Below, piece after piece: positions 1 to 64,000 of a DNA stretch of 64,000 nucleotides. The stretch covers positions 1 through 64,000 of IMG/VR virus record IMGVR_UViG_3300022925_002539. The stretch is one strand, 5' to 3'. Below the pieces are notes generated by a model. It saw only the letters and a program-made list of their open reading frames with translations, was not told the DNA's origin and searched no databases. The stretch comes from a virus. Within the stretch, counting starts at the first letter, position 1; each line of letters opens with the position of its first letter. The translations under genes were made by a program, and so were the position numbers.

Positions 1-4
1 AGAC

Positions 5-95
5 TAGGGCTGGCGCAGACAGCCTTATCAAGCGAATGACGGTAATCAAAGATTACTGACGGCGGAAAAGACCGCGGTATTGCTTCCCTCAAGCA
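5..95 (+). ncRNA. Structured 5' leader / candidate cis-regulatory RNA (truncated by window start)
   Basis: Four consecutive hairpins (5-27, 41-57, 62-75, 81-95) in a GC-richer stretch upstream of an AGGAG SD and ATG at 120. Confidence 0.45.
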
Positions 96-119
96 TATAA
101 CATTAATAGGAGACCAAAA

Positions 120-278
120 ATGGCTAAGAAGCTATCCAATACTCTTGTGACAATGTTTCGTAACATGTTTGAAACGAAAAGTGCTCAAGAGAAATACTTA
201 TCACAAAGCACAGATATTTGTGACTTAGAAAATAGAATGAAAAAATTACACACAACATACGGAAGGTTTGGTATATAA
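120..278 (+). CDS. DUF3563-like small protein (52 aa)
   Basis: Not in ORF track; MAKKLSN...EKYLSQSTDICDLENRMK matches the YL.qstDi.DLE.R pattern of DUF3563; AGGAG SD. Confidence 0.6.
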   Translation: MAKKLSNTLVTMFRNMFETKSAQEKYLSQSTDICDLENRMKKLHTTYGRFGI

Positions 279-279
279 A

Positions 280-456
280 ATGACTGCATTAGTATTAGGA
301 ACAAGAACTTTTTTACAAGATTTTTTAGTAGGCTGGAGTTTAGCCACAGGAAAAATTAATAAAACTTGCGAAAGAATAGGTAGAGTAAGAGCAGCTCAAA
401 CATTAGAGTGCTATGGTCACTATGATATAGCAAAGACATTAAGAGAAGGAAAATAA
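280..456 (+). CDS. hypothetical small protein
   Basis: ATG at 280 directly after the upstream stop; in frame with track ORF 268..456. Confidence 0.6.
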   Translation: MTALVLGTRTFLQDFLVGWSLATGKINKTCERIGRVRAAQTLECYGHYDIAKTLREGK

Positions 457-458
457 AA

Positions 459-554
459 ATGAAAGATTTTTTACAAGCAACTACAGGCGTATTAGCACTG
501 CTCGTAGTAGTAGGCGCAGTTGGTATTGTAAGTACTTTTCCGATTATAGCATAA
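459..554 (+). CDS. small single-TM peptide (31 aa)
   Basis: MKDFLQATTGVLALLVVVGAVGIVSTFPIIA; AAGGA SD; tightly packed with neighbours. Confidence 0.5.
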   Translation: MKDFLQATTGVLALLVVVGAVGIVSTFPIIA

Positions 555-602
555 GGTAAATATTATGTGGCCTTATACGGAAGAGGAAAGAGAATTTTAT
601 AA

Positions 603-863
603 TTGAAGACATTTTTTATAGTAGTCGTTATGTTAATGAGTCAACAATACCCTACAGAAGATTTATATATTTACGAAGAGCCAACTTTTGGTAGTGCAAG
701 TGCTTGTATAGCATTTGTTCAAGCAGAGGCCAATGGATTAGTACTAGGTGCTTCAGAGGCATATCAAGGCAGACCTGTAGATAATATATACTGTGCAGAG
801 GAAAAAGCACTGAAACGATTGCTAGAAGAAATGCGAAATGCAACGGGTGACGTAGCAATTTAA
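603..863 (+). CDS. hypothetical exported protein
   Basis: Hydrophobic N-terminus, F.s...C and C pair; TTG start with GAGG upstream. Confidence 0.6.
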   Translation: MKTFFIVVVMLMSQQYPTEDLYIYEEPTFGSASACIAFVQAEANGLVLGASEAYQGRPVDNIYCAEEKALKRLLEEMRNATGDVAI

Positions 864-866
864 TTA

Positions 867-890
867 AAGAGGGCTTAGGCCCTCTTTTTT
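867..890 (+). terminator. Rho-independent terminator
   Basis: aaagagggc-ttag-gccctcttt followed by a T-run. Confidence 0.85.
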
Positions 891-905
891 ATTTCAATAA
901 ATAAC

Positions 906-934
906 TTGACAGATAATTCAACACATAGTATTAT
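906..934 (+). promoter_or_regulatory. sigma70-like promoter
   Basis: TTGACA-N17-TATTAT, 6 nt before ATG 941. Confidence 0.7.
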
Positions 935-940
935 TAGTTT

Positions 941-1285
941 ATGAAAATTGTTTTAGCAACGGAACAGGATATCAAGCCTGTTAAGGATAGATACTTAGTT
1001 TTAGAATTAGATACTTTTCGTATCGAAGATCAAATAGTACCCAGTTGGTGTATAATAGATGCTGGTGATATTCCATTAGCAGAAATGACACAACTTGATC
1101 ACTTTAAAACTCAACATGAAAACTTAATTAAAAACTATAAAATAGGCAATCTTGATTTTGTAGAGCAAATGATTGAACATTTACAAGGTAAGTTTGGTGG
1201 AAATGTTGACAGTTTCTATACTGAACTATTTGCAAGGATGAAACAACCTAAAAGTGATCCCTGGGATTATATTATTACAAAATGA
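941..1285 (+). CDS. hypothetical; resembles the C-terminal part of class III nucleotide cyclases
   Basis: YLVLELDTFRI and L.GKFGG.VD.FY..L..R....WD motifs; no catalytic half. Confidence 0.45.
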   Translation: MKIVLATEQDIKPVKDRYLVLELDTFRIEDQIVPSWCIIDAGDIPLAEMTQLDHFKTQHENLIKNYKIGNLDFVEQMIEHLQGKFGGNVDSFYTELFARMKQPKSDPWDYIITK

Positions 1286-2247
1286 TTAACAACCTATACA
1301 TTAGTCATGAAGATTATAATTGGAATAATGGCAGTAATCTGTTAAACTACAAAAATTTAGATAAAGCAATATCCGGTAAAGAATACAAAGATTATTTTAC
1401 AAGCATAGTAGATGTTAAAGAAAAAAATATTAAAAAAGTTTGTAATGCTGCTGAAAAAATTATAATAAAAGATTTAAACTTATATGAAATGTGTAACCAT
1501 GATTATACAGATTCAAATTTTAATTACAATTTAAGTACTCTTATAAATTGTTTATATAAAGTAAAACACAAAGTAAGTGGATTAGATGATTGTGTACAAG
1601 ATGTAAATCTACAAAAATTTAATAGTTTACAGAATATAAGAAATACTACAGAAAAAGTTTTATGGACAGTTGGTTGTAGTTTTACTGCAGGTGAAGGTAT
1701 AGAAAACAATCAAAGGTATGGACACCTATTATCGGAATATCTTAACATTCATGAGATAAATTTATCTAGAAGTGCTTCTTGTAATAGTTGGGCAGCAAGT
1801 CAAATATTAAGATCTGATATAAAAAAAGGTGACATAGTTGTTTGGGGACTTACTAGTATGTACAGAGGCGAGTATTCAAAAGATTGGGAATTAAAGCCGT
1901 ATATGGCAATCAATTTAGTGAAAGAGTACAACTGGAATCCAGACTATTTTGATTCAACAACAAACAAAATACTTTACTACAGAGATATTTTGAATGTTAT
2001 AAACTTCTGCAGTAAGTTAGGTGCTAAGTTGTACCTTATAAATTTTTTAGAAGATGGCCTTACCCCTATTATATTTAAGGACTATAATAATTTTTTAGAT
2101 ATCTCATATAGTTATAATAATTATCAAAACAATTGGGACTTTGTAGATTATGGTACTGACAACTGTCATCCTGGTCCTAAACAACACATTATTTTTGCAG
2201 ATCATATATATAAATTTATAACAAAAAAAGAAAAGGAAATAATATAA
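1282..2247 (+). CDS. SGNH/GDSL-hydrolase-like protein
   Basis: GCSFTAG block I and C-terminal DNCHP motif. Confidence 0.55.
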   Translation: MINNLYISHEDYNWNNGSNLLNYKNLDKAISGKEYKDYFTSIVDVKEKNIKKVCNAAEKIIIKDLNLYEMCNHDYTDSNFNYNLSTLINCLYKVKHKVSGLDDCVQDVNLQKFNSLQNIRNTTEKVLWTVGCSFTAGEGIENNQRYGHLLSEYLNIHEINLSRSASCNSWAASQILRSDIKKGDIVVWGLTSMYRGEYSKDWELKPYMAINLVKEYNWNPDYFDSTTNKILYYRDILNVINFCSKLGAKLYLINFLEDGLTPIIFKDYNNFLDISYSYNNYQNNWDFVDYGTDNCHPGPKQHIIFADHIYKFITKKEKEII

Positions 2248-2451
2248 ATGTATCAAGGTAAAGGACATATTTGGAATAACCAATTTAACAAGGTATCAGA
2301 CTTTATGGAAAGATACTATAGAGCTCCAACAGATAGTGGTCCACGTCCTACTGCTCATTACAGACCAGAACTAAGACGTGCCGCTAGAATAGCATACAGA
2401 GTCGCTAAGAAAACCATTAAAGAATTACGTGCAAAACAAGCAATTAAGTAA
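2248..2451 (+). CDS. hypothetical protein
   Basis: ORF track; abuts neighbours. Confidence 0.55.
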   Translation: MYQGKGHIWNNQFNKVSDFMERYYRAPTDSGPRPTAHYRPELRRAARIAYRVAKKTIKELRAKQAIK

Positions 2452-2688
2452 ATGGTTGTACTTTTACCATATCCAAACGGAATGACGTATCCTGAAATGG
2501 GTGATGAACATAATATATTTCAGTATGCAAATGAAATACGTGATTATGTAAATAGAGTATGTAAAGGTCCTTGGACTAGCGGACATGAGGATGTATTACA
2601 AGCAGGTTTGAGAGTTAGACTAGGAAATGAAAAAGATTTATTCATGCTTAAAATGAAATATGGATTGGATATAGTACAAAATGTATGA
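2452..2688 (+). CDS. hypothetical protein
   Basis: ORF track; abuts neighbours. Confidence 0.55.
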   Translation: MVVLLPYPNGMTYPEMGDEHNIFQYANEIRDYVNRVCKGPWTSGHEDVLQAGLRVRLGNEKDLFMLKMKYGLDIVQNV

Positions 2689-3820
2689 AGACATAAAGTT
2701 AATACTAGACAAAGAACAACTAAGACAAGATACAACTATAGAATTAATTGCTAGTGAGAACTATGCAAGTCAAGCAGTAATGGACTTGTGTGGTAGTATT
2801 TTTACTAACAAGTATGCAGAAGGTTATCCACGTAAACGTTACTATAATGGTTGCGAGTATATGGATGAGGTTGAGCAACTTGCAATAGATTTAGTTTGCG
2901 AACTTTATGGTTGTGAGTATGCAAACGTGCAACCACATTCAGGTGTAAATGCAAACACTGCAGTTTATCAAGCATTTATGAAACCTGGTGATGTACTTAT
3001 GGGTATGGATCTAGCAAGTGGCGGACACTTATCACACGGTGCACCTCCTACTCTAAGTGGTAAGTTTTACAATGCAGTCACTTATGGTGTTGATGATAAT
3101 GGTTTACTTGACTACGATAAAATAGAAGGTATTGCAAAACTTAATATGCCTAAGTTAATTGTTGCAGGAGCAAGTGCATATCCAAGACAGATAGATTGGA
3201 GTGCATTTAGACAAATTGCTGACAGTGTAGGTGCAATATTATTAGTTGATATGGCACACTATAGTGGACTAGTCGCTGGTCAAGTATATGATAGTCCATT
3301 TGGTTATGCAGATGTAGTGACAAGCACTACACATAAAACACTTCGTGGACCTAGAGGTGGCATGATCTTATGGGATGATCCTAAATGGTGCAAACGTATT
3401 AATAGTGCAATATTTCCAGGCACACAAGGTGGACCACTTATGAACATAATTGCTGCAAAAGCACAATGTTACAGTGAAGCATTACTTCCTAGTTTTGAAC
3501 AGTATGCACACCAAGTGATCAAAAATGCAAAAGTAATGTGCGAGGTATTTGAAGCACGTGGTTTTCCTGTACAAACAGGTGGCACAGATAGTCATATTAT
3601 ATTAATGGATTTAAGCAAAAGTAAGCATAGTGGTAGACAAGCTGCAGACTTACTGGAAGAAAATGGTATTACTGTTAATAAAAATGGTGTACCAAATGAT
3701 CCACGTAGTTTTGTAGAAACAAGTGGTATAAGAATAGGCACTGCCGCTGAAACTACAAAAGGTCATAAAGAAGATTTCTTTATTAACTTAGCAGGAAAAA
3801 TTTGTACAATACTAGGATAA
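2681..3820 (+). CDS. glyA: serine hydroxymethyltransferase
   Basis: LIASENY, NKYAEGYP, GGHLSHG, TTHKTLRGPRGG (PLP lysine), FPGTQGGP. Confidence 0.97.
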   Translation: MYEDIKLILDKEQLRQDTTIELIASENYASQAVMDLCGSIFTNKYAEGYPRKRYYNGCEYMDEVEQLAIDLVCELYGCEYANVQPHSGVNANTAVYQAFMKPGDVLMGMDLASGGHLSHGAPPTLSGKFYNAVTYGVDDNGLLDYDKIEGIAKLNMPKLIVAGASAYPRQIDWSAFRQIADSVGAILLVDMAHYSGLVAGQVYDSPFGYADVVTSTTHKTLRGPRGGMILWDDPKWCKRINSAIFPGTQGGPLMNIIAAKAQCYSEALLPSFEQYAHQVIKNAKVMCEVFEARGFPVQTGGTDSHIILMDLSKSKHSGRQAADLLEENGITVNKNGVPNDPRSFVETSGIRIGTAAETTKGHKEDFFINLAGKICTILG

Positions 3821-3824
3821 AACA

Positions 3825-4049
3825 ATGACAGTAACATATATGAAAGAAGGTTCACCTAAAAGTTGGGATAAAAGTTTACGTGTTTATGAGGTTACCTGGC
3901 CTAGTGGCAAAAAGGAAATCTGGAAAGATATCAATGCACGTGATTGTTTAACACGTTACGAAAACATGGATCCAATAGGCAACGGATTACAACTGCGTGA
4001 AATAGTTGGCAAAGAACTACAAATGCAAAAAATAATGGATAGCAAATGA
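3825..4049 (+). CDS. hypothetical protein
   Basis: ORF track. Confidence 0.55.
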   Translation: MTVTYMKEGSPKSWDKSLRVYEVTWPSGKKEIWKDINARDCLTRYENMDPIGNGLQLREIVGKELQMQKIMDSK

Positions 4050-5215
4050 AAGCATTAGTCATTGGTGCAGGTATAACCGGAGTTACTACCGCTTACTATC
4101 TAGCACGAGCAGACTATGATGTCACTATATGTGATGAAAGAAAATATCCAGCTATGGCTACCAGTTATGCTAATGGTGGACAACTAAGTGCAAGCAATGC
4201 TGAAACATGGAATAGCTGGCGTAATATTAAAAAAGGCATAAAGTGGTTAACACAACCTGATGCTCCTTTAAAAATAAACTTAACTCCTGAGTTAGACAAA
4301 TATAGTTGGTTTGTAAAGTTTATGCTTGAAATAAAAAATCGAGAAGTTAACTCTATTGAAACTTGTCGGATGGCTTTAGAAGCACACAAACTTTATAAGG
4401 ATATTGCAGACGAAGAAGGTATTAAATTTGATAAAGTAGAAAAAGGTATACTTCATGTATATACTAAAGATGAAGAATTTAACCTTGCTAAAAAAACAAA
4501 TGACTTATACAGACGTGCAGGGTTAGACAGATGGGAAGTAAGTCCACAAGAAATCAACAAGATAGAACCTGCACTAAGTAATCCTGATATAATTGGTGGA
4601 TATTATAACACTAGTGATTTTACAGGTGATATACACAAGTTCTGTGTTGAACTGACAAAAGTTTTAAAAAACAAATACAGTGTAGTATTTACAAGTAAAC
4701 CTGTTAATAGATTAGATTATAATGGGCCAGTAGTTGTATGTGCAGGCGTTGGTAGTAGGAAACTTGCAAACACTATAGAAGAGGATTTACCAATTTATCC
4801 TGTAAAAGGTTATTCAATTACAATAAACAATCCAGGTAATGCTCCGTGGGTAAGTTTATTAGACGATGAAGCCAAAATAGTTACTGCGAGACTGGGCAAG
4901 AATAGATTACGAGTAGCAGGTACTGCAGAATTTAATGGGTATAATACAGATATAGTACAAGCAAGAATAAGACCATTAATACGTTGGTCAGAACGTATGT
5001 TTCAAGATATAAACACAGAAGATATAAAACCCTGGGCAGGGCTAAGACCTATGACACCTAGTATGATGCCTATAGTCAAACAAAGTAAAACAAGATCAAA
5101 TGTATGGTATAATACAGGACATGGTCATTTGGGTTGGACTTTGAGTGCTTATACTGCACAAACAATTGTAGAAAAAATTAGAGGCTACAATGGACCTTTT
5201 TACTCATATAGATAG
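4046..5215 (+). CDS. dadA: D-amino acid dehydrogenase (FAD-dependent)
   Basis: GAGITG FAD motif, TSYANGGQLS, PIYPVKGYSIT, WAGLRPMTP, NTGHGHLGWT. Confidence 0.9.
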   Translation: MKALVIGAGITGVTTAYYLARADYDVTICDERKYPAMATSYANGGQLSASNAETWNSWRNIKKGIKWLTQPDAPLKINLTPELDKYSWFVKFMLEIKNREVNSIETCRMALEAHKLYKDIADEEGIKFDKVEKGILHVYTKDEEFNLAKKTNDLYRRAGLDRWEVSPQEINKIEPALSNPDIIGGYYNTSDFTGDIHKFCVELTKVLKNKYSVVFTSKPVNRLDYNGPVVVCAGVGSRKLANTIEEDLPIYPVKGYSITINNPGNAPWVSLLDDEAKIVTARLGKNRLRVAGTAEFNGYNTDIVQARIRPLIRWSERMFQDINTEDIKPWAGLRPMTPSMMPIVKQSKTRSNVWYNTGHGHLGWTLSAYTAQTIVEKIRGYNGPFYSYR

Positions 5216-5243
5216 TTGACAAATCTATAAATTAGTATATACT
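5216..5243 (+). promoter_or_regulatory. sigma70-like promoter
   Basis: TTGACA-N16-TATACT upstream of an AAGGAG SD. Confidence 0.6.
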
Positions 5244-5266
5244 CTTTATATAGTTAAGGAGTTGAC

Positions 5267-5638
5267 ATGAGTATGCATTTACTTGGTCCTTGGATGACCA
5301 CTACAAAATATAATCGTAAAAAGAATAAACGTACACCCGGTGAACGAGAATTACAATCTCGTTCAGAGCATGACAAGTGGCTTAAAAAGATGGGTGCCCA
5401 TCCTAGCCAGAGAACAAAAGCAAATACTAATGCTGGCAATAAAATTCCCAACTATAGAGAACATCAAGGTACTGCACAATGTAGTAATAACGTTGTGGGC
5501 AGTACTGCTAAGAAACCTGAACAACAGTATACTGGTGATCAACTTGCAGGTATTGGCATGCTACATAAGAGCAATATGGTTCCTGTACGTAAAGACAGTA
5601 ATGATGCAAAAGAAATTGCGAGGATGCGTCGAGGTTGA
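5267..5638 (+). CDS. conserved T4-like phage hypothetical protein
   Basis: C-terminal YTG....GI..LHKSN.VPV motif. Confidence 0.65.
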   Translation: MSMHLLGPWMTTTKYNRKKNKRTPGERELQSRSEHDKWLKKMGAHPSQRTKANTNAGNKIPNYREHQGTAQCSNNVVGSTAKKPEQQYTGDQLAGIGMLHKSNMVPVRKDSNDAKEIARMRRG

Positions 5639-6762
5639 TAGATCACTTATATAAAATTTGGAATATAAAAGATCAATACGTTGTAGCAGATCAGTTTACT
5701 GGATATGAAAGTATCTATAATAAACTTGACAGTTACACAAAAGAGCAGTACGATAAAGATCCACAAGCAGTAATAGATGAAGTTTTCGAACTGTATAGAA
5801 GTATAGGTTTAGTACCTATTGTATATTATACTCAAGCAGGGCTAGTACAAGCAGTAAAAACATTTTCACAACAGTCTTACAATGGTGTGAACAATAGTGT
5901 AATAGGATTAGGAAATAATCGAGGACAAACTATAAACAGGTTCTTATTTCCTAATATGATGACTGCAGAGCCTAAAGGTAGAGGTAGTAACAGTTTACGT
6001 GATAGGTTTTGGAACGATGCTAAACTAAAACGTGCAATTCGTATTTGTTTTGAATTTAGAACTGGTGATAAGTTATTAAGACCTACACAATTAAGAACTG
6101 CACTTGAACTAGTGACTGGTGAAAATGTTACCAATTTTAAAGCACAGAATGCTAAAGCAATAGCGGAACACTTGTGTCCTGTGCTTTGGGGCAGAGTGTA
6201 TGATTACAGTTGTGGCTATGGTGGAAGATTGTTAGGTATAGGTTCAAGTAATTTCAAATATGATTATATAGGCGTAGAACCTAATACTGAAACTGTAAAA
6301 TATCTTAATTATTTAAATGATATCGTCGATGAAGCAACAGGTGTAAGAGGTACTATCGTACAAAGTGTAAGCGAAGAATATCAACCTGAGGACATAGATT
6401 TAGCATTTAGTAGTCCTCCTTATTTTAACTTGGAGAAATATTCAGATGAAGAGACACAGTGTATGGTACAATTTAAAACAGAAGATGAATGGTTTGACGG
6501 ATACGTTGTACCGACCATGGAACACATACATAGAGGACTCAATAGAGAAGGACTTTTCGCAACTAACATCGCTGACTACAAAAGTTACGACAGAAAAGAA
6601 CCCTACGAGGTTACACAAAGATGGATCAACACTGCAGAAAAACTAGGATTCAAACACATACAAACAATTAAGATGATGCTTACTACAAGACCTGGTGTGG
6701 GCAATGATCGTAAAGAAGGAAGAGAAAAATGGGAGGGTGTATATGTCTTCAGTAAATTATAA
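5635..6762 (+). CDS. DNA amino-methyltransferase (m6A/m4C)
   Basis: Motif I DYSCGYGGR followed by motif IV SSPPYF. Confidence 0.85.
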   Translation: MIDHLYKIWNIKDQYVVADQFTGYESIYNKLDSYTKEQYDKDPQAVIDEVFELYRSIGLVPIVYYTQAGLVQAVKTFSQQSYNGVNNSVIGLGNNRGQTINRFLFPNMMTAEPKGRGSNSLRDRFWNDAKLKRAIRICFEFRTGDKLLRPTQLRTALELVTGENVTNFKAQNAKAIAEHLCPVLWGRVYDYSCGYGGRLLGIGSSNFKYDYIGVEPNTETVKYLNYLNDIVDEATGVRGTIVQSVSEEYQPEDIDLAFSSPPYFNLEKYSDEETQCMVQFKTEDEWFDGYVVPTMEHIHRGLNREGLFATNIADYKSYDRKEPYEVTQRWINTAEKLGFKHIQTIKMMLTTRPGVGNDRKEGREKWEGVYVFSKL

Positions 6763-7078
6763 AGTTACTACAAAAGTTCATTTTGATGGTAATAGATATG
6801 TCCACTTTGATAGCAAATATAAAGATCCAAAAGGTAGACGTTGTTATGCGGTAGTGTTCAACGATTTAAGTTTAAACGATATAATGTGTTTAACACCTAA
6901 GCAAGTAATGATGTTAAAAATTGCAAAAGGTGACCAAATCGATATAAAGGATTGGACAGAGTTTTATGGTATTACTCCTGATATGGTTGAGAATATGGAA
7001 CCTACAAAATATGGTGTTTCTATGCAATGTAAATATACATTTGAGGAAGTACTAGCACACAAAAGTAATATAAATTAA
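6743..7078 (+). CDS. hypothetical protein
   Basis: In frame with track ORF; start moved to ATG 6743 after a GGAGG SD. Confidence 0.55.
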   Translation: MSSVNYKVTTKVHFDGNRYVHFDSKYKDPKGRRCYAVVFNDLSLNDIMCLTPKQVMMLKIAKGDQIDIKDWTEFYGITPDMVENMEPTKYGVSMQCKYTFEEVLAHKSNIN

Positions 7079-7092
7079 TTTTTATAAAAGGG

Positions 7093-7159
7093 TTGACAGA
7101 ACATACAACATATAGTATTATATAAACATAATAAAAAAATAAATAACAACATATAGTAT
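7093..7159 (+). promoter_or_regulatory. sigma70 promoter with tandem NrdR-box-like sites
   Basis: TTGACA-N17-TATTAT (7093-7121); ACAACATATAGTAT at 7105 and 7146, 41 bp apart. Confidence 0.6.
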
Positions 7160-7172
7160 AAGGACCAAAAAT

Positions 7173-7421
7173 ATGAAAAATATAGCAGTTTTAAAGAAAT
7201 TTTCAAGTTACATGTTAGGCGCATTAATAGGTGGTGCATTGTTTTTAGGTGTTATAAAACTAACATCTATGTACTTTGGAGATCCATATTATGGACTAAT
7301 AGGAATGCTTGGTTTAGTTTTTATTTGGTTTACCTGGTCAATGAGTGTTAGTCAAGTTGAAAGTGAACAAAGAGAAGCACAATATGCTAAAGAAAGAGAA
7401 AAACTTAACTTAAAAGCCTAA
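7173..7421 (+). CDS. two-TM membrane protein
   Basis: Two hydrophobic segments and a charged C-terminal tail; AAGGA SD. Confidence 0.65.
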   Translation: MKNIAVLKKFSSYMLGALIGGALFLGVIKLTSMYFGDPYYGLIGMLGLVFIWFTWSMSVSQVESEQREAQYAKEREKLNLKA

Positions 7422-8532
7422 TATTATTTTCTAATTCCCCTAGGACAATGGCGGGTATGTTTTCGTAAAAATGATGAAAGTTATGTTCGAGAACTCCCGC
7501 CATTTCCATACGTAATTTTTCTAACTCACTTATATCTTTACCGCCAATATCATTTATAATTTTTGCAATAGCCTGTAAACGTTGTGTAGGGTCTTCTATA
7601 CCATCATAACTTTCGTCCCACCAATCACCAAATGTTTTAAAACCATAACTTTGTAAATATTTCAAACTGCCTGGTGCTTGAACTACTACAAATGGTTGAT
7701 GCATTACTACAGGTTTAAATATTTTTTCTGTAAAATGTATTTTATCTTGCCATACTGTTTCATTTACAACATGTAAAAAACTTGTATTCCAAGGATTTAA
7801 ATCGTCAATACTTATCTCGGCACTTTGATTTTCATGAGTATCAAAACTATGTGCTTGTACAGGACCAGTATATATCAATCCATTAGGATCTGGATTTGCT
7901 AAACTATAACATCCTCGTTTCAAATCTAACAACTCTAACAAATCTGTTCTATGTTGACGTAAAAGTCTGTTTGCACTTAACCATCTATATTTTATAGGTC
8001 TTGATTTGTAGTGTGTAAACATTTTTAATTTTTTATAATGTTTAAAATAAAATTCACTACAGATGTATGCATGTGCAAACCAGTGTACGTTTTTGATGTT
8101 TCTTCCTGCTAGTTTAGCTATGTCCTTACTATTAAGTTCACTATGTAAAACAATTGTGTGTCTATTATCATTGAATGCTTGTAAAAAATCCCAAAAAAAC
8201 TTATCGAGATTAACATCTATTGGTTCCCAACTGTGTTGGTAAAAGTTATAGTTTGTGTATTTTCGTAATTTATCTGGATTATGTAATCCATATATCCATT
8301 TTTCGTTATGGAAAAAATATTTTTTTGAACCTTTCTCAAATATATCTGGAGTTTTATGCCATCTTGGAAGAGGTAACGCTTCTAGATGCTTGTCATGCAA
8401 AAACTTCCAATGCTCTTGTAAATTATGATTGTATCTTATATTGTCAGGAAAATACATTAAGCAATAATCATCTTTAAACTGATTGCTAATTATATCTTCT
8501 GTAATGTGATTGATTAGTGTATAAGGTTCCAT
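7405..8532 (-). CDS. putative glycosyltransferase-like protein (paralog of 55239..56444)
   Basis: VVNET...TEKIFKP...QPF...L...GFKTF..WWDESYD motif. Confidence 0.55.
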   Translation of the reverse strand: MEPYTLINHITEDIISNQFKDDYCLMYFPDNIRYNHNLQEHWKFLHDKHLEALPLPRWHKTPDIFEKGSKKYFFHNEKWIYGLHNPDKLRKYTNYNFYQHSWEPIDVNLDKFFWDFLQAFNDNRHTIVLHSELNSKDIAKLAGRNIKNVHWFAHAYICSEFYFKHYKKLKMFTHYKSRPIKYRWLSANRLLRQHRTDLLELLDLKRGCYSLANPDPNGLIYTGPVQAHSFDTHENQSAEISIDDLNPWNTSFLHVVNETVWQDKIHFTEKIFKPVVMHQPFVVVQAPGSLKYLQSYGFKTFGDWWDESYDGIEDPTQRLQAIAKIINDIGGKDISELEKLRMEMAGVLEHNFHHFYENIPAIVLGELENNIRLLS

Positions 8533-8602
8533 TATATGCGTATATTTATACTAGTATAATTCTCGTTTTGAGAAAATAAATACAGTACCCCAGAGGAGAG
8601 AC

Positions 8603-9334
8603 ATGTCAAAGAAAATTAAGTCCTGTAATTCTTATCTTGCTAGTATAACAGAAATAGGTAAGAACTTCAATAATATTGCAGAAATAAAAACAAAAAGTAT
8701 GTTATCTAATTTTCCAGAAATAGATGTTTCTCAAAATAGATTTCTCGTAATTGGTCCTAATATAATTCCTTGGGGATTATACAAAATGGGTGGTGACGTC
8801 ACTGTGATAGATGGTATAAAAAACTATGGTGATGTTGAGTGTGAATGCAAACACTATGACGGAGAAATAGCAGACTTTGTTGCACAAGGAATAAAGTTTG
8901 ATTATGTAATAGCACCTGATGAATTACTTACATATGCTCACACCGAGACTGAACAAAAACAAATGTTAAGTATAATAAGTAAAATTTCAGATAAAGCGTT
9001 TGTTACTACAATCAAAGATTACAAAAATATGTACGCCAATCAACGTTACTTTGAGGAACCCTTTACACTAAGGACCAGTCAAGGAAGTGCAATAGTTATA
9101 AGAAAACGTGAATGGGATCAAGTTGATAGACAAGCATGGATACAAGAAAACTATATTATACATAATGACGAGTTGATAATTTGTGAGCCTAGAAATAGAC
9201 GTACAATGTATTTTAAACAACTTGCAAAATTTAGCAGTGATCTAGGCAGTAAAAGTTATACTGTAGACAAAAAGATTATGTATAAACCTGCATTTAGTAA
9301 AACATTCGAATACATAGTTACCATAAAATTCTAA
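8603..9334 (+). CDS. hypothetical, possibly degenerate methyltransferase fold
   Basis: ORF track; TAAATA promoter at 8577 and GAGGAG SD. Confidence 0.45.
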   Translation: MSKKIKSCNSYLASITEIGKNFNNIAEIKTKSMLSNFPEIDVSQNRFLVIGPNIIPWGLYKMGGDVTVIDGIKNYGDVECECKHYDGEIADFVAQGIKFDYVIAPDELLTYAHTETEQKQMLSIISKISDKAFVTTIKDYKNMYANQRYFEEPFTLRTSQGSAIVIRKREWDQVDRQAWIQENYIIHNDELIICEPRNRRTMYFKQLAKFSSDLGSKSYTVDKKIMYKPAFSKTFEYIVTIKF

Positions 9335-9369
9335 AATAAATATAGTAGTATATAATTCAAGGAGCAACA

Positions 9370-10485
9370 ATGGACAAGTTGCAACAGGTGTTTGAGCAGG
9401 AGTTCAATACACAAGTCAAACGTCTTATTGACGAAGCATTAGAAAACATTGATATAAGTGCCGAAGTAAACCATACAGTACAGGAACGGTTAGATAGCGG
9501 CTCTTTTCAAGATTACATTAATAGCACACTAAGACAACATGTAAACCAGATTAATATTACAGGCCCTGCACTAAAAAAGTTAGAAGAAAATGGCAATGTA
9601 TTAATACAACAAAACATGCCTAGAGTTATTCAAGTAATAACTGATAGAATTGATGCAGTTATGAGTGATGTTGTTAATCAAAAACTAAGAGACATACAAT
9701 TTCCAGAACGTAGCATAGATCCAAAGTTAATTGATACACGGAAGTTAAAAATTAAAAGAGAAAACATTGAGGATTTTGGTAATACTGCAGGTATAGAAGA
9801 CATTGCAGACAATGTACAACTTACCATTATGAATGATGCAGTTGTTATTGAGAACAAAATTATTACAAACCAAATCAATACAAATTCTATCGTTACAGAC
9901 AATTTAGTTACTAAAGACATAGACAAAACTCAACCCTGGGTTTCAGCTCTTAAAAAAGATTTCATAGAAAGTATCCCTAAACCTGTTGCTCCTAAAGACT
10001 GGAGTTTTAAAGTTGCAGAAATGGAAGCACGTATCAAAGTAAATGAAGAGCGTGGCGGGCATTTAAAACAACTAGAAGTTAGTGGCGAAGCATTGCTTAG
10101 TGATGTACTATATACAACTCCGGGTAATAATCGTGTGGGTATTAATACACTAGAGCCTAGTGATGCACTTACTGTATGGGATCAAGAAGCAGAAGTAGTA
10201 ATAGGAAAACACAAAAAACAAGAAGGATATATAGGAACACGCCGCAGACAGAGTATAAACATAGGTGCTAATAATAAAGTTGGTATTACTGTTAATAGTG
10301 AAGGAACAGTAATTATAGATAAACTACAACTACAGGGTAAAATTATATCTAGTAGCCGTGATTTTCCTAATCATGCAAGTAAACAGGGTGATATAGTTTT
10401 CAATACTAATCCTCAAGTAGGCAAATACATTGGATGGGTTTGTTTGGATGGAATACGTTGGGCTGGATTTGGTAAAATAGAATAA
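9370..10485 (+). CDS. putative virion structural protein
   Basis: TAAATA at 9337; RVGINT repeat; C-terminal GDIVFN..P..G.YIGWVC tail-fibre-like motif. Confidence 0.55.
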   Translation: MDKLQQVFEQEFNTQVKRLIDEALENIDISAEVNHTVQERLDSGSFQDYINSTLRQHVNQINITGPALKKLEENGNVLIQQNMPRVIQVITDRIDAVMSDVVNQKLRDIQFPERSIDPKLIDTRKLKIKRENIEDFGNTAGIEDIADNVQLTIMNDAVVIENKIITNQINTNSIVTDNLVTKDIDKTQPWVSALKKDFIESIPKPVAPKDWSFKVAEMEARIKVNEERGGHLKQLEVSGEALLSDVLYTTPGNNRVGINTLEPSDALTVWDQEAEVVIGKHKKQEGYIGTRRRQSINIGANNKVGITVNSEGTVIIDKLQLQGKIISSSRDFPNHASKQGDIVFNTNPQVGKYIGWVCLDGIRWAGFGKIE

Positions 10486-11108
10486 TGAAAATTGTTTTCT
10501 GTATAGGTAATGGTGAAAGTCGTGCAGGTTTTAATTTAGCAAAGTTAAAACAATATGGAGAGCTATACGGAGCCAATGCAGTTTTTAGAGATACAGAAGT
10601 AGATCATTTAATATGTTGTGATAGACGTATGGCTATGGAAACAGTAAGCAAAGGTTATAAAGGTTTAGTCTATACACGCAAAGATTGGTACAGTTTCTTT
10701 CCTTATGATAACTTTAGACAACTACCAGAACTGCCCTGGGAAGAAAAAGAAAAGCATACACAAAGTTTCCATATGGGCAGTGGATTACATGCAGTAAATG
10801 TTGCACTACAACACAAACCTAATATTATTATTGTCATAGGACATGACTTTTGGAGTAGTGGATCTAAACATAATAATCTATATAAAGGCACAGAAAACTA
10901 TGCAGATGTAATTGCTCCTGCAGTAGATCCTAGTTTTTGGATAAAACAGTTTGTAATGTTTTTTCAAAAATATACTACTACACAGTTTGTATTTTGCCAG
11001 CCAAATATAGGTAATTGGCAAAAACCTATGGGTTGGAGTAATGAGGTATTCCCAAATTTACAATTTCAAGAATTAGGAGAATTGATAGATGTACTTAATC
11101 AGTCATAG
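10485..11108 (+). CDS. Maf/MptE-like Rossmannoid protein
   Basis: IGNGESR, YGANA..RD, SG..A, IG.DF motifs. Confidence 0.5.
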   Translation: MKIVFCIGNGESRAGFNLAKLKQYGELYGANAVFRDTEVDHLICCDRRMAMETVSKGYKGLVYTRKDWYSFFPYDNFRQLPELPWEEKEKHTQSFHMGSGLHAVNVALQHKPNIIIVIGHDFWSSGSKHNNLYKGTENYADVIAPAVDPSFWIKQFVMFFQKYTTTQFVFCQPNIGNWQKPMGWSNEVFPNLQFQELGELIDVLNQS

Positions 11109-11517
11109 AGGGAACATTGAGGGAAGAGATCCTGAAAGGGAAAATAATCAAGGGTACATAATTGAAGCAATTAAATCTGGCTATTATTGTGAAGTAGATA
11201 TATGGGGAAAAGTAAACGGAGAACTTTGGTTAGGGCATGATGCTCCACAATATAAAACAGATAGTCGTTTTTTAAATCATCCTAAAATAGTTGTGCATTG
11301 TAAAAATAAGTTAGCAATTGATAATTTAAATGGTTGGGGTATACATTGGTTTTGGCATCAGGATGATGATTACACAATTACAAGTCAAGGCTGGACCTGG
11401 GCTTATCCTGGTAAACCTAACGCAGGTCATAATTGTATTGCAGTCATGCCAGCAACACATTTAGATGTAAGTGAATATGCAGGTGTATGTAGTGATTATA
11501 TCGGACAATATAAATGA
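11089..11517 (+). CDS. glycerophosphodiester phosphodiesterase-like protein
   Basis: ISHRGN, EN, CEVDIW, LGHD, HCKN, GVCSD. Confidence 0.7.
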   Translation: MYLISHRGNIEGRDPERENNQGYIIEAIKSGYYCEVDIWGKVNGELWLGHDAPQYKTDSRFLNHPKIVVHCKNKLAIDNLNGWGIHWFWHQDDDYTITSQGWTWAYPGKPNAGHNCIAVMPATHLDVSEYAGVCSDYIGQYK

Positions 11518-12887
11518 TTAAATTAGTCATATTTGACTTAGATGGTGTCCTTATAGATAGCAAGCAGATTCATTACGAAGCTCTTAACCGTGCTTTGGGT
11601 GATGAGTATGCCATTAGTATAGAAGAACATTTAGCAAACTATGATGGTTTGCCTACCAGGTCCAAATTAAATATGCTATCAGAACGTAAAGGCTTGCCCA
11701 CGGATCGTCATGCGTCAATCGCCAGGGCCAAACAAAAGGCAACAGTTGATATACTAAAAGAGACTGTTGAACCTCGAGACGATTTTACGGACATGTGTCG
11801 CGAGTTGAAAGACAGAGGTTATACACTAGCCTGTGCAAGCAATGCAGTTCGCGACACAGTAAAAATGAGTTTGCTTAAATTAAACCTTATAGAATATTTT
11901 GATTTTTGGTATAGTAATGAAGATGTTGAAAAACCTAAACCACACTTTGAAATGTATTTTAAATGTATGCTTACTGCAAACTGTAAGCCTAGCGAAACAC
12001 TTATAATAGAAGACAGTCATATAGGTAGACAAGCAGTATTAGATAGTGGTGCAAATTTACTAGCAGTAGAGGATACTAAAGATATTTACTTGAGCAAAGT
12101 GCTAGATGCTATAGAAGAATATGAAGAACCTAAACGTAATATACCATGGAAGAGTAAAAAAATGAATGTACTAATACCAATGGCAGGTGCAGGAAGTAGA
12201 TTTGCTGAACAAGGATACACATTTCCTAAACCTCTTATAGAAGTAGGTAATAAGCCTATGATACAAGTTGTAGTAGACAATTTAAATATTGAAGCAAACT
12301 ACATTTTTATAGTGCAAAAAGAACATTACGAAAAGTATAATTTAGAAACAGTTTTAAATCTAGTAAAACCTGATTGTACCATTGTACAAGTTGAAGGTGT
12401 AACTGAAGGCGCTGCCTGTACAACGCTTTTAGCAAAGGAGTATATAGACAATGAAGACCCGCTCATCATCGCGAACTCGGACCAATTCGTCGAATGGAAC
12501 TCAAACGAAGTCCTTTATGCATTTTCAACAGAGGGCGTGGGAGGTGGCATCCTCACGTTTGAAAGCACACATCCAAAATGGAGTTATGCACGTACAGACC
12601 AAAATGGATGGGTTACCCAAGTTGCTGAAAAACAACCTATTTCGATTAACGCCACTGTTGGTATCTATTATTGGGCACGTGGTTGTGATTACGTTAGTTC
12701 TGCACTTCAGATGATTGATAAGAACATTAGAACTAATAACGAATTTTATGTATGTCCTGTGTTTAATGAATTTATACAAGGTGGAGGTAAAGTAAGGATT
12801 AAGCATATTAATCCAGAAGGAATGTGGGGATTAGGTACACCTGAAGATCTTACACATTTTTTAGCCAATTATAGTGGAACTTATTAA
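11514..12887 (+). CDS. HAD phosphatase / sugar-phosphate nucleotidyltransferase fusion
   Basis: N-terminal FDLDGVL, KP.P, IIEDS; C-terminal IPMAGAGSRF...PKPLI, IANSDQ, GLGTPEDL. Confidence 0.85.
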   Translation: MIKLVIFDLDGVLIDSKQIHYEALNRALGDEYAISIEEHLANYDGLPTRSKLNMLSERKGLPTDRHASIARAKQKATVDILKETVEPRDDFTDMCRELKDRGYTLACASNAVRDTVKMSLLKLNLIEYFDFWYSNEDVEKPKPHFEMYFKCMLTANCKPSETLIIEDSHIGRQAVLDSGANLLAVEDTKDIYLSKVLDAIEEYEEPKRNIPWKSKKMNVLIPMAGAGSRFAEQGYTFPKPLIEVGNKPMIQVVVDNLNIEANYIFIVQKEHYEKYNLETVLNLVKPDCTIVQVEGVTEGAACTTLLAKEYIDNEDPLIIANSDQFVEWNSNEVLYAFSTEGVGGGILTFESTHPKWSYARTDQNGWVTQVAEKQPISINATVGIYYWARGCDYVSSALQMIDKNIRTNNEFYVCPVFNEFIQGGGKVRIKHINPEGMWGLGTPEDLTHFLANYSGTY

Positions 12888-13417
12888 TTTGCTAACGGAT
12901 TGTCTAATGCCCGTTGTATTTTACGCATAAGTCTATCTTCTAGTTCTTTAGTATCACGATTCACTGTTTCTCTCAAACTATCTCTTTTAGTTTCAAATCT
13001 ACTTTCGGCATCAGTTATCATGTTACGGACATCGTCCACACTTTTACGAACCATGTCTTCTGTTCTGTCTGCTTGTTGTTCAATACGTAGTATATCATCA
13101 CGCAACCCGCCTTTGATGTCACGTGTATATTCTACAGTGTCTTCCATTTTGGATTCCATGATTTGCATACGTTTGTCATATGCATTGATTTTTGCTTCGT
13201 ATTCTTCTTGTTGTTCTACAAATTCTATAGCCTGTTCTACTTTTTGATACATTAAAAAGCCACCATACAATGCACCAAGTACACTACCAATAACTGCAAT
13301 AAGAGCAGATATTGACATAAAACTAACTTTGAAGCCAAGGATACGGAACTGTTTATTCTTTAAGTTCTCTATACCTTCTTCCATGTTTTCAATTTCTTCA
13401 CCTAAATCTTTTGCCAT
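12884..13417 (-). CDS. single-TM coiled-coil membrane protein
   Basis: TM segment near residues 32-56, then a long heptad region. Confidence 0.7.
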   Translation of the reverse strand: MAKDLGEEIENMEEGIENLKNKQFRILGFKVSFMSISALIAVIGSVLGALYGGFLMYQKVEQAIEFVEQQEEYEAKINAYDKRMQIMESKMEDTVEYTRDIKGGLRDDILRIEQQADRTEDMVRKSVDDVRNMITDAESRFETKRDSLRETVNRDTKELEDRLMRKIQRALDNPLAN

Positions 13418-13418
13418 G

Positions 13419-13850
13419 TTATTTCTCCAAACCTTGTTTAGATTGGCTTTGTAATTCTCTTAACTTTTTAAGTTCTTGCTCTAATTTTAAAACTTCCAAT
13501 CTTTTCTTCTTTAATTCTAATTGATAGAGTGTGTTACAGTTAATACGTTCTTTAGGACCGTCAAGCGGTATTGTGATTCTTGCATATACTCCAACATCCT
13601 TAGTACTGTTGCCTATAGTTGTATTGTCGTCAAAAGGACTTTGATAGTTGTCTATTATACCAGTCACACCAAATTCCAAATTGGTACTACCACCAATAGC
13701 ATTTTGGCAATCTAAATCGCCTGCTTTAAATTTATCGCTAGAATAATTACCCGATGCGTTTGGTAATTGAAGATTTAATGAACTGCTATTGGCGAATGCT
13801 GTGCTAGATAAAACTGTAAGTGTTAGTGTTGTAAATACAAATTTTTTCAT
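13419..13850 (-). CDS. exported protein, beta-hairpin plus coiled coil
   Basis: Signal peptide ending AFA; two Cys; GVYARITIPL amphipathic strand. Confidence 0.7.
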   Translation of the reverse strand: MKKFVFTTLTLTVLSSTAFANSSSLNLQLPNASGNYSSDKFKAGDLDCQNAIGGSTNLEFGVTGIIDNYQSPFDDNTTIGNSTKDVGVYARITIPLDGPKERINCNTLYQLELKKKRLEVLKLEQELKKLRELQSQSKQGLEK

Positions 13851-13852
13851 AC

Positions 13853-14236
13853 CTATTCATGCTTGAATCTAGAACATATTTTAGATGATATACTTGAAGA
13901 TTTTAAATCCTCATTCCTCATCTTTGACCTACTACATACGTATTCAGCATTGTATTTGTCAACTTCTCTAATATAAACATCTACTTCTGCACGTTCCAAA
14001 TATTTTATATTCAATATTGTATATTGAGATACAAATGGAATAGGTCTCCAGTCTTTATCGAACACTCCTATCTCATAATATTCAACATCATTCCTTTTAT
14101 TGAAAATTTGCATACGGGTGACAATTAAATCATCCATATATGCATAACTCCATTTAGGATAAGTTGGAGTCATCTCATGACTAAAAGCACCATGAGAAAA
14201 CAGAATCAACCATAATGTTATAAAATATTTATACAT
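13853..14236 (-). CDS. exported PapD/fimbrial-chaperone-like protein
   Basis: Signal peptide then HEMTPTY; beta-rich; paired Cys. Confidence 0.5.
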   Translation of the reverse strand: MYKYFITLWLILFSHGAFSHEMTPTYPKWSYAYMDDLIVTRMQIFNKRNDVEYYEIGVFDKDWRPIPFVSQYTILNIKYLERAEVDVYIREVDKYNAEYVCSRSKMRNEDLKSSSISSKICSRFKHE

Positions 14237-14740
14237 TTACTTTGCTACACACACCGCTTCAATTGTTGCTGAATAGTTACCACCTGGAAATGCTTTGTTT
14301 CCACCATTTGTAGCAACCGAAGTAGACTTAAACCATGTAGAACCAGTTGCGGTTAGATCAAACTGTGTAGTTTGTCCAGATACTGTCTTTGCACTTTCAT
14401 AACCTGCCATGCCTGTTGCATCACTTACGCTACTAACTTCTGTAGAGCCTGTCCATGATACTGTATCATTAAGTGACGGGCTAGTACTAAATGAAGTTGG
14501 TGTAGTAATTTGTGCATAATAAGCATCAGCCAATGTTACATCATATCTTACAATAGGCTGTACACCACCGTCGGCGGCAGCTGTTGTTAGTGTATAAGCA
14601 TTTGGGTTTCCATATGTACCTGGTGTATCAGTTGTTATTACACAACGTGATTGCACAGTTCCACTTATTGGTACATCAACAGCTTGTGCTGATAATGTGA
14701 ATAAACTCATAGCAACTATTATACTTGCCTTTTTGAGCAT
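14237..14740 (-). CDS. exported fimbrial-subunit-like protein
   Basis: Signal peptide ending AQA; ISGTVQSRC N-terminus; PGGNYSATIEAVC C-terminal strand. Confidence 0.6.
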   Translation of the reverse strand: MLKKASIIVAMSLFTLSAQAVDVPISGTVQSRCVITTDTPGTYGNPNAYTLTTAAADGGVQPIVRYDVTLADAYYAQITTPTSFSTSPSLNDTVSWTGSTEVSSVSDATGMAGYESAKTVSGQTTQFDLTATGSTWFKSTSVATNGGNKAFPGGNYSATIEAVCVAK

Positions 14741-14749
14741 TTTTCTCTC

Positions 14750-15643
14750 CTATTTGTATTGCTGAGAAATCATTTTCTCATGCAATATCTGTTGTGCTAA
14801 GCCGTTTCTCAACCCGGCTTTGCTATCTGGTAGTTTAGCATCTACCAATCTAATTGTTTCTTTGTACTGACCACCTGGTATAGTTGCGGCAAGATACGTA
14901 TTATTAATCTGATTTTGCATAATATTATTCATTTGTTCTATTCTTTGATTTTCTGCAAAAAGTGCTGCAGTATCAGATGCTGACATTAATTTTTCTAATC
15001 TATACTTTCTCTTCTTTTCTTCAGCTTCTTCTTTTTCTTTTTCTTCTTCCTCAGCTAGTCTTTCTTCATTTTCTTCTATAGATAATTTTTCCTCATCGTT
15101 TAAATTAACAAACTCATCTTTTGTAGCATCATATAAATCATCTAGATTAACTGTAGGTACAACAGGCACTGGTGTCTTATACCCTGGACAACTTGGACTA
15201 AATTGTGGGTCATAACAAGGATCAACTTTGTAACTGTAGATAACACTCGCATCATCTACAGTACCTGTACCCTCTACTTCTATAGAACCATCTCCCCATG
15301 CTTCTCTAGGGATATCACCTATTCCAATAACCTTTCTAACTTCTATTCCTCCTGGTGCACCTGACCAGTCTTCTGTATCTCTAAAAACATATCCAGTACC
15401 GTTTGCATTTTTATTTTGTACATGAACTTTCATATCATCTTCAGGATTTTTATTTGCAGTGTATCTATAAAATACTCCATTAATATCTAAGCCAGGTGGT
15501 GCAGGTAGTACATCTTTCATACTCCAACTGTGTCCGCTTTGAGCAGCATTACCAGTCGTACCATAATATGGTGCAATGTTATCAGAGTAACAATAGTAGG
15601 GATAAAATCCCACCAATACTCCAAGTAGCAGCTTTTTTAACAT
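14750..15643 (-). CDS. exported protein with DPC.DP..SP.CPGY motif and acidic coiled coil
   Basis: Hydrophobic N-terminus, beta-rich domain, Cys motif, E/K-rich linker. Confidence 0.65.
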   Translation of the reverse strand: MLKKLLLGVLVGFYPYYCYSDNIAPYYGTTGNAAQSGHSWSMKDVLPAPPGLDINGVFYRYTANKNPEDDMKVHVQNKNANGTGYVFRDTEDWSGAPGGIEVRKVIGIGDIPREAWGDGSIEVEGTGTVDDASVIYSYKVDPCYDPQFSPSCPGYKTPVPVVPTVNLDDLYDATKDEFVNLNDEEKLSIEENEERLAEEEEKEKEEAEEKKRKYRLEKLMSASDTAALFAENQRIEQMNNIMQNQINNTYLAATIPGGQYKETIRLVDAKLPDSKAGLRNGLAQQILHEKMISQQYK

Positions 15644-16127
15644 CTACTTGTTCTTCCTTACCGTTCTTTTCATGTTTCTTTTTATCTTCGTGTGATTCCC
15701 AACCAATCTTGGCTGCCTCTCCAATTTTACCTTCATAAGGACATGGTGTACCTGCCATCATCATAGCATCAAATACTTTCTTATCCTGACACATTACACT
15801 AACTGCAGCAACTTTCATGCCCATGTCATATAGTGTCTTTGCATTTTTTAATCTTATACAGTTGTCTTCTGTAAATGTAGTACCTGCACTTATACCTAAT
15901 ATCTGTGTTTGTACTGCACCGGCAACACCAATTGTACATAAATCACTATTACTGCCACTACTAAACTGCGGACTAATAGCACTCGGTGGTGGTGATTTTA
16001 CAGTTGTTTCCATATTTCCTTCAGTAATAATTTTACTGTTCGTTGTGCTTTCTGTTACTATTGTTTCTGCATTAGCCATGCCAATGAAGAATACAGCTAG
16101 GCTGTAAATAAATATTTTTCTAATCAT
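15582..16127 (-). CDS. exported Cys-containing protein with C-terminal anchor
   Basis: Signal peptide ending ANA; PPPSAISP; NC.RLK..K.L..MGMKVAAVSVMCQD...AGTPCP; hydrophobic C-terminus. Confidence 0.7.
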   Translation of the reverse strand: MIRKIFIYSLAVFFIGMANAETIVTESTTNSKIITEGNMETTVKSPPPSAISPQFSSGSNSDLCTIGVAGAVQTQILGISAGTTFTEDNCIRLKNAKTLYDMGMKVAAVSVMCQDKKVFDAMMMAGTPCPYEGKIGEAAKIGWESHEDKKKHEKNGKEEQVDVKKAATWSIGGILSLLLLL

Positions 16128-16238
16128 AGATTCTCTCTTTGTAAGACAATATTGTCATATGTAATAATATTTATGTAAGCCTCTCTTTTAATAAATTTAT
16201 ACAAATATTTATAGGTTGTTTGTCGTATTTTCCAGCGA

Positions 16239-16295
16239 TACAAAAAATTGACGGAACAATAATTTGTACCGATTTTTGGTACAAAAAATTGACGG
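16239..16295. repeat. 16-bp perfect direct repeat TACAAAAAATTGACGG x2
   Basis: Copies at 16239-16254 and 16280-16295; inverted repeat TTTGTACC/GGTACAAA at 16263-16285. Confidence 0.85.
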
Positions 16296-16304
16296 TTTGA
16301 TAGG

Positions 16305-16332
16305 TTGACATACCTAGTTTATATGCTATATT
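16305..16332 (+). promoter_or_regulatory. sigma70-like promoter of uvsE
   Basis: TTGACA-N16-TATATT, 6 nt before ATG 16339. Confidence 0.6.
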
Positions 16333-16338
16333 AAGTAT

Positions 16339-17394
16339 ATGTTTGATAACAGTATACATCGTATTGGGTTTGCATGTAAGTATTTTCATCCAGACCGTAC
16401 ACTAAAGAAAAAACAGTTAGAAGAAATAGAACGTCCACTTAATGAACGTACTACAACTATTACATGGCTTAACAGACAGACTAAAGAAGTTGCAGAACAA
16501 CGTTTGTGGGATATTATGCAACACAATATTAAAAGTGTTGAAAGACTAATTACTTACGTAGGGAGTTTACCTAATGAGTTACGAATGGTTCGATTGGGCA
16601 GTAGCATATTGCCTGCTTACACTGAGTCTAGTTGGAGTTACTATTGGCAGTTACCTGATGTACGCCAGTATCTCGAAACACATCTTGCACCTGTCGGGGA
16701 TAAAGCTCGTGCTCTTGATGTACGGATTAGTATGCACCCTGGTCAGTTTACTGTGCTTGCAAGCGATAATCCAGATATTGTTGATAGGAGCATAGAAGAA
16801 TATGAATATCACACCGATGTCCTCAGGTACATGGGATATGGCAAGTCCTTCCAGGACGCCAAATGCAACGTACATATCGCAGGTAGAAAAGGTCCACAAG
16901 GCATCATTTCAATCCTCCCAAGACTTTCTCCGGAATCGAGAAATGTCCTTACAATCGAGAATGATGAGAATTCATGGGGACTGGATGCGAGTCTCGAACT
17001 TACGGAACACTGTGCCCTCGTTCTCGATATACACCACCACTGGGTTAAAACGGGTGAATACATCTCGCCCCTGGACGAAAGAGTATCTCGCATAAAAGAC
17101 AGTTGGCGAGGTGTAAGGCCTGTCATACATTACAGTGTCAGCAGAGAAGATTACCTAGTTGATCATTGTTCAATAACAAAACCTAATTACAATACTCTAC
17201 TTGAAGACAATTACAAAAAAGCTAAACTAAGAGCCCACAGTGACATGTACTGGAATTCTGCAGTTAATGAATGGGCAATACAATTTAACAAAGAATTTGA
17301 CATTATGTGTGAAAGCAAGTTCAAACAAGTAGCATCAATTGACTTTTACAATCAAATGTACCAACAGAATATAAGTGCTAATTTATTTAAATAG
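16339..17394 (+). CDS. uvsE: UV-damage endonuclease (UVDE)
   Basis: RIGFAC, RISMHPGQFTVLAS, TIENDE, LVLDIHHH, HYS, RAHSD, MCESK. Confidence 0.92.
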   Translation: MFDNSIHRIGFACKYFHPDRTLKKKQLEEIERPLNERTTTITWLNRQTKEVAEQRLWDIMQHNIKSVERLITYVGSLPNELRMVRLGSSILPAYTESSWSYYWQLPDVRQYLETHLAPVGDKARALDVRISMHPGQFTVLASDNPDIVDRSIEEYEYHTDVLRYMGYGKSFQDAKCNVHIAGRKGPQGIISILPRLSPESRNVLTIENDENSWGLDASLELTEHCALVLDIHHHWVKTGEYISPLDERVSRIKDSWRGVRPVIHYSVSREDYLVDHCSITKPNYNTLLEDNYKKAKLRAHSDMYWNSAVNEWAIQFNKEFDIMCESKFKQVASIDFYNQMYQQNISANLFK

Positions 17395-17448
17395 TGTTGA
17401 GCGGCAAATCCGCCAAGACAAAACCGCTCAACAACTATAAGCGGTTTT
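17392..17448. terminator. Hairpin region between convergent genes with alternative pairings
   Basis: gttgagcgg/ccgctcaac stem, and a mutually exclusive aaaaccgct/agcggtttt stem. Confidence 0.55.
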
Positions 17449-17458
17449 CTATACTATT

Positions 17459-17692
17459 TTACTTTTTATTGTATATATGATATAGAATCCAAACTGCCAC
17501 TAGACCAATTAATCCCTGAGCTGAAAGTGCAGTGATTATACCTGTGATATTGTCTATGATAGTAATGTTTGGCCAAAACGGAATGTTTTGTCCACTAAAC
17601 AATACTTCTAGTACAATGCCTAGTGCTATAAGGCTAACACCAATTTCAGTTAGTGCTCCTGCCCATGTTTTTATGCTTTTTACGATATCCAT
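17459..17692 (-). CDS. two-TM small membrane protein
   Basis: MDIVKSIK...GL.GLVA.W..Y; AGGAG SD favours the second Met of the track ORF. Confidence 0.65.
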   Translation of the reverse strand: MDIVKSIKTWAGALTEIGVSLIALGIVLEVLFSGQNIPFWPNITIIDNITGIITALSAQGLIGLVAVWILYHIYNKK

Positions 17693-17810
17693 AATAGATC
17701 TCCTTCCTAGCAATTAAACGATTTTTAAAATCGTGTTTTATTTAGACTACAACTTTTCTTTATAAACATATGCTATATGGTTCTAGATACAAAAAATACA
17801 CATTTTCTGG

Positions 17811-17838
17811 TTGACACAATCCTATTATATGCTATTAT
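17811..17838 (+). promoter_or_regulatory. sigma70-like promoter
   Basis: TTGACA-N16-TATTAT with no credible ORF directly downstream. Confidence 0.55.
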
Positions 17839-17844
17839 AACTGT

Positions 17845-17967
17845 ATAAATTGATTCCGCAGGTAACGAAAGTTCGTGGATCGCCCATAGAGGTCTAGGTT
17901 CAAAAACATACACATAATAAAAAAGATTGCCTTACACACTTAAATGATAGAAGGTAATCTTTTTATT
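17845..17967 (+). ncRNA. candidate small RNA
   Basis: GAAA-tetraloop stem (17852-17881) and a long terminal hairpin (17916-17967), lying between two promoters. Confidence 0.4.
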
Positions 17968-17994
17968 GACATGGGTACAAAATTATTATATAAT
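17966..17994 (+). promoter_or_regulatory. sigma70 consensus promoter
   Basis: TTGACA-N17-TATAAT. Confidence 0.8.
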
Positions 17995-18028
17995 GTGCCT
18001 ATACATTTAAAAGACAGAAAGGAATATT

Positions 18029-18307
18029 ATGTCTAATACAAAAACTAAAATGACTAAACAAGCAAGAGTATTAAATGCTCTTAAAGATGGAAACCGATTA
18101 ACAAGTGCAGATATCCGTAATAAATTTAAAGCAGGAAATCCGCAGGCAGTTATCCAAGCATTACGTTTTGCTGGTAACCCAATTTACTTAAATGAAGTAA
18201 AGTCTACTACAGGTAGAAAGAGTATGAGATATACTTTAGGTACACCAAGCAGAAAAGTTATTGCTGCTGGTTACAAAGCTCTAGCTTCCAAGCAAGTTTC
18301 TTTATAA
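18029..18307 (+). CDS. winged-helix DNA-binding protein
   Basis: KQARVLNALKDG..LTS..I...F...NP..VI..LR..G..IYLN...Y.LGTPSR. Confidence 0.7.
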   Translation: MSNTKTKMTKQARVLNALKDGNRLTSADIRNKFKAGNPQAVIQALRFAGNPIYLNEVKSTTGRKSMRYTLGTPSRKVIAAGYKALASKQVSL

Positions 18308-18313
18308 AACTAT

Positions 18314-18341
18314 AAGAGAGGACAGAAATGTCCTCTCTTTT
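18314..18341 (+). terminator. Rho-independent terminator
   Basis: aagagaggaca-gaaa-tgtcctctctt-tt. Confidence 0.85.
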
Positions 18342-18355
18342 CATTTGAGGATTTG

Positions 18356-18529
18356 ATGACTAAAACTCCTGATGGCATTGAGCTTGCATTATTACATGCA
18401 CTAAAATACGAACTAGCGACTTTTAAAGTAGCAGATAAAAAAGCTCGTTGGGATATAAATGAATCGGAATCCAAAGCCATAGAGAAATGGATGGTAAATA
18501 GGATTAAAGACATTTCCAAAAGATTATAA
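18356..18529 (+). CDS. hypothetical protein (57 aa)
   Basis: Not in track; GAGG SD; stop overlaps next ATG. Confidence 0.5.
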   Translation: MTKTPDGIELALLHALKYELATFKVADKKARWDINESESKAIEKWMVNRIKDISKRL

Positions 18530-19386
18530 TGATGTACGATTGCATAATTCCAATAGGATGTAGCCATATGTATGGCGCTGAACATGAAAGCACAAATAAT
18601 CTGACAAATCCAAGTAAACACACATGGGTAGATCTTATTGGTGAACATATGGATTTGCCTGTTTATAATTGTAGTGTTCCAGGTGCAAGTAATCAAACAA
18701 TTTTAAGGAAATTACAAATTGCAATAGACTATTGTAAAAGAAGAAATCTAAATCCACTGTTTATTTTACAGTGGTCACAATATCATCGTTATGAAACTAT
18801 TGCTGAATGTGCTTACAATGTATGTGAAGATTTTCCTTACATTCGTACATACGTAGAAATCTTTAATGCAAGTGATAATACAGAAGTTACTAATTGGGCT
18901 CATAGTTTTTATAAATTATTTGATGATTCAAGTTTGTTTTATGAAACAACTCGTGTTGTAGAACATGCAAATTTGTCAGCACAAAACTATAATGTTATAA
19001 ATTGTTTAGCTCATAGTTGGAAAGACAAACCAGTATTTAAAAGTCAATTTGTAGAAGGACATCGTAAAGATCAAGTAATTTTTGAAGCACTAGATGATAT
19101 ATACAAAGATTTAAATTGTAATGAAAGTACAAAACTTAAAAAATATGGTGTTAGGGGATATGATTGTCCTACAACAACTGCAAACTTACATTTGATGTGG
19201 GAAAACATAGAAAAATATAATTGGTGGCATTGGGAGGAAGAACCATATACAACTGGTTTAAAACATTGGTGTCAAGAAAATAATTTAGAACTTGGTCCTA
19301 ACAAACACCCTTTAGAAAGTGCAAATAAAGTTGCATTTGAATTTGCAATTAATAACAAATCTTTTACAGATATGATTGGAATATAA
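18529..19386 (+). CDS. SGNH-hydrolase-like protein
   Basis: IGCSHMYG, PGASN..I.R, C-terminal HP. Confidence 0.55.
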   Translation: MMYDCIIPIGCSHMYGAEHESTNNLTNPSKHTWVDLIGEHMDLPVYNCSVPGASNQTILRKLQIAIDYCKRRNLNPLFILQWSQYHRYETIAECAYNVCEDFPYIRTYVEIFNASDNTEVTNWAHSFYKLFDDSSLFYETTRVVEHANLSAQNYNVINCLAHSWKDKPVFKSQFVEGHRKDQVIFEALDDIYKDLNCNESTKLKKYGVRGYDCPTTTANLHLMWENIEKYNWWHWEEEPYTTGLKHWCQENNLELGPNKHPLESANKVAFEFAINNKSFTDMIGI

Positions 19387-20537
19387 TGAACATTGGTATA
19401 ATAGGCGTAGGCAAACTAGGTTTATCTTATGCATTAGTGTTTGAAGAATCAGGATTTAATGTATTTGCAAGTAGTTATAAACAGGAATATGTTGAATTGC
19501 TACAGAATAAAATTGTAGATACAGTTGAGCCTGGCATTAAAGACAGACTACAAAATAGCAAAAATATTATTTTTACAACAGATAACTATAGAGTAATTAC
19601 TCAATGTGAATACATTTATGTTATGGTGCCAACACCTAGTCTACCTGCAGGAAACTATGATATTAGTGCAGTAGAAACAGTAGCAAAAGACTTTCTAAAT
19701 TATGAAGGTGATGTACGTAACAGAAAATTAATAATAGGTTGCACAATGAATCCAGGAGATACAAAACGTATACAAAATATGTTAACTCCTCTTGGTGTCA
19801 AGGTTGTATACAGTCCTACTTTCGTTGCACAAGGAAATGTAATAGACAGAATATATAATCCGCCTGGTGTATTATTTGGTACAGAGCATATAGATATTGG
19901 TAAAGAGTGCCAAAAGATTTGGAGTAAGATTCAAAAGAACAATGCTCCTTTAAGTATAGTAAATCAAACCACTGCAGAAATACTAAAATTAACTTTTAAT
20001 TGCTTGATGACTTTACGTATTAGTTTTTATAACCAAATAGGTGAACTGGCAATACAATCTGGAGTTGCTGAAGATCTACAAGAGATAGACAGTGCTATTA
20101 ATAGGTTCAATGATATGGATCTAGGTTTTGGTTTTGGATTTGGCGGACCGTGTCTACCTAGAGATAATAGAGCAATGGTTGCTTATGCACGTAGTATAGA
20201 TAGTGATTATGTGTTTGGTGATATTGTAGATAAATTCAACAATGATCATAGCAAATTTCTAGCAGATTATCTTATTGGTGAAAATGTAGATGAAAACCCT
20301 TACTATTTTGATTACGTTACATACAAGCCAGGAGTAACTATTACTGATGAAAGTCAGCAGTTTGAATGTTGTTGTAAACTTTTAGAACTAGGCAATACAG
20401 TATATGTAAATCCAAGTAAATACTTGCCTACAGAATTTAAAAAAATACTTACAGAAAAGTACCAAAATAAAGTAATCTTTAAATCAAAAGATGAATTAAT
20501 TGAAGAAAGTATTGACTTCTATGAAGTTAATATGTAA
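19386..20537 (+). CDS. UDP-glucose/GDP-mannose dehydrogenase family
   Basis: GVGKLG, MVPTP, AEILKL..N, GFGGPCLPRD. Confidence 0.85.
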   Translation: MNIGIIGVGKLGLSYALVFEESGFNVFASSYKQEYVELLQNKIVDTVEPGIKDRLQNSKNIIFTTDNYRVITQCEYIYVMVPTPSLPAGNYDISAVETVAKDFLNYEGDVRNRKLIIGCTMNPGDTKRIQNMLTPLGVKVVYSPTFVAQGNVIDRIYNPPGVLFGTEHIDIGKECQKIWSKIQKNNAPLSIVNQTTAEILKLTFNCLMTLRISFYNQIGELAIQSGVAEDLQEIDSAINRFNDMDLGFGFGFGGPCLPRDNRAMVAYARSIDSDYVFGDIVDKFNNDHSKFLADYLIGENVDENPYYFDYVTYKPGVTITDESQQFECCCKLLELGNTVYVNPSKYLPTEFKKILTEKYQNKVIFKSKDELIEESIDFYEVNM

Positions 20538-20544
20538 TAACAAA

Positions 20545-20620
<76 letters not shown>

Positions 20621-20639
20621 TTAAACTTGGGAGATAAAA

Positions 20640-20858
20640 ATGAAAGTAGGCGATCAAATAATACTTGCAGCTAAGAAACAAGCAGAAGGCGAAATTGCAG
20701 TTCATTTAGCAAACATTGAAGTTTATAAAACAATGCCAGCAGGTATTGGTGAACATTCAGATGTTACTGAAGCAGTCATTGCAGAACTTGATAAATTGGC
20801 TTCAGCACAAGATCGTATTGATATGATTGAAAAATATTTTTCCAAAGAGATTCTCTAA
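20640..20858 (+). CDS. conserved T4-like phage hypothetical protein
   Basis: H.ANIEVY...P.GIGEHSD motif. Confidence 0.7.
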   Translation: MKVGDQIILAAKKQAEGEIAVHLANIEVYKTMPAGIGEHSDVTEAVIAELDKLASAQDRIDMIEKYFSKEIL

Positions 20859-20861
20859 CAT

Positions 20862-21923
20862 ATGGATCAAATTACAGTTACACTCAGAAACAGAAGCAAT
20901 GAACTATTAGATGTTTTCATAGATGTAATTGAAAGTAGTTTATCTACAAAATGGTTAACATCACTTAATACACTATTAAGACAAGAATACCATTTGGAAA
21001 AAAATTACCATTGGATGGGATTTTCTGAAAGAGATTTGCATGTACTATGTGATAAAATTAACTTTAGTTGTAATACAATAAAAATGTTTAATTGGGAAAA
21101 TGTAGGACTTGCCCAATATGACATTCCAGAACATTTTACTGCAGAAAATACAATAGTAAAAGGTGACATAGGACCTGGACTACCAGGTGGACATGTGAAT
21201 CACGACATGTTCAATAATTTACATAGGCATTTCGAAGAGCTACAAGGACAAGCAGGAAGAATATCTCCTTACTATCAACGTGCACCTAAAGAAATACGTT
21301 GGCACATAAGACAACTTAATTTATTATGTCATGAATTTGAATCTCGTGCATTAAGTTTAAGGAAATCCAAATATGCACCTGAGTGGCAACAGTATAACCA
21401 ACTGTTTTGTTTTCTAAACACTCCAACTTTTAATTTAGATCCAAATACAGACTTTGATGCATTTGGTGTCCATACTCTTATACGAAAACAAGGTGATGTT
21501 ACAATGGGTATCGATAAGAGTGTAGGCAAAAGTCATTGGGAAGTTTTCAATGATGAAGGAGATGTTGATCTAGATAATACAACTACTATTGCATTAACAT
21601 CACAATGGCAAGGCAGTGGAGATTTTGATGTCCGCTGGAGTCAAACAGATCTTAGTATGTCTCCTACTGTAAAACGATTTATTGAATGGTTGAAAAGAAA
21701 TAACTTGGATCCAGAAGATCCTAGTTTAACACTGGGACATCCTGTTGTAGCAAAGGTTGATTTAGAAAAAAGTTTTGGCTCAAACAATTACAAAGACGTA
21801 CAGGACAAGTTAATAAAAAATCTTGATGTATATAAAATTAAAACAAGTGATGCTGAGTGTGTATTTGATTATAGATGGGACGATGAAAATTATAGTAACA
21901 CACAAATTTGTTTATTACATTGA
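20862..21923 (+). CDS. hypothetical protein
   Basis: 353-aa ORF. Confidence 0.7.
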   Translation: MDQITVTLRNRSNELLDVFIDVIESSLSTKWLTSLNTLLRQEYHLEKNYHWMGFSERDLHVLCDKINFSCNTIKMFNWENVGLAQYDIPEHFTAENTIVKGDIGPGLPGGHVNHDMFNNLHRHFEELQGQAGRISPYYQRAPKEIRWHIRQLNLLCHEFESRALSLRKSKYAPEWQQYNQLFCFLNTPTFNLDPNTDFDAFGVHTLIRKQGDVTMGIDKSVGKSHWEVFNDEGDVDLDNTTTIALTSQWQGSGDFDVRWSQTDLSMSPTVKRFIEWLKRNNLDPEDPSLTLGHPVVAKVDLEKSFGSNNYKDVQDKLIKNLDVYKIKTSDAECVFDYRWDDENYSNTQICLLH

Positions 21924-21951
21924 TAAGTAAGTAGTCAGCAGGAGAAAAGTT

Positions 21952-22119
21952 ATGTCAAATCAGGACACATCAACAAAATCTTCAACTACAAGTACACAAG
22001 TTATAAATCCTAAAAATTTAGATCAATATGGAATTAAAAGAGAGATAGATCCTATGGAATGGGCAGAAATCTATGGACATGAAAATTTCCGTGAAAACAA
22101 AAATTCTAGTATAAAGTAG
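21952..22119 (+). CDS. hypothetical protein (55 aa)
   Basis: Not in track; AGGAG SD. Confidence 0.45.
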   Translation: MSNQDTSTKSSTTSTQVINPKNLDQYGIKREIDPMEWAEIYGHENFRENKNSSIK

Positions 22120-22148
22120 TTGACACTCCTATTAATTAGTAGTATACT
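22120..22148 (+). promoter_or_regulatory. sigma70-like promoter
   Basis: TTGACA-N17-TATACT. Confidence 0.7.
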
Positions 22149-22173
22149 GATTAGTAATTAATAGGAGGATTTT

Positions 22174-22323
22174 ATGCAACAGGAAATAGAATTTGCAGTA
22201 CAAGAAGCTCGTACAATGCAATTGACACAAGAACAAACAATTAAATTTATTATGAAGATGGCAGGTTGTGATTATGCAACTGCAAAAAATGCTATTACAA
22301 AAAGATACGAATACTCTTATTAA
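22174..22323 (+). CDS. hypothetical protein (49 aa)
   Basis: Not in track; AGGAGG SD; directly upstream of tRNA-Ser. Confidence 0.55.
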   Translation: MQQEIEFAVQEARTMQLTQEQTIKFIMKMAGCDYATAKNAITKRYEYSY

Positions 22324-22330
22324 CTAATAC

Positions 22331-22419
22331 GGACAGTTGGCTGAGTGGCTTAAAGCGGCGGATTACTAATCCGTTGTACCCAAAAGGTACCGTGGGTTCG
22401 AATCCTACACTGTCCGCCA
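22331..22419 (+). tRNA. tRNA-Ser(ACT)
   Basis: GGACAGT/ACTGTCC acceptor; anticodon arm GCGGA-TTACTAA-TCCGT; long variable arm GTACC-caaaa-GGTAC; G73; CCA. Confidence 0.9.
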
Positions 22420-22441
22420 ATTTTTACAGATAAATATTTTT

Positions 22442-22750
22442 ATGTTAAAACTTACAGAAAAAGCAACAGAATATTTAAAGTCAGTTACTCCTGATGGTGA
22501 CTATGTTACACTTGGTGTTAAAGGTGGAGGATGTTCAGGCTTTACATATGTTTGGGATCATAAATCAAAATGGCCAGATGTAAAGTGGAGCGAGCCTATC
22601 AACGACATATTGGTTGTTGATCCTATAGCAGAAATGTTTGTGCTAGGATGCACAGTTGATTGGGTCAACGAACTAGGAGGTAACTATCTAAAAGTTATCA
22701 ATCCAAATGCCGTTGCCAGTTGTGGTTGTGGAGAAAGCTTCGCAGTTTAA
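22442..22750 (+). CDS. iscA: Fe-S cluster A-type carrier (IscA/HesB)
   Basis: GVKGGGCSG and NPNA..SCGCGESF. Confidence 0.93.
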   Translation: MLKLTEKATEYLKSVTPDGDYVTLGVKGGGCSGFTYVWDHKSKWPDVKWSEPINDILVVDPIAEMFVLGCTVDWVNELGGNYLKVINPNAVASCGCGESFAV

Positions 22751-23010
22751 ATTTTTCTACTGCTACTAGCATCATATCTGTTATATTGTCTTAGTATACT
22801 ACTTTGCTTTTGAGCAAATTTTTTTTGATTGCAATTACTGCATACATGAGCAGAACTTCTTTTATCAAACGTTTTACTGGTCCTTGTAAAGTCATGTCCA
22901 CAATTATCGCAACGTAAAATGTACACCGTATAACCTATTGTACATTCTTCTTTTTTACCACGACGTGTTCTATTGTAAGTTCTGTATTCTTTTACAGTTT
23001 CCAGTATCAT
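22747..23010 (-). CDS. zinc-ribbon protein
   Basis: CDNC...HVCSNC; start moved to ATG 23010, 5 nt after TAAATA. Confidence 0.65.
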   Translation of the reverse strand: MILETVKEYRTYNRTRRGKKEECTIGYTVYILRCDNCGHDFTRTSKTFDKRSSAHVCSNCNQKKFAQKQSSILRQYNRYDASSSRKI

Positions 23011-23045
23011 AAAAATATTTAGCACACGGCTAGATTAAAACAGGT

Positions 23046-23053
23046 TATAAATA
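23046..23053 (+). promoter_or_regulatory. T4-type late promoter TATAAATA
   Basis: Exact T4 late consensus before the structural block; TAAATA core also at 8577, 9337, 22431, 27453, 30020, 40550, 42118, 50653, 54644, 57546, 63826. Confidence 0.75.
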
Positions 23054-23079
23054 CACTATAAATTAGGAGTCTAAACAAG

Positions 23080-23664
23080 ATGGCAAAACAAACCGTAAAC
23101 TTAGGTAGTAGTGCAAACGACGGTACAGGTGATCCGTTACGTACTGCCTTTGATAAAATCAACGATAATTTTGATGAACTTTATCTATACAGTACTGCTG
23201 CAAGTGGCAACAATATTACAATAACTGGCAACACTATTGCTAGTGATAATACAAATGGTAATGTTATTATTGATCCAAATGGTACAGGTAGACTAGTAAT
23301 AGCAACAGGTGCAGAAATTAGATTAACAGACCATACCGACAATGGAGTTGCATACGTTGATGCTGATGGCGATATACAAACAAGTGGTGCATTTACTTTC
23401 GATGGAACAAATGTAGCAACTACAGGAAATATAAGTGTTAATACAAGATTATTACTAGAAGATAACAGAATTACAACACAAACAACTAACGATGATATTG
23501 ATATTGATCCAAATGGTACAGGTAAAATAAATTATATTACAACTGCTCAAACAACAGTAGGAGCTGCAGGTGGTGCTGATGCCTTACCGGCTACACCATC
23601 AACATATTTTCAAATCAAAATCAACGGTGTAAATTACGTAGTACCAGCATACGCAGTTAGTTAA
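23080..23664 (+). CDS. baseplate/tail-fibre protein (gp9/gp10-like N-terminus)
   Basis: KQTVNLG..ANDGTGDPLRTAFDKINDNF.ELY; DPNGTG repeats. Confidence 0.8.
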   Translation: MAKQTVNLGSSANDGTGDPLRTAFDKINDNFDELYLYSTAASGNNITITGNTIASDNTNGNVIIDPNGTGRLVIATGAEIRLTDHTDNGVAYVDADGDIQTSGAFTFDGTNVATTGNISVNTRLLLEDNRITTQTTNDDIDIDPNGTGKINYITTAQTTVGAAGGADALPATPSTYFQIKINGVNYVVPAYAVS

Positions 23665-23674
23665 GGAGTAGTAC

Positions 23675-26590
23675 ATGAGCAAGCAAACTATTAATGTAGG
23701 TACTGCTAGTGACGACGGCACAGGTGATAGTCTACGTGCTGCTTTTGTAAAGGTAAATGAAAACTTTACAGAAGTTTACAACGAAATAGGCGGCGATAGT
23801 CTAAGTGAACTTAAATTAACTTCTAATAAGATAACAACTGACAATACCAATACAAATATTATTTTAGACCCTAATGGCACTGGTAAAGTAGAAGTTGAAG
23901 GAGATAGTTTATTTCGTGGAGACACAGTAGCAACAGGACAAATTAGAGGTGCTACCCTACAAGTAGATGGCAATGCAAACATAGATGGCGATATAATCGT
24001 TGATGGTTCAATGACTGCAGGTGCATTTACTCCTAGTAGTATTACAGTATCAGGTGCGTTTGTCGCAAATGGTACAGTAGACTTAGGTGATAGTAGTGCA
24101 GATACAGTTACAATTACAGGACGCATTGACAGCAGTATTGTTCCAGATGCAACTGCAACTTATAATTTAGGATCTAGTTCACTAAGATTTGCAACTGCAT
24201 ATGTAACAGACTTAGATGCAAGTGGTGATGTTACTATTGGTGGAAACATTACAATAGGTGATGCTACCACTGACAGTATTAGCATTAATGCAGATTTAAA
24301 CAGTAACTTAATACCCAATACACATAACACATTTGATATAGGAAGTACTACAAAATATTATAGAGATGTTTTTGCAACTACATACACAGGCACAAGTTCA
24401 GAGATTGGTGGTTTACAAACAATTAGTAATACTATTCAAAGTATATCAACTAATAGTGACATAACTATAAATCCACAAGGAACAGGAACTTTTATAGTTG
24501 CTGGTGATACTACATTAAATGGTGGGTTAACTGTTTCTGGGTCAAGTGACTTTGATACCATTACTACAGATGGATTAACTATTGTAGATAATAACATACA
24601 AGGTTCTCGTAGTAATGATAATATTAATTTAATACCAAACGGTACAGGAAACGTAGCATTAGGAAATTTAGTTTTTGATGCAGATCAAGTAGTAGGATCT
24701 AGTCAGGACAACTATGTTTTAACGTATGATGATGCATCAGGTACTATAAGATTAGAAGCCAATGCAGGCGGTGGTGGAGCAATAACAAGTATTGTTGAAG
24801 ACACAACCCCACAACTAGGCGGTAATTTAGATTTAAATGGTAACGATATCACAGGCACAGGTGATATTAATATAACTGGAACTGTAACTGCAACAAATTT
24901 AGTTGGAACATTTACAGGTTCCACTGACTTTGATACTATAACTACAGACGGCTTAACACTTGTAGACAATAATATTAGTGCAAATAGAACTAATGATGAT
25001 CTAATACTTTCATCAAGTGGTACAGGAAGTATCAATATAAACGGAACAGTAACAGGCACAGGCGTACTAGATGAAGATAATATGGCAAGTGACAGTGCTG
25101 TTCATCTTGCTACTCAGCAGAGTATCAAAGCATATGTGGATTCACAAATAACTGCTAGTGGAGATATAACTTCGGTTACTGCAGGTGATGGTTTAACTGG
25201 TGGTGGAGTATCTGGTGCAGTAACATTAAATGTGGTTGGCGGTACAGGTATTGATGCAAACGCAGATGACATTTCTATTGATTCAACTGTAGCAACATTA
25301 ACAGATACACAAACACTAACAAACAAAACCTTGACATCACCTATTGTCGGTGGCACTACAACAAGTGCTTCAGGTAACATTATTTTAGAACCAGCAACCA
25401 ATATTGTTGAAGTTAGAGGTGATGGTTCATCAGTAGTTGGTCAATTACAATTAAATTGTCATGTTAATTCACATGGCCAAGTAATTGCTTCTCAACCTCA
25501 TTCAGCAGGTGCTACAAATACATTAACATTACCAGGTGGTACTACAATTGGAAATGGTGACGCAACTTTAGTGTCAGATTCTGGTACACAAACATTAACA
25601 AACAAAACATTAACAAGTCCAGTTATTAATACTGGTGTAAGTGGTACTGCAATCCTTGATGAAGATAATTTTGCAAGTGATAGTGATACACAACTTGCAA
25701 CACAACAAAGTATTAAAGCATATGTTGATACGGAAACAGGAAATGTTGCTTCTGATTCGATGACATTTACTAATAAAACATTTGATGTTGAAGGTACAGG
25801 AAATAGTATTAGTAATATTGATGTTGCAGATTTTAAAGCGGCGGCAATAGTTATTGAAAGTGAAGGTATTGGAAGTAACGACAATGATACAACTTTACCT
25901 ACATCGGCAGCAGTAAAAGATTATGTTGATACTAATTCACAAGGTGCAATAGCAACTGCTGGTAACACAGGCTCAGGAAGCATTGGTGTAGGAGATACAC
26001 TACAGGCACTAGGTACAACAAATGAAATTGATGTCAATGCCGCCGGTAGTGCATTATCATTTAGTTTAGCAGATGATATCTCAGGTGTAACAAGTATTAC
26101 TGTTAGTGGCAGTTTAAACACAGATGGTATACAGATTGTAGACAACAATATAAGTTCAGATAGAAGTAATGATGACCTTACACTTGATGCTAATGGTACC
26201 GGACAAATTGTTTTCAGAGCACCAATACAGATTAATGAAGGCATTGAAGAAAAGTTTGAAACAACAACAGGTGCAACAGGTGTTACTGCTTTAGATTGTA
26301 GTACTGGACATATACATTATCTTACAGGTGCAAGTGGTGATATAACTGCAAACTTTACAAATTTAACACTTACTCAAGAATATGCCACAAACCTAACAGT
26401 AATAATTAATCAAGGTGGCACACCTTACGAAATTACTGCTGTTCAAATAGGTGGTGCGGCACAAACACTAAACTGGCAAGGTGGTTCAGCACCTACAGGA
26501 AATGCTAACGGTATTGATAGTTTTTCATTTACAATACTAAATGATGGCGGTTCTTATGTTGTTCTTGGACAGATGGTAGACTTTACATAA
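23675..26590 (+). CDS. long tail-fibre protein
   Basis: Same gp9/gp10-like N-terminus; PNGTG, QTLTNKTLTSP and LDED..ASDS...LATQQSIKAYVD repeats. Confidence 0.85.
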   Translation: MSKQTINVGTASDDGTGDSLRAAFVKVNENFTEVYNEIGGDSLSELKLTSNKITTDNTNTNIILDPNGTGKVEVEGDSLFRGDTVATGQIRGATLQVDGNANIDGDIIVDGSMTAGAFTPSSITVSGAFVANGTVDLGDSSADTVTITGRIDSSIVPDATATYNLGSSSLRFATAYVTDLDASGDVTIGGNITIGDATTDSISINADLNSNLIPNTHNTFDIGSTTKYYRDVFATTYTGTSSEIGGLQTISNTIQSISTNSDITINPQGTGTFIVAGDTTLNGGLTVSGSSDFDTITTDGLTIVDNNIQGSRSNDNINLIPNGTGNVALGNLVFDADQVVGSSQDNYVLTYDDASGTIRLEANAGGGGAITSIVEDTTPQLGGNLDLNGNDITGTGDINITGTVTATNLVGTFTGSTDFDTITTDGLTLVDNNISANRTNDDLILSSSGTGSININGTVTGTGVLDEDNMASDSAVHLATQQSIKAYVDSQITASGDITSVTAGDGLTGGGVSGAVTLNVVGGTGIDANADDISIDSTVATLTDTQTLTNKTLTSPIVGGTTTSASGNIILEPATNIVEVRGDGSSVVGQLQLNCHVNSHGQVIASQPHSAGATNTLTLPGGTTIGNGDATLVSDSGTQTLTNKTLTSPVINTGVSGTAILDEDNFASDSDTQLATQQSIKAYVDTETGNVASDSMTFTNKTFDVEGTGNSISNIDVADFKAAAIVIESEGIGSNDNDTTLPTSAAVKDYVDTNSQGAIATAGNTGSGSIGVGDTLQALGTTNEIDVNAAGSALSFSLADDISGVTSITVSGSLNTDGIQIVDNNISSDRSNDDLTLDANGTGQIVFRAPIQINEGIEEKFETTTGATGVTALDCSTGHIHYLTGASGDITANFTNLTLTQEYATNLTVIINQGGTPYEITAVQIGGAAQTLNWQGGSAPTGNANGIDSFSFTILNDGGSYVVLGQMVDFT

Positions 26591-27450
26591 TGCCAATAAT
26601 TGGAACAGTAAACGGTAGTTTTTTTGCAGGACGTAGATCAACTGCTTACAGTGGTGCGGCGTGGGATCCTTCAACAGATATAACTACTGCATTTTGGATA
26701 GATGCCTCAGACACAGGCAGTTATACATTGAGTGGTAGCACAGTTACAGCAGTCACCGACAAGGCAAGTAATTTCTCAATCACAGTCAACGGTACACCAA
26801 CCAGAGTTACCAGTGGATTAAACAGTCTTAACGTATGGGACTTTAGCGGATCTGGTGAGGACTTTACTACATCAGACGAACAGGCAGTAGCATCCAGTGG
26901 TAATCACTGGGCCATAGGCGTGTTTCTGGCGGACACCGTAAATGACACGCAGGACAGTTTCTACAGTTTTACAAACAACACAGTAGCAGCAGGTAGCAAA
27001 AGAGGCTATGCTGTCAGTTCCGGTAACGCCAGTGCATTCAACGGTGAGTTAGACCTAGATGGATTAAGTTCAAACAGAATTTCATCAACCATAGGTAACC
27101 TCGAAGCCTTTGACTCAGCAGTCAGCCTTGACGCATTTCATCTGGTAGGCACTATATTTAACAAAACTGGTAACCAAATCGCCGCCAGGGTAGATGGTTC
27201 AAACGCATTTACTCCTGTGAACGACTACGACAACTCAATCAACACTGACCAAGACGTGAGAATCATGCGTAACAGGGCTAACGAGAGACTGGATGGCAGA
27301 GTAGCAGAATTTTTTTGTGTTGCTGCCATTCCGGGTACAGGCGGCACAGACATAACAGATTTTGAAAAAGCAGAAGGTTATCTTGCTCACAAATGGGGCT
27401 TAACCGCCAACTTACCAGTTGATCACCCATATAAATCGTCAGCACCGTAA
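26590..27450 (+). CDS. LamG/concanavalin-like tail receptor-binding protein
   Basis: WIDASD...; EGYLAHKWGL...LP..HPYKS.AP C-terminus; more C-ending codons than flanks. Confidence 0.65.
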   Translation: MPIIGTVNGSFFAGRRSTAYSGAAWDPSTDITTAFWIDASDTGSYTLSGSTVTAVTDKASNFSITVNGTPTRVTSGLNSLNVWDFSGSGEDFTTSDEQAVASSGNHWAIGVFLADTVNDTQDSFYSFTNNTVAAGSKRGYAVSSGNASAFNGELDLDGLSSNRISSTIGNLEAFDSAVSLDAFHLVGTIFNKTGNQIAARVDGSNAFTPVNDYDNSINTDQDVRIMRNRANERLDGRVAEFFCVAAIPGTGGTDITDFEKAEGYLAHKWGLTANLPVDHPYKSSAP

Positions 27451-27481
27451 GATAAATACTGTATAACGAGGAGTATATAGT

Positions 27482-30022
27482 ATGGCGGCTCCAGTATGGA
27501 TCACACCACCAGGCGATTTGGGCACAGTAGTAGAAGGCGAATTCTATCAAATTCAACTTAATGCAGACAATGCAAATAGTTACAAATACCTTAGTGGCGT
27601 TCTTCCTGTAGGTATAAGAGTTACTACAAATGGTGTTATTGAAGGCAATCCTAAAAACTATGATTATATACAGGGTGTGCCAGCAGAAGTAGCAAAAGAC
27701 GTCACTAGTAAATTTGTTGTTAGAGCAGTAAGTTTAGATGGCACAGTTGCAGATCGTGTTTTTGAGATGACTGTCACTGGACAGGATGCTCCCACAATTG
27801 ATTCGACACCTGCAAGTAATTTAGGCGCATACTTAGATGGTGAGTTAGTAGATGTACAACTAACTGCTACAGATCCAGATCCTCTAGATACACTAACTTG
27901 GTCATTACAAAGTGGTCAAATACCTAGTGGTGTTACAGTTTCTAGCACAGGCAGAATTTACGGATATATAGATCCTTTTGCTGATATAGATGGTACACCA
28001 GGTTTTGATGATACAAACTTTGATATGAGTGAGTGGGATTTTAGAACGAAAGCAATAAACAAAAATTATGAATTTACTGTACAAGTTACTGATGGCAAAG
28101 ATGTAGATTTCAAAACATATACGTTATATGCAGTAAGTAGAAACGCCGTTACTGCAGATATGGACTTAGTAACTGCAGATAATATTAATGATTCAAATAC
28201 AAACATTGACATAAGTCAATTATTAGATGCAAGTGAAACAAATTTAAGAGTTCCTGCATTACTAACACAAAGTACAGGACTAGGACGCATCAAAGATAAT
28301 AATGTCTTTAATTTCCAATTTTTAGGCAAAGACTTTGATGGCGATACTATTGATTATATACTTTCAAGCGGATCATTACCAACAGGACTATCTCTTAACA
28401 GTCAAAGTGGCTGGTTAACAGGTACAATTCCAAGTTTTAGTGCTATTGAAACAAATTTTACCTTTGGTATAAAAGTACAAAAACGAGATTTAACAGAATA
28501 TATTAGTACCGAGACAAGTTTTACAATTACTGTTGTAGGATCAGAAGTAAGTAATATTACATGGCCTAGTAACAACTTAACTATAAAGACAGGAGAGCAA
28601 AGTCAACTAGACGTAATTGCTACAATAAGTGATGGGACACCTGTACAATATGAATTAAAAAGTGGTGTTACAACTATACCTGCAGGAAATTTTGTAGTAG
28701 GTGAAGAATATACAATAGTAACTGCCGGTACTACAGATTTTATTGCAATAGGAAGTTTTGATAACAAAGTAGGAACAAAATTTACTGCAACAGGAATAGG
28801 ATCAGGCACAGGTACTGCAAGTTTAGGAACAAACAAACTTCCACAGGGTTTAAAATTAAACAGTGATGGATTTATAGTAGGTAGAGTAAGTTTCGAAACA
28901 TTAATGTTCGATACAGGTACAACTACTTTTGATTTAGAAGATCTATACACAAACGAAACAACATTTGAATCTGTTTATAGTTTTGTAGCAAGAGTATTCA
29001 GTACTGATGGTAGTGTAGATACATATAAAAAGTTTACAATTACACTTACTGCAGATACAGATAGGCCTTATGATAGTGTATATGCACTAGCATTGCCTAG
29101 CCAATCACAAAGAGAAATTTATGAGAGTATAATACAAAATAGTGATGATATCCCTACACAAGATATTTACAGAATAAGTGATTATGCTTTTGGTGTACAA
29201 ACAGATATAAGATCATTAATAATTACAGGACTTACTCCTAGTAATGAAACAGATTATATAAGTGCAATGAATAGAAACTTTTACAATAATACATTACGTT
29301 TTGGAGGGTTTAAAACTGCAAGAGCACTTAATTCAGATGATACTGTAAAATATGAAATAGTATATATAGAATTAGTAGATAATATGCAAGGGGTAAATCC
29401 AACTACAGGACTTAGTGATAGTCCTGCGTTAAGACAGGATCTACGTAGTGCAACTACCTGGACAAATCCATTTCATGTAAGTGAAACAATGCCTGATGTC
29501 AGTCATAGTCAATATCTTGCATCTCAGGACAATATGTACTTTGCTTATCCTAATAGTATAGAAAATATGAGAAGCAGATTAGGAACAGGAATAGGTCATC
29601 AAATATTAGAACGTAAAGTTCTTCCAAATTGGATGCAGGATAAACAGACTGACGATACAGTTTTAGGTTGGACATTGGCAGCACCTGTTGTATATTGTAA
29701 ACCAGGGACTGCAGATAAAATAAAATACAGGTTAGAAGAACGAATTAAAAATGATAATTTAGACATTAAAAAGATAAGTTTTGAAATAGATAGATTTATA
29801 TTAGATAATAACTTATCCAAAAATTTTGATAAAACTTCTAATATGTTTACTTCTACTTCTGAAACTAGTTTTGATGTAACTACAACAGTAACTTCATTTG
29901 ATGGTGATGGTACAAGATTTTTTGCAACAATAGATACGTATACAGACAAAGATGAAGGCGATTTATATATCAAGTTTCCACAAGTTGGAGTTTTTGATAG
30001 GTTGCCTTATACTGAAAGATAA
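27482..30022 (+). CDS. virion structural protein with Ig-like (He_PIG-type) repeats
   Basis: Repeated SG.LP.G..l...G.I.G units; TAAATA at 27453. Confidence 0.75.
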   Translation: MAAPVWITPPGDLGTVVEGEFYQIQLNADNANSYKYLSGVLPVGIRVTTNGVIEGNPKNYDYIQGVPAEVAKDVTSKFVVRAVSLDGTVADRVFEMTVTGQDAPTIDSTPASNLGAYLDGELVDVQLTATDPDPLDTLTWSLQSGQIPSGVTVSSTGRIYGYIDPFADIDGTPGFDDTNFDMSEWDFRTKAINKNYEFTVQVTDGKDVDFKTYTLYAVSRNAVTADMDLVTADNINDSNTNIDISQLLDASETNLRVPALLTQSTGLGRIKDNNVFNFQFLGKDFDGDTIDYILSSGSLPTGLSLNSQSGWLTGTIPSFSAIETNFTFGIKVQKRDLTEYISTETSFTITVVGSEVSNITWPSNNLTIKTGEQSQLDVIATISDGTPVQYELKSGVTTIPAGNFVVGEEYTIVTAGTTDFIAIGSFDNKVGTKFTATGIGSGTGTASLGTNKLPQGLKLNSDGFIVGRVSFETLMFDTGTTTFDLEDLYTNETTFESVYSFVARVFSTDGSVDTYKKFTITLTADTDRPYDSVYALALPSQSQREIYESIIQNSDDIPTQDIYRISDYAFGVQTDIRSLIITGLTPSNETDYISAMNRNFYNNTLRFGGFKTARALNSDDTVKYEIVYIELVDNMQGVNPTTGLSDSPALRQDLRSATTWTNPFHVSETMPDVSHSQYLASQDNMYFAYPNSIENMRSRLGTGIGHQILERKVLPNWMQDKQTDDTVLGWTLAAPVVYCKPGTADKIKYRLEERIKNDNLDIKKISFEIDRFILDNNLSKNFDKTSNMFTSTSETSFDVTTTVTSFDGDGTRFFATIDTYTDKDEGDLYIKFPQVGVFDRLPYTER

Positions 30023-30058
30023 ATATATACATAATTTCCAAGACGGAGAAAAAAGATA

Positions 30059-30787
30059 ATGGCAAGTTCAATTGTAACAACAGGTATTGATACAGCATAT
30101 CCAGTAGCAGGACAGGACAACGATAGTCAAGGCTTTCGTGATAATTTTACAAATTTAAAAACTGCACTTGATACTGCTAAATCAGAGATAACAGACTTAG
30201 AAGCAAAAGCAGTACTAAAGAGTGCGTTAAGTGGAGACTCACTAAGCAACGACGGTGCAGGTGCAGTGCTTGAAGATTTTGAACTTAAAGACATAAGCGA
30301 AACACGTATTGCTAAAGGCACAGTTTCAGGTACTCAAACATTTGATTTTAGTGCAGGCCCGTACCAAACACTTACAACTAGTGGTAGTGTCACTCTAGCA
30401 TTTAGTAACTTTCCTGCTTCAGGAAAAGTTGGTACACTTAGAGTTGAAATAAACGTGGCAAGTGTAGCTCATACTATTACATTACCAAGTGCAGTAGATA
30501 TAGGACAAGATCAATTAATTGGTTCAAATGGTGCTCGTGTAATTACTCCGGATAGAACAGGTGTTCATATATTTGAATTTGTAACTGATGATGCAGGTAC
30601 AAGTATTGCAGTAATAGATTGCCTCAGAAACAATAGAGCCATAGAAGTTAGAACTGCAACTGCTGCAGGCCAAGCTGGTGATGCTGCAGGTGATATTGCC
30701 GCAGATGCTACAAACTTGTATGTTTGTACAGGTACATATGATGGTTCTACAGTTATTTGGAAAAAATTAGTTCTACAAGCAATTTAA
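30059..30787 (+). CDS. tail-associated structural protein
   Basis: YPVAGQDNDSQGFRDNF N-terminus; TAAATA at 30020. Confidence 0.65.
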   Translation: MASSIVTTGIDTAYPVAGQDNDSQGFRDNFTNLKTALDTAKSEITDLEAKAVLKSALSGDSLSNDGAGAVLEDFELKDISETRIAKGTVSGTQTFDFSAGPYQTLTTSGSVTLAFSNFPASGKVGTLRVEINVASVAHTITLPSAVDIGQDQLIGSNGARVITPDRTGVHIFEFVTDDAGTSIAVIDCLRNNRAIEVRTATAAGQAGDAAGDIAADATNLYVCTGTYDGSTVIWKKLVLQAI

Positions 30788-30790
30788 CAG

Positions 30791-30818
30791 TTGACTATTA
30801 AATTATATCTGCTATAAT
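30791..30818 (+). promoter_or_regulatory. sigma70-like promoter
   Basis: TTGACT-N16-TATAAT with extended -10 TG. Confidence 0.65.
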
Positions 30819-30842
30819 ATAAACTTATTATTAGAGGTATAA

Positions 30843-31250
30843 ATGAAACAAATCGATTTAAACAAATACAAAGAATTCGTACAAGCAGTTACAAGTGCTG
30901 AATCCAACAATGTGGGTGACATGAAAACTGCGGTAGACAATCTTGAAGACAGTGGTGTAAATGTAAGTTTACTACTGACTGGTGCAGTAGGTATCAGTGC
31001 AGAAGGTGGTGAGTTTATGGAAATTGTAAAGAAGTGTATATTTCAAGGCAAACCACTTAACGAAGAAACACAGTATCATGCTAAAAGAGAACTAGGTGAT
31101 ATTATGTGGTATTGGATAAATTCATGCCGTGCATTGAATCTTGATCCAAACGAAGTAATAGCAGAAAATGTTAAAAAGTTAGAAGCACGTTACCCAGGTG
31201 GTAGTTTTGATGCTTTCTATAGTGAGAATAGAAAAGACGGAGATTTATAA
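30843..31250 (+). CDS. mazG: MazG-like NTP pyrophosphohydrolase
   Basis: AEGGEFMEIVKK, RELGDIMWY, N..KL..RYP. Confidence 0.88.
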   Translation: MKQIDLNKYKEFVQAVTSAESNNVGDMKTAVDNLEDSGVNVSLLLTGAVGISAEGGEFMEIVKKCIFQGKPLNEETQYHAKRELGDIMWYWINSCRALNLDPNEVIAENVKKLEARYPGGSFDAFYSENRKDGDL

Positions 31251-31933
31251 TGAATAGATCAGCATATGCGACAACTAGTTATCAGTATGATGAAGGTTTA
31301 CGTAAATTTATGTTGAATATGTTTAACCACACTGCTATGGGATTAGCAGTAAGTGGTGTTGTTGCTTATTTTGTTTATGCAACAGGATTAGTATACTCAT
31401 TAATGAGTGGTCCACTAGCATGGGTAGTAATGTTAGCACCATTGGGTATGATTTTTTGGTATAGTTTTGCAGGACGTAATTGGGAACTATCTACTACAAA
31501 GAACTTTTACTATGCATTTACTGCCGTAATGGGTATAGGATTAAGTGCATTATTTGCAGTTTATACTGCCTATAGTTTAGTTCAAGTTTTCTTCATTACA
31601 AGTGCAACTTTTGCTGGTGCAAGTATATATGGATATAGTACTAAAAAAGATCTAACTTCAATGGGTAGTTTTTTAATAATAGGACTAATTGGAATAATAA
31701 TTGCTAGTATTGTAAATATCTTCTTAGCAAGCAGTGGATTACATTTTGCAATTAGTATTATTGGTGTACTTATATTTACAGGTTTGACTGCCTGGGACAC
31801 ACAAAGAGCTAAACAAATTTATAACGAATGTGGTGGCGATGAAAGATACGGAGTACAGTTTGCATTAAGTTTATATCTTAATTTTATCAACTTATTCCAA
31901 ATGTTATTAGCACTACTAGGAAATAGAGAATAG
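31250..31933 (+). CDS. Bax inhibitor-1/YccA family membrane protein
   Basis: Seven TM segments, TKKDL, GLTAWDTQ, ALSLYLNFINLF. Confidence 0.92.
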   Translation: MNRSAYATTSYQYDEGLRKFMLNMFNHTAMGLAVSGVVAYFVYATGLVYSLMSGPLAWVVMLAPLGMIFWYSFAGRNWELSTTKNFYYAFTAVMGIGLSALFAVYTAYSLVQVFFITSATFAGASIYGYSTKKDLTSMGSFLIIGLIGIIIASIVNIFLASSGLHFAISIIGVLIFTGLTAWDTQRAKQIYNECGGDERYGVQFALSLYLNFINLFQMLLALLGNRE

Positions 31934-31936
31934 TAT

Positions 31937-32110
31937 TTGCTTACAACAAAAGATCATTGGGTTTGTGGAATATTTGCATTATTAATGTATATAAGTCTTA
32001 AGATTACACTAAGTCCTACAGTATTAAGTTTATTTGGTGCATTTTTATTATATTGGAATTGGAGATCTTTTTTAATGTATTGTGAAAAAAGAAGGGTAGG
32101 TGAAATGTGA
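31937..32110 (+). CDS. small membrane protein (57 aa)
   Basis: Not in track; TTG start; two hydrophobic segments; stop overlaps next start. Confidence 0.45.
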   Translation: MLTTKDHWVCGIFALLMYISLKITLSPTVLSLFGAFLLYWNWRSFLMYCEKRRVGEM

Positions 32111-32352
32111 ACCATCCACTAACTCCTAATGTTTTTGAATTATCAGACAGTGATTTAACAAAGAAGATAAATGAACTAAACAAACGTTTAGTATGGGCAC
32201 ATACTAGTGGCCATGGACATGTTGTAAATCAAATACATATGATGTTAGATGATTACAAAGCAGAACAACAACGTAGAGAACACGAAAGATACGAAAAATT
32301 AAACAATAAAGATAACAAAGGCAAAGACTGGGACTCGTTAATCGATGTATAA
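32107..32352 (+). CDS. hypothetical protein
   Basis: ORF track. Confidence 0.6.
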   Translation: MNHPLTPNVFELSDSDLTKKINELNKRLVWAHTSGHGHVVNQIHMMLDDYKAEQQRREHERYEKLNNKDNKGKDWDSLIDV

Positions 32353-32355
32353 TCA

Positions 32356-32994
32356 ATGATAATAATAAAAGAAACTTTCAACAGTACTTGTGTACTAGAG
32401 GATTATTTACTTCCTAATACATGGAATATAGAAATTAAAGCTCATCCTAATGGACAAAAAGACAAAGATTTTTTTACAAAAGCAGTAGAACGTATACAAT
32501 ACTATATTTTTGATGTTTTAGAGAACAGTATTTTTGTTTCATATAAAAATTTACAACTACTTAACAACATTCCACTTAGAGCACAGGTTCATGTTTTTCC
32601 AGACGAACCCTGGGACCATATGGTAGCAATGTGTTTGTATACTAAACTTACTGCAATTTGTGAAGAAGTACTTTTTATAGAGAGTATTACAGTCAATAGT
32701 CTACAAAGTAGAACAGTAAGCCATAATTTTGGTGATCAGGATGGAGGAGGACAAGTGCTTCATGAGTTATTTAAAGATAATGAAGAAGCTCTTGACATTA
32801 TCACACATTGGTACAAACCCCATCCTCAGGTATTACTATTACAAGAAGGACTTAAACTAGTTGAACAAAGTTGGGAAGATTCAGATATTGACATTAAGTA
32901 TGAAAAGAGTGTAGACTTAGTTGAAGGTAAAGTAATAGATTTAAAACAATACAAAAAGAAGCCACCTGATAAAGACAATGACAATAATGCTTGA
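32356..32994 (+). CDS. hypothetical protein
   Basis: ORF track; overlaps the DnaE fragment gene. Confidence 0.65.
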   Translation: MIIIKETFNSTCVLEDYLLPNTWNIEIKAHPNGQKDKDFFTKAVERIQYYIFDVLENSIFVSYKNLQLLNNIPLRAQVHVFPDEPWDHMVAMCLYTKLTAICEEVLFIESITVNSLQSRTVSHNFGDQDGGGQVLHELFKDNEEALDIITHWYKPHPQVLLLQEGLKLVEQSWEDSDIDIKYEKSVDLVEGKVIDLKQYKKKPPDKDNDNNA

Positions 32995-33493
32995 TAACTA
33001 TTCAAGACAAATATTAGATGAAGATCAAGCAGTTGAGATGCTATATGCAAATCCTCAACTAGATATTAGTAATCTATGTTTACAAGACGTATCTAAGTTT
33101 AATAACGCCTGTAATAAACTACACTATAATACTATGCTTAAACAATTGGGCGAGTTAGATATAGATGTACAACGGTTCCATAAACAAAATCAAGACGATT
33201 GGAACATGCCTGACAAATACAAAAATTTAGATATTGCAAAATATCTATTGGATTTGTGTAAAACTGACGTAGAGCTACAACGTGTAGGCAAAGAGCTATT
33301 ACTTTATCAACAAAGAGATATGTTTAAATTATTATGCTTTTTGGTATATCTAGTGGACACAATGAGAGATAATGACGTTGTCTGGGGTGTAGGCAGAGGA
33401 TCAAGTGTAGCAAGTTACGTGCTTTATCTAATAGGTGTTCATAAAATAGATAGCATTTATTATGATTTAGATGTTGACGAATTTTTAAGATAA
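32978..33493 (+). CDS. DNA polymerase III alpha (DnaE) fragment
   Basis: RV..EL, L.YLVD.MR...V.WGVGRGSSVASYVLYLIGVHKID. Confidence 0.8.
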   Translation: MTIMLDNYSRQILDEDQAVEMLYANPQLDISNLCLQDVSKFNNACNKLHYNTMLKQLGELDIDVQRFHKQNQDDWNMPDKYKNLDIAKYLLDLCKTDVELQRVGKELLLYQQRDMFKLLCFLVYLVDTMRDNDVVWGVGRGSSVASYVLYLIGVHKIDSIYYDLDVDEFLR

Positions 33494-33527
33494 GTATATA
33501 ATATACGTATATAATTAGGAGACTAAA

Positions 33528-34103
33528 ATGGCAAGAAAGCCGGGTAGAACATATAGAACATCAAGTGGCAAGAGTGTAGACTTTGGTGCATTATTACTTG
33601 CAAACGAAACTGCTCCTGCAATAGGAAATATGAATGTAAATGCACGTGGTGACGAAATAGATCCTGCAGGCAACATTGTAAAGAGTCGTGAACAAATTAT
33701 GCGAGAATACAATGAATTAAATACTATGGTGCCAAGTGATAGTGCCATTCCAGAAGGAACAGGTATTACTGCTGACGATGATTGGCAAGATTGGACTCCG
33801 CCACAAACTGTAAAAACAGAACCTGCTCCTATACAACCAACAGTTCCTACTCCTCCACCACCACCTCCTCCAGTACAACCTACTCCAACACCAGTTGAAG
33901 AACCTACTCCAACAGTTCAAGGAACAAACGTAGGACAAATGGTAGAAAACAATCCTGATAGAGTAATAGATAATACTTCAAAAACTAAAGTACCCTCAGG
34001 CGGACTAGCTGCAGCAGTGGCGGCGGCTAAAGAGGTAGATAATAAAGTACAAGAATCACAAACTACAAAAACACTTAACACCCCAGGTGTAAAGAGGATA
34101 TAA
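33528..34103 (+). CDS. hypothetical protein with Pro/Thr-rich linker
   Basis: AIGNMNVNARGDEI motif; PTPPPPPPP low-complexity tract. Confidence 0.7.
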   Translation: MARKPGRTYRTSSGKSVDFGALLLANETAPAIGNMNVNARGDEIDPAGNIVKSREQIMREYNELNTMVPSDSAIPEGTGITADDDWQDWTPPQTVKTEPAPIQPTVPTPPPPPPPVQPTPTPVEEPTPTVQGTNVGQMVENNPDRVIDNTSKTKVPSGGLAAAVAAAKEVDNKVQESQTTKTLNTPGVKRI

Positions 34104-34309
34104 TGGCAGTAAAAAAGAATAAAGACAGTAAAGCATGGATGGTTCCAGAAGGTGAGACTAGAGACAATGCAACTCATCATTTTATTCATCGTAAAAGTAT
34201 TAGTATGATACGTGAAGGTAAAAAACTAAGAATGAAAAAGTATCATCCTGGATTACGTAAGCATGTTTGGTTTATAGAAACAAAAATGCCACCACACAAT
34301 AAGAACTAG
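34103..34309 (+). CDS. rpmG: ribosomal protein bL33-like
   Basis: KKLRMKKYHPGLRKHVWFIETK matches the bL33 C-terminus KLE.KKYDP..RKHV.F.E.K. Confidence 0.7.
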   Translation: MAVKKNKDSKAWMVPEGETRDNATHHFIHRKSISMIREGKKLRMKKYHPGLRKHVWFIETKMPPHNKN

Positions 34310-34318
34310 GAGTAATTA

Positions 34319-34702
34319 ATGATAACAAAAACTACAGGTACATTTAAGCCTCTTAGAGATGGAATACTTGTAAACAACATGGAATTTGGTGAACAACGTA
34401 CTGAAGGCGGAATCATTATATTAAGTGATGACGGGAAGTCAGGCGGTATTCATCCTCGTTGGGGTAAAGTAATTGCAATTGGACCTGAACAACAAGATGT
34501 TAGTGTAGGACAATACGTATTAGTTGCTCATGGACGTTGGAGTCGTGGGTTTGAACTAAATGGTGAAACTGTTAGAACAGTGGATCCAAATGATGTGTTA
34601 GGTATACAAGACGAAGAACCACAAAGCATCTATAAAGCAAGTGCTGGTCACCAAACACAAGAGTATCAAGGTAAAGTTAGTGTAGGAAAACTGGAGGTAT
34701 AA
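34319..34702 (+). CDS. groES: co-chaperonin GroES-like
   Basis: KPLRD.ILV, T.GGIII mobile loop, GKVIAIGP, VSVG..VL. Confidence 0.85.
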   Translation: MITKTTGTFKPLRDGILVNNMEFGEQRTEGGIIILSDDGKSGGIHPRWGKVIAIGPEQQDVSVGQYVLVAHGRWSRGFELNGETVRTVDPNDVLGIQDEEPQSIYKASAGHQTQEYQGKVSVGKLEV

Positions 34703-34882
34703 ATGAACCACTTGATGACAAAAGCAGAAGAATGGCGTAAACATTCTTTAGCAATGCAAGAAGAAAATCGATTATTAAGACATGACGTAAAGGAACTGCA
34801 AGATCAAGTTTATAGTTTATATAGGCGTATTGCAGAATTAACAAATGGTAATATGGAACGGAACACATCTGATAGGGACTAG
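34703..34882 (+). CDS. small coiled-coil protein (59 aa)
   Basis: Not in track; GGAGG SD. Confidence 0.5.
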   Translation: MNHLMTKAEEWRKHSLAMQEENRLLRHDVKELQDQVYSLYRRIAELTNGNMERNTSDRD

Positions 34883-35384
34883 TCCTAAATGTGCTAGAAG
34901 AAGTATCATTAATTGGGGTGAAGCAAATGGCTTTGTACAATTAGGTGATGCAGATGTTAAAAAAATTGAAAATGCAGATGCAATTTATCTTGTACGAAAT
35001 CCTAATGGTAGATTACCTAAACAGATACAAACAGTAACAAAAAGATTTGCAACTGCACATGGTAAAGAACTATTATCTGAATGGAATGATACTGAAGAAC
35101 TAATGACTGAAACACTGGAAGATGAACCTAAAGATTGGTATAATATAAATCCAGTGCATCTACAAACACAAACTAGTGCAAGTGAACGTTATAAGAATAT
35201 CAATTGGAAGTTTATAAAATTAGATGACTTTAGCAATTGGGCAGTAAAAAATGGATATGAAAAATTTGAACTATATCCAGAAAATGCTGATCCAGAACTA
35301 ATTGCACTGATAACACTATTCATTGAAGAGTCTGGTGTTGAATCTTTATACAAAGAAGATTTTGACCTTTACGAAAAAATATAA
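34845..35384 (+). CDS. sulfotransferase-like hypothetical protein
   Basis: PKCA.RSI and VRNP..R motifs. Confidence 0.4.
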   Translation: MVIWNGTHLIGTSPKCARRSIINWGEANGFVQLGDADVKKIENADAIYLVRNPNGRLPKQIQTVTKRFATAHGKELLSEWNDTEELMTETLEDEPKDWYNINPVHLQTQTSASERYKNINWKFIKLDDFSNWAVKNGYEKFELYPENADPELIALITLFIEESGVESLYKEDFDLYEKI

Positions 35385-35390
35385 TATAAT
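35362..35390 (+). promoter_or_regulatory. sigma70-like promoter
   Basis: TTGACC-N17-TATAAT, 6 nt before ATG 35397. Confidence 0.65.
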
Positions 35391-35396
35391 AGGTAT

Positions 35397-36320
35397 ATGA
35401 TGAAAGAACTATGGACTGAAAAGTATCGCCCTAAAACTATTGCTGACTATGTGTTCAGAGATGATGCACAACGTAAACAAGTACAAGGTTGGGTAGATAG
35501 TAAGGCAATACCTCATTTATTGTTTAGTGGTGCACCTGGTACAGGTAAAACTACACTAGCAAAAGTTTTAATAAACATGCTAGATATAGATGAATATGAT
35601 GTACTGGAAATAAATGCTAGTCGTGAAAATAGTGTTGAAAATGTAAGAGATAAAATTACAAACTTTGTACAAACAATGCCTTTTGGTGAATTTAAAGTTG
35701 TACTATTAGATGAAGCAGATTATATATCACCTAATGGTCAGGCGGCATTACGTGGTGTTATGGAGACATATGCAAGTAGCAGTAGATTTATACTAACTTG
35801 TAATTACCCTAATAAAATAATACCTGCACTCCATAGCAGGTGTCAAGGCTTTCATATTGAAAAGATTGATCACACAGAGTTTACTGCGAGAATTGCAACA
35901 GTATGTGTTGAAGAAGGTGTTGAGATAGATATTGATACACTGGACAGTTATGTAAAAGCAACGTATCCTGACTTACGTAAATGCTTGAACTTATGTCAAA
36001 TGAATACTGTTGATGGTAAACTTATAAAGCCAAACGAGGGAGACAGTGCGACTGCTGATTATAAACTTGCAGTAGTTGATTTGTTCAAGCAAGGCAAAAT
36101 ATTAGAAGCTCGTAAAATGTTATGTAGTCAGGTGCGTCCAGAAGAAATGGATGAACTGTTTAGATGGATGTATGACAATTTGCAACTGTGGGGAGAGACA
36201 CAAGAACAACAGGATGCTGCAATACTAATTATTGCAAAAGGTCTAAGAAACATTCCAATGGTTGCAGATCAGGAAATAAACTTATCTGCAACATTAGTAG
36301 AATTAAGTCAGATTAATTAG
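35397..36320 (+). CDS. clamp loader AAA+ subunit (RFC small / T4 gp44-like)
   Basis: LWTEKYRP, GAPGTGKTT, EINAS, LLDEAD, HSRC. Confidence 0.95.
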   Translation: MMKELWTEKYRPKTIADYVFRDDAQRKQVQGWVDSKAIPHLLFSGAPGTGKTTLAKVLINMLDIDEYDVLEINASRENSVENVRDKITNFVQTMPFGEFKVVLLDEADYISPNGQAALRGVMETYASSSRFILTCNYPNKIIPALHSRCQGFHIEKIDHTEFTARIATVCVEEGVEIDIDTLDSYVKATYPDLRKCLNLCQMNTVDGKLIKPNEGDSATADYKLAVVDLFKQGKILEARKMLCSQVRPEEMDELFRWMYDNLQLWGETQEQQDAAILIIAKGLRNIPMVADQEINLSATLVELSQIN

Positions 36321-36943
36321 CCTCTATCCTTACACATAAAACGTACCATTATACTTCTACGTAAGTCACATTCTATTTCATCACAACTGTGCCAACTAGT
36401 TGCATCAACTCTCATTAACCAGGATAAATTAGGTCTAAAAGGAAACCTTTTTATTTCGTTTCCGTGTTCATCATTTATGCTAGTTCCCCAGCGTTCTCCG
36501 CCATCACAATAAACATATGATTGCCAAGCAACACTTATAGTATAACCATCATAATGGTTCTTTACACCATATCCTCTATAATCTTCCCATAGGCTACTTG
36601 TTGTTCCAGAGCAATTATTTTCTAAACTTTCCAAACTATATACTGCATCTATTATATCAGGATGATCAATTATGTTTTTATAATAGTCCTGCCAAAAAGG
36701 CAAATCACGTCTAGTTTCTAAAGGTGTGTATTTTCTGTTTTGATTGAAACCGTCTGGATTTTTATTGTAATCTATACTCTTAAAATCTGGCCATTGTTGT
36801 TCTACAAGAGCAAAAAGTTCAGGATGTAGTGTATTTTCAATTACAACATGCCAATAAGGTTCCCAATCAACAGTACTATTACGTATACGGTCTACAGTAT
36901 ATTCTCTAAATCTTTTCCAATTATAGGTTGACAAGTTGTTCAT
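36317..36943 (-). CDS. 2OG-Fe(II) oxygenase
   Basis: HYD...WHS...R facial-triad pattern. Confidence 0.65.
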   Translation of the reverse strand: MNNLSTYNWKRFREYTVDRIRNSTVDWEPYWHVVIENTLHPELFALVEQQWPDFKSIDYNKNPDGFNQNRKYTPLETRRDLPFWQDYYKNIIDHPDIIDAVYSLESLENNCSGTTSSLWEDYRGYGVKNHYDGYTISVAWQSYVYCDGGERWGTSINDEHGNEIKRFPFRPNLSWLMRVDATSWHSCDEIECDLRRSIMVRFMCKDRG

Positions 36944-36991
36944 CTATGTTATTATGTAAGTATAAAGTATTTAACTAGGAGGACCAAGCAG

Positions 36992-37657
36992 ATGAAGAAA
37001 TTCGATACTATTTTTGATATTAAAACTGTAATGACTTATGCAGTGGCTGCATTTAAGCAAAATAACGAAAAATATGTTACAGATGGACCTGCTAGTAATA
37101 AAATTATAATACAGAGTCATTTAGGACTATTAGATGATTTTAGAATGGCATTTGTGGATTTTGTTGCTGAAGACTGTGCAGAACTTGCAGATAAAGTTAT
37201 TACATATTACAAAGGATTAACTTTTAAAGCACTGGGTGGTAAAATAAATGAGTTTGAGCAACGTGTTCTCAATGTAATTAACACTGGTGAAGTTACAATG
37301 CGAGATATAGGTGTTGTAGCAAGTTTACCTAAAGCCTATTTTAGAAGTATTAAGAGAGATGCTACAGATCAAACTATAAGAAGTTTAAGTGTTAACAGTA
37401 CATTTGTAGGTGTAGTAAATCAAGATTTCACAGGTACACTAAATGTGCTTAATTGTAGTTTTATACAGAGTTTACAATGTCATGTTGTCAATGGAGAGAT
37501 AGATGGTAACTTAGTTTGCTTCTTTACAAAACATCCTGCTGAACATTGGGGTACCAGTTGTAAAATAAAAGGCAAAGTAAAAAGACATCAGAAGAGTAAG
37601 TTTCATAGAGGCAATGAAACTGTATTAAATTATGTTAAAACAGTTGACAAAGCATAA
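36992..37657 (+). CDS. hypothetical protein with OB-fold-like C-terminus
   Basis: IKGKVKRH...ETVLNYVK; sigma70 promoter at 36928-36955. Confidence 0.55.
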   Translation: MKKFDTIFDIKTVMTYAVAAFKQNNEKYVTDGPASNKIIIQSHLGLLDDFRMAFVDFVAEDCAELADKVITYYKGLTFKALGGKINEFEQRVLNVINTGEVTMRDIGVVASLPKAYFRSIKRDATDQTIRSLSVNSTFVGVVNQDFTGTLNVLNCSFIQSLQCHVVNGEIDGNLVCFFTKHPAEHWGTSCKIKGKVKRHQKSKFHRGNETVLNYVKTVDKA

Positions 37658-37701
37658 TAAGACACTACTATTAAACTTTAACAAACCTAAAGGAAAATAA
37701 A

Positions 37702-37998
37702 ATGGGACAAATTCTAGATCTTTTTGAAAACGACAACAACTCTACAGGTGTTAAACAAATTAGTATGCCAGCTTACCAAACAAGTGACGGGAAAATCTTT
37801 TATACAAAAGGAGAAGCAGAAGATTATGAAGCTAGTGAACAACTAATCAAAGATCTTGTTAACAACTATCAAACATGGAATAATCCAAATCAAGTTGGCG
37901 GATGGACTCTACGAGGTATGGGAGACGAATTTGTAAGAGCAGATTGTAATACTTTAGAAATATACACTCGTTATATTGTTTCGCAAATAAAAGGTTGA
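37702..37998 (+). CDS. hypothetical protein
   Basis: ORF track; promoter at 37644-37671. Confidence 0.6.
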   Translation: MGQILDLFENDNNSTGVKQISMPAYQTSDGKIFYTKGEAEDYEASEQLIKDLVNNYQTWNNPNQVGGWTLRGMGDEFVRADCNTLEIYTRYIVSQIKG

Positions 37999-38050
37999 CA
38001 AAACATAAAAAGGTGCTATAGTAATAATATAGTTAGAAAACGGAGAGAAG

Positions 38051-38632
38051 ATGAAAAAGACGATAGTTGTAGATTGTGATGGAGTAATATGTAATTGGGA
38101 ATATGCCTTTGATATTTTTATGGCAGAACTTGGATTTAAGAGAGTAAAAGATAGTAATTTAATTTACAACATTGGTGAAAGATACGGTGTAGATAAAACA
38201 CAAGGTAAGAAACTTATTAAACAGTTTAATGAAAGTGCAGCAATTGGTTACCTTCCTCCACTTAGAGATGCAGTACAATATGTTACAAAGATGGCTGAAG
38301 AAGGTTGGGACTTTCATTGTGTTACAAGTTTGTCAACAAACAAATATGCACAGAAACTAAGGAAGATGAACTTAGCAAAACTTTTTGGAAAAGATACATT
38401 CAGTGTTGTAACTTGTATAGGCACTGGTGCAGATAAAGATGATGCACTTTCAGTTTACAAAGACAGTGGTTACTTTTGGGTAGAAGATAAGCCTGAGAAT
38501 TGTTTAGCAGGATTAAAGCAAGGAATGAAACCGTTGCTAATGGAGCATGGTTTTAATATGCATGATAAAGACTTTCCATTAATGAAAAATTGGAAAGATA
38601 TATACAACTATGTAAATAAGAACTTAGTATAA
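38051..38632 (+). CDS. 5'(3')-deoxyribonucleotidase, HAD family
   Basis: VDCDGV, VTS, K, WVEDK; promoter at 37995-38022. Confidence 0.8.
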   Translation: MKKTIVVDCDGVICNWEYAFDIFMAELGFKRVKDSNLIYNIGERYGVDKTQGKKLIKQFNESAAIGYLPPLRDAVQYVTKMAEEGWDFHCVTSLSTNKYAQKLRKMNLAKLFGKDTFSVVTCIGTGADKDDALSVYKDSGYFWVEDKPENCLAGLKQGMKPLLMEHGFNMHDKDFPLMKNWKDIYNYVNKNLV

Positions 38633-38642
38633 GGAATACATT

Positions 38643-39002
38643 ATGAACAAATTTATTGCAGACTGTTGGAATGCAGTGATGAATGATAAACGTAATCCAC
38701 TGGCTAATATTCCTGATCTAAACACTAGACACATGGTAATGCAGGTATTAGCATGGATGTGGTGTATTATTTTTTCAATGAGTATAGGTAGTATTACAGT
38801 GTTTGCATACAGTGCAGTTGCTCATAGTCTACTGCTTGCAGGAATAGTAATCACAGTGGGCACGTTTGAATTAGCCAAAAGACGTCCTACATTCTTTTTA
38901 GATAAAAGGTACCATACACCTAGCAGAAGCAGAGGCTATATGTGGGTAAACGGTAAAAAAGTCATACTGGATAAAAATGATCCAGGTGGCGAACACGAAT
39001 AA
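38643..39002 (+). CDS. two-TM hypothetical protein
   Basis: NPL..IPD...RHMVMQVLAWMWC motif. Confidence 0.65.
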   Translation: MNKFIADCWNAVMNDKRNPLANIPDLNTRHMVMQVLAWMWCIIFSMSIGSITVFAYSAVAHSLLLAGIVITVGTFELAKRRPTFFLDKRYHTPSRSRGYMWVNGKKVILDKNDPGGEHE

Positions 39003-39008
39003 AATTTA

Positions 39009-39085
39009 GCACCAGTAGCTCAGCTGGATAGAGCATCGGTCTACGAAACCGAGGGTCGGAGGTTCGAATCCTTCCTGGTGCACCA
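39009..39085 (+). tRNA. tRNA-Arg(ACG)
   Basis: GCACCAG/CTGGTGC acceptor, TCGGT-CTACGAA-ACCGA anticodon arm, encoded CCA. Confidence 0.95.
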
Positions 39086-39092
39086 ATTTTTC

Positions 39093-39623
39093 TTATTCTA
39101 AAAACCCATTAGGTGCACGGAATAATGCTATTAAAGGACATGTAATAACAACACCATCATCGCCACCCCAAACGATAATATCATAAAAATCCCCAGAACT
39201 TTCGTTCCAGTCTGCAGGAATTTGATCTCCTGTAACATTAGTTGGTATAGTTCTTCCCTGAAAATTATCATAATTTGTAAAATCAGTAACTGTAACATCA
39301 GTTGTCCCATTATATGCTTTAAAAATTCCATCTGTGTCTTTAGTAATATATCTTATACCATTTATATGTACATTTCTATCAGTATCTGAATCTACATAAT
39401 AATCATTTACTAAAACTACTTTAATAGTACATGTCACACTTCCATCACTATTAGGATCAGGTAGTCCTGTAGCATCAAAAGAAACAATACTTGGTGTATC
39501 ACGTGATTCAGCAGAAACTTCTGCTTCTGTTAATATTTGAGTATCATTTACGAAGACATTTATTTTAGCATTTTCGCTGCCTTCTTTATCTTGCCAACAC
39601 CTTAGTGCAAATTTATAATCCAT
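39093..39623 (-). CDS. CBM60-like carbohydrate-binding protein
   Basis: AKINVFVN...V.L.NDYY....DRNVHI..I. Confidence 0.5.
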   Translation of the reverse strand: MDYKFALRCWQDKEGSENAKINVFVNDTQILTEAEVSAESRDTPSIVSFDATGLPDPNSDGSVTCTIKVVLVNDYYVDSDTDRNVHINGIRYITKDTDGIFKAYNGTTDVTVTDFTNYDNFQGRTIPTNVTGDQIPADWNESSGDFYDIIVWGGDDGVVITCPLIALFRAPNGFLE

Positions 39624-39660
39624 GAATTAAGTCTCCGGTTTTAAAAATGTTATAACACCA

Positions 39661-40404
39661 TTATTTATCGCCGTAGATGTCTAAAACTTCTGCAACTGCA
39701 GGATGTCTTTCGATATCTTCGTGATCAAATTTACTTACAGATATATATTCACTGTCTAAATAAGCATCGTATAACTTTTGAAAATCTAATAAGCCATTTT
39801 CATACTCTTTACGATCTGTTTGTGCTATATCACCTGTAACAACCATTCTACTGTCATCACCTATACGAGTGAGTAACATCTTCATTTGACTAGGTGTAGC
39901 ATTTTGCATCTCGTCTGCGATAACAAATGCATTTTTAAATGTACGTCCTCTCATAAAAGCAAGTGGACTAACTTCTATTATACCCTCTGTAATCATAGTT
40001 TGTATTTGTTTTGCAGTATAATATTCTCTTACTACATCAAATATAGGCTTTGTCCAGGGTTCCATTTTTGCATTTAAATCGCCAGGTAAAAATCCGTGTT
40101 TTTCATCATCTACACCAACTGCAGGTCTCGTAATAATTAACCTATCTATAGTCTGCTCTTTTAGTGCTTTCACTGCCGCCAACACTGCTAACATTGTCTT
40201 ACCTGTACCAGCAGGTCCTGTAGCAAATATAATTGTTTGCGTCGGATCTAATAGTTTTTGTATGTAATCTTTTTGATTTGGGTTGCGACCATGTATATGG
40301 ACTTGTTTTTGTTTTTGTGCTTGTGGTAGGTAGTGAACGTTATTATTGATGTATTCAGCATGAGTTTCGTGTCTATGTCTCTGCTTACGGTTTTTTCTAG
40401 CCAT
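39661..40404 (-). CDS. phoH: PhoH-like ATPase
   Basis: GPAGTGKT, GFLPGD, LAFMRGRTF, DEMQN, LTRIG, GD..Q.D, RH..V. Confidence 0.96.
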   Translation of the reverse strand: MARKNRKQRHRHETHAEYINNNVHYLPQAQKQKQVHIHGRNPNQKDYIQKLLDPTQTIIFATGPAGTGKTMLAVLAAVKALKEQTIDRLIITRPAVGVDDEKHGFLPGDLNAKMEPWTKPIFDVVREYYTAKQIQTMITEGIIEVSPLAFMRGRTFKNAFVIADEMQNATPSQMKMLLTRIGDDSRMVVTGDIAQTDRKEYENGLLDFQKLYDAYLDSEYISVSKFDHEDIERHPAVAEVLDIYGDK

Positions 40405-40560
40405 TTATTTGCTATCTCCTGTTAATGTTATAGAGAAGCAAATTTTTTAATTGATTCATGAAGACTCTTGCCTCCCTTTCCTAACTGTATTTAAATCACA
40501 CTATTAGTAGATATAATACCATATATTAGTTATATACGTATATAATGGATAAATAATTTT

Positions 40561-41094
40561 ATGCTTCCAGAATTAATATTTTTTACAGGTGTGCCAGGCA
40601 GTCGTTGGAGTGGTATTGCACAGGAGATCAAACAAGACCCAGCTTACGATACAACAGACAGAGCGCCACATAGAGTTTATACACACAATAAATTCTCAGG
40701 ACATCGAGATGCTTATTTTGGCACAGGCATGGAGTTTGATTGTAGTTTATTTGCAAGCAACCTATATGCACCTTTTTCAGGTACAGGTACTAAATTACTA
40801 ATGAGTCATGAGTGGCCATATTATTTTTCAGAAATACAATATCAATATCCAGATGCTTGGATACAACTAATATATAGAGCAGACCAACCTAGTATGGATT
40901 GGTGGTTACAAGCCGGAGGTTTTACAATTACATATCCTAACTATGAATGGTATGAAAATATAGATACTATGTGGGAAAGAATATGTGAACAAAATCAACT
41001 TATACTTGACTTTGCTCAGAAACATAAGTTACAATGGAAACAACATCATAAACACAGTGATATTTTCATTACTACATATAAAGGTAAACCATGA
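40561..41094 (+). CDS. sulfotransferase/P-loop-like hypothetical protein
   Basis: FFTGVPGSRWSG N-terminal loop; IQLIYR. Confidence 0.45.
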   Translation: MLPELIFFTGVPGSRWSGIAQEIKQDPAYDTTDRAPHRVYTHNKFSGHRDAYFGTGMEFDCSLFASNLYAPFSGTGTKLLMSHEWPYYFSEIQYQYPDAWIQLIYRADQPSMDWWLQAGGFTITYPNYEWYENIDTMWERICEQNQLILDFAQKHKLQWKQHHKHSDIFITTYKGKP

Positions 41095-41774
41095 ATCATA
41101 AAATCCTTAACAAACTAGAACAGATGATACACGTATCACCTCAACTTCTACGAAATCCAAATACCATGCGTCAAGCAATACAGGCCACATTTAATGTAAC
41201 TGTAGAAGATGTTGAGTACGAAAACATTGGACAACTAGTAGATAGAATTGATGATAAAGTGTTGGGACATTATTTTGCCAATGTTTGGCAAGGAGAAATG
41301 TCAAAATACAAATACAGTGGTCCAGCACTAATAGATGAAATAAACAAACTGAAACCAAGACATGTTCTAGATATTGGATGTGGATACCATGAGTTCAAAG
41401 GCAAGATAGACAATATTATAGGGATTGATCCATATAATGATCGTGCTGATTTACAAATCAAACTATTAGATTACTATCCAGAAGAACGTTTTGATGCAAT
41501 ACTAGCACTAGGAAGTATAAATTTTGGTAGTACAGATAAAATATTTGCTGAGCTAGAACATGCAGTGAGTTTGTGCAATCCAGGTGCAGTACTATTCTTT
41601 AGAGCAAATCCAGGACTGCCACATGATAAAACAGAATCAAACTGGATTAGTTTTTATCCCTGGGACGCCAACTTTGTAGTAAATTGTGCTAATCAACTAG
41701 GTGTAGACATATTGGATCTACGTACAGACAGTCATAAAAATCGACTGTACTTCGTTTGGAGGACAAAACAGTAA
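41091..41774 (+). CDS. class I SAM-dependent methyltransferase
   Basis: VLDIGCG, GID, FD.ILALGSINF. Confidence 0.8.
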   Translation: MNHKILNKLEQMIHVSPQLLRNPNTMRQAIQATFNVTVEDVEYENIGQLVDRIDDKVLGHYFANVWQGEMSKYKYSGPALIDEINKLKPRHVLDIGCGYHEFKGKIDNIIGIDPYNDRADLQIKLLDYYPEERFDAILALGSINFGSTDKIFAELEHAVSLCNPGAVLFFRANPGLPHDKTESNWISFYPWDANFVVNCANQLGVDILDLRTDSHKNRLYFVWRTKQ

Positions 41775-42124
41775 TGAAGTGGGAAATATTCCAAAAGAAA
41801 TATACAAACGTAGGCTTATCCCCAGATGATAGACTATGGGAATATGATGCAGATGGATCACAAATTTATCAACTAAAATGTGGATTTGGGTTAAAAACAC
41901 TATGGGACGGTGGTCGTGCTTATTGGGAAAAAGATTTTGCACAAAAATGGAAAGATGCAAATGAACTATACTTTGCAGTAAAAGGACAACTTATACCTGA
42001 TAGTTGGAGCCAAAAAGACGTAGATAGAATGGTTGATAATTATACCGCAAGACTTTGGGGAAACTGTGAACGTTTACCTCGTACTTCAGAAAAGTTTGAA
42101 TCTGTCTGGAAAGAACATAAATAA
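41774..42124 (+). CDS. hypothetical protein
   Basis: In frame with track ORF; ATG at 41774 overlaps the upstream TAA. Confidence 0.6.
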   Translation: MKWEIFQKKYTNVGLSPDDRLWEYDADGSQIYQLKCGFGLKTLWDGGRAYWEKDFAQKWKDANELYFAVKGQLIPDSWSQKDVDRMVDNYTARLWGNCERLPRTSEKFESVWKEHK

Positions 42125-42131
42125 AAACATA

Positions 42132-42214
42132 CTACAACTAACGCTCGAATGTAAAGAAGTTCAGTTGTAGACTCCCGGAAATTTTTAAGGCACATTCGCA
42201 TGTATGCGACTGTG
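42132..42214 (+). ncRNA. structured leader upstream of tctA
   Basis: Stems ctacaact/agttgtag and caca..tcgca/tgcga..tgtg; loop cgaatgt is complementary to acattcg. Confidence 0.4.
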
Positions 42215-42222
42215 GATTCTCT

Positions 42223-43653
42223 ATGATTGAAATGATTACAGCTTTAATGGCTGGCGTACTATATGGATTACTAATAGGCATAATACCTAGTGCAGGTGCT
42301 ACTACAGGTTTGGTTGCACTGTTTGGTTTTATCAGTTACTTTGTTCATGAACCATATTTAGGTGTAGTATTCTTAATGGCAGTGGTTGCTGCTAGTACCA
42401 CAGGCGATAGTTTTACTTCAATATTGTTAGGAATACCAGGAGCAAACAGTGCCGCTGCTACTATGGTAGATGGCTTTCCACTTGCACAACAAGGCAGAGC
42501 AAGTTATGCAATCAGTGCCGCCGTTACCACTTCAACAGTAAATGGTTTAATTTGGGGTTGTTTAGTGTTCTTATTATTACCTTGGTATACAAACTTATTG
42601 ATGATTATTGGTGTACCTGAACTTTGGGCATTTACTGTACTTGCACTAGCAACAGTTGGATTTATAAGTACAAAATTTTGGTTCCGTAGTTTGTGTGCAA
42701 TTTGTATTGGTATATTTTTAGGCATGGTAGGAGTTAACCCAGAAACAAATGAGCCACGTTTTACTGGTAGTTGGTTTTATTTAGAAGATGGTATACAACT
42801 TATGCCAGTAGTTGCAGGACTATTTGCTATTCCAGAATTAATTAAAGGACTGTTCAATAGAACTAAGACTGCCACTATTGTAAAAAGCGAATTAACAGAA
42901 GGTGTCAAAGAATTTTGGCGTAATCGTTGGTTAGGACTACGAGGCGGTTTTATTGGTGCTTTTATAGGTTTACTGCCTGGACTAGGAGGTGCTATGGCAG
43001 ATTGGATGGCATACGGAAGTGCAGTCGCTAGTAATCCAAATGAACGTTTTGGTAACGGCAATATTAAAGGTGTTATAGGACCAGAAGGTGCTAATAATGC
43101 ACAGAAAGCAACAAGTATGATTCCAACAGTTTTATTTGGTATACCAGGTGCACCGTTTGCGGCAGTTTTAATGAGTTTGTTTATGTATCTAAATTTTGAA
43201 TTAGGCACACCAGATTTAGCCTACGACACAGAATTTTTTACAAGTATGACATTTGGCTTTTTAAGTGCAACAGTTATAGTTGCAATATTGTGTATATTTT
43301 TAATAAAGCCAATTAGTTATATTACCAGTGTCCCTTACAAATATTATTTTCCTATTTTACTAGCAGTAATTGTATGGAGTAGTATGCAGTATACAGGAGG
43401 CTGGGAAGATTTTGTAATGTTAGCTGTATTTTCCTGCATAGGATTTGTTTGCAGACATTACAAATTTAGTAGACCTGCTCTACTAATAGGATTTATATTA
43501 TCCGAAAAAATAGAAAAACTTTCCATACAGATGTTTGCTTTGTATGACATTGAAAGTTTAATTACAAGACCGATATTTATGGTATTAGTTATTTTTATTA
43601 TAGGTATCTTTGCATATAGTTTTATAAAGAAAGGAAAAATCGATTATGCGTAA
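42223..43653 (+). CDS. tctA: tripartite tricarboxylate transporter permease
   Basis: SILLGIPG..SAAAT..DG.P.AQQG, GLLPGLG, GPEGANNA, P...FGIPG; about 12 TM. Confidence 0.9.
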   Translation: MIEMITALMAGVLYGLLIGIIPSAGATTGLVALFGFISYFVHEPYLGVVFLMAVVAASTTGDSFTSILLGIPGANSAAATMVDGFPLAQQGRASYAISAAVTTSTVNGLIWGCLVFLLLPWYTNLLMIIGVPELWAFTVLALATVGFISTKFWFRSLCAICIGIFLGMVGVNPETNEPRFTGSWFYLEDGIQLMPVVAGLFAIPELIKGLFNRTKTATIVKSELTEGVKEFWRNRWLGLRGGFIGAFIGLLPGLGGAMADWMAYGSAVASNPNERFGNGNIKGVIGPEGANNAQKATSMIPTVLFGIPGAPFAAVLMSLFMYLNFELGTPDLAYDTEFFTSMTFGFLSATVIVAILCIFLIKPISYITSVPYKYYFPILLAVIVWSSMQYTGGWEDFVMLAVFSCIGFVCRHYKFSRPALLIGFILSEKIEKLSIQMFALYDIESLITRPIFMVLVIFIIGIFAYSFIKKGKIDYA

Positions 43654-44707
43654 ATTTTTAATTGCATTATTTTTAATGCTTAGTACACCAGCACTTGCTG
43701 ATTATACAATGATAGTACCACAAAAGCCAGGAGGAGGTACAAGTGTGTGGGCACAGATCGTGGCTACAGAAATGGAAAAATATTTAGATGAAAAGATTGT
43801 TATCAAACACATTAGAGGTGCTAGAGACATTCCTGGATTCAACAAGTTTCACAATGAACTCCAAAATGATCCAAAAACAATAATGGTATCTCATGGTGGT
43901 AATGGTGTAAGTTTCTTAAACGAAAAGGTAGATTACAACTATGCCGACTATGAAAGTGTAGGATTAATGAATCTAAATATTATTGTTGCATCACGTAAGG
44001 ATCATAATCCATACGGTGGAAAGAAAACTGCTTTTGCTGCTGGTAGTGGAATGATTCCAGAAGGCATTGCAATGACATTACTAAAGTGTGGAGCAGGACT
44101 TACTACAGAACAATACATTGACTGTTTCAAACGTAAAGTAAACTGGGTAAAAGGTATGTCAGGTGGCGAAAGACGTTTAGCATTTAAACGTGGCGAACTA
44201 GACGGTACTAGAGAAAATCCAGCTGCTTTTAAAAAACATGTTCAACCTACTATTGAACAAGGCGTTGCAGGATTATGGTTTCACCATGGGATACTACAAG
44301 CAGATGGTTCACATGCTGATGATCCAAATTATCCAGGATATCAAATGGAGCAATTATTCTATGCAGCAAATAGAACAAAACCAGAAGGTGATTTATATGC
44401 CGCCTATAAACTTGTAAAAAGTTTCCGTGATGGTATGCAAAAAGCACTATGGGTTGGAAAAGGAAATCCAAATAAAGCGAAACTAATCGCAGCATTAAAA
44501 CAAGTTGCTACAAATCCTGAAAGTGTCAGTGCAGTAGAAAAGAAAGTTGGCAAGTATCAATGGCTAATTGGCAATGCCGGTGATGCTCATAGAGATACAC
44601 TGATGAAACTTATTACACCTGAAGCATTAAGTACACTTGTGAAGTTTAATAACGAAGCATTTGGAATTAAAGCTGTGTATAAGGATACATTACTTGCCCA
44701 AAAATAA
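43646..44707 (+). CDS. tctC: TTT substrate-binding protein (TctC/Bug-like)
   Basis: Signal peptide, IVPQKPGGGT, G.....A..RGE.D; follows tctA. Confidence 0.75.
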   Translation: MRKFLIALFLMLSTPALADYTMIVPQKPGGGTSVWAQIVATEMEKYLDEKIVIKHIRGARDIPGFNKFHNELQNDPKTIMVSHGGNGVSFLNEKVDYNYADYESVGLMNLNIIVASRKDHNPYGGKKTAFAAGSGMIPEGIAMTLLKCGAGLTTEQYIDCFKRKVNWVKGMSGGERRLAFKRGELDGTRENPAAFKKHVQPTIEQGVAGLWFHHGILQADGSHADDPNYPGYQMEQLFYAANRTKPEGDLYAAYKLVKSFRDGMQKALWVGKGNPNKAKLIAALKQVATNPESVSAVEKKVGKYQWLIGNAGDAHRDTLMKLITPEALSTLVKFNNEAFGIKAVYKDTLLAQK

Positions 44708-44708
44708 T

Positions 44709-44933
44709 AGTGGCATCGTAGTTTACGTTAAATATGCGAGTGCAGTGGTCATACTTATTGCTATGATACTGCATGTCGCAGGCGTAACTCCATGGAATAG
44801 CATACTGCAAATGATAGGTGCTAGTGGGTGGATTTATGTTGGTTTTAAATGGAATGAACGTGCAATTATTCTTAACTTTTTACCACAGTTTGCGATAATA
44901 GTTCCTATGTTAATTTGGATGTACTTATTATGA
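44709..44933 (+). CDS. small three-TM protein (DUF6552-like)
   Basis: PWN...Q.IG..GW..VG..W.E.AI..N; start uncertain. Confidence 0.55.
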   Translation, partial: SGIVVYVKYASAVVILIAMILHVAGVTPWNSILQMIGASGWIYVGFKWNERAIILNFLPQFAIIVPMLIWMYLL

Positions 44934-45667
44934 GAAAATTTGTAAACAAAAAACTTGATGATCCTAACGACTATGCCAGTAGTTGGGATTGGACTGTTGC
45001 ACATAGTGATTACCATTTTGATGACACTATACAAGACCAACCAGGTGATTGGTTTGAAGTGATTGGTAGATTCGAAGGAGATTGGAAAGCGGAACGTGAT
45101 AGACTTGTCAAAGCAACACATCCTGTAAACTGGTCAACACGTAAACATTTTGCACAAAAGAAAAAAGATCCTGAAATGCTTACTCAGGAAGAATATGATA
45201 TTGCTCAAGCAGGCGGGGATCCAAAAGGATTAATTCTTACTAACAAAAATAGTTTTTCAGATTGGTCAGATTATCCAACATTATATAAAATGATGGATTA
45301 CTTTAAACTTACAAGTGATGGTGTTAGTTTAGTAAAGTGGCAAGCACATATACAAATGACTGGACAAATGTTTAACAAGCACATTGATAAATTATGGGAC
45401 AGATGTCCAGACGATCCAGAACGTGTAGTACGAATAACTATTATGTTAGATGACTGGCAACCTGGACATTTTTATATGTACGGAAACTGTATGTACGATC
45501 GATGGCGTGCCGGAGAGGTACATGTATTTGATTGGAGTAATGTTCCACATTGTACTGCTAATGCTAGTAGTCATCCACGAGCAGTATTACAAATGACTGG
45601 ACTAAAGACAGATCGTACAAGAGAAATTCTAGATAATGCAAACAAGGATAATATCTTTAAAATATGA
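44930..45667 (+). CDS. 2OG-Fe(II) hydroxylase (Asp/Asn beta-hydroxylase-like)
   Basis: HID...R..I.L.DW.PG...W.AG...FDW...PH.TAN...R. Confidence 0.7.
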   Translation: MRKFVNKKLDDPNDYASSWDWTVAHSDYHFDDTIQDQPGDWFEVIGRFEGDWKAERDRLVKATHPVNWSTRKHFAQKKKDPEMLTQEEYDIAQAGGDPKGLILTNKNSFSDWSDYPTLYKMMDYFKLTSDGVSLVKWQAHIQMTGQMFNKHIDKLWDRCPDDPERVVRITIMLDDWQPGHFYMYGNCMYDRWRAGEVHVFDWSNVPHCTANASSHPRAVLQMTGLKTDRTREILDNANKDNIFKI

Positions 45668-46350
45668 CAGTATTAATAGCAGGCGGAGATAGTTTTACAT
45701 ATGGTAGTGAACTACCAAGCCAAGAACATACCTGGGCAAATTTACTAGCAAAACGAAAAGGTTGGAATATTTGTAATACTGCAAAACCTGGTTACTCTAA
45801 TAGTGCTATTAGACGTAATGTCATGAATGCAGTAAATCAATATAAAGACTTAGATATTTATGTAGCAGTTATGTGGAGTTTTCCTAATCGTTATGAGTTT
45901 AGATTTGCATACGATACAGGACAACGTGAAAGTCCTTGGTATAGTATTAATCCTTTTACACCTCCAACATTTACAAATCAAACACATACAGATAATGCAG
46001 ACTCTAAAGGTATTACAGAATTTGTAGGCAATTATGTCAAAAATATAGCAATTGACCCATATTGGGAAATATATAATAGCTGGTGTGAAATTGTTATGTT
46101 ACAAAATTATCTTATCAAACATAACATCAGATATGTTTTTATGACAGTAGATCATACAATTTTTAAGTCGCAATTAGTATTAGACACAACACTTAAAACA
46201 CTTATTGCTGATATAGATATGTCAAAATTTATTGACCAGGAAGGAATGTTTACCTGGGCAAAACGTACAAAACAGGAGTTTTATACAACTCATCCTAAAG
46301 AGTCTGCACATATAGAATGGATAAATATGTTATATGATAGGATTGTGTAA
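45664..46350 (+). CDS. SGNH-hydrolase-like protein
   Basis: GGDSFTYG, PGYSN..I.R, THP..SAH. Confidence 0.55.
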   Translation: MTVLIAGGDSFTYGSELPSQEHTWANLLAKRKGWNICNTAKPGYSNSAIRRNVMNAVNQYKDLDIYVAVMWSFPNRYEFRFAYDTGQRESPWYSINPFTPPTFTNQTHTDNADSKGITEFVGNYVKNIAIDPYWEIYNSWCEIVMLQNYLIKHNIRYVFMTVDHTIFKSQLVLDTTLKTLIADIDMSKFIDQEGMFTWAKRTKQEFYTTHPKESAHIEWINMLYDRIV

Positions 46351-46877
46351 TGGATATAGTTGATATTATCAAAAATACTAAAAGTATTTACATGAGTGAG
46401 AGCAGTCTAGAAACTATGATGGACATTGAACGTGTTGTAGATAGTTTAGACATATATGCTTTTAAAAATTGGAAAAAAGGTGAACTAGTAGAAGGCCCTA
46501 TACGTAAGAAGCATTGGGTTGAAGCAACCTTTATGTGGCCTAAGAAACTTATGCCAGATCCTGACGGGGCAAAACGTTTGCTTGGGTACAATGCAAAAGT
46601 TACATACAGAGAAAGTACAGTTGCTACACCAGTTAAAGTAGAAGATTACAGTGACTTTAGACCTGGAACTAAGAAGCCTAAGTTACGTGAAGATCCAGTT
46701 TGGCTAGTAAATATTAAATTACCTATTGAACTTATAAAAGAATTTCGTGATGGATATATGGACATTGAAGGTAAAGAAATAGACGTTTCTGAAATTGATG
46801 ATGCATATGAAGAAGGCTTAGATCAAGCAGAACTAACAAACTTGAATAAAGACAAGGATGAATTTGATGCCACTTGA
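46350..46877 (+). CDS. conserved phage hypothetical protein
   Basis: FKNW..GELVEGP...HWV....MWP...MPDP.G..RL. Confidence 0.7.
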   Translation: MDIVDIIKNTKSIYMSESSLETMMDIERVVDSLDIYAFKNWKKGELVEGPIRKKHWVEATFMWPKKLMPDPDGAKRLLGYNAKVTYRESTVATPVKVEDYSDFRPGTKKPKLREDPVWLVNIKLPIELIKEFRDGYMDIEGKEIDVSEIDDAYEEGLDQAELTNLNKDKDEFDAT

Positions 46878-47397
46878 TGAACAGGATTTAGAAGGTCGTA
46901 TTGAGGAAACTGTACACTTTGATGAATACAAGCCTAAGATGGGAACTGATGATGCAATTATAGTTGCAACATTCAAAGTGTTTGGTAAACAACCTGCAAT
47001 GGATCTTGAAAGTTTTATTGAAAAAGGATATGACTGGGTAATAGATGCAGAAACTAGTGCTGGTGAAATAAGCGAAGGCAAGTATATTGTATTCGTTGAA
47101 GCAGAACGTAGAACACATTATCCTGCAAAGTTTATGGGTCTAATTGAAGATCTTAAAAATATTACAGATGTAGAAAACTGGCAGTTTATGTATTTTGATA
47201 GACCTGAAAGTAGAAAAAATGCAACACTTCCTCTAACACAAACACAGTTGGCATCATCTATTCCACTTAGTCCTAAAAAATATAGAGATGCTAAACGTGC
47301 AGTAGCAACAATGGAAAGTATTCTAAACAGTGCAAGAGTGCCAAGAAGCAAAGGCGATATAGAACAATTCAAACCTTACCAACCAAAAGAGAGATAG
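46858..47397 (+). CDS. conserved phage hypothetical protein
   Basis: DEYKPKMG.D; FIEKGYDWV.DA. Confidence 0.7.
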   Translation: MNLMPLDEQDLEGRIEETVHFDEYKPKMGTDDAIIVATFKVFGKQPAMDLESFIEKGYDWVIDAETSAGEISEGKYIVFVEAERRTHYPAKFMGLIEDLKNITDVENWQFMYFDRPESRKNATLPLTQTQLASSIPLSPKKYRDAKRAVATMESILNSARVPRSKGDIEQFKPYQPKER

Positions 47398-47400
47398 TCA

Positions 47401-47925
47401 ATGCAAGAAAATTACGATAAATGTATAGAAACAATACTACATCATGAAGGTGGATATGTAAATCATCCAAGCGATCCAGGTGGTGAAACTAACTTAGGTG
47501 TTACACTAAAAGTTTATGAAGCATGGTGTGCTGAACAAGATATAGAACAAAAAGATATGCGTGATCTTATTGTTGAAGATGTTGCACCAATTTACAAAAA
47601 GAACTATTGGGATAGAGTGAAAGGTGATCAATTACCAGCAGGATTAGATTTATGTGTTTTTGATTTTGGTGTTAATGCAGGTACAGGACGTAGTGCAAAA
47701 TACTTACAAACAATGATTGGTACAGTTGCAGACGGAGGCATTGGTCCAAACACACTTAAAAAATTAGATGAATATATAGAAGAAAACGGATTAACAGATA
47801 CCATAACAAATTTTCAACAAGCAAGACAGGAATACTATGAAAGTCTTAGCACATTTGAAACATTTGGCAGAGGATGGACTCGACGAGTAGATGAAACTAC
47901 AGAACTAGCACTTAACATGATTTAG
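47401..47925 (+). CDS. endolysin, glycoside hydrolase family 108 with PG-binding domain
   Basis: HEGGYVNHPSDPGGETNLGVT, FDFGVNAG, DG.IGP.T, FGRGW..R. Confidence 0.93.
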   Translation: MQENYDKCIETILHHEGGYVNHPSDPGGETNLGVTLKVYEAWCAEQDIEQKDMRDLIVEDVAPIYKKNYWDRVKGDQLPAGLDLCVFDFGVNAGTGRSAKYLQTMIGTVADGGIGPNTLKKLDEYIEENGLTDTITNFQQARQEYYESLSTFETFGRGWTRRVDETTELALNMI

Positions 47926-47935
47926 GAGAAAAAAG

Positions 47936-48184
47936 TTGGGATTCGCATTCGATACACCAGTAGACCCATACAGTGAAGCAATGTCAGAAAGTGATATTGA
48001 TACATGGTGGGCAAGTAAAGATAGAACAATGGCACATGGGTGGGATGACGCACACGGATATATTATGCGTGATGTTAGCAGTCGTATTCCTAAAGGCCAC
48101 ACTATTAAACACGGCATTAATGATGCAGGTAACAAATATTACTTAACAATAAGTGGTCCTAATATAAACAAAAGTTGGACATAA
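47936..48184 (+). CDS. hypothetical protein
   Basis: ORF track; AGGAG SD. Confidence 0.55.
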   Translation: MGFAFDTPVDPYSEAMSESDIDTWWASKDRTMAHGWDDAHGYIMRDVSSRIPKGHTIKHGINDAGNKYYLTISGPNINKSWT

Positions 48185-48185
48185 T

Positions 48186-48359
48186 TTGACAGTAGAAAAT
48201 TACAAATCAACAAGTTGTGTAGTTTGTGGACATTATAGTCATTGCGGACAACCGCTATGGCTAGAAAATAAAGGCTATCCACAAGATGGCAATAACTTCT
48301 ACAAGGCTTGCGAAAGTTGTAGTTGTGAAAAATGTAATAAAGGAGATTCAGATGATTAA
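48186..48359 (+). CDS. small Cys/His-rich metal-binding protein (57 aa)
   Basis: Not in track; CVVCGHYSHCG...CESCSCEKC. Confidence 0.55.
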   Translation: MTVENYKSTSCVVCGHYSHCGQPLWLENKGYPQDGNNFYKACESCSCEKCNKGDSDD

Positions 48360-48516
48360 GAAATTTATTACAAGTAGATTAGAAGAAAGAACAACCTGGG
48401 ACGGTGCTATGCTAATAGGCTTAGGTCTAATAGTTTTAATTGCAGGTCCGTTTGCAAAACTTGCAGCTTACATCGCAATAGGTTATGGTGCTTGGACAAT
48501 TTACAAGAGTGAATAA
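48352..48516 (+). CDS. small membrane protein, candidate holin
   Basis: AAGGAG SD before ATG 48352; two TM; between endolysin and spanins. Confidence 0.5.
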   Translation: MIKKFITSRLEERTTWDGAMLIGLGLIVLIAGPFAKLAAYIAIGYGAWTIYKSE

Positions 48517-49016
48517 TGGCTAGACTGTATCTTGTTTTATTACTTTTAGGTGTACTAGGAGGCGTTGGTTACGGCGCCTACGGGTACTATACAAGTACAC
48601 AACAAAGAATACAAACTCTATCTGAAAATAATGCTAAACTAGAAGTAGCAATTGAACAAAGTGAAAAAAGTGTAAATTTATTAAAAAGTGAAGCAGCAAA
48701 GAATGCAGAGCTTAGTAAAAATTTACAAGTACAATTACAAAAAGCAGAAGCATATGGAGACGATCTAAGAAATAGATTAAGGAAACTTGATCTACTAGCA
48801 GATGCTATTTCAAATGCTAAAAATTTAGAAGGACGTATGAATGGTGCAACAGCTAAACTGTGGCGTGAAATCATGGGCGAAACTGGCAACAATACTGGCA
48901 GTACTAGCGATCTTCCTTTCTGGTTGCAGCGGTCTAAAACCGGAACCGGAAGTGAAGGTAGTGACACAAGTACAAAAAGTGACAGTACCGATAGTAGCCA
49001 GACCAAAGCCGATTAA
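48516..49016 (+). CDS. Rz-like inner-membrane spanin
   Basis: N-terminal TM then coiled coil; overlaps the lipoprotein gene. Confidence 0.7.
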   Translation: MARLYLVLLLLGVLGGVGYGAYGYYTSTQQRIQTLSENNAKLEVAIEQSEKSVNLLKSEAAKNAELSKNLQVQLQKAEAYGDDLRNRLRKLDLLADAISNAKNLEGRMNGATAKLWREIMGETGNNTGSTSDLPFWLQRSKTGTGSEGSDTSTKSDSTDSSQTKAD

Positions 49017-49266
49017 CCTTACAGATACACAAGTATATGTTGTAAACAAAGGTAATCTGGAAGCGTTTATTGCTGAGTTCACAGAGCAAAATGGTGAACT
49101 AGCCTTTGTTGCACTAAGCATTGACACATACGAAAACCTAGCACTTAATATAAGTGAACTAAGACGTTTCATAAATCAACAAAATGAGATTATAGTCTAT
49201 TATGAAAAAGCAATGACACCGGATGAAACAAACGAAAAAGATAAATCTACAATCAAAACTGACTGA
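48865..49266 (+). CDS. Rz1-like outer-membrane lipoprotein spanin
   Basis: Lipobox LSG-C; Pro-containing segment; starts inside the Rz-like gene in another frame. Confidence 0.7.
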   Translation: MKSWAKLATILAVLAIFLSGCSGLKPEPEVKVVTQVQKVTVPIVARPKPINLTDTQVYVVNKGNLEAFIAEFTEQNGELAFVALSIDTYENLALNISELRRFINQQNEIIVYYEKAMTPDETNEKDKSTIKTD

Positions 49267-50044
49267 CACAATAAGTGGTAAAATGTTAATCTATATAGAC
49301 GATCCTACAATAGGACGTAGTTTAGATTTATACGGCGAGTACTGTCAAGCAGAAATAGAATTACTTAAAAGCCTATCTAAAAAAAATACATGGTTCGTTG
49401 ATATAGGTGCAAATATAGGTACACATACAATCCCACTTAGTTACAATGTAGAACGAGTACTAGCATTTGAACCTGACGATGCTAATTTTGATTTGTTATC
49501 AAAAAATGTAGCAGGCATGTGTGCATTAAGAAAAAATGTTACTGCCACTAAAATGGCAATAGGTGATACTTTAGTAGAAGTTGATACAGAATTCGATTAC
49601 GGAAAAACAAAAGTAGTACAAGGCACAGGTATAAAATCTGCACCACTTGATATACTAGGATTACCCAAAGTTGATCTGGTTAAAATTGATGTAGAAGGTC
49701 AAGAATTAAAAGTGTTAGTAGGAATGCGTAATATTTTACATACACATAAACCAGACATGCTAATAGAAATGCAAGACGAAACAACATATGCTGAAACTTA
49801 TGACTTTTTAAAAAGTTGCAATTACAGTATGTATTGGTTTCCTGTAAGCACATATAATAAAAACAATCAAAAAAATAATACAGATGATATATTTGGGCCA
49901 AAACACGGAGTTATAAACTGGGTTTGTACTGCATATAAGTTAAATACAAAGTTAGAACCAGTAGTCGATAGAGATGATACTGTAGAACGAATGGTATATA
50001 GGAGTAGAGAGAATGTGGGAAATGATAGAAAGGATGGCAGATGA
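49223..50044 (+). CDS. FkbM family methyltransferase
   Basis: DIGANIGTH, AFEP, KIDVEG.E. Confidence 0.88.
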   Translation: MKQTKKINLQSKLTDTISGKMLIYIDDPTIGRSLDLYGEYCQAEIELLKSLSKKNTWFVDIGANIGTHTIPLSYNVERVLAFEPDDANFDLLSKNVAGMCALRKNVTATKMAIGDTLVEVDTEFDYGKTKVVQGTGIKSAPLDILGLPKVDLVKIDVEGQELKVLVGMRNILHTHKPDMLIEMQDETTYAETYDFLKSCNYSMYWFPVSTYNKNNQKNNTDDIFGPKHGVINWVCTAYKLNTKLEPVVDRDDTVERMVYRSRENVGNDRKDGR

Positions 50045-50300
50045 CCGTCTATGGATCTATACTGCAATAGTTGGATCATTATTTGGAGCTGCATTTTTAT
50101 TTTGGTTTAAAGACACACGTATGGCTACATGGGGTGTACAAAAGTTTGATGCTACACTAGAATATCTTGCAATACGTTGGGGCTGGACTTGGCTACAGAA
50201 TGATCCAAATGCTTGGCGTATAAAATATCCTAAGATAACAAATAAAATTGACGAACTTGAAGCCAGAATTCAAGAATTAGAGGAGAGAAATAATGGCTGA
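50013..50300 (+). CDS. single-TM hypothetical protein
   Basis: TM segment then short coiled coil. Confidence 0.6.
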   Translation: MWEMIERMADDRLWIYTAIVGSLFGAAFLFWFKDTRMATWGVQKFDATLEYLAIRWGWTWLQNDPNAWRIKYPKITNKIDELEARIQELEERNNG

Positions 50301-50625
50301 AGAAATTAAACAAGCAGGTTTTCATCCTGCAGATACAAACGGTGACGGAAAAGTAACCGAAGAAGAACAGGCAATGTACTTAGAGTTCAAACGCAAAGAA
50401 CTAGAAGATGCAGATGCTATGCGTGATGCACAACGTAGCATGGCATGGTTTGCACTGTTTGGTATGTTGTTGTATCCTGCAATAGTACTAATAGCAAATA
50501 TAATTGGCATGGATCAAGCTGCTAAGATATTAGGTGACATGGCTGCAGTATATTTTGTTTCTGTTGCTGCTATTGTAGCTGCATTTTTTGGTGCACAAGC
50601 AGTAGGCAATACTAAGAAAAAGTAA
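50293..50625 (+). CDS. EF-hand-like two-TM membrane protein
   Basis: DTNGDGKVTEEE loop; two TM; basic C-terminal tail. Confidence 0.6.
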   Translation: MAEEIKQAGFHPADTNGDGKVTEEEQAMYLEFKRKELEDADAMRDAQRSMAWFALFGMLLYPAIVLIANIIGMDQAAKILGDMAAVYFVSVAAIVAAFFGAQAVGNTKKK

Positions 50626-50663
50626 AAATTTATCTATAGTCCTAATATGACGTAAATAGACAT

Positions 50664-51473
50664 ATGAACTATTATGATGTATTAGGACTAAAAACTGATT
50701 GCAGTCCGCAAGATATTACAAAAGCATATCGTACACTAGCGAAAGAATTTCATCCTGATACAGGTGGTGATGAACAAAAGTTTCACGAAATAAGTGAAGC
50801 ATATGACGTCCTTAAAGATCCACATAAACGTGCAAGATTTGATATGCATAATGCTAGACAACATACACTAAAAACAAATGATATTTTCGATGATATGTTT
50901 ACTGTGTTTGGAAGTGCAGGATTTCATCCTAGTAAGAGAGAATATACAAGAACAAAAACAAATAAAAATTTGGGCATTGTTATAGATTGCACACTAGAAG
51001 AAAGTTTTAGCGAACAAGAAAAAACTGTTAGTATTAAACATACAAATGGTACAAGACATTTAGTAAATTTAAAAATACCTCGTAGTGTTAATGATGGTAC
51101 AAAAATAAAATATAAAGGCCTAGGAGATTTAAGATATCCTGATCTTCCACAGGGTGATTTAACTGTTACTGTAAAAATTATTCCAGACGATGTGTTCATT
51201 AGAGAAGGCGATAATCTCAAAATACACTTGACAATAAACGCATGGAATGCTATAATAGGTACTGTTGTGCAAGTTACAACAATTGATAAAAAGTTATTAA
51301 ATTTAAATATTCCTGCAGGTACACAATTTGGTACAATACTGAAACTACCTAATTATGGAATGTATAATAAAAAAGACAGTAGAGGTGATTTACTTGTACA
51401 AGTACTTGTAAAAATACCAGAAAATTTATCAGAACAACAATTAAATATATGCAAGAAACTAAGAGACGAATAA
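50664..51473 (+). CDS. dnaJ: DnaJ/CbpA-like co-chaperone
   Basis: J-domain with HPD; DnaJ C-terminal domain; no Zn finger. Confidence 0.9.
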   Translation: MNYYDVLGLKTDCSPQDITKAYRTLAKEFHPDTGGDEQKFHEISEAYDVLKDPHKRARFDMHNARQHTLKTNDIFDDMFTVFGSAGFHPSKREYTRTKTNKNLGIVIDCTLEESFSEQEKTVSIKHTNGTRHLVNLKIPRSVNDGTKIKYKGLGDLRYPDLPQGDLTVTVKIIPDDVFIREGDNLKIHLTINAWNAIIGTVVQVTTIDKKLLNLNIPAGTQFGTILKLPNYGMYNKKDSRGDLLVQVLVKIPENLSEQQLNICKKLRDE

Positions 51474-53747
51474 ATGAAAACATCAAAAGAAGTTGATAAA
51501 GTTTTAAAAATTGCAACAGATATTGCATCTAAGTATGGTCATTCTTATATAAGCACTGAGCATATGTTGCTGGCTATTCTTAAAAATAATCAATTTTCAA
51601 AGTTACTATTAAAATTTGGTGTACAATTAGAAGAGATGAGTCTTGATTTAGAAAGTCACATTGTAAACCAATATGGCAAATATACAAATAGCAATCCTGT
51701 AAAAACACAAAGTTTAGAACGTGTTTTCAACAGATCATTAACAAGTGTTCTTTTTAGTGGCAGAGATCAAGTACAAATTGTTGATATATTCGTAAGTCTA
51801 ATGCAAGAGAACAGTAGTTACAGTAGTTATTTTTTAATGAAGTATAACATCGAAAGAGATGAATTTTTAGACTTTGTAAAAAAGAATGATAGAAACAGTG
51901 CAATTAGTAGACAACAGCAGCAATATTTAAATGGTATTGTAAATGAATTTTGTGAAGATTTAAACAAGGCTGCTGAAGAAAATAAACTTGATCCTGTTGT
52001 TGGCAGAGACGATGTAATAGATGATATTACACAAACATTTGCAAGACGAAATAAAAGCAATGTACTAATGGTTGGTGATCCTGGAGTTGGTAAAACTGCA
52101 GTCGCAGAAGGACTTGCAGTAAAAATTGTAAACAAACAAGTTCCAGAATATTTGTATGACCATACTGTTTACAACCTTGATGTAGCAAATATGTTGGCAG
52201 GTACACAGTACAGAGGACAGTTTGAAGAACGTGTAAAAGAAGTGCTTGAGGCTCTAATACAAAAAACAAAATGTATATTGTTTATAGACGAAGCACATAC
52301 ACTTAAAGGTGCAGGCTCTGGCGGTAATGGTGGTACAGATTTTGCAAATATGTTAAAGCCATATCTAGGAAGAGGCAAACTTAAAGTAATTGCAAGTACT
52401 ACCTGGGAAGAATATAATCAGAGTTTTGAAAAAGATCGTGCATTAATGAGACGTTTTTATCACATAACTGTTGATGAGCCTACACCTAAACTTGCAAAAG
52501 AAATACTTAAAAATAGTGCAAAGTATTATGAAGAATTTCACGGTTGCACAATTACTGCAGAAGCAATTGAATATGCAGTAGATTTAAGTGTACGTTATCT
52601 CACTGATAAAAGATTACCTGATAAAGCATTTGATATGATTGATAGTGCTAGTGCAAAACAACGTAGACTTGGTGTAAAAAATGCAATAATTGCTAAACAT
52701 AATATACTTGAAGAAATTAGTAAGTATGCAAAAATACCTATTGAAAACTTAGATCAAAAAGAAATAACTGTATCTCCTGATGCTGTTGAAAATAAAATTA
52801 AGAGCAAAGTATTTGGACAGGATACTGCAGTAGACGCAGTACTAGATAAAGTATGGATAGCAAAGGCTGGTCTAAACAAAAAAGATAAAACACTAGGTGT
52901 ATTTGTGTTTACAGGTCCTACAGGAACAGGTAAGACAGAACTAGCAAAACAACTAGCAGAATCAAATGGAATGAAACTATTACGTTATGATATGAGTGAG
53001 TATCAGGAACGACATACAGTTGCTAGATTTGTTGGTGCACCTCCTGGCTATGTTGGTTATGAAGATAGCAATTTAAGTGGTGGATTATTAATACGTGATA
53101 TAGAACGTAATCCTAATAGTGTTATTCTGTTTGATGAAATCGAAAAGGCACATCCAGATGTTAGTAATGTATTACTACAACTTATGGATGAAGGATTTGT
53201 TACAGGAAGTAATGGTAAACGTGCAGACGCAAGGAACTGTTTTATAATTTTAACTACAAATTTGGGTAGTGCAGATGCAGAAAAAAATACAATTGGATTT
53301 GGTGACTTAGAACAAACTGGTATAGAAGCGGAAGCATACAAGAACTTTTTTGCTCCTGAGTTTAGAAATAGAATAGACCAAGTTTGTACTTTTGGACCAT
53401 TAAATGATTTGGCAAAACGTAAAGTAGCACTTAAATTTATACAAGAATTAGAAGCACAATTAAACGAAAAAGGATTAATACTAAGTGTAGATGAAGCAAG
53501 CATAGACTACATTTTAGAAAGAGGTTATGACAAACGTATGGGTGCAAGGCCTATGGCGAGAGCAGTGGATAACCTTTTAAGAAAGCCTATTGCTAAACAA
53601 TTATTGGTTGACAAAAACACAAATGGCTGTAAAATTAAAATTAGAAATGTAAATAATAACTTACTAGTAAAGTTTAGGTATACAGATGGATCATCAAAAG
53701 AAGTTGGAGGATCTGAGCAATCAGAATCGACTTCCGTTAACAACTAA
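51474..53747 (+). CDS. clpA: ClpA-like AAA+ ATPase
   Basis: Clp N-domain, GDPGVGKT, GPTGTGKT, LIDE-type Walker B motifs, IGF ClpP-docking loop. Confidence 0.92.
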   Translation: MKTSKEVDKVLKIATDIASKYGHSYISTEHMLLAILKNNQFSKLLLKFGVQLEEMSLDLESHIVNQYGKYTNSNPVKTQSLERVFNRSLTSVLFSGRDQVQIVDIFVSLMQENSSYSSYFLMKYNIERDEFLDFVKKNDRNSAISRQQQQYLNGIVNEFCEDLNKAAEENKLDPVVGRDDVIDDITQTFARRNKSNVLMVGDPGVGKTAVAEGLAVKIVNKQVPEYLYDHTVYNLDVANMLAGTQYRGQFEERVKEVLEALIQKTKCILFIDEAHTLKGAGSGGNGGTDFANMLKPYLGRGKLKVIASTTWEEYNQSFEKDRALMRRFYHITVDEPTPKLAKEILKNSAKYYEEFHGCTITAEAIEYAVDLSVRYLTDKRLPDKAFDMIDSASAKQRRLGVKNAIIAKHNILEEISKYAKIPIENLDQKEITVSPDAVENKIKSKVFGQDTAVDAVLDKVWIAKAGLNKKDKTLGVFVFTGPTGTGKTELAKQLAESNGMKLLRYDMSEYQERHTVARFVGAPPGYVGYEDSNLSGGLLIRDIERNPNSVILFDEIEKAHPDVSNVLLQLMDEGFVTGSNGKRADARNCFIILTTNLGSADAEKNTIGFGDLEQTGIEAEAYKNFFAPEFRNRIDQVCTFGPLNDLAKRKVALKFIQELEAQLNEKGLILSVDEASIDYILERGYDKRMGARPMARAVDNLLRKPIAKQLLVDKNTNGCKIKIRNVNNNLLVKFRYTDGSSKEVGGSEQSESTSVNN

Positions 53748-54372
53748 CGACAGACTATTCTTTTCAAAATATTTGTATAGATTAACTATAGAGTTATATT
53801 CTTACAGATATCCAGACTTGATGTATGTACAAACTGTTGATCACAATGCATTTACAGTTGATACGACTGCAGAAATAAATTTTTTAAATGCTATTAGAAA
53901 ATATGCAGGTAAAAATTCTGAACGAGTAAGATTAGAATATAAACACGTAATGTATTATACTAGCGATATTACGAGACTAGAAACTGTAATTGATTATGTC
54001 AAAAAACTAAAAGAAAAGGAAACTGGAACTGTTGATGAAAGGTTACTAGAACTTATAGACATAAAATATTTTCCAGGCGGTGAAACAGATTACAACATAC
54101 GTTTTAGAAAAAGTCGTTTGCCTTATGGTAAATTTAAGTATCAAATACTAGGCGAAAGAATGGAATTTGATGAATTACAAGAATGGGAAAAATGGGCAAT
54201 ACAGTATCCTAATGATATTAAACTTAAAAAAAGCAAATATGGTAATATGATGTGGGGTACTTGGGCAGGCCAATCATTAGGATACGTCTCTAATGAAAAA
54301 ATGTTACAGTTAATAAATTTTAAACTTGGGTCAAAAATTAACAAAATAATTGAATTTCAAATCAGAGGATAA
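53686..54372 (+). CDS. hypothetical protein
   Basis: ORF track. Confidence 0.6.
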   Translation: MDHQKKLEDLSNQNRLPLTTNDRLFFSKYLYRLTIELYSYRYPDLMYVQTVDHNAFTVDTTAEINFLNAIRKYAGKNSERVRLEYKHVMYYTSDITRLETVIDYVKKLKEKETGTVDERLLELIDIKYFPGGETDYNIRFRKSRLPYGKFKYQILGERMEFDELQEWEKWAIQYPNDIKLKKSKYGNMMWGTWAGQSLGYVSNEKMLQLINFKLGSKINKIIEFQIRG

Positions 54373-54373
54373 T

Positions 54374-54640
54374 ATGAAACAAGAACTACTAGATACACTT
54401 GTAGAACGAGAATTAGTAAACCATAATACAATAGTTTATGCACAAGTAAAAGCAGAAGGGCTAGGTGGTAAACCTGTGTTAGTTAAAAAAGATGTATATT
54501 ATAATAGAGATATTCCTGCAGGTGCTATATATGATATAGAAGGTATGGTACCTGAAAGATTTGCAAAAGCGTATGACATTAAACCTGACGGATCTTATAA
54601 AGAATATAAAAAACGAGGTCGTAAATCTAAATACATTTGA
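54374..54640 (+). CDS. hypothetical protein
   Basis: GAGG SD before ATG 54374; I..IEGM.PER.A..Y.IK.DG...KRGR. Confidence 0.6.
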   Translation: MKQELLDTLVERELVNHNTIVYAQVKAEGLGGKPVLVKKDVYYNRDIPAGAIYDIEGMVPERFAKAYDIKPDGSYKEYKKRGRKSKYI

Positions 54641-54667
54641 GCATAAATACACTGTAAGGAGTATATT

Positions 54668-54853
54668 ATGGCAAAACTCAATGAACAAATGCTAGTAATC
54701 AAAGTAAGTGAATTACTAAAAGATAATCAACAAGCAAACGAAATCCTTAGTACAGATATTTTAGTACAGTTAGAAGCTGTTATTGCTGAACTTGCAGGTC
54801 CAGGTAAAGTAGTAGAAATTATACAGGAAGAGAACATTGCCAGCAACAACTAG
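54668..54853 (+). CDS. hypothetical protein (late)
   Basis: TAAATA at 54644; AAGGAG SD. Confidence 0.65.
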   Translation: MAKLNEQMLVIKVSELLKDNQQANEILSTDILVQLEAVIAELAGPGKVVEIIQEENIASNN

Positions 54854-55211
54854 TGTAACATTATTACCAACAACTGCATTTGGTACTTCAGCAGGAAACT
54901 ATGACGGGTCAAGTGCCGCTTTTAACGGAGACAAAGTTAAAGGTGATGGTTACTATGGATTTAGTGACGGCGTACATACTGTACAGACTCGTGTTACTGC
55001 ACTTATAGGAACAGTCAAAATACAAGGCACACTAGTAAAAGACCCAGCAAGTACAGACTGGGTTGATATTGCAAGTATTGTTACTAGTGATGGAAGTACG
55101 GCAATTACTAACAGTTACTTTAATAATTTTACAGGAAATTTTGTTTGGATTCGTATTGCAGTAAGTGAATTTACTGCTGGATCTATTAACAATATTTTTA
55201 TGGCACACTAA
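54837..55211 (+). CDS. putative structural protein
   Basis: KGDGYYG.SDG.HTV; NFTGNFVWIR beta-sandwich pattern. Confidence 0.55.
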   Translation: MPATTSVTLLPTTAFGTSAGNYDGSSAAFNGDKVKGDGYYGFSDGVHTVQTRVTALIGTVKIQGTLVKDPASTDWVDIASIVTSDGSTAITNSYFNNFTGNFVWIRIAVSEFTAGSINNIFMAH

Positions 55212-55238
55212 AACACAACCAATCAATTAGGCGTATAT

Positions 55239-56444
55239 ATGATACAATGGTTGTTCGATAAAAGGAATCAGTATGGATTTCTTCCGAACTTAATTAAAGA
55301 CGAGACACTACAACCAAACACAAAAAAATGGTGGGACCTTGCTATAACTCCACCGTTTAGTTTAGATTTTACTTTTTTAAAGTATTGTAGTTTGGACAAA
55401 ATACCTCAGAATTGTTCATTAGTAAGTGATTACATTTCAGGTACACAGAGTGCTTACTATCCAATTAATATAAACTTCTTTGATGAGAATATTGATTACA
55501 TCAGTTTAATGGATAATTACAGTAAGAATAGGTTTATAAATGGTGATTTCCGTATCTTATTTTATTATACAGAAGGTGACAATCCAGATCCTGAAATAAA
55601 CAATGGATTAAAAAAACTATATGACAAATACAATGTTAGTGAGAATAACATTAGATTTGTTACAGGTAATTACAAACTAAACAAAAAAACACCATTTGTG
55701 TTCTTTCCAGACATGGAACTTTATTATAGATACCTGCAAATATTAGAAAACAATTATGTAAAAGAGCATGTGGCAGACAAACGTGATAAAAAATTTACGT
55801 GTTTAATACGTGCAGATAAATTATGGCGTAAAATTTATGCCACTTATTTGTATCAACTAAATGTAATTGATAAAGGATACTTTAGTTATACAGGGTACAA
55901 TTACGAGACAAGTAGTAAAGGCCTAAATAATTTTGATGAATGGAAAACGTATGATGACACATTAATGCAAGATGTGTTAAGTTTTGGTTTGAAAGTGCCT
56001 TTTAGATGTGATGACTTAGACGATTATCAACATAATAATCATAAACTTGTTAATAAGGATTTTTTTACAAATGCATATTGGAATTTTGTAGTAGAAACGT
56101 TATTTTCTAACGATACTGTAGTCTTAAGTGAGAAAACATTCAAACCCATACTTAACCTACAACCTTTTGTTATAATAGGAAACCCTGGAAGTTTAGATTT
56201 ACTAAAGGTACTAGGGTATAAAACTTTTCATGAAGTGATCAAAGAAGATTATGATAAAATAATAGATCATAAAGATAGAATGAGCCAGTTAATTAAAAGT
56301 AGTTTTGACTTGATAAATTTAAGTGACAGGCATCATATTAGAATACAAGAAATTATTAAAGACACTCTTTTACACAATCAAACTAACTTTCTATCACCTA
56401 AGACTACTCGTATAAAAAACTTATTACAAGAATTGGAATACTAA
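55239..56444 (+). CDS. putative glycosyltransferase-like protein (paralog of 7405..8532)
   Basis: VVET...SEKTFKPI...QPF......L..LGYKTF...I.E.YD. Confidence 0.55.
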   Translation: MIQWLFDKRNQYGFLPNLIKDETLQPNTKKWWDLAITPPFSLDFTFLKYCSLDKIPQNCSLVSDYISGTQSAYYPININFFDENIDYISLMDNYSKNRFINGDFRILFYYTEGDNPDPEINNGLKKLYDKYNVSENNIRFVTGNYKLNKKTPFVFFPDMELYYRYLQILENNYVKEHVADKRDKKFTCLIRADKLWRKIYATYLYQLNVIDKGYFSYTGYNYETSSKGLNNFDEWKTYDDTLMQDVLSFGLKVPFRCDDLDDYQHNNHKLVNKDFFTNAYWNFVVETLFSNDTVVLSEKTFKPILNLQPFVIIGNPGSLDLLKVLGYKTFHEVIKEDYDKIIDHKDRMSQLIKSSFDLINLSDRHHIRIQEIIKDTLLHNQTNFLSPKTTRIKNLLQELEY

Positions 56445-57109
56445 TGACTAAGATACATTTTTTAACTCCTTGTTATGGTGGAAACATAACCGAAGTATGT
56501 TTTAGTAGTTACTTGGGTTTTACAATAATGGCTATGCAAAATGGTATAAACTTTCAAGTAGATACACTCAGTAACGAAAGTAATGTAAACAGAGCTAGAA
56601 ATAGTTGTGCTGCAAAGTTTTTAAGTGGAGATTGTACACACCTAATGTTTGTAGATGCAGATATACAATTTAATCCACAAGATATTGTAAAGTTAGTAAG
56701 CCATGATAAAGATATAGTAGGTGGTATATATCCACAAAAAACATTACCTCCTAAAATGGTAGTTAACACATTAAACAACGGCGAACAACAAGGTAACTTA
56801 ATCGAAGTTGGTACACTAGGTACAGGTTTTATGATGATAAAACGCACTGTGTTTGAAAAGATGATTGAAGCTGGCGCTATTCCTTATGTTGATGCTATAG
56901 GATTAAGCCCAGAAGAGAATGCAAATCAATATGATTTCTTCCAATGTACAATAGACAGTCAAGGAAGATACTTAACAGAAGACTGGAGTTTTTGTAGGCG
57001 TTGGAGACAGTTAGGTGGTAAAATATGGGCGGACAAAACTATAGGTTTGACACATGTAGGTTATTTTAGATTTCCACCAGACATGGAGCAATTAAATGGA
57101 ACAAATTAA
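56444..57109 (+). CDS. GT-A fold glycosyltransferase-like protein
   Basis: TPCYGG, RARN, FVDAD DxD, GTGFM, TEDWSFC, HVG. Confidence 0.75.
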   Translation: MTKIHFLTPCYGGNITEVCFSSYLGFTIMAMQNGINFQVDTLSNESNVNRARNSCAAKFLSGDCTHLMFVDADIQFNPQDIVKLVSHDKDIVGGIYPQKTLPPKMVVNTLNNGEQQGNLIEVGTLGTGFMMIKRTVFEKMIEAGAIPYVDAIGLSPEENANQYDFFQCTIDSQGRYLTEDWSFCRRWRQLGGKIWADKTIGLTHVGYFRFPPDMEQLNGTN

Positions 57110-57542
57110 ATTTAAAATCGATTTAGGTATTATCACTCATGATGATGTAGTGGAGCACCCTTTTGTAAACATAAGTGTAAATGGGTATCCAAAATTTGGA
57201 GAAATACTTGAAAAAGATAAAACTATAGAATTTAATTTAGAGGTTGAAGAAAATACAAAAAACAGTTTAACAGTTGAATATTCAAATAAAGATCCAAAAA
57301 CAGATGTGGTATTTGATGGCGACAATATAATCAAAGATAAACGTATAGAAATAAAAAGTTTAACAATAAATGATATAGAATTAGATTTTTTTACCTTTAA
57401 TACAGAAGATACACTATCATATGAAAGTTTTGATGGTAAAGAAAAGCATACAGGGTTTCAAGCGAGTAAGCTAAGTTGGAATGGACGCACTACACTAAAA
57501 TTTACAACACCTGTCTACATCTGGTTATTAGAAAACTTATAA
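57096..57542 (+). CDS. hypothetical protein
   Basis: WNG....F..P.Y.WLLE C-terminus. Confidence 0.6.
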   Translation: MEQIKFKIDLGIITHDDVVEHPFVNISVNGYPKFGEILEKDKTIEFNLEVEENTKNSLTVEYSNKDPKTDVVFDGDNIIKDKRIEIKSLTINDIELDFFTFNTEDTLSYESFDGKEKHTGFQASKLSWNGRTTLKFTTPVYIWLLENL

Positions 57543-57572
57543 GCATAAATACACTGTGTTTAGGGATATATA

Positions 57573-58814
57573 ATGGATACAGTTGTAATTTATCCGGGTA
57601 GATTTCACCCGTTTCATAAAGGACATAAGAGTGTATATGATACACTTGTAAAACGTTTCGGAAAGAATCGTGTGTTTATTGCTACAAGTAATAAAGTTGA
57701 TCCACCTAAATCCCCATTCACTTTTGAAGAAAAACGAGCAATGATTGCCCTAACAGGCATAGATCCAAGCCGTGTTATCCAAGTAAAAAATCCATACCAG
57801 GCAACTGAAATAACAGACAACTACGATCCCCAAAACACAATAGTGTTGTTTGCAGTCAGTGATAAAGATATGGCTGAAGATCCTCGTTTTTCCTTCAAAC
57901 CTCGCAAAGACGGAAACCCAAGTTATTATCAACCAGCACAAAAAGATATGCAGGGTTTTGATAAGCATGGTTACATAATTACAGTACCTACATTACAATT
58001 TAATGTACTAGGAAAGCCAATGCGTAGTGCAAGTGAGTTTCGTGCAAACTTTGCTCGTGCAGATGCAGATACACAAAAGCAAATGGTAACAGATTTATTT
58101 GGCAAATATGATAGCAAAGTTCATAATATTATGACACAAAAAATTAATGAAACACTTGTACGTGCAGATGAAATATTAGATAAACTTATTGAAATGGGTG
58201 CAGACGATCACTATATATTAGAAGCATGTCGTAGAGTAGATGCACTTGTTGAAAGTATGCAAGTTAATGAACTTAAAGGCAATGCAAGACTTGTTAGAAG
58301 TCCTGAAGAGATAGATAAAAGATTGACTTTTATAAAACCAGTAAAAGGATTGTCAAACTTAATAACACCTAAAAAGCCAACAAGATTAATGAAACGTAGA
58401 GCATATAGTCAAATGCCTGAGGAAATTACAAAGTTTGATGATGCAGATCCTATGAGCAGTATAATTGCAATTAGAGGTATTGGTACAATGACAATTCCTC
58501 AAGCATTAGATAAAGTTGCAGAAATGTCTAGTATGATTGCAGAAATAGCAAAATCATATGATGCAAAAGATGTACAGGATAATGTTCCTTACTATATGAA
58601 TTTACTAAAAACTTATAATGAAAGTATACAGGAAGCATACAGTGAATTAGCACAACAACGTAAACGTGGTGGCACAAAAAGTCGTGGCATAGATCCTGAC
58701 ATCACTGAGGATGAATTGACTGAAAAGTGCTGGCCAGGTTATGAAAAAAAAGGTATGAAGACACATTATGGAAAACGTGTACCTAACTGTGTAAAGAAAG
58801 AAAGTATAAATTAG
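57573..58814 (+). CDS. HIGH-type cytidyl/nucleotidyltransferase, multidomain
   Basis: YPGRFHPFHKGH, SAS..R; C-terminal CWPGY...VPNCV module. Confidence 0.8.
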   Translation: MDTVVIYPGRFHPFHKGHKSVYDTLVKRFGKNRVFIATSNKVDPPKSPFTFEEKRAMIALTGIDPSRVIQVKNPYQATEITDNYDPQNTIVLFAVSDKDMAEDPRFSFKPRKDGNPSYYQPAQKDMQGFDKHGYIITVPTLQFNVLGKPMRSASEFRANFARADADTQKQMVTDLFGKYDSKVHNIMTQKINETLVRADEILDKLIEMGADDHYILEACRRVDALVESMQVNELKGNARLVRSPEEIDKRLTFIKPVKGLSNLITPKKPTRLMKRRAYSQMPEEITKFDDADPMSSIIAIRGIGTMTIPQALDKVAEMSSMIAEIAKSYDAKDVQDNVPYYMNLLKTYNESIQEAYSELAQQRKRGGTKSRGIDPDITEDELTEKCWPGYEKKGMKTHYGKRVPNCVKKESIN

Positions 58815-59425
58815 TGTTATTAGATAGTATACATAAACAAAATGTGTTCACTGAACAAGAAATACAAAGTCTAGAATCTAGTATTGCAGATATTTGTACA
58901 ATATCTGAGCATGTTACAGATGGCAAAATGTATGCAAGAGTTTATGAATGGGATTTTTACAGTGAAAATGCACAGAAAATAAAAAATATACTAGAACCCA
59001 AGTTGCCTGTAACAACTGTAACTCAAAGTCATATACTAGACAGTTTTTATCCTTATGAGATACACACAGACGTAAAACATAACAACGATAAAGTTGATAG
59101 TGAATATACTGTTATTATACCTTTAGAAAACTATAATAGTGAAACAGTTGTATTTAATGAACATAATGAACACACTAATGAGTTTGAAGATTTTAAACAA
59201 TCTTATTCAGGATCACGTGAATTAAAAATTCCTATTGATATGTGTTTAAAACTTACTCATTTACATCCAAAAGATCTTAAATATCTGAGTATAAAAGAAA
59301 CATTTCAATGGTCAAAAGGCAGTCTGTTTGCTTTCGATAGAAAATATTATCACTGTAGCGATAACCATTTAAAATCTTTAGACACTAGCAAACGTGCTAT
59401 ACTATTATGGACAAGTAAGCAATGA
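58814..59425 (+). CDS. 2OG-Fe(II) oxygenase
   Basis: IHTD, IIPL, W.KG....FD...YHC, K/R. Confidence 0.6.
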   Translation: MLLDSIHKQNVFTEQEIQSLESSIADICTISEHVTDGKMYARVYEWDFYSENAQKIKNILEPKLPVTTVTQSHILDSFYPYEIHTDVKHNNDKVDSEYTVIIPLENYNSETVVFNEHNEHTNEFEDFKQSYSGSRELKIPIDMCLKLTHLHPKDLKYLSIKETFQWSKGSLFAFDRKYYHCSDNHLKSLDTSKRAILLWTSKQ

Positions 59426-61767
59426 AATTAGATGAATTTGGTGTAGGAAAAATTACTGCACAAAATACAACTAAAGATGTTAAACCAGGCGAAACAGAAC
59501 GTCAGGCAAAAAAACTTGGCTTAATGAATGGCAAAGCAAAGTTACTACATAAAACTGCTGCAAAGAATAGTGATCCAAACACACTTTTTAATTTAGGAAT
59601 TGCAGAAGATTATTCAAAAGATATGGATGAGAAATGGTTTAAAAATAATATTTCAAAAATTGCAAAAAAGTATAACATAGACCCAGACGTAGCACTTAAA
59701 GTATGGCGTAGTGAAGGCGGTATGAAATGGCAGAGCCAATTGAAACCTAAGACAACAAAAGTCAAAACTGCAGGTGGCAAAGAAGCAAGTTATGGTCCAT
59801 TCCAATTGTATACAGGTAAAGGTGGACTTGGTAATGCTTGGGAAGAAAAATATGGCAAAAAACTTTCTACTGCAAATAGTCCGGAAGATGTATTAAGTCA
59901 AATAGATTTTGCATTGAGTACAGTTCCAAAACGTGGTTGGCAAGATTTTAAAGGTGCTGAAAGAGTAGGTATCAAACAGAATCAAGGCGTAAACATGTAC
60001 AAAGATTTACCTAAACCTAAACCTACAGATTTAAAAAACAAAAGTATGTATAAAAAATTGGATAAGGTACAAACACAACCTAGTGTTTTAGATCCTCGTC
60101 CACTAATAAAGAAAATACCAGATTTAGTTAATCCACTACCACTTGCTAGAACACTTAAAAAGCAAGGTCAAGACTTTTACAAACAAAGTAAAAAAGAGTT
60201 AGACAACATTAGTGTAGACAAAGATAGTTTTACATACAAAAATATTGTTAAACCAGCTGGTAAAGCATATGATTACATAAGTAAAGGCTTTACAGGTTTT
60301 ATGAAAGATTTAAAGAATAGTCCTGAGTATAAAGCTGCAGGTGAAAAAAATAAAAAACTATATGGACCTAAAAAAGAAAACACAGTAAAAGAACTAAAAA
60401 TACAAAAGCCAGATCCTAAAACTACACTAGGTATAAAACGTAAAGATATGCCACAGATTAAGAAAAAGGATTATGAAGAGTTTATAGAATACTTACAGAA
60501 TAACGGTGCAAAGTTCCGTAAAGAAACAGTTCCTGCTAGTGAACTAAAAGCAATGCAAAGTGAATTTAGCGACAAAGGTATTATTAAACAAATTGAAAAA
60601 AATTTAGATCAGGGTATTAATACAAAAGCAATTATTGTAAGTGAAGATGATTATGTTCTAGATGGACACCATAGATGGCTTGTTGCAAGTAATACAGGCA
60701 ATGACTTAGACATTTACCGTATCAATATGCCTGCATATGAATTATATGATCTAGTAAAAGGTTTTGAAAAGACATATTACAAAGATATGTATGACGAAAC
60801 ACGTGGCAGTATTGGCGTACCATTGTCCAGTGGATTAGTTGTAAGTATATTTCCACATCGTCCATTAAAAATAAAAAAACCTACTAAAGGCAAATTGAAT
60901 TACAATGAAGATTTAAACACACAACGTGGTAGACTAGAATACTTTTTAAAGCAACCTAGTATAAGTCAAGGTAGAGCAATACATTTAGGCAAGTTACCAA
61001 AATACCACGATGGTGATGATGAACTTGCAAAATTAGTTCCAGAACGCAATGGTGTGTACGCATTGCATCCTGATGCGTGGGAAAGTACATTTTATAGTTT
61101 AACAAATAAAGACCTTAAAAAGATTACTCGTTACCAACCAGCAATTGTAAAAATACCTGAAGGTAGTATTGTTGCTGATATGGCAATTGCTAATCAGTTT
61201 TATAGAACAAACGATCCAGAAGAAAAAGAAAAGTTTGCAAAAGCATACAAAGACAGTATAGTGCCTTATGGTAGTGATACTAGTCATATAAAGATGCCTG
61301 AAATTATTATGCCACGGCTAATAGAAAGCAAAATGAAAGGTGGTTCAGATTTTTATAAATTTATGGGATATAAACTTAAAGATTTAGATCCTGATAACAT
61401 TAGACAACTTCCTAAAGTATTAAAAATAGATCCAGCCGTAGCAAAACCTAAACTTAAACCAAAAGTTGACCCTGAGGATTTTGAAGAACAAATAGATGAA
61501 GATTTAAGAGATTGGTTCAAACAAAAATGGGTAAACATTGGTAAGAAGAAAAAAGGCGGTGGACATCCTGAGTGTGGCACTAGTGGCGATAAACGTGGAT
61601 ATGCAAAATGCGTACCTGCTGCAAAAGCCGCCAAGATGACTAAGAAAGAAAAAGAAAGTGCAGTAAGACGTAAGCGAGCTGCACAGAATAAAAAAGGCAG
61701 AGGCGGTAAAAAGAAATCAGGTTCAGGTAAAAAGCCAATTCGTGTAAGTACAAAGGCTAAAAAATGA
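59422..61767 (+). CDS. multidomain protein: lysozyme-like, ParB-like and DUF5872-like modules
   Basis: RSEGG...SYGPFQL; VLDGHHRW; EDLRDWFKQKWVNI...KCVP. Confidence 0.7.
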   Translation: MKLDEFGVGKITAQNTTKDVKPGETERQAKKLGLMNGKAKLLHKTAAKNSDPNTLFNLGIAEDYSKDMDEKWFKNNISKIAKKYNIDPDVALKVWRSEGGMKWQSQLKPKTTKVKTAGGKEASYGPFQLYTGKGGLGNAWEEKYGKKLSTANSPEDVLSQIDFALSTVPKRGWQDFKGAERVGIKQNQGVNMYKDLPKPKPTDLKNKSMYKKLDKVQTQPSVLDPRPLIKKIPDLVNPLPLARTLKKQGQDFYKQSKKELDNISVDKDSFTYKNIVKPAGKAYDYISKGFTGFMKDLKNSPEYKAAGEKNKKLYGPKKENTVKELKIQKPDPKTTLGIKRKDMPQIKKKDYEEFIEYLQNNGAKFRKETVPASELKAMQSEFSDKGIIKQIEKNLDQGINTKAIIVSEDDYVLDGHHRWLVASNTGNDLDIYRINMPAYELYDLVKGFEKTYYKDMYDETRGSIGVPLSSGLVVSIFPHRPLKIKKPTKGKLNYNEDLNTQRGRLEYFLKQPSISQGRAIHLGKLPKYHDGDDELAKLVPERNGVYALHPDAWESTFYSLTNKDLKKITRYQPAIVKIPEGSIVADMAIANQFYRTNDPEEKEKFAKAYKDSIVPYGSDTSHIKMPEIIMPRLIESKMKGGSDFYKFMGYKLKDLDPDNIRQLPKVLKIDPAVAKPKLKPKVDPEDFEEQIDEDLRDWFKQKWVNIGKKKKGGGHPECGTSGDKRGYAKCVPAAKAAKMTKKEKESAVRRKRAAQNKKGRGGKKKSGSGKKPIRVSTKAKK

Positions 61768-63161
61768 GAATAGACCAGATCACTGAAAAGTGGAGCCAAA
61801 AATATAAGCGAAGTATAGACTGTAGTAACCCAAAAGGTTTCTCACAGAAAGCTCACTGTGCTGGTCGTAAAAAGAAAAAGAATGAAAGTATCCGCGAATC
61901 ATATGAAATAGAGTTTGTTTGTGTAAACCCTAAGTTCTGTGATGCCACTGAGCAAAAGAATCAAGATAGACTATTCCAAGCACTAAGAGCAGTACCAGGT
62001 ATTATTGTATACAAGCAAGACTTTGATGAGCATAACAGTATGGCTGCTATTATTAAAGATGAAGCAGACACAGACGCACCTAAACTAATACAAAAAATAG
62101 CACAACAACACAAAGTTGCTATTGATTTAGAAAATGATGTTAGCCAAAGTATGATGGATGATATTATCACTGGCAGACTTGAAGGACTCACAGACTATTA
62201 TGATACAGATAGTTTGTCAGAAGCAAAAGCAAACGAATCTATACCAAGTCCCGATAAAATGGGTAAACCTACTTTACCAAGTTTACAAAATACAATTCAA
62301 GATCTAAACGACTTAATAAAAGACTTAGACAAAGGTAAACCACAACCTAAAGAAATAATACTTGATCCTGAAGATTACAGAGAGAAACGTAAGAAGTTTA
62401 AACAACAAGGTAAGCCTTATATGATTACTAAGGTTCAGGAAGTACAGGTTGACGAAGGTGTAAATGATCCGCACATTTTTAAAGCAGTGTTTATGGCAGG
62501 TGGTCCAGGCAGTGGCAAAAGTTTTGTAGCACAAAACATATTAGGTGGCACAGGATTACGTGCAGTAAACAGTGATGAAGTATATGAATTTTTATTGAAG
62601 CGTCAAGGTCTTTCTCTGGATCCAGACACAATTGCTTCTACCCAGGGCCAAGAAATCAGAGGTACTGCAAAAGACTTAACTGCTAAAAGACAACAAAATT
62701 ATATCGATGGCAGAATAGGATTGTTAATTGATGGTACCGGTAAAAATGTTAGTGTAATACAAGACCTAGCACAAAAATTAAAGAGCATAGGTTACAGTGT
62801 TAGCATGATATTTGTTAATACTAGTTTAGAAGTTGCACAACAAAGAAACAGACAAAGAGACAGAGTTTTGCCTGCTAATTTAGTAGCAGACTCTTGGAAT
62901 GAAGTTCAACAAAACCTTATGAAATATCAGCAAATCTTTGGTGCTGATAGATTTCATATCGTTGATAACAGTGGAGGATTAGAAGATCTTGATAGACAAA
63001 AAAACTTTGATAAAGTATACAATGAAGTACAACGTTTTTTAAACACTCCACCTAAACATAAAAAAGCATTAGAGTGGATTAAAAATCAAAAGGCACAGAA
63101 CAATGCAAAACCAACAACCAACAGTGGAAAGTCTGATGGAGGAGTTACAAGCACTAACTGA
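61764..63161 (+). CDS. multidomain protein with zeta-toxin/AAA_33-like P-loop kinase
   Basis: IDC.NPKGFSQKAHC module; MAGGPGSGKS, VNSD, IDGTG, RNRQR.R. Confidence 0.75.
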   Translation: MRIDQITEKWSQKYKRSIDCSNPKGFSQKAHCAGRKKKKNESIRESYEIEFVCVNPKFCDATEQKNQDRLFQALRAVPGIIVYKQDFDEHNSMAAIIKDEADTDAPKLIQKIAQQHKVAIDLENDVSQSMMDDIITGRLEGLTDYYDTDSLSEAKANESIPSPDKMGKPTLPSLQNTIQDLNDLIKDLDKGKPQPKEIILDPEDYREKRKKFKQQGKPYMITKVQEVQVDEGVNDPHIFKAVFMAGGPGSGKSFVAQNILGGTGLRAVNSDEVYEFLLKRQGLSLDPDTIASTQGQEIRGTAKDLTAKRQQNYIDGRIGLLIDGTGKNVSVIQDLAQKLKSIGYSVSMIFVNTSLEVAQQRNRQRDRVLPANLVADSWNEVQQNLMKYQQIFGADRFHIVDNSGGLEDLDRQKNFDKVYNEVQRFLNTPPKHKKALEWIKNQKAQNNAKPTTNSGKSDGGVTSTN

Positions 63162-63387
63162 AGATTTACACGAAAGAAAGTCAAAACCCGGTAGTAGACC
63201 AGGTAGTTTAAAACGCAAAGCAGCACAATACTTAGGCAAGGGTGCAGGAGAAAAACTAAGTAAAACAGATTTAAAAAGACTTAGAGCTAAAGCAAATAAA
63301 ATGAAAAATAGCACTAAGAAATCTGAAAGAGATAGAGGCATACAATTAGCAAGACAAGTAAGTTTTGCATTTAATATGCGAGATTAA
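63103..63387 (+). CDS. small basic hypothetical protein
   Basis: LHE then K/R-rich PG.LKRK...FA.NMR. Confidence 0.55.
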   Translation: MQNQQPTVESLMEELQALTEDLHERKSKPGSRPGSLKRKAAQYLGKGAGEKLSKTDLKRLRAKANKMKNSTKKSERDRGIQLARQVSFAFNMRD

Positions 63388-63389
63388 AA

Positions 63390-63614
63390 ATGTTATTAGA
63401 AGCAAAACTAAAATGCGATAAAGATCATATTCCATATAGAATATATGTGAACGATGAACTAGTCACAGAACGCTTTTATACAATTGCTTCTAAAAATACT
63501 GTTAGTAATGATTTACAAATAGAACTAGTTGATGCTAATGACTATGATGTAAAAATAGAGAGTTTATCAGACACACCAGTGCATTTAGTTGATTATACAG
63601 TAAGGAAAATATAA
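63390..63614 (+). CDS. hypothetical protein
   Basis: P.YRIYVNDEL..ER motif. Confidence 0.55.
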   Translation: MLLEAKLKCDKDHIPYRIYVNDELVTERFYTIASKNTVSNDLQIELVDANDYDVKIESLSDTPVHLVDYTVRKI

Positions 63615-63615
63615 A

Positions 63616-63828
63616 ATGAGAATACGTGAAATAACTGAAGCTGCAAGCAGTGGTGCAACTAGTAGTGGAAATATGGCTGCAGTTGCAAATCCTATACAAG
63701 CACATCAAAAATTAAAACGTGATAAAAATGGTATACCGGTTGCACCACAAAAAAAGAATCCAGATGGTACTGCTAAGAATGCACTTGACGTAAAAGATAA
63801 TGTTATGGGTACACCTATAAAACGATAA
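63616..63828 (+). CDS. small protein with MRIREITE leader
   Basis: E.A..GATSSG..A.V.NP; DGTAKNALD. Confidence 0.6.
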   Translation: MRIREITEAASSGATSSGNMAAVANPIQAHQKLKRDKNGIPVAPQKKNPDGTAKNALDVKDNVMGTPIKR

Positions 63829-63861
63829 ATAACACTAACACATATTAATCAGGAACTAACT

Positions 63862-64000
63862 ATGCGTGATATTATTAGTAAATTAGAAGAATTAAATACT
63901 GACCAGCAACCAGTACAAGAAGTATTAAGTAGCAAAGGTAAGGATAATCTTATTAGAGCAGTACAAAACTTTGAAAGTATGGCAGAAGATTTAAATTTAA
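63862..64000 (+). CDS. hypothetical protein (partial, runs off window)
   Basis: MRDIISKLEELN...; TAAATA at 63826; AGGA SD. Confidence 0.5.
   Translation, partial: MRDIISKLEELNTDQQPVQEVLSSKGKDNLIRAVQNFESMAEDLNL

Follow-up and report, generated by a model that had tools for sequence, protein, structure and literature searches.

A six-gene, two-module cassette of marine phages may place an Ig-fold structure, distinct from a classical pilus, in the infected cell envelope

In chaperone-usher pili (FimC-FimA, PapD-PapK, Caf1M-Caf1, SafB-SafA, DraB and the archaic CsuC-CsuA/B), the subunit and its chaperone are both Sec-exported, and the second domain of the chaperone has a role in usher targeting. 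The two-component spanins of phages (lambda Rz/Rz1, T7 gp18.5/18.7) are expressed late and pair an inner-membrane protein with an outer-membrane lipoprotein. The DEv-IgG domains of the MSCRAMM proteins SdrD, FnBPA, ClfB and SdrE work by beta-strand insertion, and T5 Llp and similar receptor-masking proteins are exported, encoded beside receptor-binding genes and act on the host surface. Here we compare with these systems a cassette of six phage genes.

The cassette occupies positions 12884-16127, on the minus strand, of the window, by which we mean the whole stretch of 64,000 nucleotides that was analysed (positions 1 to 64,000 of IMG/VR record IMGVR_UViG_3300022925_002539). The host phage is a large marine T4-like phage. 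According to the ORF list of the window, the cassette consists of exactly six ORFs, read from g6 to g1. The first two overlap out of frame by 62 nt (15582..15643, minus strand), which encode the C-terminal hydrophobic tail of g6 and the signal peptide of g5 in different frames; the following junctions measure 9 nt (g5-g4), 0 nt (g4-g3), 2 nt (g3-g2) and 1 nt (g2-g1). The 62-nt overlap recurs in the coordinates of relatives, and both reading frames are conserved in the alignments. The flanking genes, a HAD/nucleotidyl transferase gene (11514-12887) and UvdE (16339-17394), both lie on the plus strand, and across the window GC skew is negative over 12-16 kb only. The order g6-g5-g4-g3-g2-g1 on one strand was found in all 78 viral contigs with a g4 relative, as far as each contig extends, the relatives of the cassette being 30-97% identical. 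The flanks differ between these contigs while the order is kept in 78 of 78, and the arrangement is therefore far beyond chance.

Judged from their sequences, g6 to g2 carry predicted Sec signal peptides: each begins with a basic n-region, a hydrophobic core and an AxA-like site, features conserved in the relatives, while g1 has a transmembrane segment (TM) and a coiled coil. The cysteine pairs C33/C164 of g4, C101/C121 of g3 and C48/C105 of g2 are invariant or nearly so, C143/C152 of g5 is nearly invariant, and the four cysteines of g6 are invariant within the cassette type. None of the six proteins could be assigned to a sequence family of Pfam, NCBIfam or the PDB or be tied to pili in this way, and a literature search returned no experiment or paper bearing on their function. 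The sequence-only reading had described six contiguous minus-strand genes, with small gaps or overlaps and running against their surroundings, as an operon of exported proteins, several with paired cysteines, and had proposed to look at gene neighbourhood; all of this was borne out, the homologues being strictly syntenic.

It had also treated the six genes as one system, which did not hold. The cassette is composite, a point new in this analysis: the trio g4-g3-g2 and the frame g6-g5-g1 occur independently. The trio alone is present in T5-like Vibrio phages (genes 0077-0079 of pVp-1) and in housekeeping regions of a few proteobacterial chromosomes. In pVp-1 it sits between an unannotated 861-aa gene, which we read as a putative tail fibre, and the genes for the holin and the M15 endolysin. 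Neither g6 nor g1 was found in pVp-1 or in two of the three trio-bearing bacterial genomes (G191 and G342). Conversely, pelagiphage HTVC115P and pelagiphage-type contigs carry g6, a g5-like protein and g1 but no trio. Of the 79 pelagiphage-type contigs with a g6 match, 61 have a g1 homologue 1.3-3 kb downstream of that gene, and the other 18 loci end soon after g6. The complete cassette is present once each in complete phage genomes of 328, 173.5 and 152.7 kb, two of which encode the T4 gp23 capsid protein and the third does not.

A T4-type late promoter motif, TATAAATA (16206..16213, minus strand), is located 79 nt upstream of the g6 start codon. The motif occurs four times in the window against 13 expected, and three of the four copies closely precede an ORF of the same strand. 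Among 55 distinct relatives it was found within 200 nt upstream of g6 in 32, against a background of 0.033 per 200 nt, and it precedes none of the genes g5 to g1. It is thus probable, from the late-promoter motif, that the cassette is transcribed late in infection. All six genes are covered by contigs from four salt-marsh metatranscriptomes, at uneven depth and with DNA carry-over still conceivable; the variants listed inside g1 (13061-13118) in these contigs are spaced by multiples of three. Late expression, together with the putative tail-fibre and lysis genes nearby in other phages, points to a late role in the envelope. Late expression and the tail-fibre-like gene neighbours in pelagiphage-type contigs and pVp-1 would also suit proteins that join or decorate virions, for example after lysis. 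This is very improbable given that five of the six proteins have Sec signal peptides and disulfide pairs, the sixth is a membrane protein, and the bacterial trio lies outside any phage context; the literature search found no proteomic report.

The frame is opened by g6 (15582-16127, minus strand; 181 aa), which consists of a signal peptide, a highly conserved helical domain with four cysteines (residues ~43-146, nt 15690-16001) and a C-terminal hydrophobic tail (residues 166-181, nt 15585-15632). It matches at least 8000 protein clusters, has relatives in cultured pelagiphages and other phages as well, and belongs to PHROG 20531, annotated there as of unknown function. Its AF2 model was weak (pLDDT 60.5) and the structure search with it gave no match. 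The second frame gene, g5 (14750-15643, minus strand; 297 aa), encodes a signal peptide, a beta-rich domain with C143/C152, an acidic linker and a conserved C-terminal domain ending in ...LHExMxxQY. Family searches with g5 were without match. The g5-like proteins of pelagiphage-type contigs could be aligned to its C-terminal ~57 columns (hhalign probability 84%, E 8e-6). The frame is closed by g1 (12884-13417, minus strand; 177 aa), a type II membrane protein with a single N-terminal TM at about residues 26-56 (nt 13247-13321), a periplasmic coiled coil whose length varies and, at the C-terminus, the near-invariant peptide LQRALDNPLAN (nt 12887-12919).

This layout of g1, an N-terminal TM followed by a periplasmic coiled coil, is the architecture of an i-spanin; the likeness is one of architecture only, the match to an Rz-like PHROG having an E-value of 0.092. 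The cassette could thus be a lysis accessory, a spanin-like bridge between the inner and outer membranes that helps to break the envelope at the end of infection; g1 would then be the inner-membrane spanin, and either g2 or g5 would serve as the partner on the outer side. Such a role would agree with the variable coiled coil and conserved C-terminal peptide of g1, with late expression, with the single nucleotide between the g2 stop and the g1 start, with the place of the pVp-1 trio directly before holin and endolysin, and with the position of the frame behind tail-fibre-like genes in pelagiphage-type contigs, as T7-like phages keep their lysis genes after the tail-fibre genes. However, no outer-membrane lipoprotein partner was recognised: g5 does have a cysteine in its signal peptide, but this residue is not conserved; a lipobox is missing from g2, and g1 contains no embedded ORF. 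Neither a holin nor an endolysin lies beside the cassette in the window, and a lysis function would not explain the bacterial trio in housekeeping regions without g1. We therefore consider it unlikely.

The central member of the trio is g4 (14237-14740, minus strand; 167 aa), which has the strongest Shine-Dalgarno sequence (AGGAGAG) of the six genes and a predicted structure with an Ig-like beta-sandwich body. After the signal peptide it carries a free N-terminal extension, VDVPISGTVQSR (nt 14645-14680), of the form V-x-V-x-I-x-G-x-V; this region (residues 16-31) is modelled with pLDDT values under 50, and ahead of C33 it shows the conserved pattern h-x-h-x-G-x-h. The C-terminal G-x-Y-x-A strand is tied to the cysteine of the first strand (C33-C164). 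The protein forms a narrow family of 94 representative clusters, matches 1663 protein clusters and is present in one copy per complete phage genome. The sequence-only reading had seen in it the layout of a chaperone-usher pilin. The extension, the last strand and the cysteines agree with this, but neither g4 nor its profile matched any entry of Pfam, NCBIfam or the PDB sequences, pilin families (Fimbrial, SCPU and others) included, and chaperone-usher pilins were absent from the 50 best structural matches of a fused g4-g3 two-domain model. The best solved matches to g4 were staphylococcal MSCRAMM Ig domains (112-117 residues), with Z scores of 6.3-7.6, in the range of common folds.

It may be asked whether g4 and g3 are simply two small, unpolymerised Ig-domain binding proteins of the periplasm, such as might inhibit host envelope proteins or incoming phages or act as decoys for them, with no donor-strand chemistry and no fibre. 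Their folds are generic Ig or MSP folds with middling Z scores, g4 fits no pilin family, its C-terminal half resembles repeats in giant adhesins, and small exported Ig-like proteins are common in phages. This alternative nevertheless appears doubtful, as g4, g3 and g2 form a fixed trio in phages and bacteria alike, and the extension of g4 is conserved, disordered and of alternating hydrophobicity. Two trio-bearing bacterial chromosomes have a further g4-like gene whose product is without this N-terminal extension, as would be expected of a tip subunit.

The next gene, g3 (13853-14236, minus strand; 127 aa), is predicted to encode what we call a half chaperone. Its model fits the PapD-like/MSP superfold, a seven-stranded s-type Ig sandwich, with a Foldseek probability of 1.00 for the PapD-type fold. 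The g3 part of the fused model (residues 192-295) superposed on the N-domains of FimC (Z 9.2), Caf1M (9.0), DraB (9.0), PapD (8.7) and SafB, overall at Z 8.6-9.2 and rmsd 2.6-3.1 over 94-99 residues, on MOSPD2 at Z 8.8 and on CsuC at 7.2. The pTM of the fused model was 0.48, and at this value it says nothing on contact between g3 and g4. The last strand of g3 is short and tied by a disulfide (C101-C121). No second chaperone domain is present, and there was no Pfam PapD match at E<=1. At the level of fold, the single PapD-type Ig domain suggested for this gene from the sequence is supported.

The same reading had noted that no usher was encoded, and this was confirmed more widely. No match to the usher family (PF00577) at E<=0.1 was obtained in the window's record or in three complete cassette-bearing phage genomes; of three trio-bearing bacterial genomes, two had no match and the third a single sub-threshold match of 21 bits, 920 kb away. 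A classical pilus, for which the phage would supply subunit and chaperone and borrow the pore of its host, would explain only that g3 folds like PapD and that g4 is laid out like a pilin. We think it most unlikely, since g3 does not have the chaperone domain that serves usher targeting, two trio-bearing bacteria have no usher to lend and the cassette moves between unrelated phage types. The pilus-like envelope system first proposed is thus supported in part, as an usher-independent envelope module described by no family, structure or paper that we could find, and not as a classical pilus.

The third trio protein, g2 (13419-13850, minus strand; 143 aa), combines a signal peptide, an amphipathic beta-hairpin stapled by C48-C105, a variable loop (nt 13563-13685) and a short coiled coil. 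It corresponds to PHROG 37374, with relatives in T5-like Vibrio phages and bacteria.

Taken together, we favour, with a probability of roughly 0.4, a horizontally mobile, late-transcribed, two-module cassette that directs its six proteins to the envelope of an infected Gram-negative host and gives rise to an Ig-fold structure other than a classical pilus. In the core trio, g4 would be the Ig-fold subunit, its free N-terminal extension resembling a donor strand. The subunit would most likely be held in the periplasm by g3 through beta-strand complementation, and g2 would most likely stand in for an usher by anchoring it at the outer membrane or passing it on there. In the frame, g6 and g1 would be anchored in the inner membrane, with the coiled coil of g1 spanning the periplasm, and g5 would be soluble, with a lineage-specific beta-domain and a conserved C-terminus; the three together probably form a periplasm-spanning scaffold. 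From this make-up of trio and frame an envelope-bound Ig-fold structure assembled late in infection would therefore be expected. Its likeliest purpose may be to alter the cell surface or the envelope at about the time of lysis, so that receptors on cells and debris are masked, for instance. A bolder version, which we regard as speculative and rather improbable, is that the trio is a self-sufficient, usher-independent route to donor-strand-linked Ig-fold fibres, leading from the g3 half chaperone to a pore of oligomerised g2 hairpins, and that abundant marine phages have spread this bacterial system and coupled it to the g6-g5-g1 scaffold.

The cassette is very common in marine viral metagenomes, and g4 and the g6 domain are found in phages of 150 to 330 kb. 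If Ig-fold subunits are indeed assembled by the trio with a half chaperone and in the absence of an usher, the well-studied field of envelope biogenesis would gain a new, minimal solution, and lytic phages would be remodelling the surface of a cell about to burst. The split into a bacterial-type trio and a phage-type frame offers experimental handles, cultured T5-like Vibrio phages such as pVp-1 for the former and cultured pelagiphages for the latter.

Among the known systems, T5 Llp would be a functional analogy for the proposed receptor masking; it differs in being a single early lipoprotein, and no cassette protein is homologous to it. The MSP/VAP domains share the PapD-like superfold with g3 (Z 7.7-8.8), a likeness of fold only because these proteins are eukaryotic and cytosolic. 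The MSCRAMM domains, the best solved matches to the g4 body, belong to Gram-positive, cell-wall-anchored, multi-domain adhesins without sequence kinship to g4, and their Z scores are those of common folds. With two-component spanins the cassette shares the layout and late expression of g1 and, in pVp-1, the proximity of the trio to holin and endolysin, whereas g1 always travels with g6 and g5, is not paired with a lipoprotein, and the trio also occurs in bacteria. The likeness to chaperone-usher pili extends to predicted Sec export of both g4 and g3, to adjacent and translationally coupled genes, to the chaperone N-domain, which superposes on g3 over ~95 residues, and to an Ig-type subunit whose N-terminal strand is free, with alternating hydrophobic residues and a glycine, and whose C-terminal strand has the pattern G-x-Y-x-A. 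These pili, however, use a two-domain chaperone and an usher where the cassette has the one-domain g3 and no usher, its proteins stand outside their sequence families with g4 not close to any solved pilin, and they have no counterpart of g2, an obligatory third partner here, where the trio sits within the g6-g5-g1 frame under a phage late promoter.

The ORF listing gave the six minus-strand genes of the cassette at exactly the positions proposed in the sequence-only reading. In transcription order these are g6 (15582-16127, 181 aa), g5 (14750-15643, 297 aa), g4 (14237-14740, 167 aa), g3 (13853-14236, 127 aa), g2 (13419-13850, 143 aa) and g1 (12884-13417, 177 aa). The genes on either side, encoding a HAD/nucleotidyl transferase and UvdE, lie on the plus strand, and the GC skew is negative over the cassette block only. 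The first two genes, g6 and g5, share 62 nt (15582-15643, minus strand) that are read in different frames, and gaps of 9, 0, 2 and 1 nt separate the successive genes from g5 to g1. The shared stretch encodes two hydrophobic segments, the g6 C-terminal tail and the g5 signal peptide; the overlap and both frames are kept even in relatives of only about 50% identity. Proteins g6 to g2 begin with signal-peptide-like segments that are conserved among relatives, and are predicted to be exported; conserved Cys pairs occur in every one of these exported proteins. In addition, g6 has a C-terminal hydrophobic tail, and g1 has a single TM segment and, after it, a coiled coil. The source of the window is a 101.6-kb viral record with an estimated completeness of 29%. 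Host-like genes are abundant in the window (2681-5215, 42223-44707 and 51474-53747) and include SHMT, a D-amino-acid-oxidase-type flavoprotein, TctA, a ClpB-like ATPase and UDP-glucose dehydrogenase, a content that fits a jumbo phage.

No meaningful Pfam match was found for any of the six proteins, their PHROG matches were to families of unknown function only, and profile searches against NCBIfam and PDB sequences returned nothing, with only chance matches in PDB profile searches using g5, g6, g4 and g2. When members of g5 and of the g5-like set were scanned one by one against Pfam, no family recurred consistently. In the ESM Atlas g5 had no match and g6 matched viral hypothetical clusters alone, BFVD gave only unnamed small viral proteins, and literature searches found no paper describing such a cassette. 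GenBank labels beside or over g6- and g1-like genes come from roseophage CRP-810 ('OmpA family protein', 'lysozyme') and MW202481 ('transport protein tonB'), at loci L005 (4833-6641) and L004 (5344-6450); the labels 'OmpA family', 'tonB' and 'lysozyme' had no Pfam support at E ≤ 0.01, and for this reason the labels near g6 homologues were not used as evidence of a linkage to lysis. CRP-810 gp51, which carries the 'lysozyme' label, matches the g1 profile (E 3e-8). The T4 holin family gave no match anywhere, its controls included, and so carries no weight here.

The proposed operon held together among relatives, its homologues being syntenic rather than scattered. In 78 viral contigs with a g4 relative the order g6-g5-g4-g3-g2-g1 was found on one strand as far as the contigs reach, at cassette identities of 30-97%, and the genes flanking the cassette in the window were found again in the nearest contig only. 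Relatives of g4 numbered 1663 (E ≤ 0.001, 90%-identity clusters), all unnamed, and only 94 representative clusters at 50% identity. Each complete genome carries one copy. The nearest cassette-bearing relative of the window, a genome complete at 328 kb, has terminal repeats and encodes a T4-type gp23 capsid protein; further complete genomes with the cassette measure 152.7 kb, with gp23, and 173.5 kb, without a gp23 match. As the cassette occurs in genomes with and without gp23, it moves between phage lineages. The junction between g2 and g1 is a hot spot for insertions, with g1 present after every insert: relatives carry small membrane proteins, a membrane protein with an EF-hand and two TM segments, a class-3-lipase-like gene, a DUF1353-like gene and others there (loci L077/L078, 7402-8589; L054/L079, ~6474-8276; L055, 7287-7628), and one insert encodes a 113-aa protein resembling a small beta-barrel. 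Cassette copies were also seen in MAG bins labelled Rhodobacteraceae, Methanobacteriota and Polaribacter (L086, L087, L088 and L089; G005), five different ones in the Rhodobacteraceae-labelled bin; these are most likely mis-binned phage contigs.

The cassette is made of two modules, the trio g4-g3-g2 and the frame g6-g5-g1, and each stands alone elsewhere. The T5-like Vibrio phage pVp-1 has the trio as genes 0077-0079, which are g4-, g3- and g2-like (HMM E 4e-12, 4e-7 and 4e-11), and a small lipoprotein gene follows; the trio is flanked by an unannotated 861-aa gene, a putative tail fibre gene, and by holin/M15 endolysin genes, and g6 and g1 are absent genome-wide. The frame was found in pelagiphage HTVC115P and 80 pelagiphage-type viral contigs. 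There, the gene after the g6 homologue encodes a 390-580-aa protein with a signal peptide, and an alignment over its C-terminal ~57 columns links this protein to g5 (hhalign 84%, E 8e-6). Of the 79 pelagiphage-type contigs with a g6 match, 61 have a g1 homologue (E 1e-18 to 1e-40) 1.3-3 kb further downstream, the loci in the other 18 stopping soon after g6, and no g4, g3 or g2 was found in HTVC115P or the pelagiphage-type contigs with the frame. HTVC115P also has, several genes past the g1-like one, gp46 (L001, 558-1007), which is annotated as a toxin-activating lysine-acyltransferase.

The trio was also found in bacteria. The g4 profile matched in three of 400 sampled Pseudomonadota genomes, two of which are large and of high GC and contain g4-like, g3-like, g2-like and second g4-like genes consecutively (L178, 7705-9525; L179, 7916-9745), between ribokinase-like and ada-like genes and with rpoN-, hpf- and ptsN-like genes nearby; these neighbours were named by reading translations, not by family search. 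The third genome has a plain trio between recombinase-like and dedA-like genes. The bacterial trio has no phage genes around it and matches no known family, and neither g6 nor g1 was found in the two trio-bearing genomes tested (G191 and G342). A scan of genome contigs with the pVp-1 g4 query gave nothing, and one with the g2 profile gave only MAG contigs resembling mis-binned phage. Most likely, the trio is a unit complete in itself, which cells and phages alike retain.

Since the TAA stop of g4 is followed directly, and in frame, by the first base of g3, the read-through product was folded with TAA read as Q, from an alignment of 19 in-frame g4-g3 fusions and rows of g4 alone or g3 alone (pLDDT 77.4, pTM 0.48). 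In this model the g3 part (residues 192-295) superposes on the N-terminal domains of chaperones over ~95 residues at an rmsd of 2.6-3.1 Å, with Z of 9.2 for FimC, 9.0 for Caf1M, 9.0 for DraB, 8.7 for PapD, 8.6 for SafB and 7.2 for CsuC. The single PapD-type Ig domain that had been suggested for g3 is thus supported by the model at the level of fold (Z 8.6-9.2 against the FimC, Caf1M, DraB, PapD and SafB N-domains). MSP domains scored Z 7.7-8.8 and the unrelated Ig domain CsxA 9.5, so that the match assigns a fold and is no proof of function. The mature g3 N-terminus (13853-14236, minus strand, residue 20) has a near-invariant His (HEMTPTYP) in the cassette type; a copper 'histidine brace' at this residue was rejected, as the pVp-1 and bacterial homologues start LTLAPMY, QSMSPMR or VGLGPLR. 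What is conserved is the x-P motif in the first PapD-like strand.

The g4 part is modelled as a beta-sandwich in which residues 16-31 (...VDVPISGTVQSR) have pLDDT below 50, and its pattern h-x-h-x-G-x-h-x-x-x-C is kept as far as the bacterial homologues. Among solved structures, the g4 part is matched best by the DEv-IgG domains of SdrD, FnBPA, ClfB and SdrE (Z 6.3-7.6), and no chaperone-usher pilin was among the 50 best structural matches, a list joint for the g4 and g3 parts. AmoB/PmoB, top in Foldseek, was discarded because its alignments spanned two domains with an rmsd of 35 Å. These matches bear on the possibility that g4 and g3 are Ig proteins that do not polymerise, which we regard as unlikely. 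On the side of a fibre, the second bacterial g4-like protein (mature start AIIGTC...) is without the ~8-residue N-terminal extension, as might be expected of the first (tip) subunit of a strand-exchange fibre. For g6 the model was weak and helical (pLDDT 60.5), with no usable structural match (Foldseek best E 1.1, VIA best Z 3.6).

In g2, two amphipathic strands lie on either side of a variable loop and are joined at the base by an invariant disulfide, and a short coiled coil follows; an Lpp-like C-terminal Lys was dismissed, as the residue is not conserved, and so was a lipoprotein assignment for g5, whose Cys is not conserved. The length of the g1 coiled coil varies and its C-terminal LDNPLAN peptide is constant. 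The N-domain of g5 differs across phage lineages, which suggests a lineage-specific ligand held on a shared scaffold.

The T4 late-promoter core TATAAATA is under-represented in the window, with 4 copies where 13 would be expected, and three of the four lie directly ahead of an ORF on their own strand: one (16206-16213, minus strand) 79 nt ahead of g6, one (8543-8550, minus strand) intergenic and 11 nt upstream of the minus-strand ORF 7405-8532, and one (23046-23053, plus strand) intergenic and 27 nt before ORF 23080-23664. Its avoidance elsewhere is as would be expected of a genome-wide late promoter. Among 55 distinct relatives, 32 have TATAAATA within 200 nt upstream of g6 (background 0.033 per 200 nt), and it was never found ahead of g5 to g1, a pattern that fits a single late transcription unit.

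At least 12 salt-marsh metatranscriptome runs contained 28-74% of the sampled cassette words, and contigs from four runs covered all six genes, mostly at ≥99% identity. Contig depth was uneven and fell to zero over one adjoining stretch; the variants listed inside g1 (13061-13118) are spaced by multiples of three. The RNA contigs and the variant spacing suggest transcription in nature and purifying selection, DNA carry-over being not strictly excluded. Depth peaked at g4/g3 in all four runs, and a ranking of these genes on that basis was abandoned, as contig depth cannot rank genes. With the same limit, the highest depth within the 11 kb covered was at 17808-18541 in all four metatranscriptomes, a stretch that includes a basic 92-aa ORF (18029-18307, MSNTKTKMTKQ...).

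We propose that the trio, comprising an Ig-fold g4 with a free strand, a PapD-like one-domain g3 and g2, would form an assembly in which g3 caps g4 in the periplasm through strand complementation, g4 units link via their N-terminal extensions, and g2, at the outer membrane, anchors the units or passes them. Two inner-membrane anchors, a periplasm-spanning coiled coil and g5 would come from the frame. Late expression, and in other phages the siting next to tail-fibre-like and lysis genes, suggest that the cassette acts at the time of lysis or later. The same siting and the membrane-anchored coiled coil bear on a spanin-like lysis function of the cassette, which we consider improbable. For the trio assembly on a frame scaffold with a late role, its binding steps being predicted, we would put the probability at about 40%.

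The sequence-only reading had also remarked on the absence of an usher, and this was borne out by an empty family search in the window's record and in three complete cassette-bearing phage genomes; two of the three bacterial genomes carrying the trio have none either. We give little weight to a pilus built with an usher of the host, or to the cassette proteins being virion parts. The cassette is at most a stripped-down likeness of the chaperone-usher pathway in its working and no member of it, being without an usher, a second chaperone domain or a pilin or chaperone sequence family, and no known relatives were found of its third partner, g2, or of the frame. New are the division of the cassette into trio and frame, the connection of g5 with the pelagiphage-type g5-like proteins, the promoter statistics in relatives and the RNA contigs.
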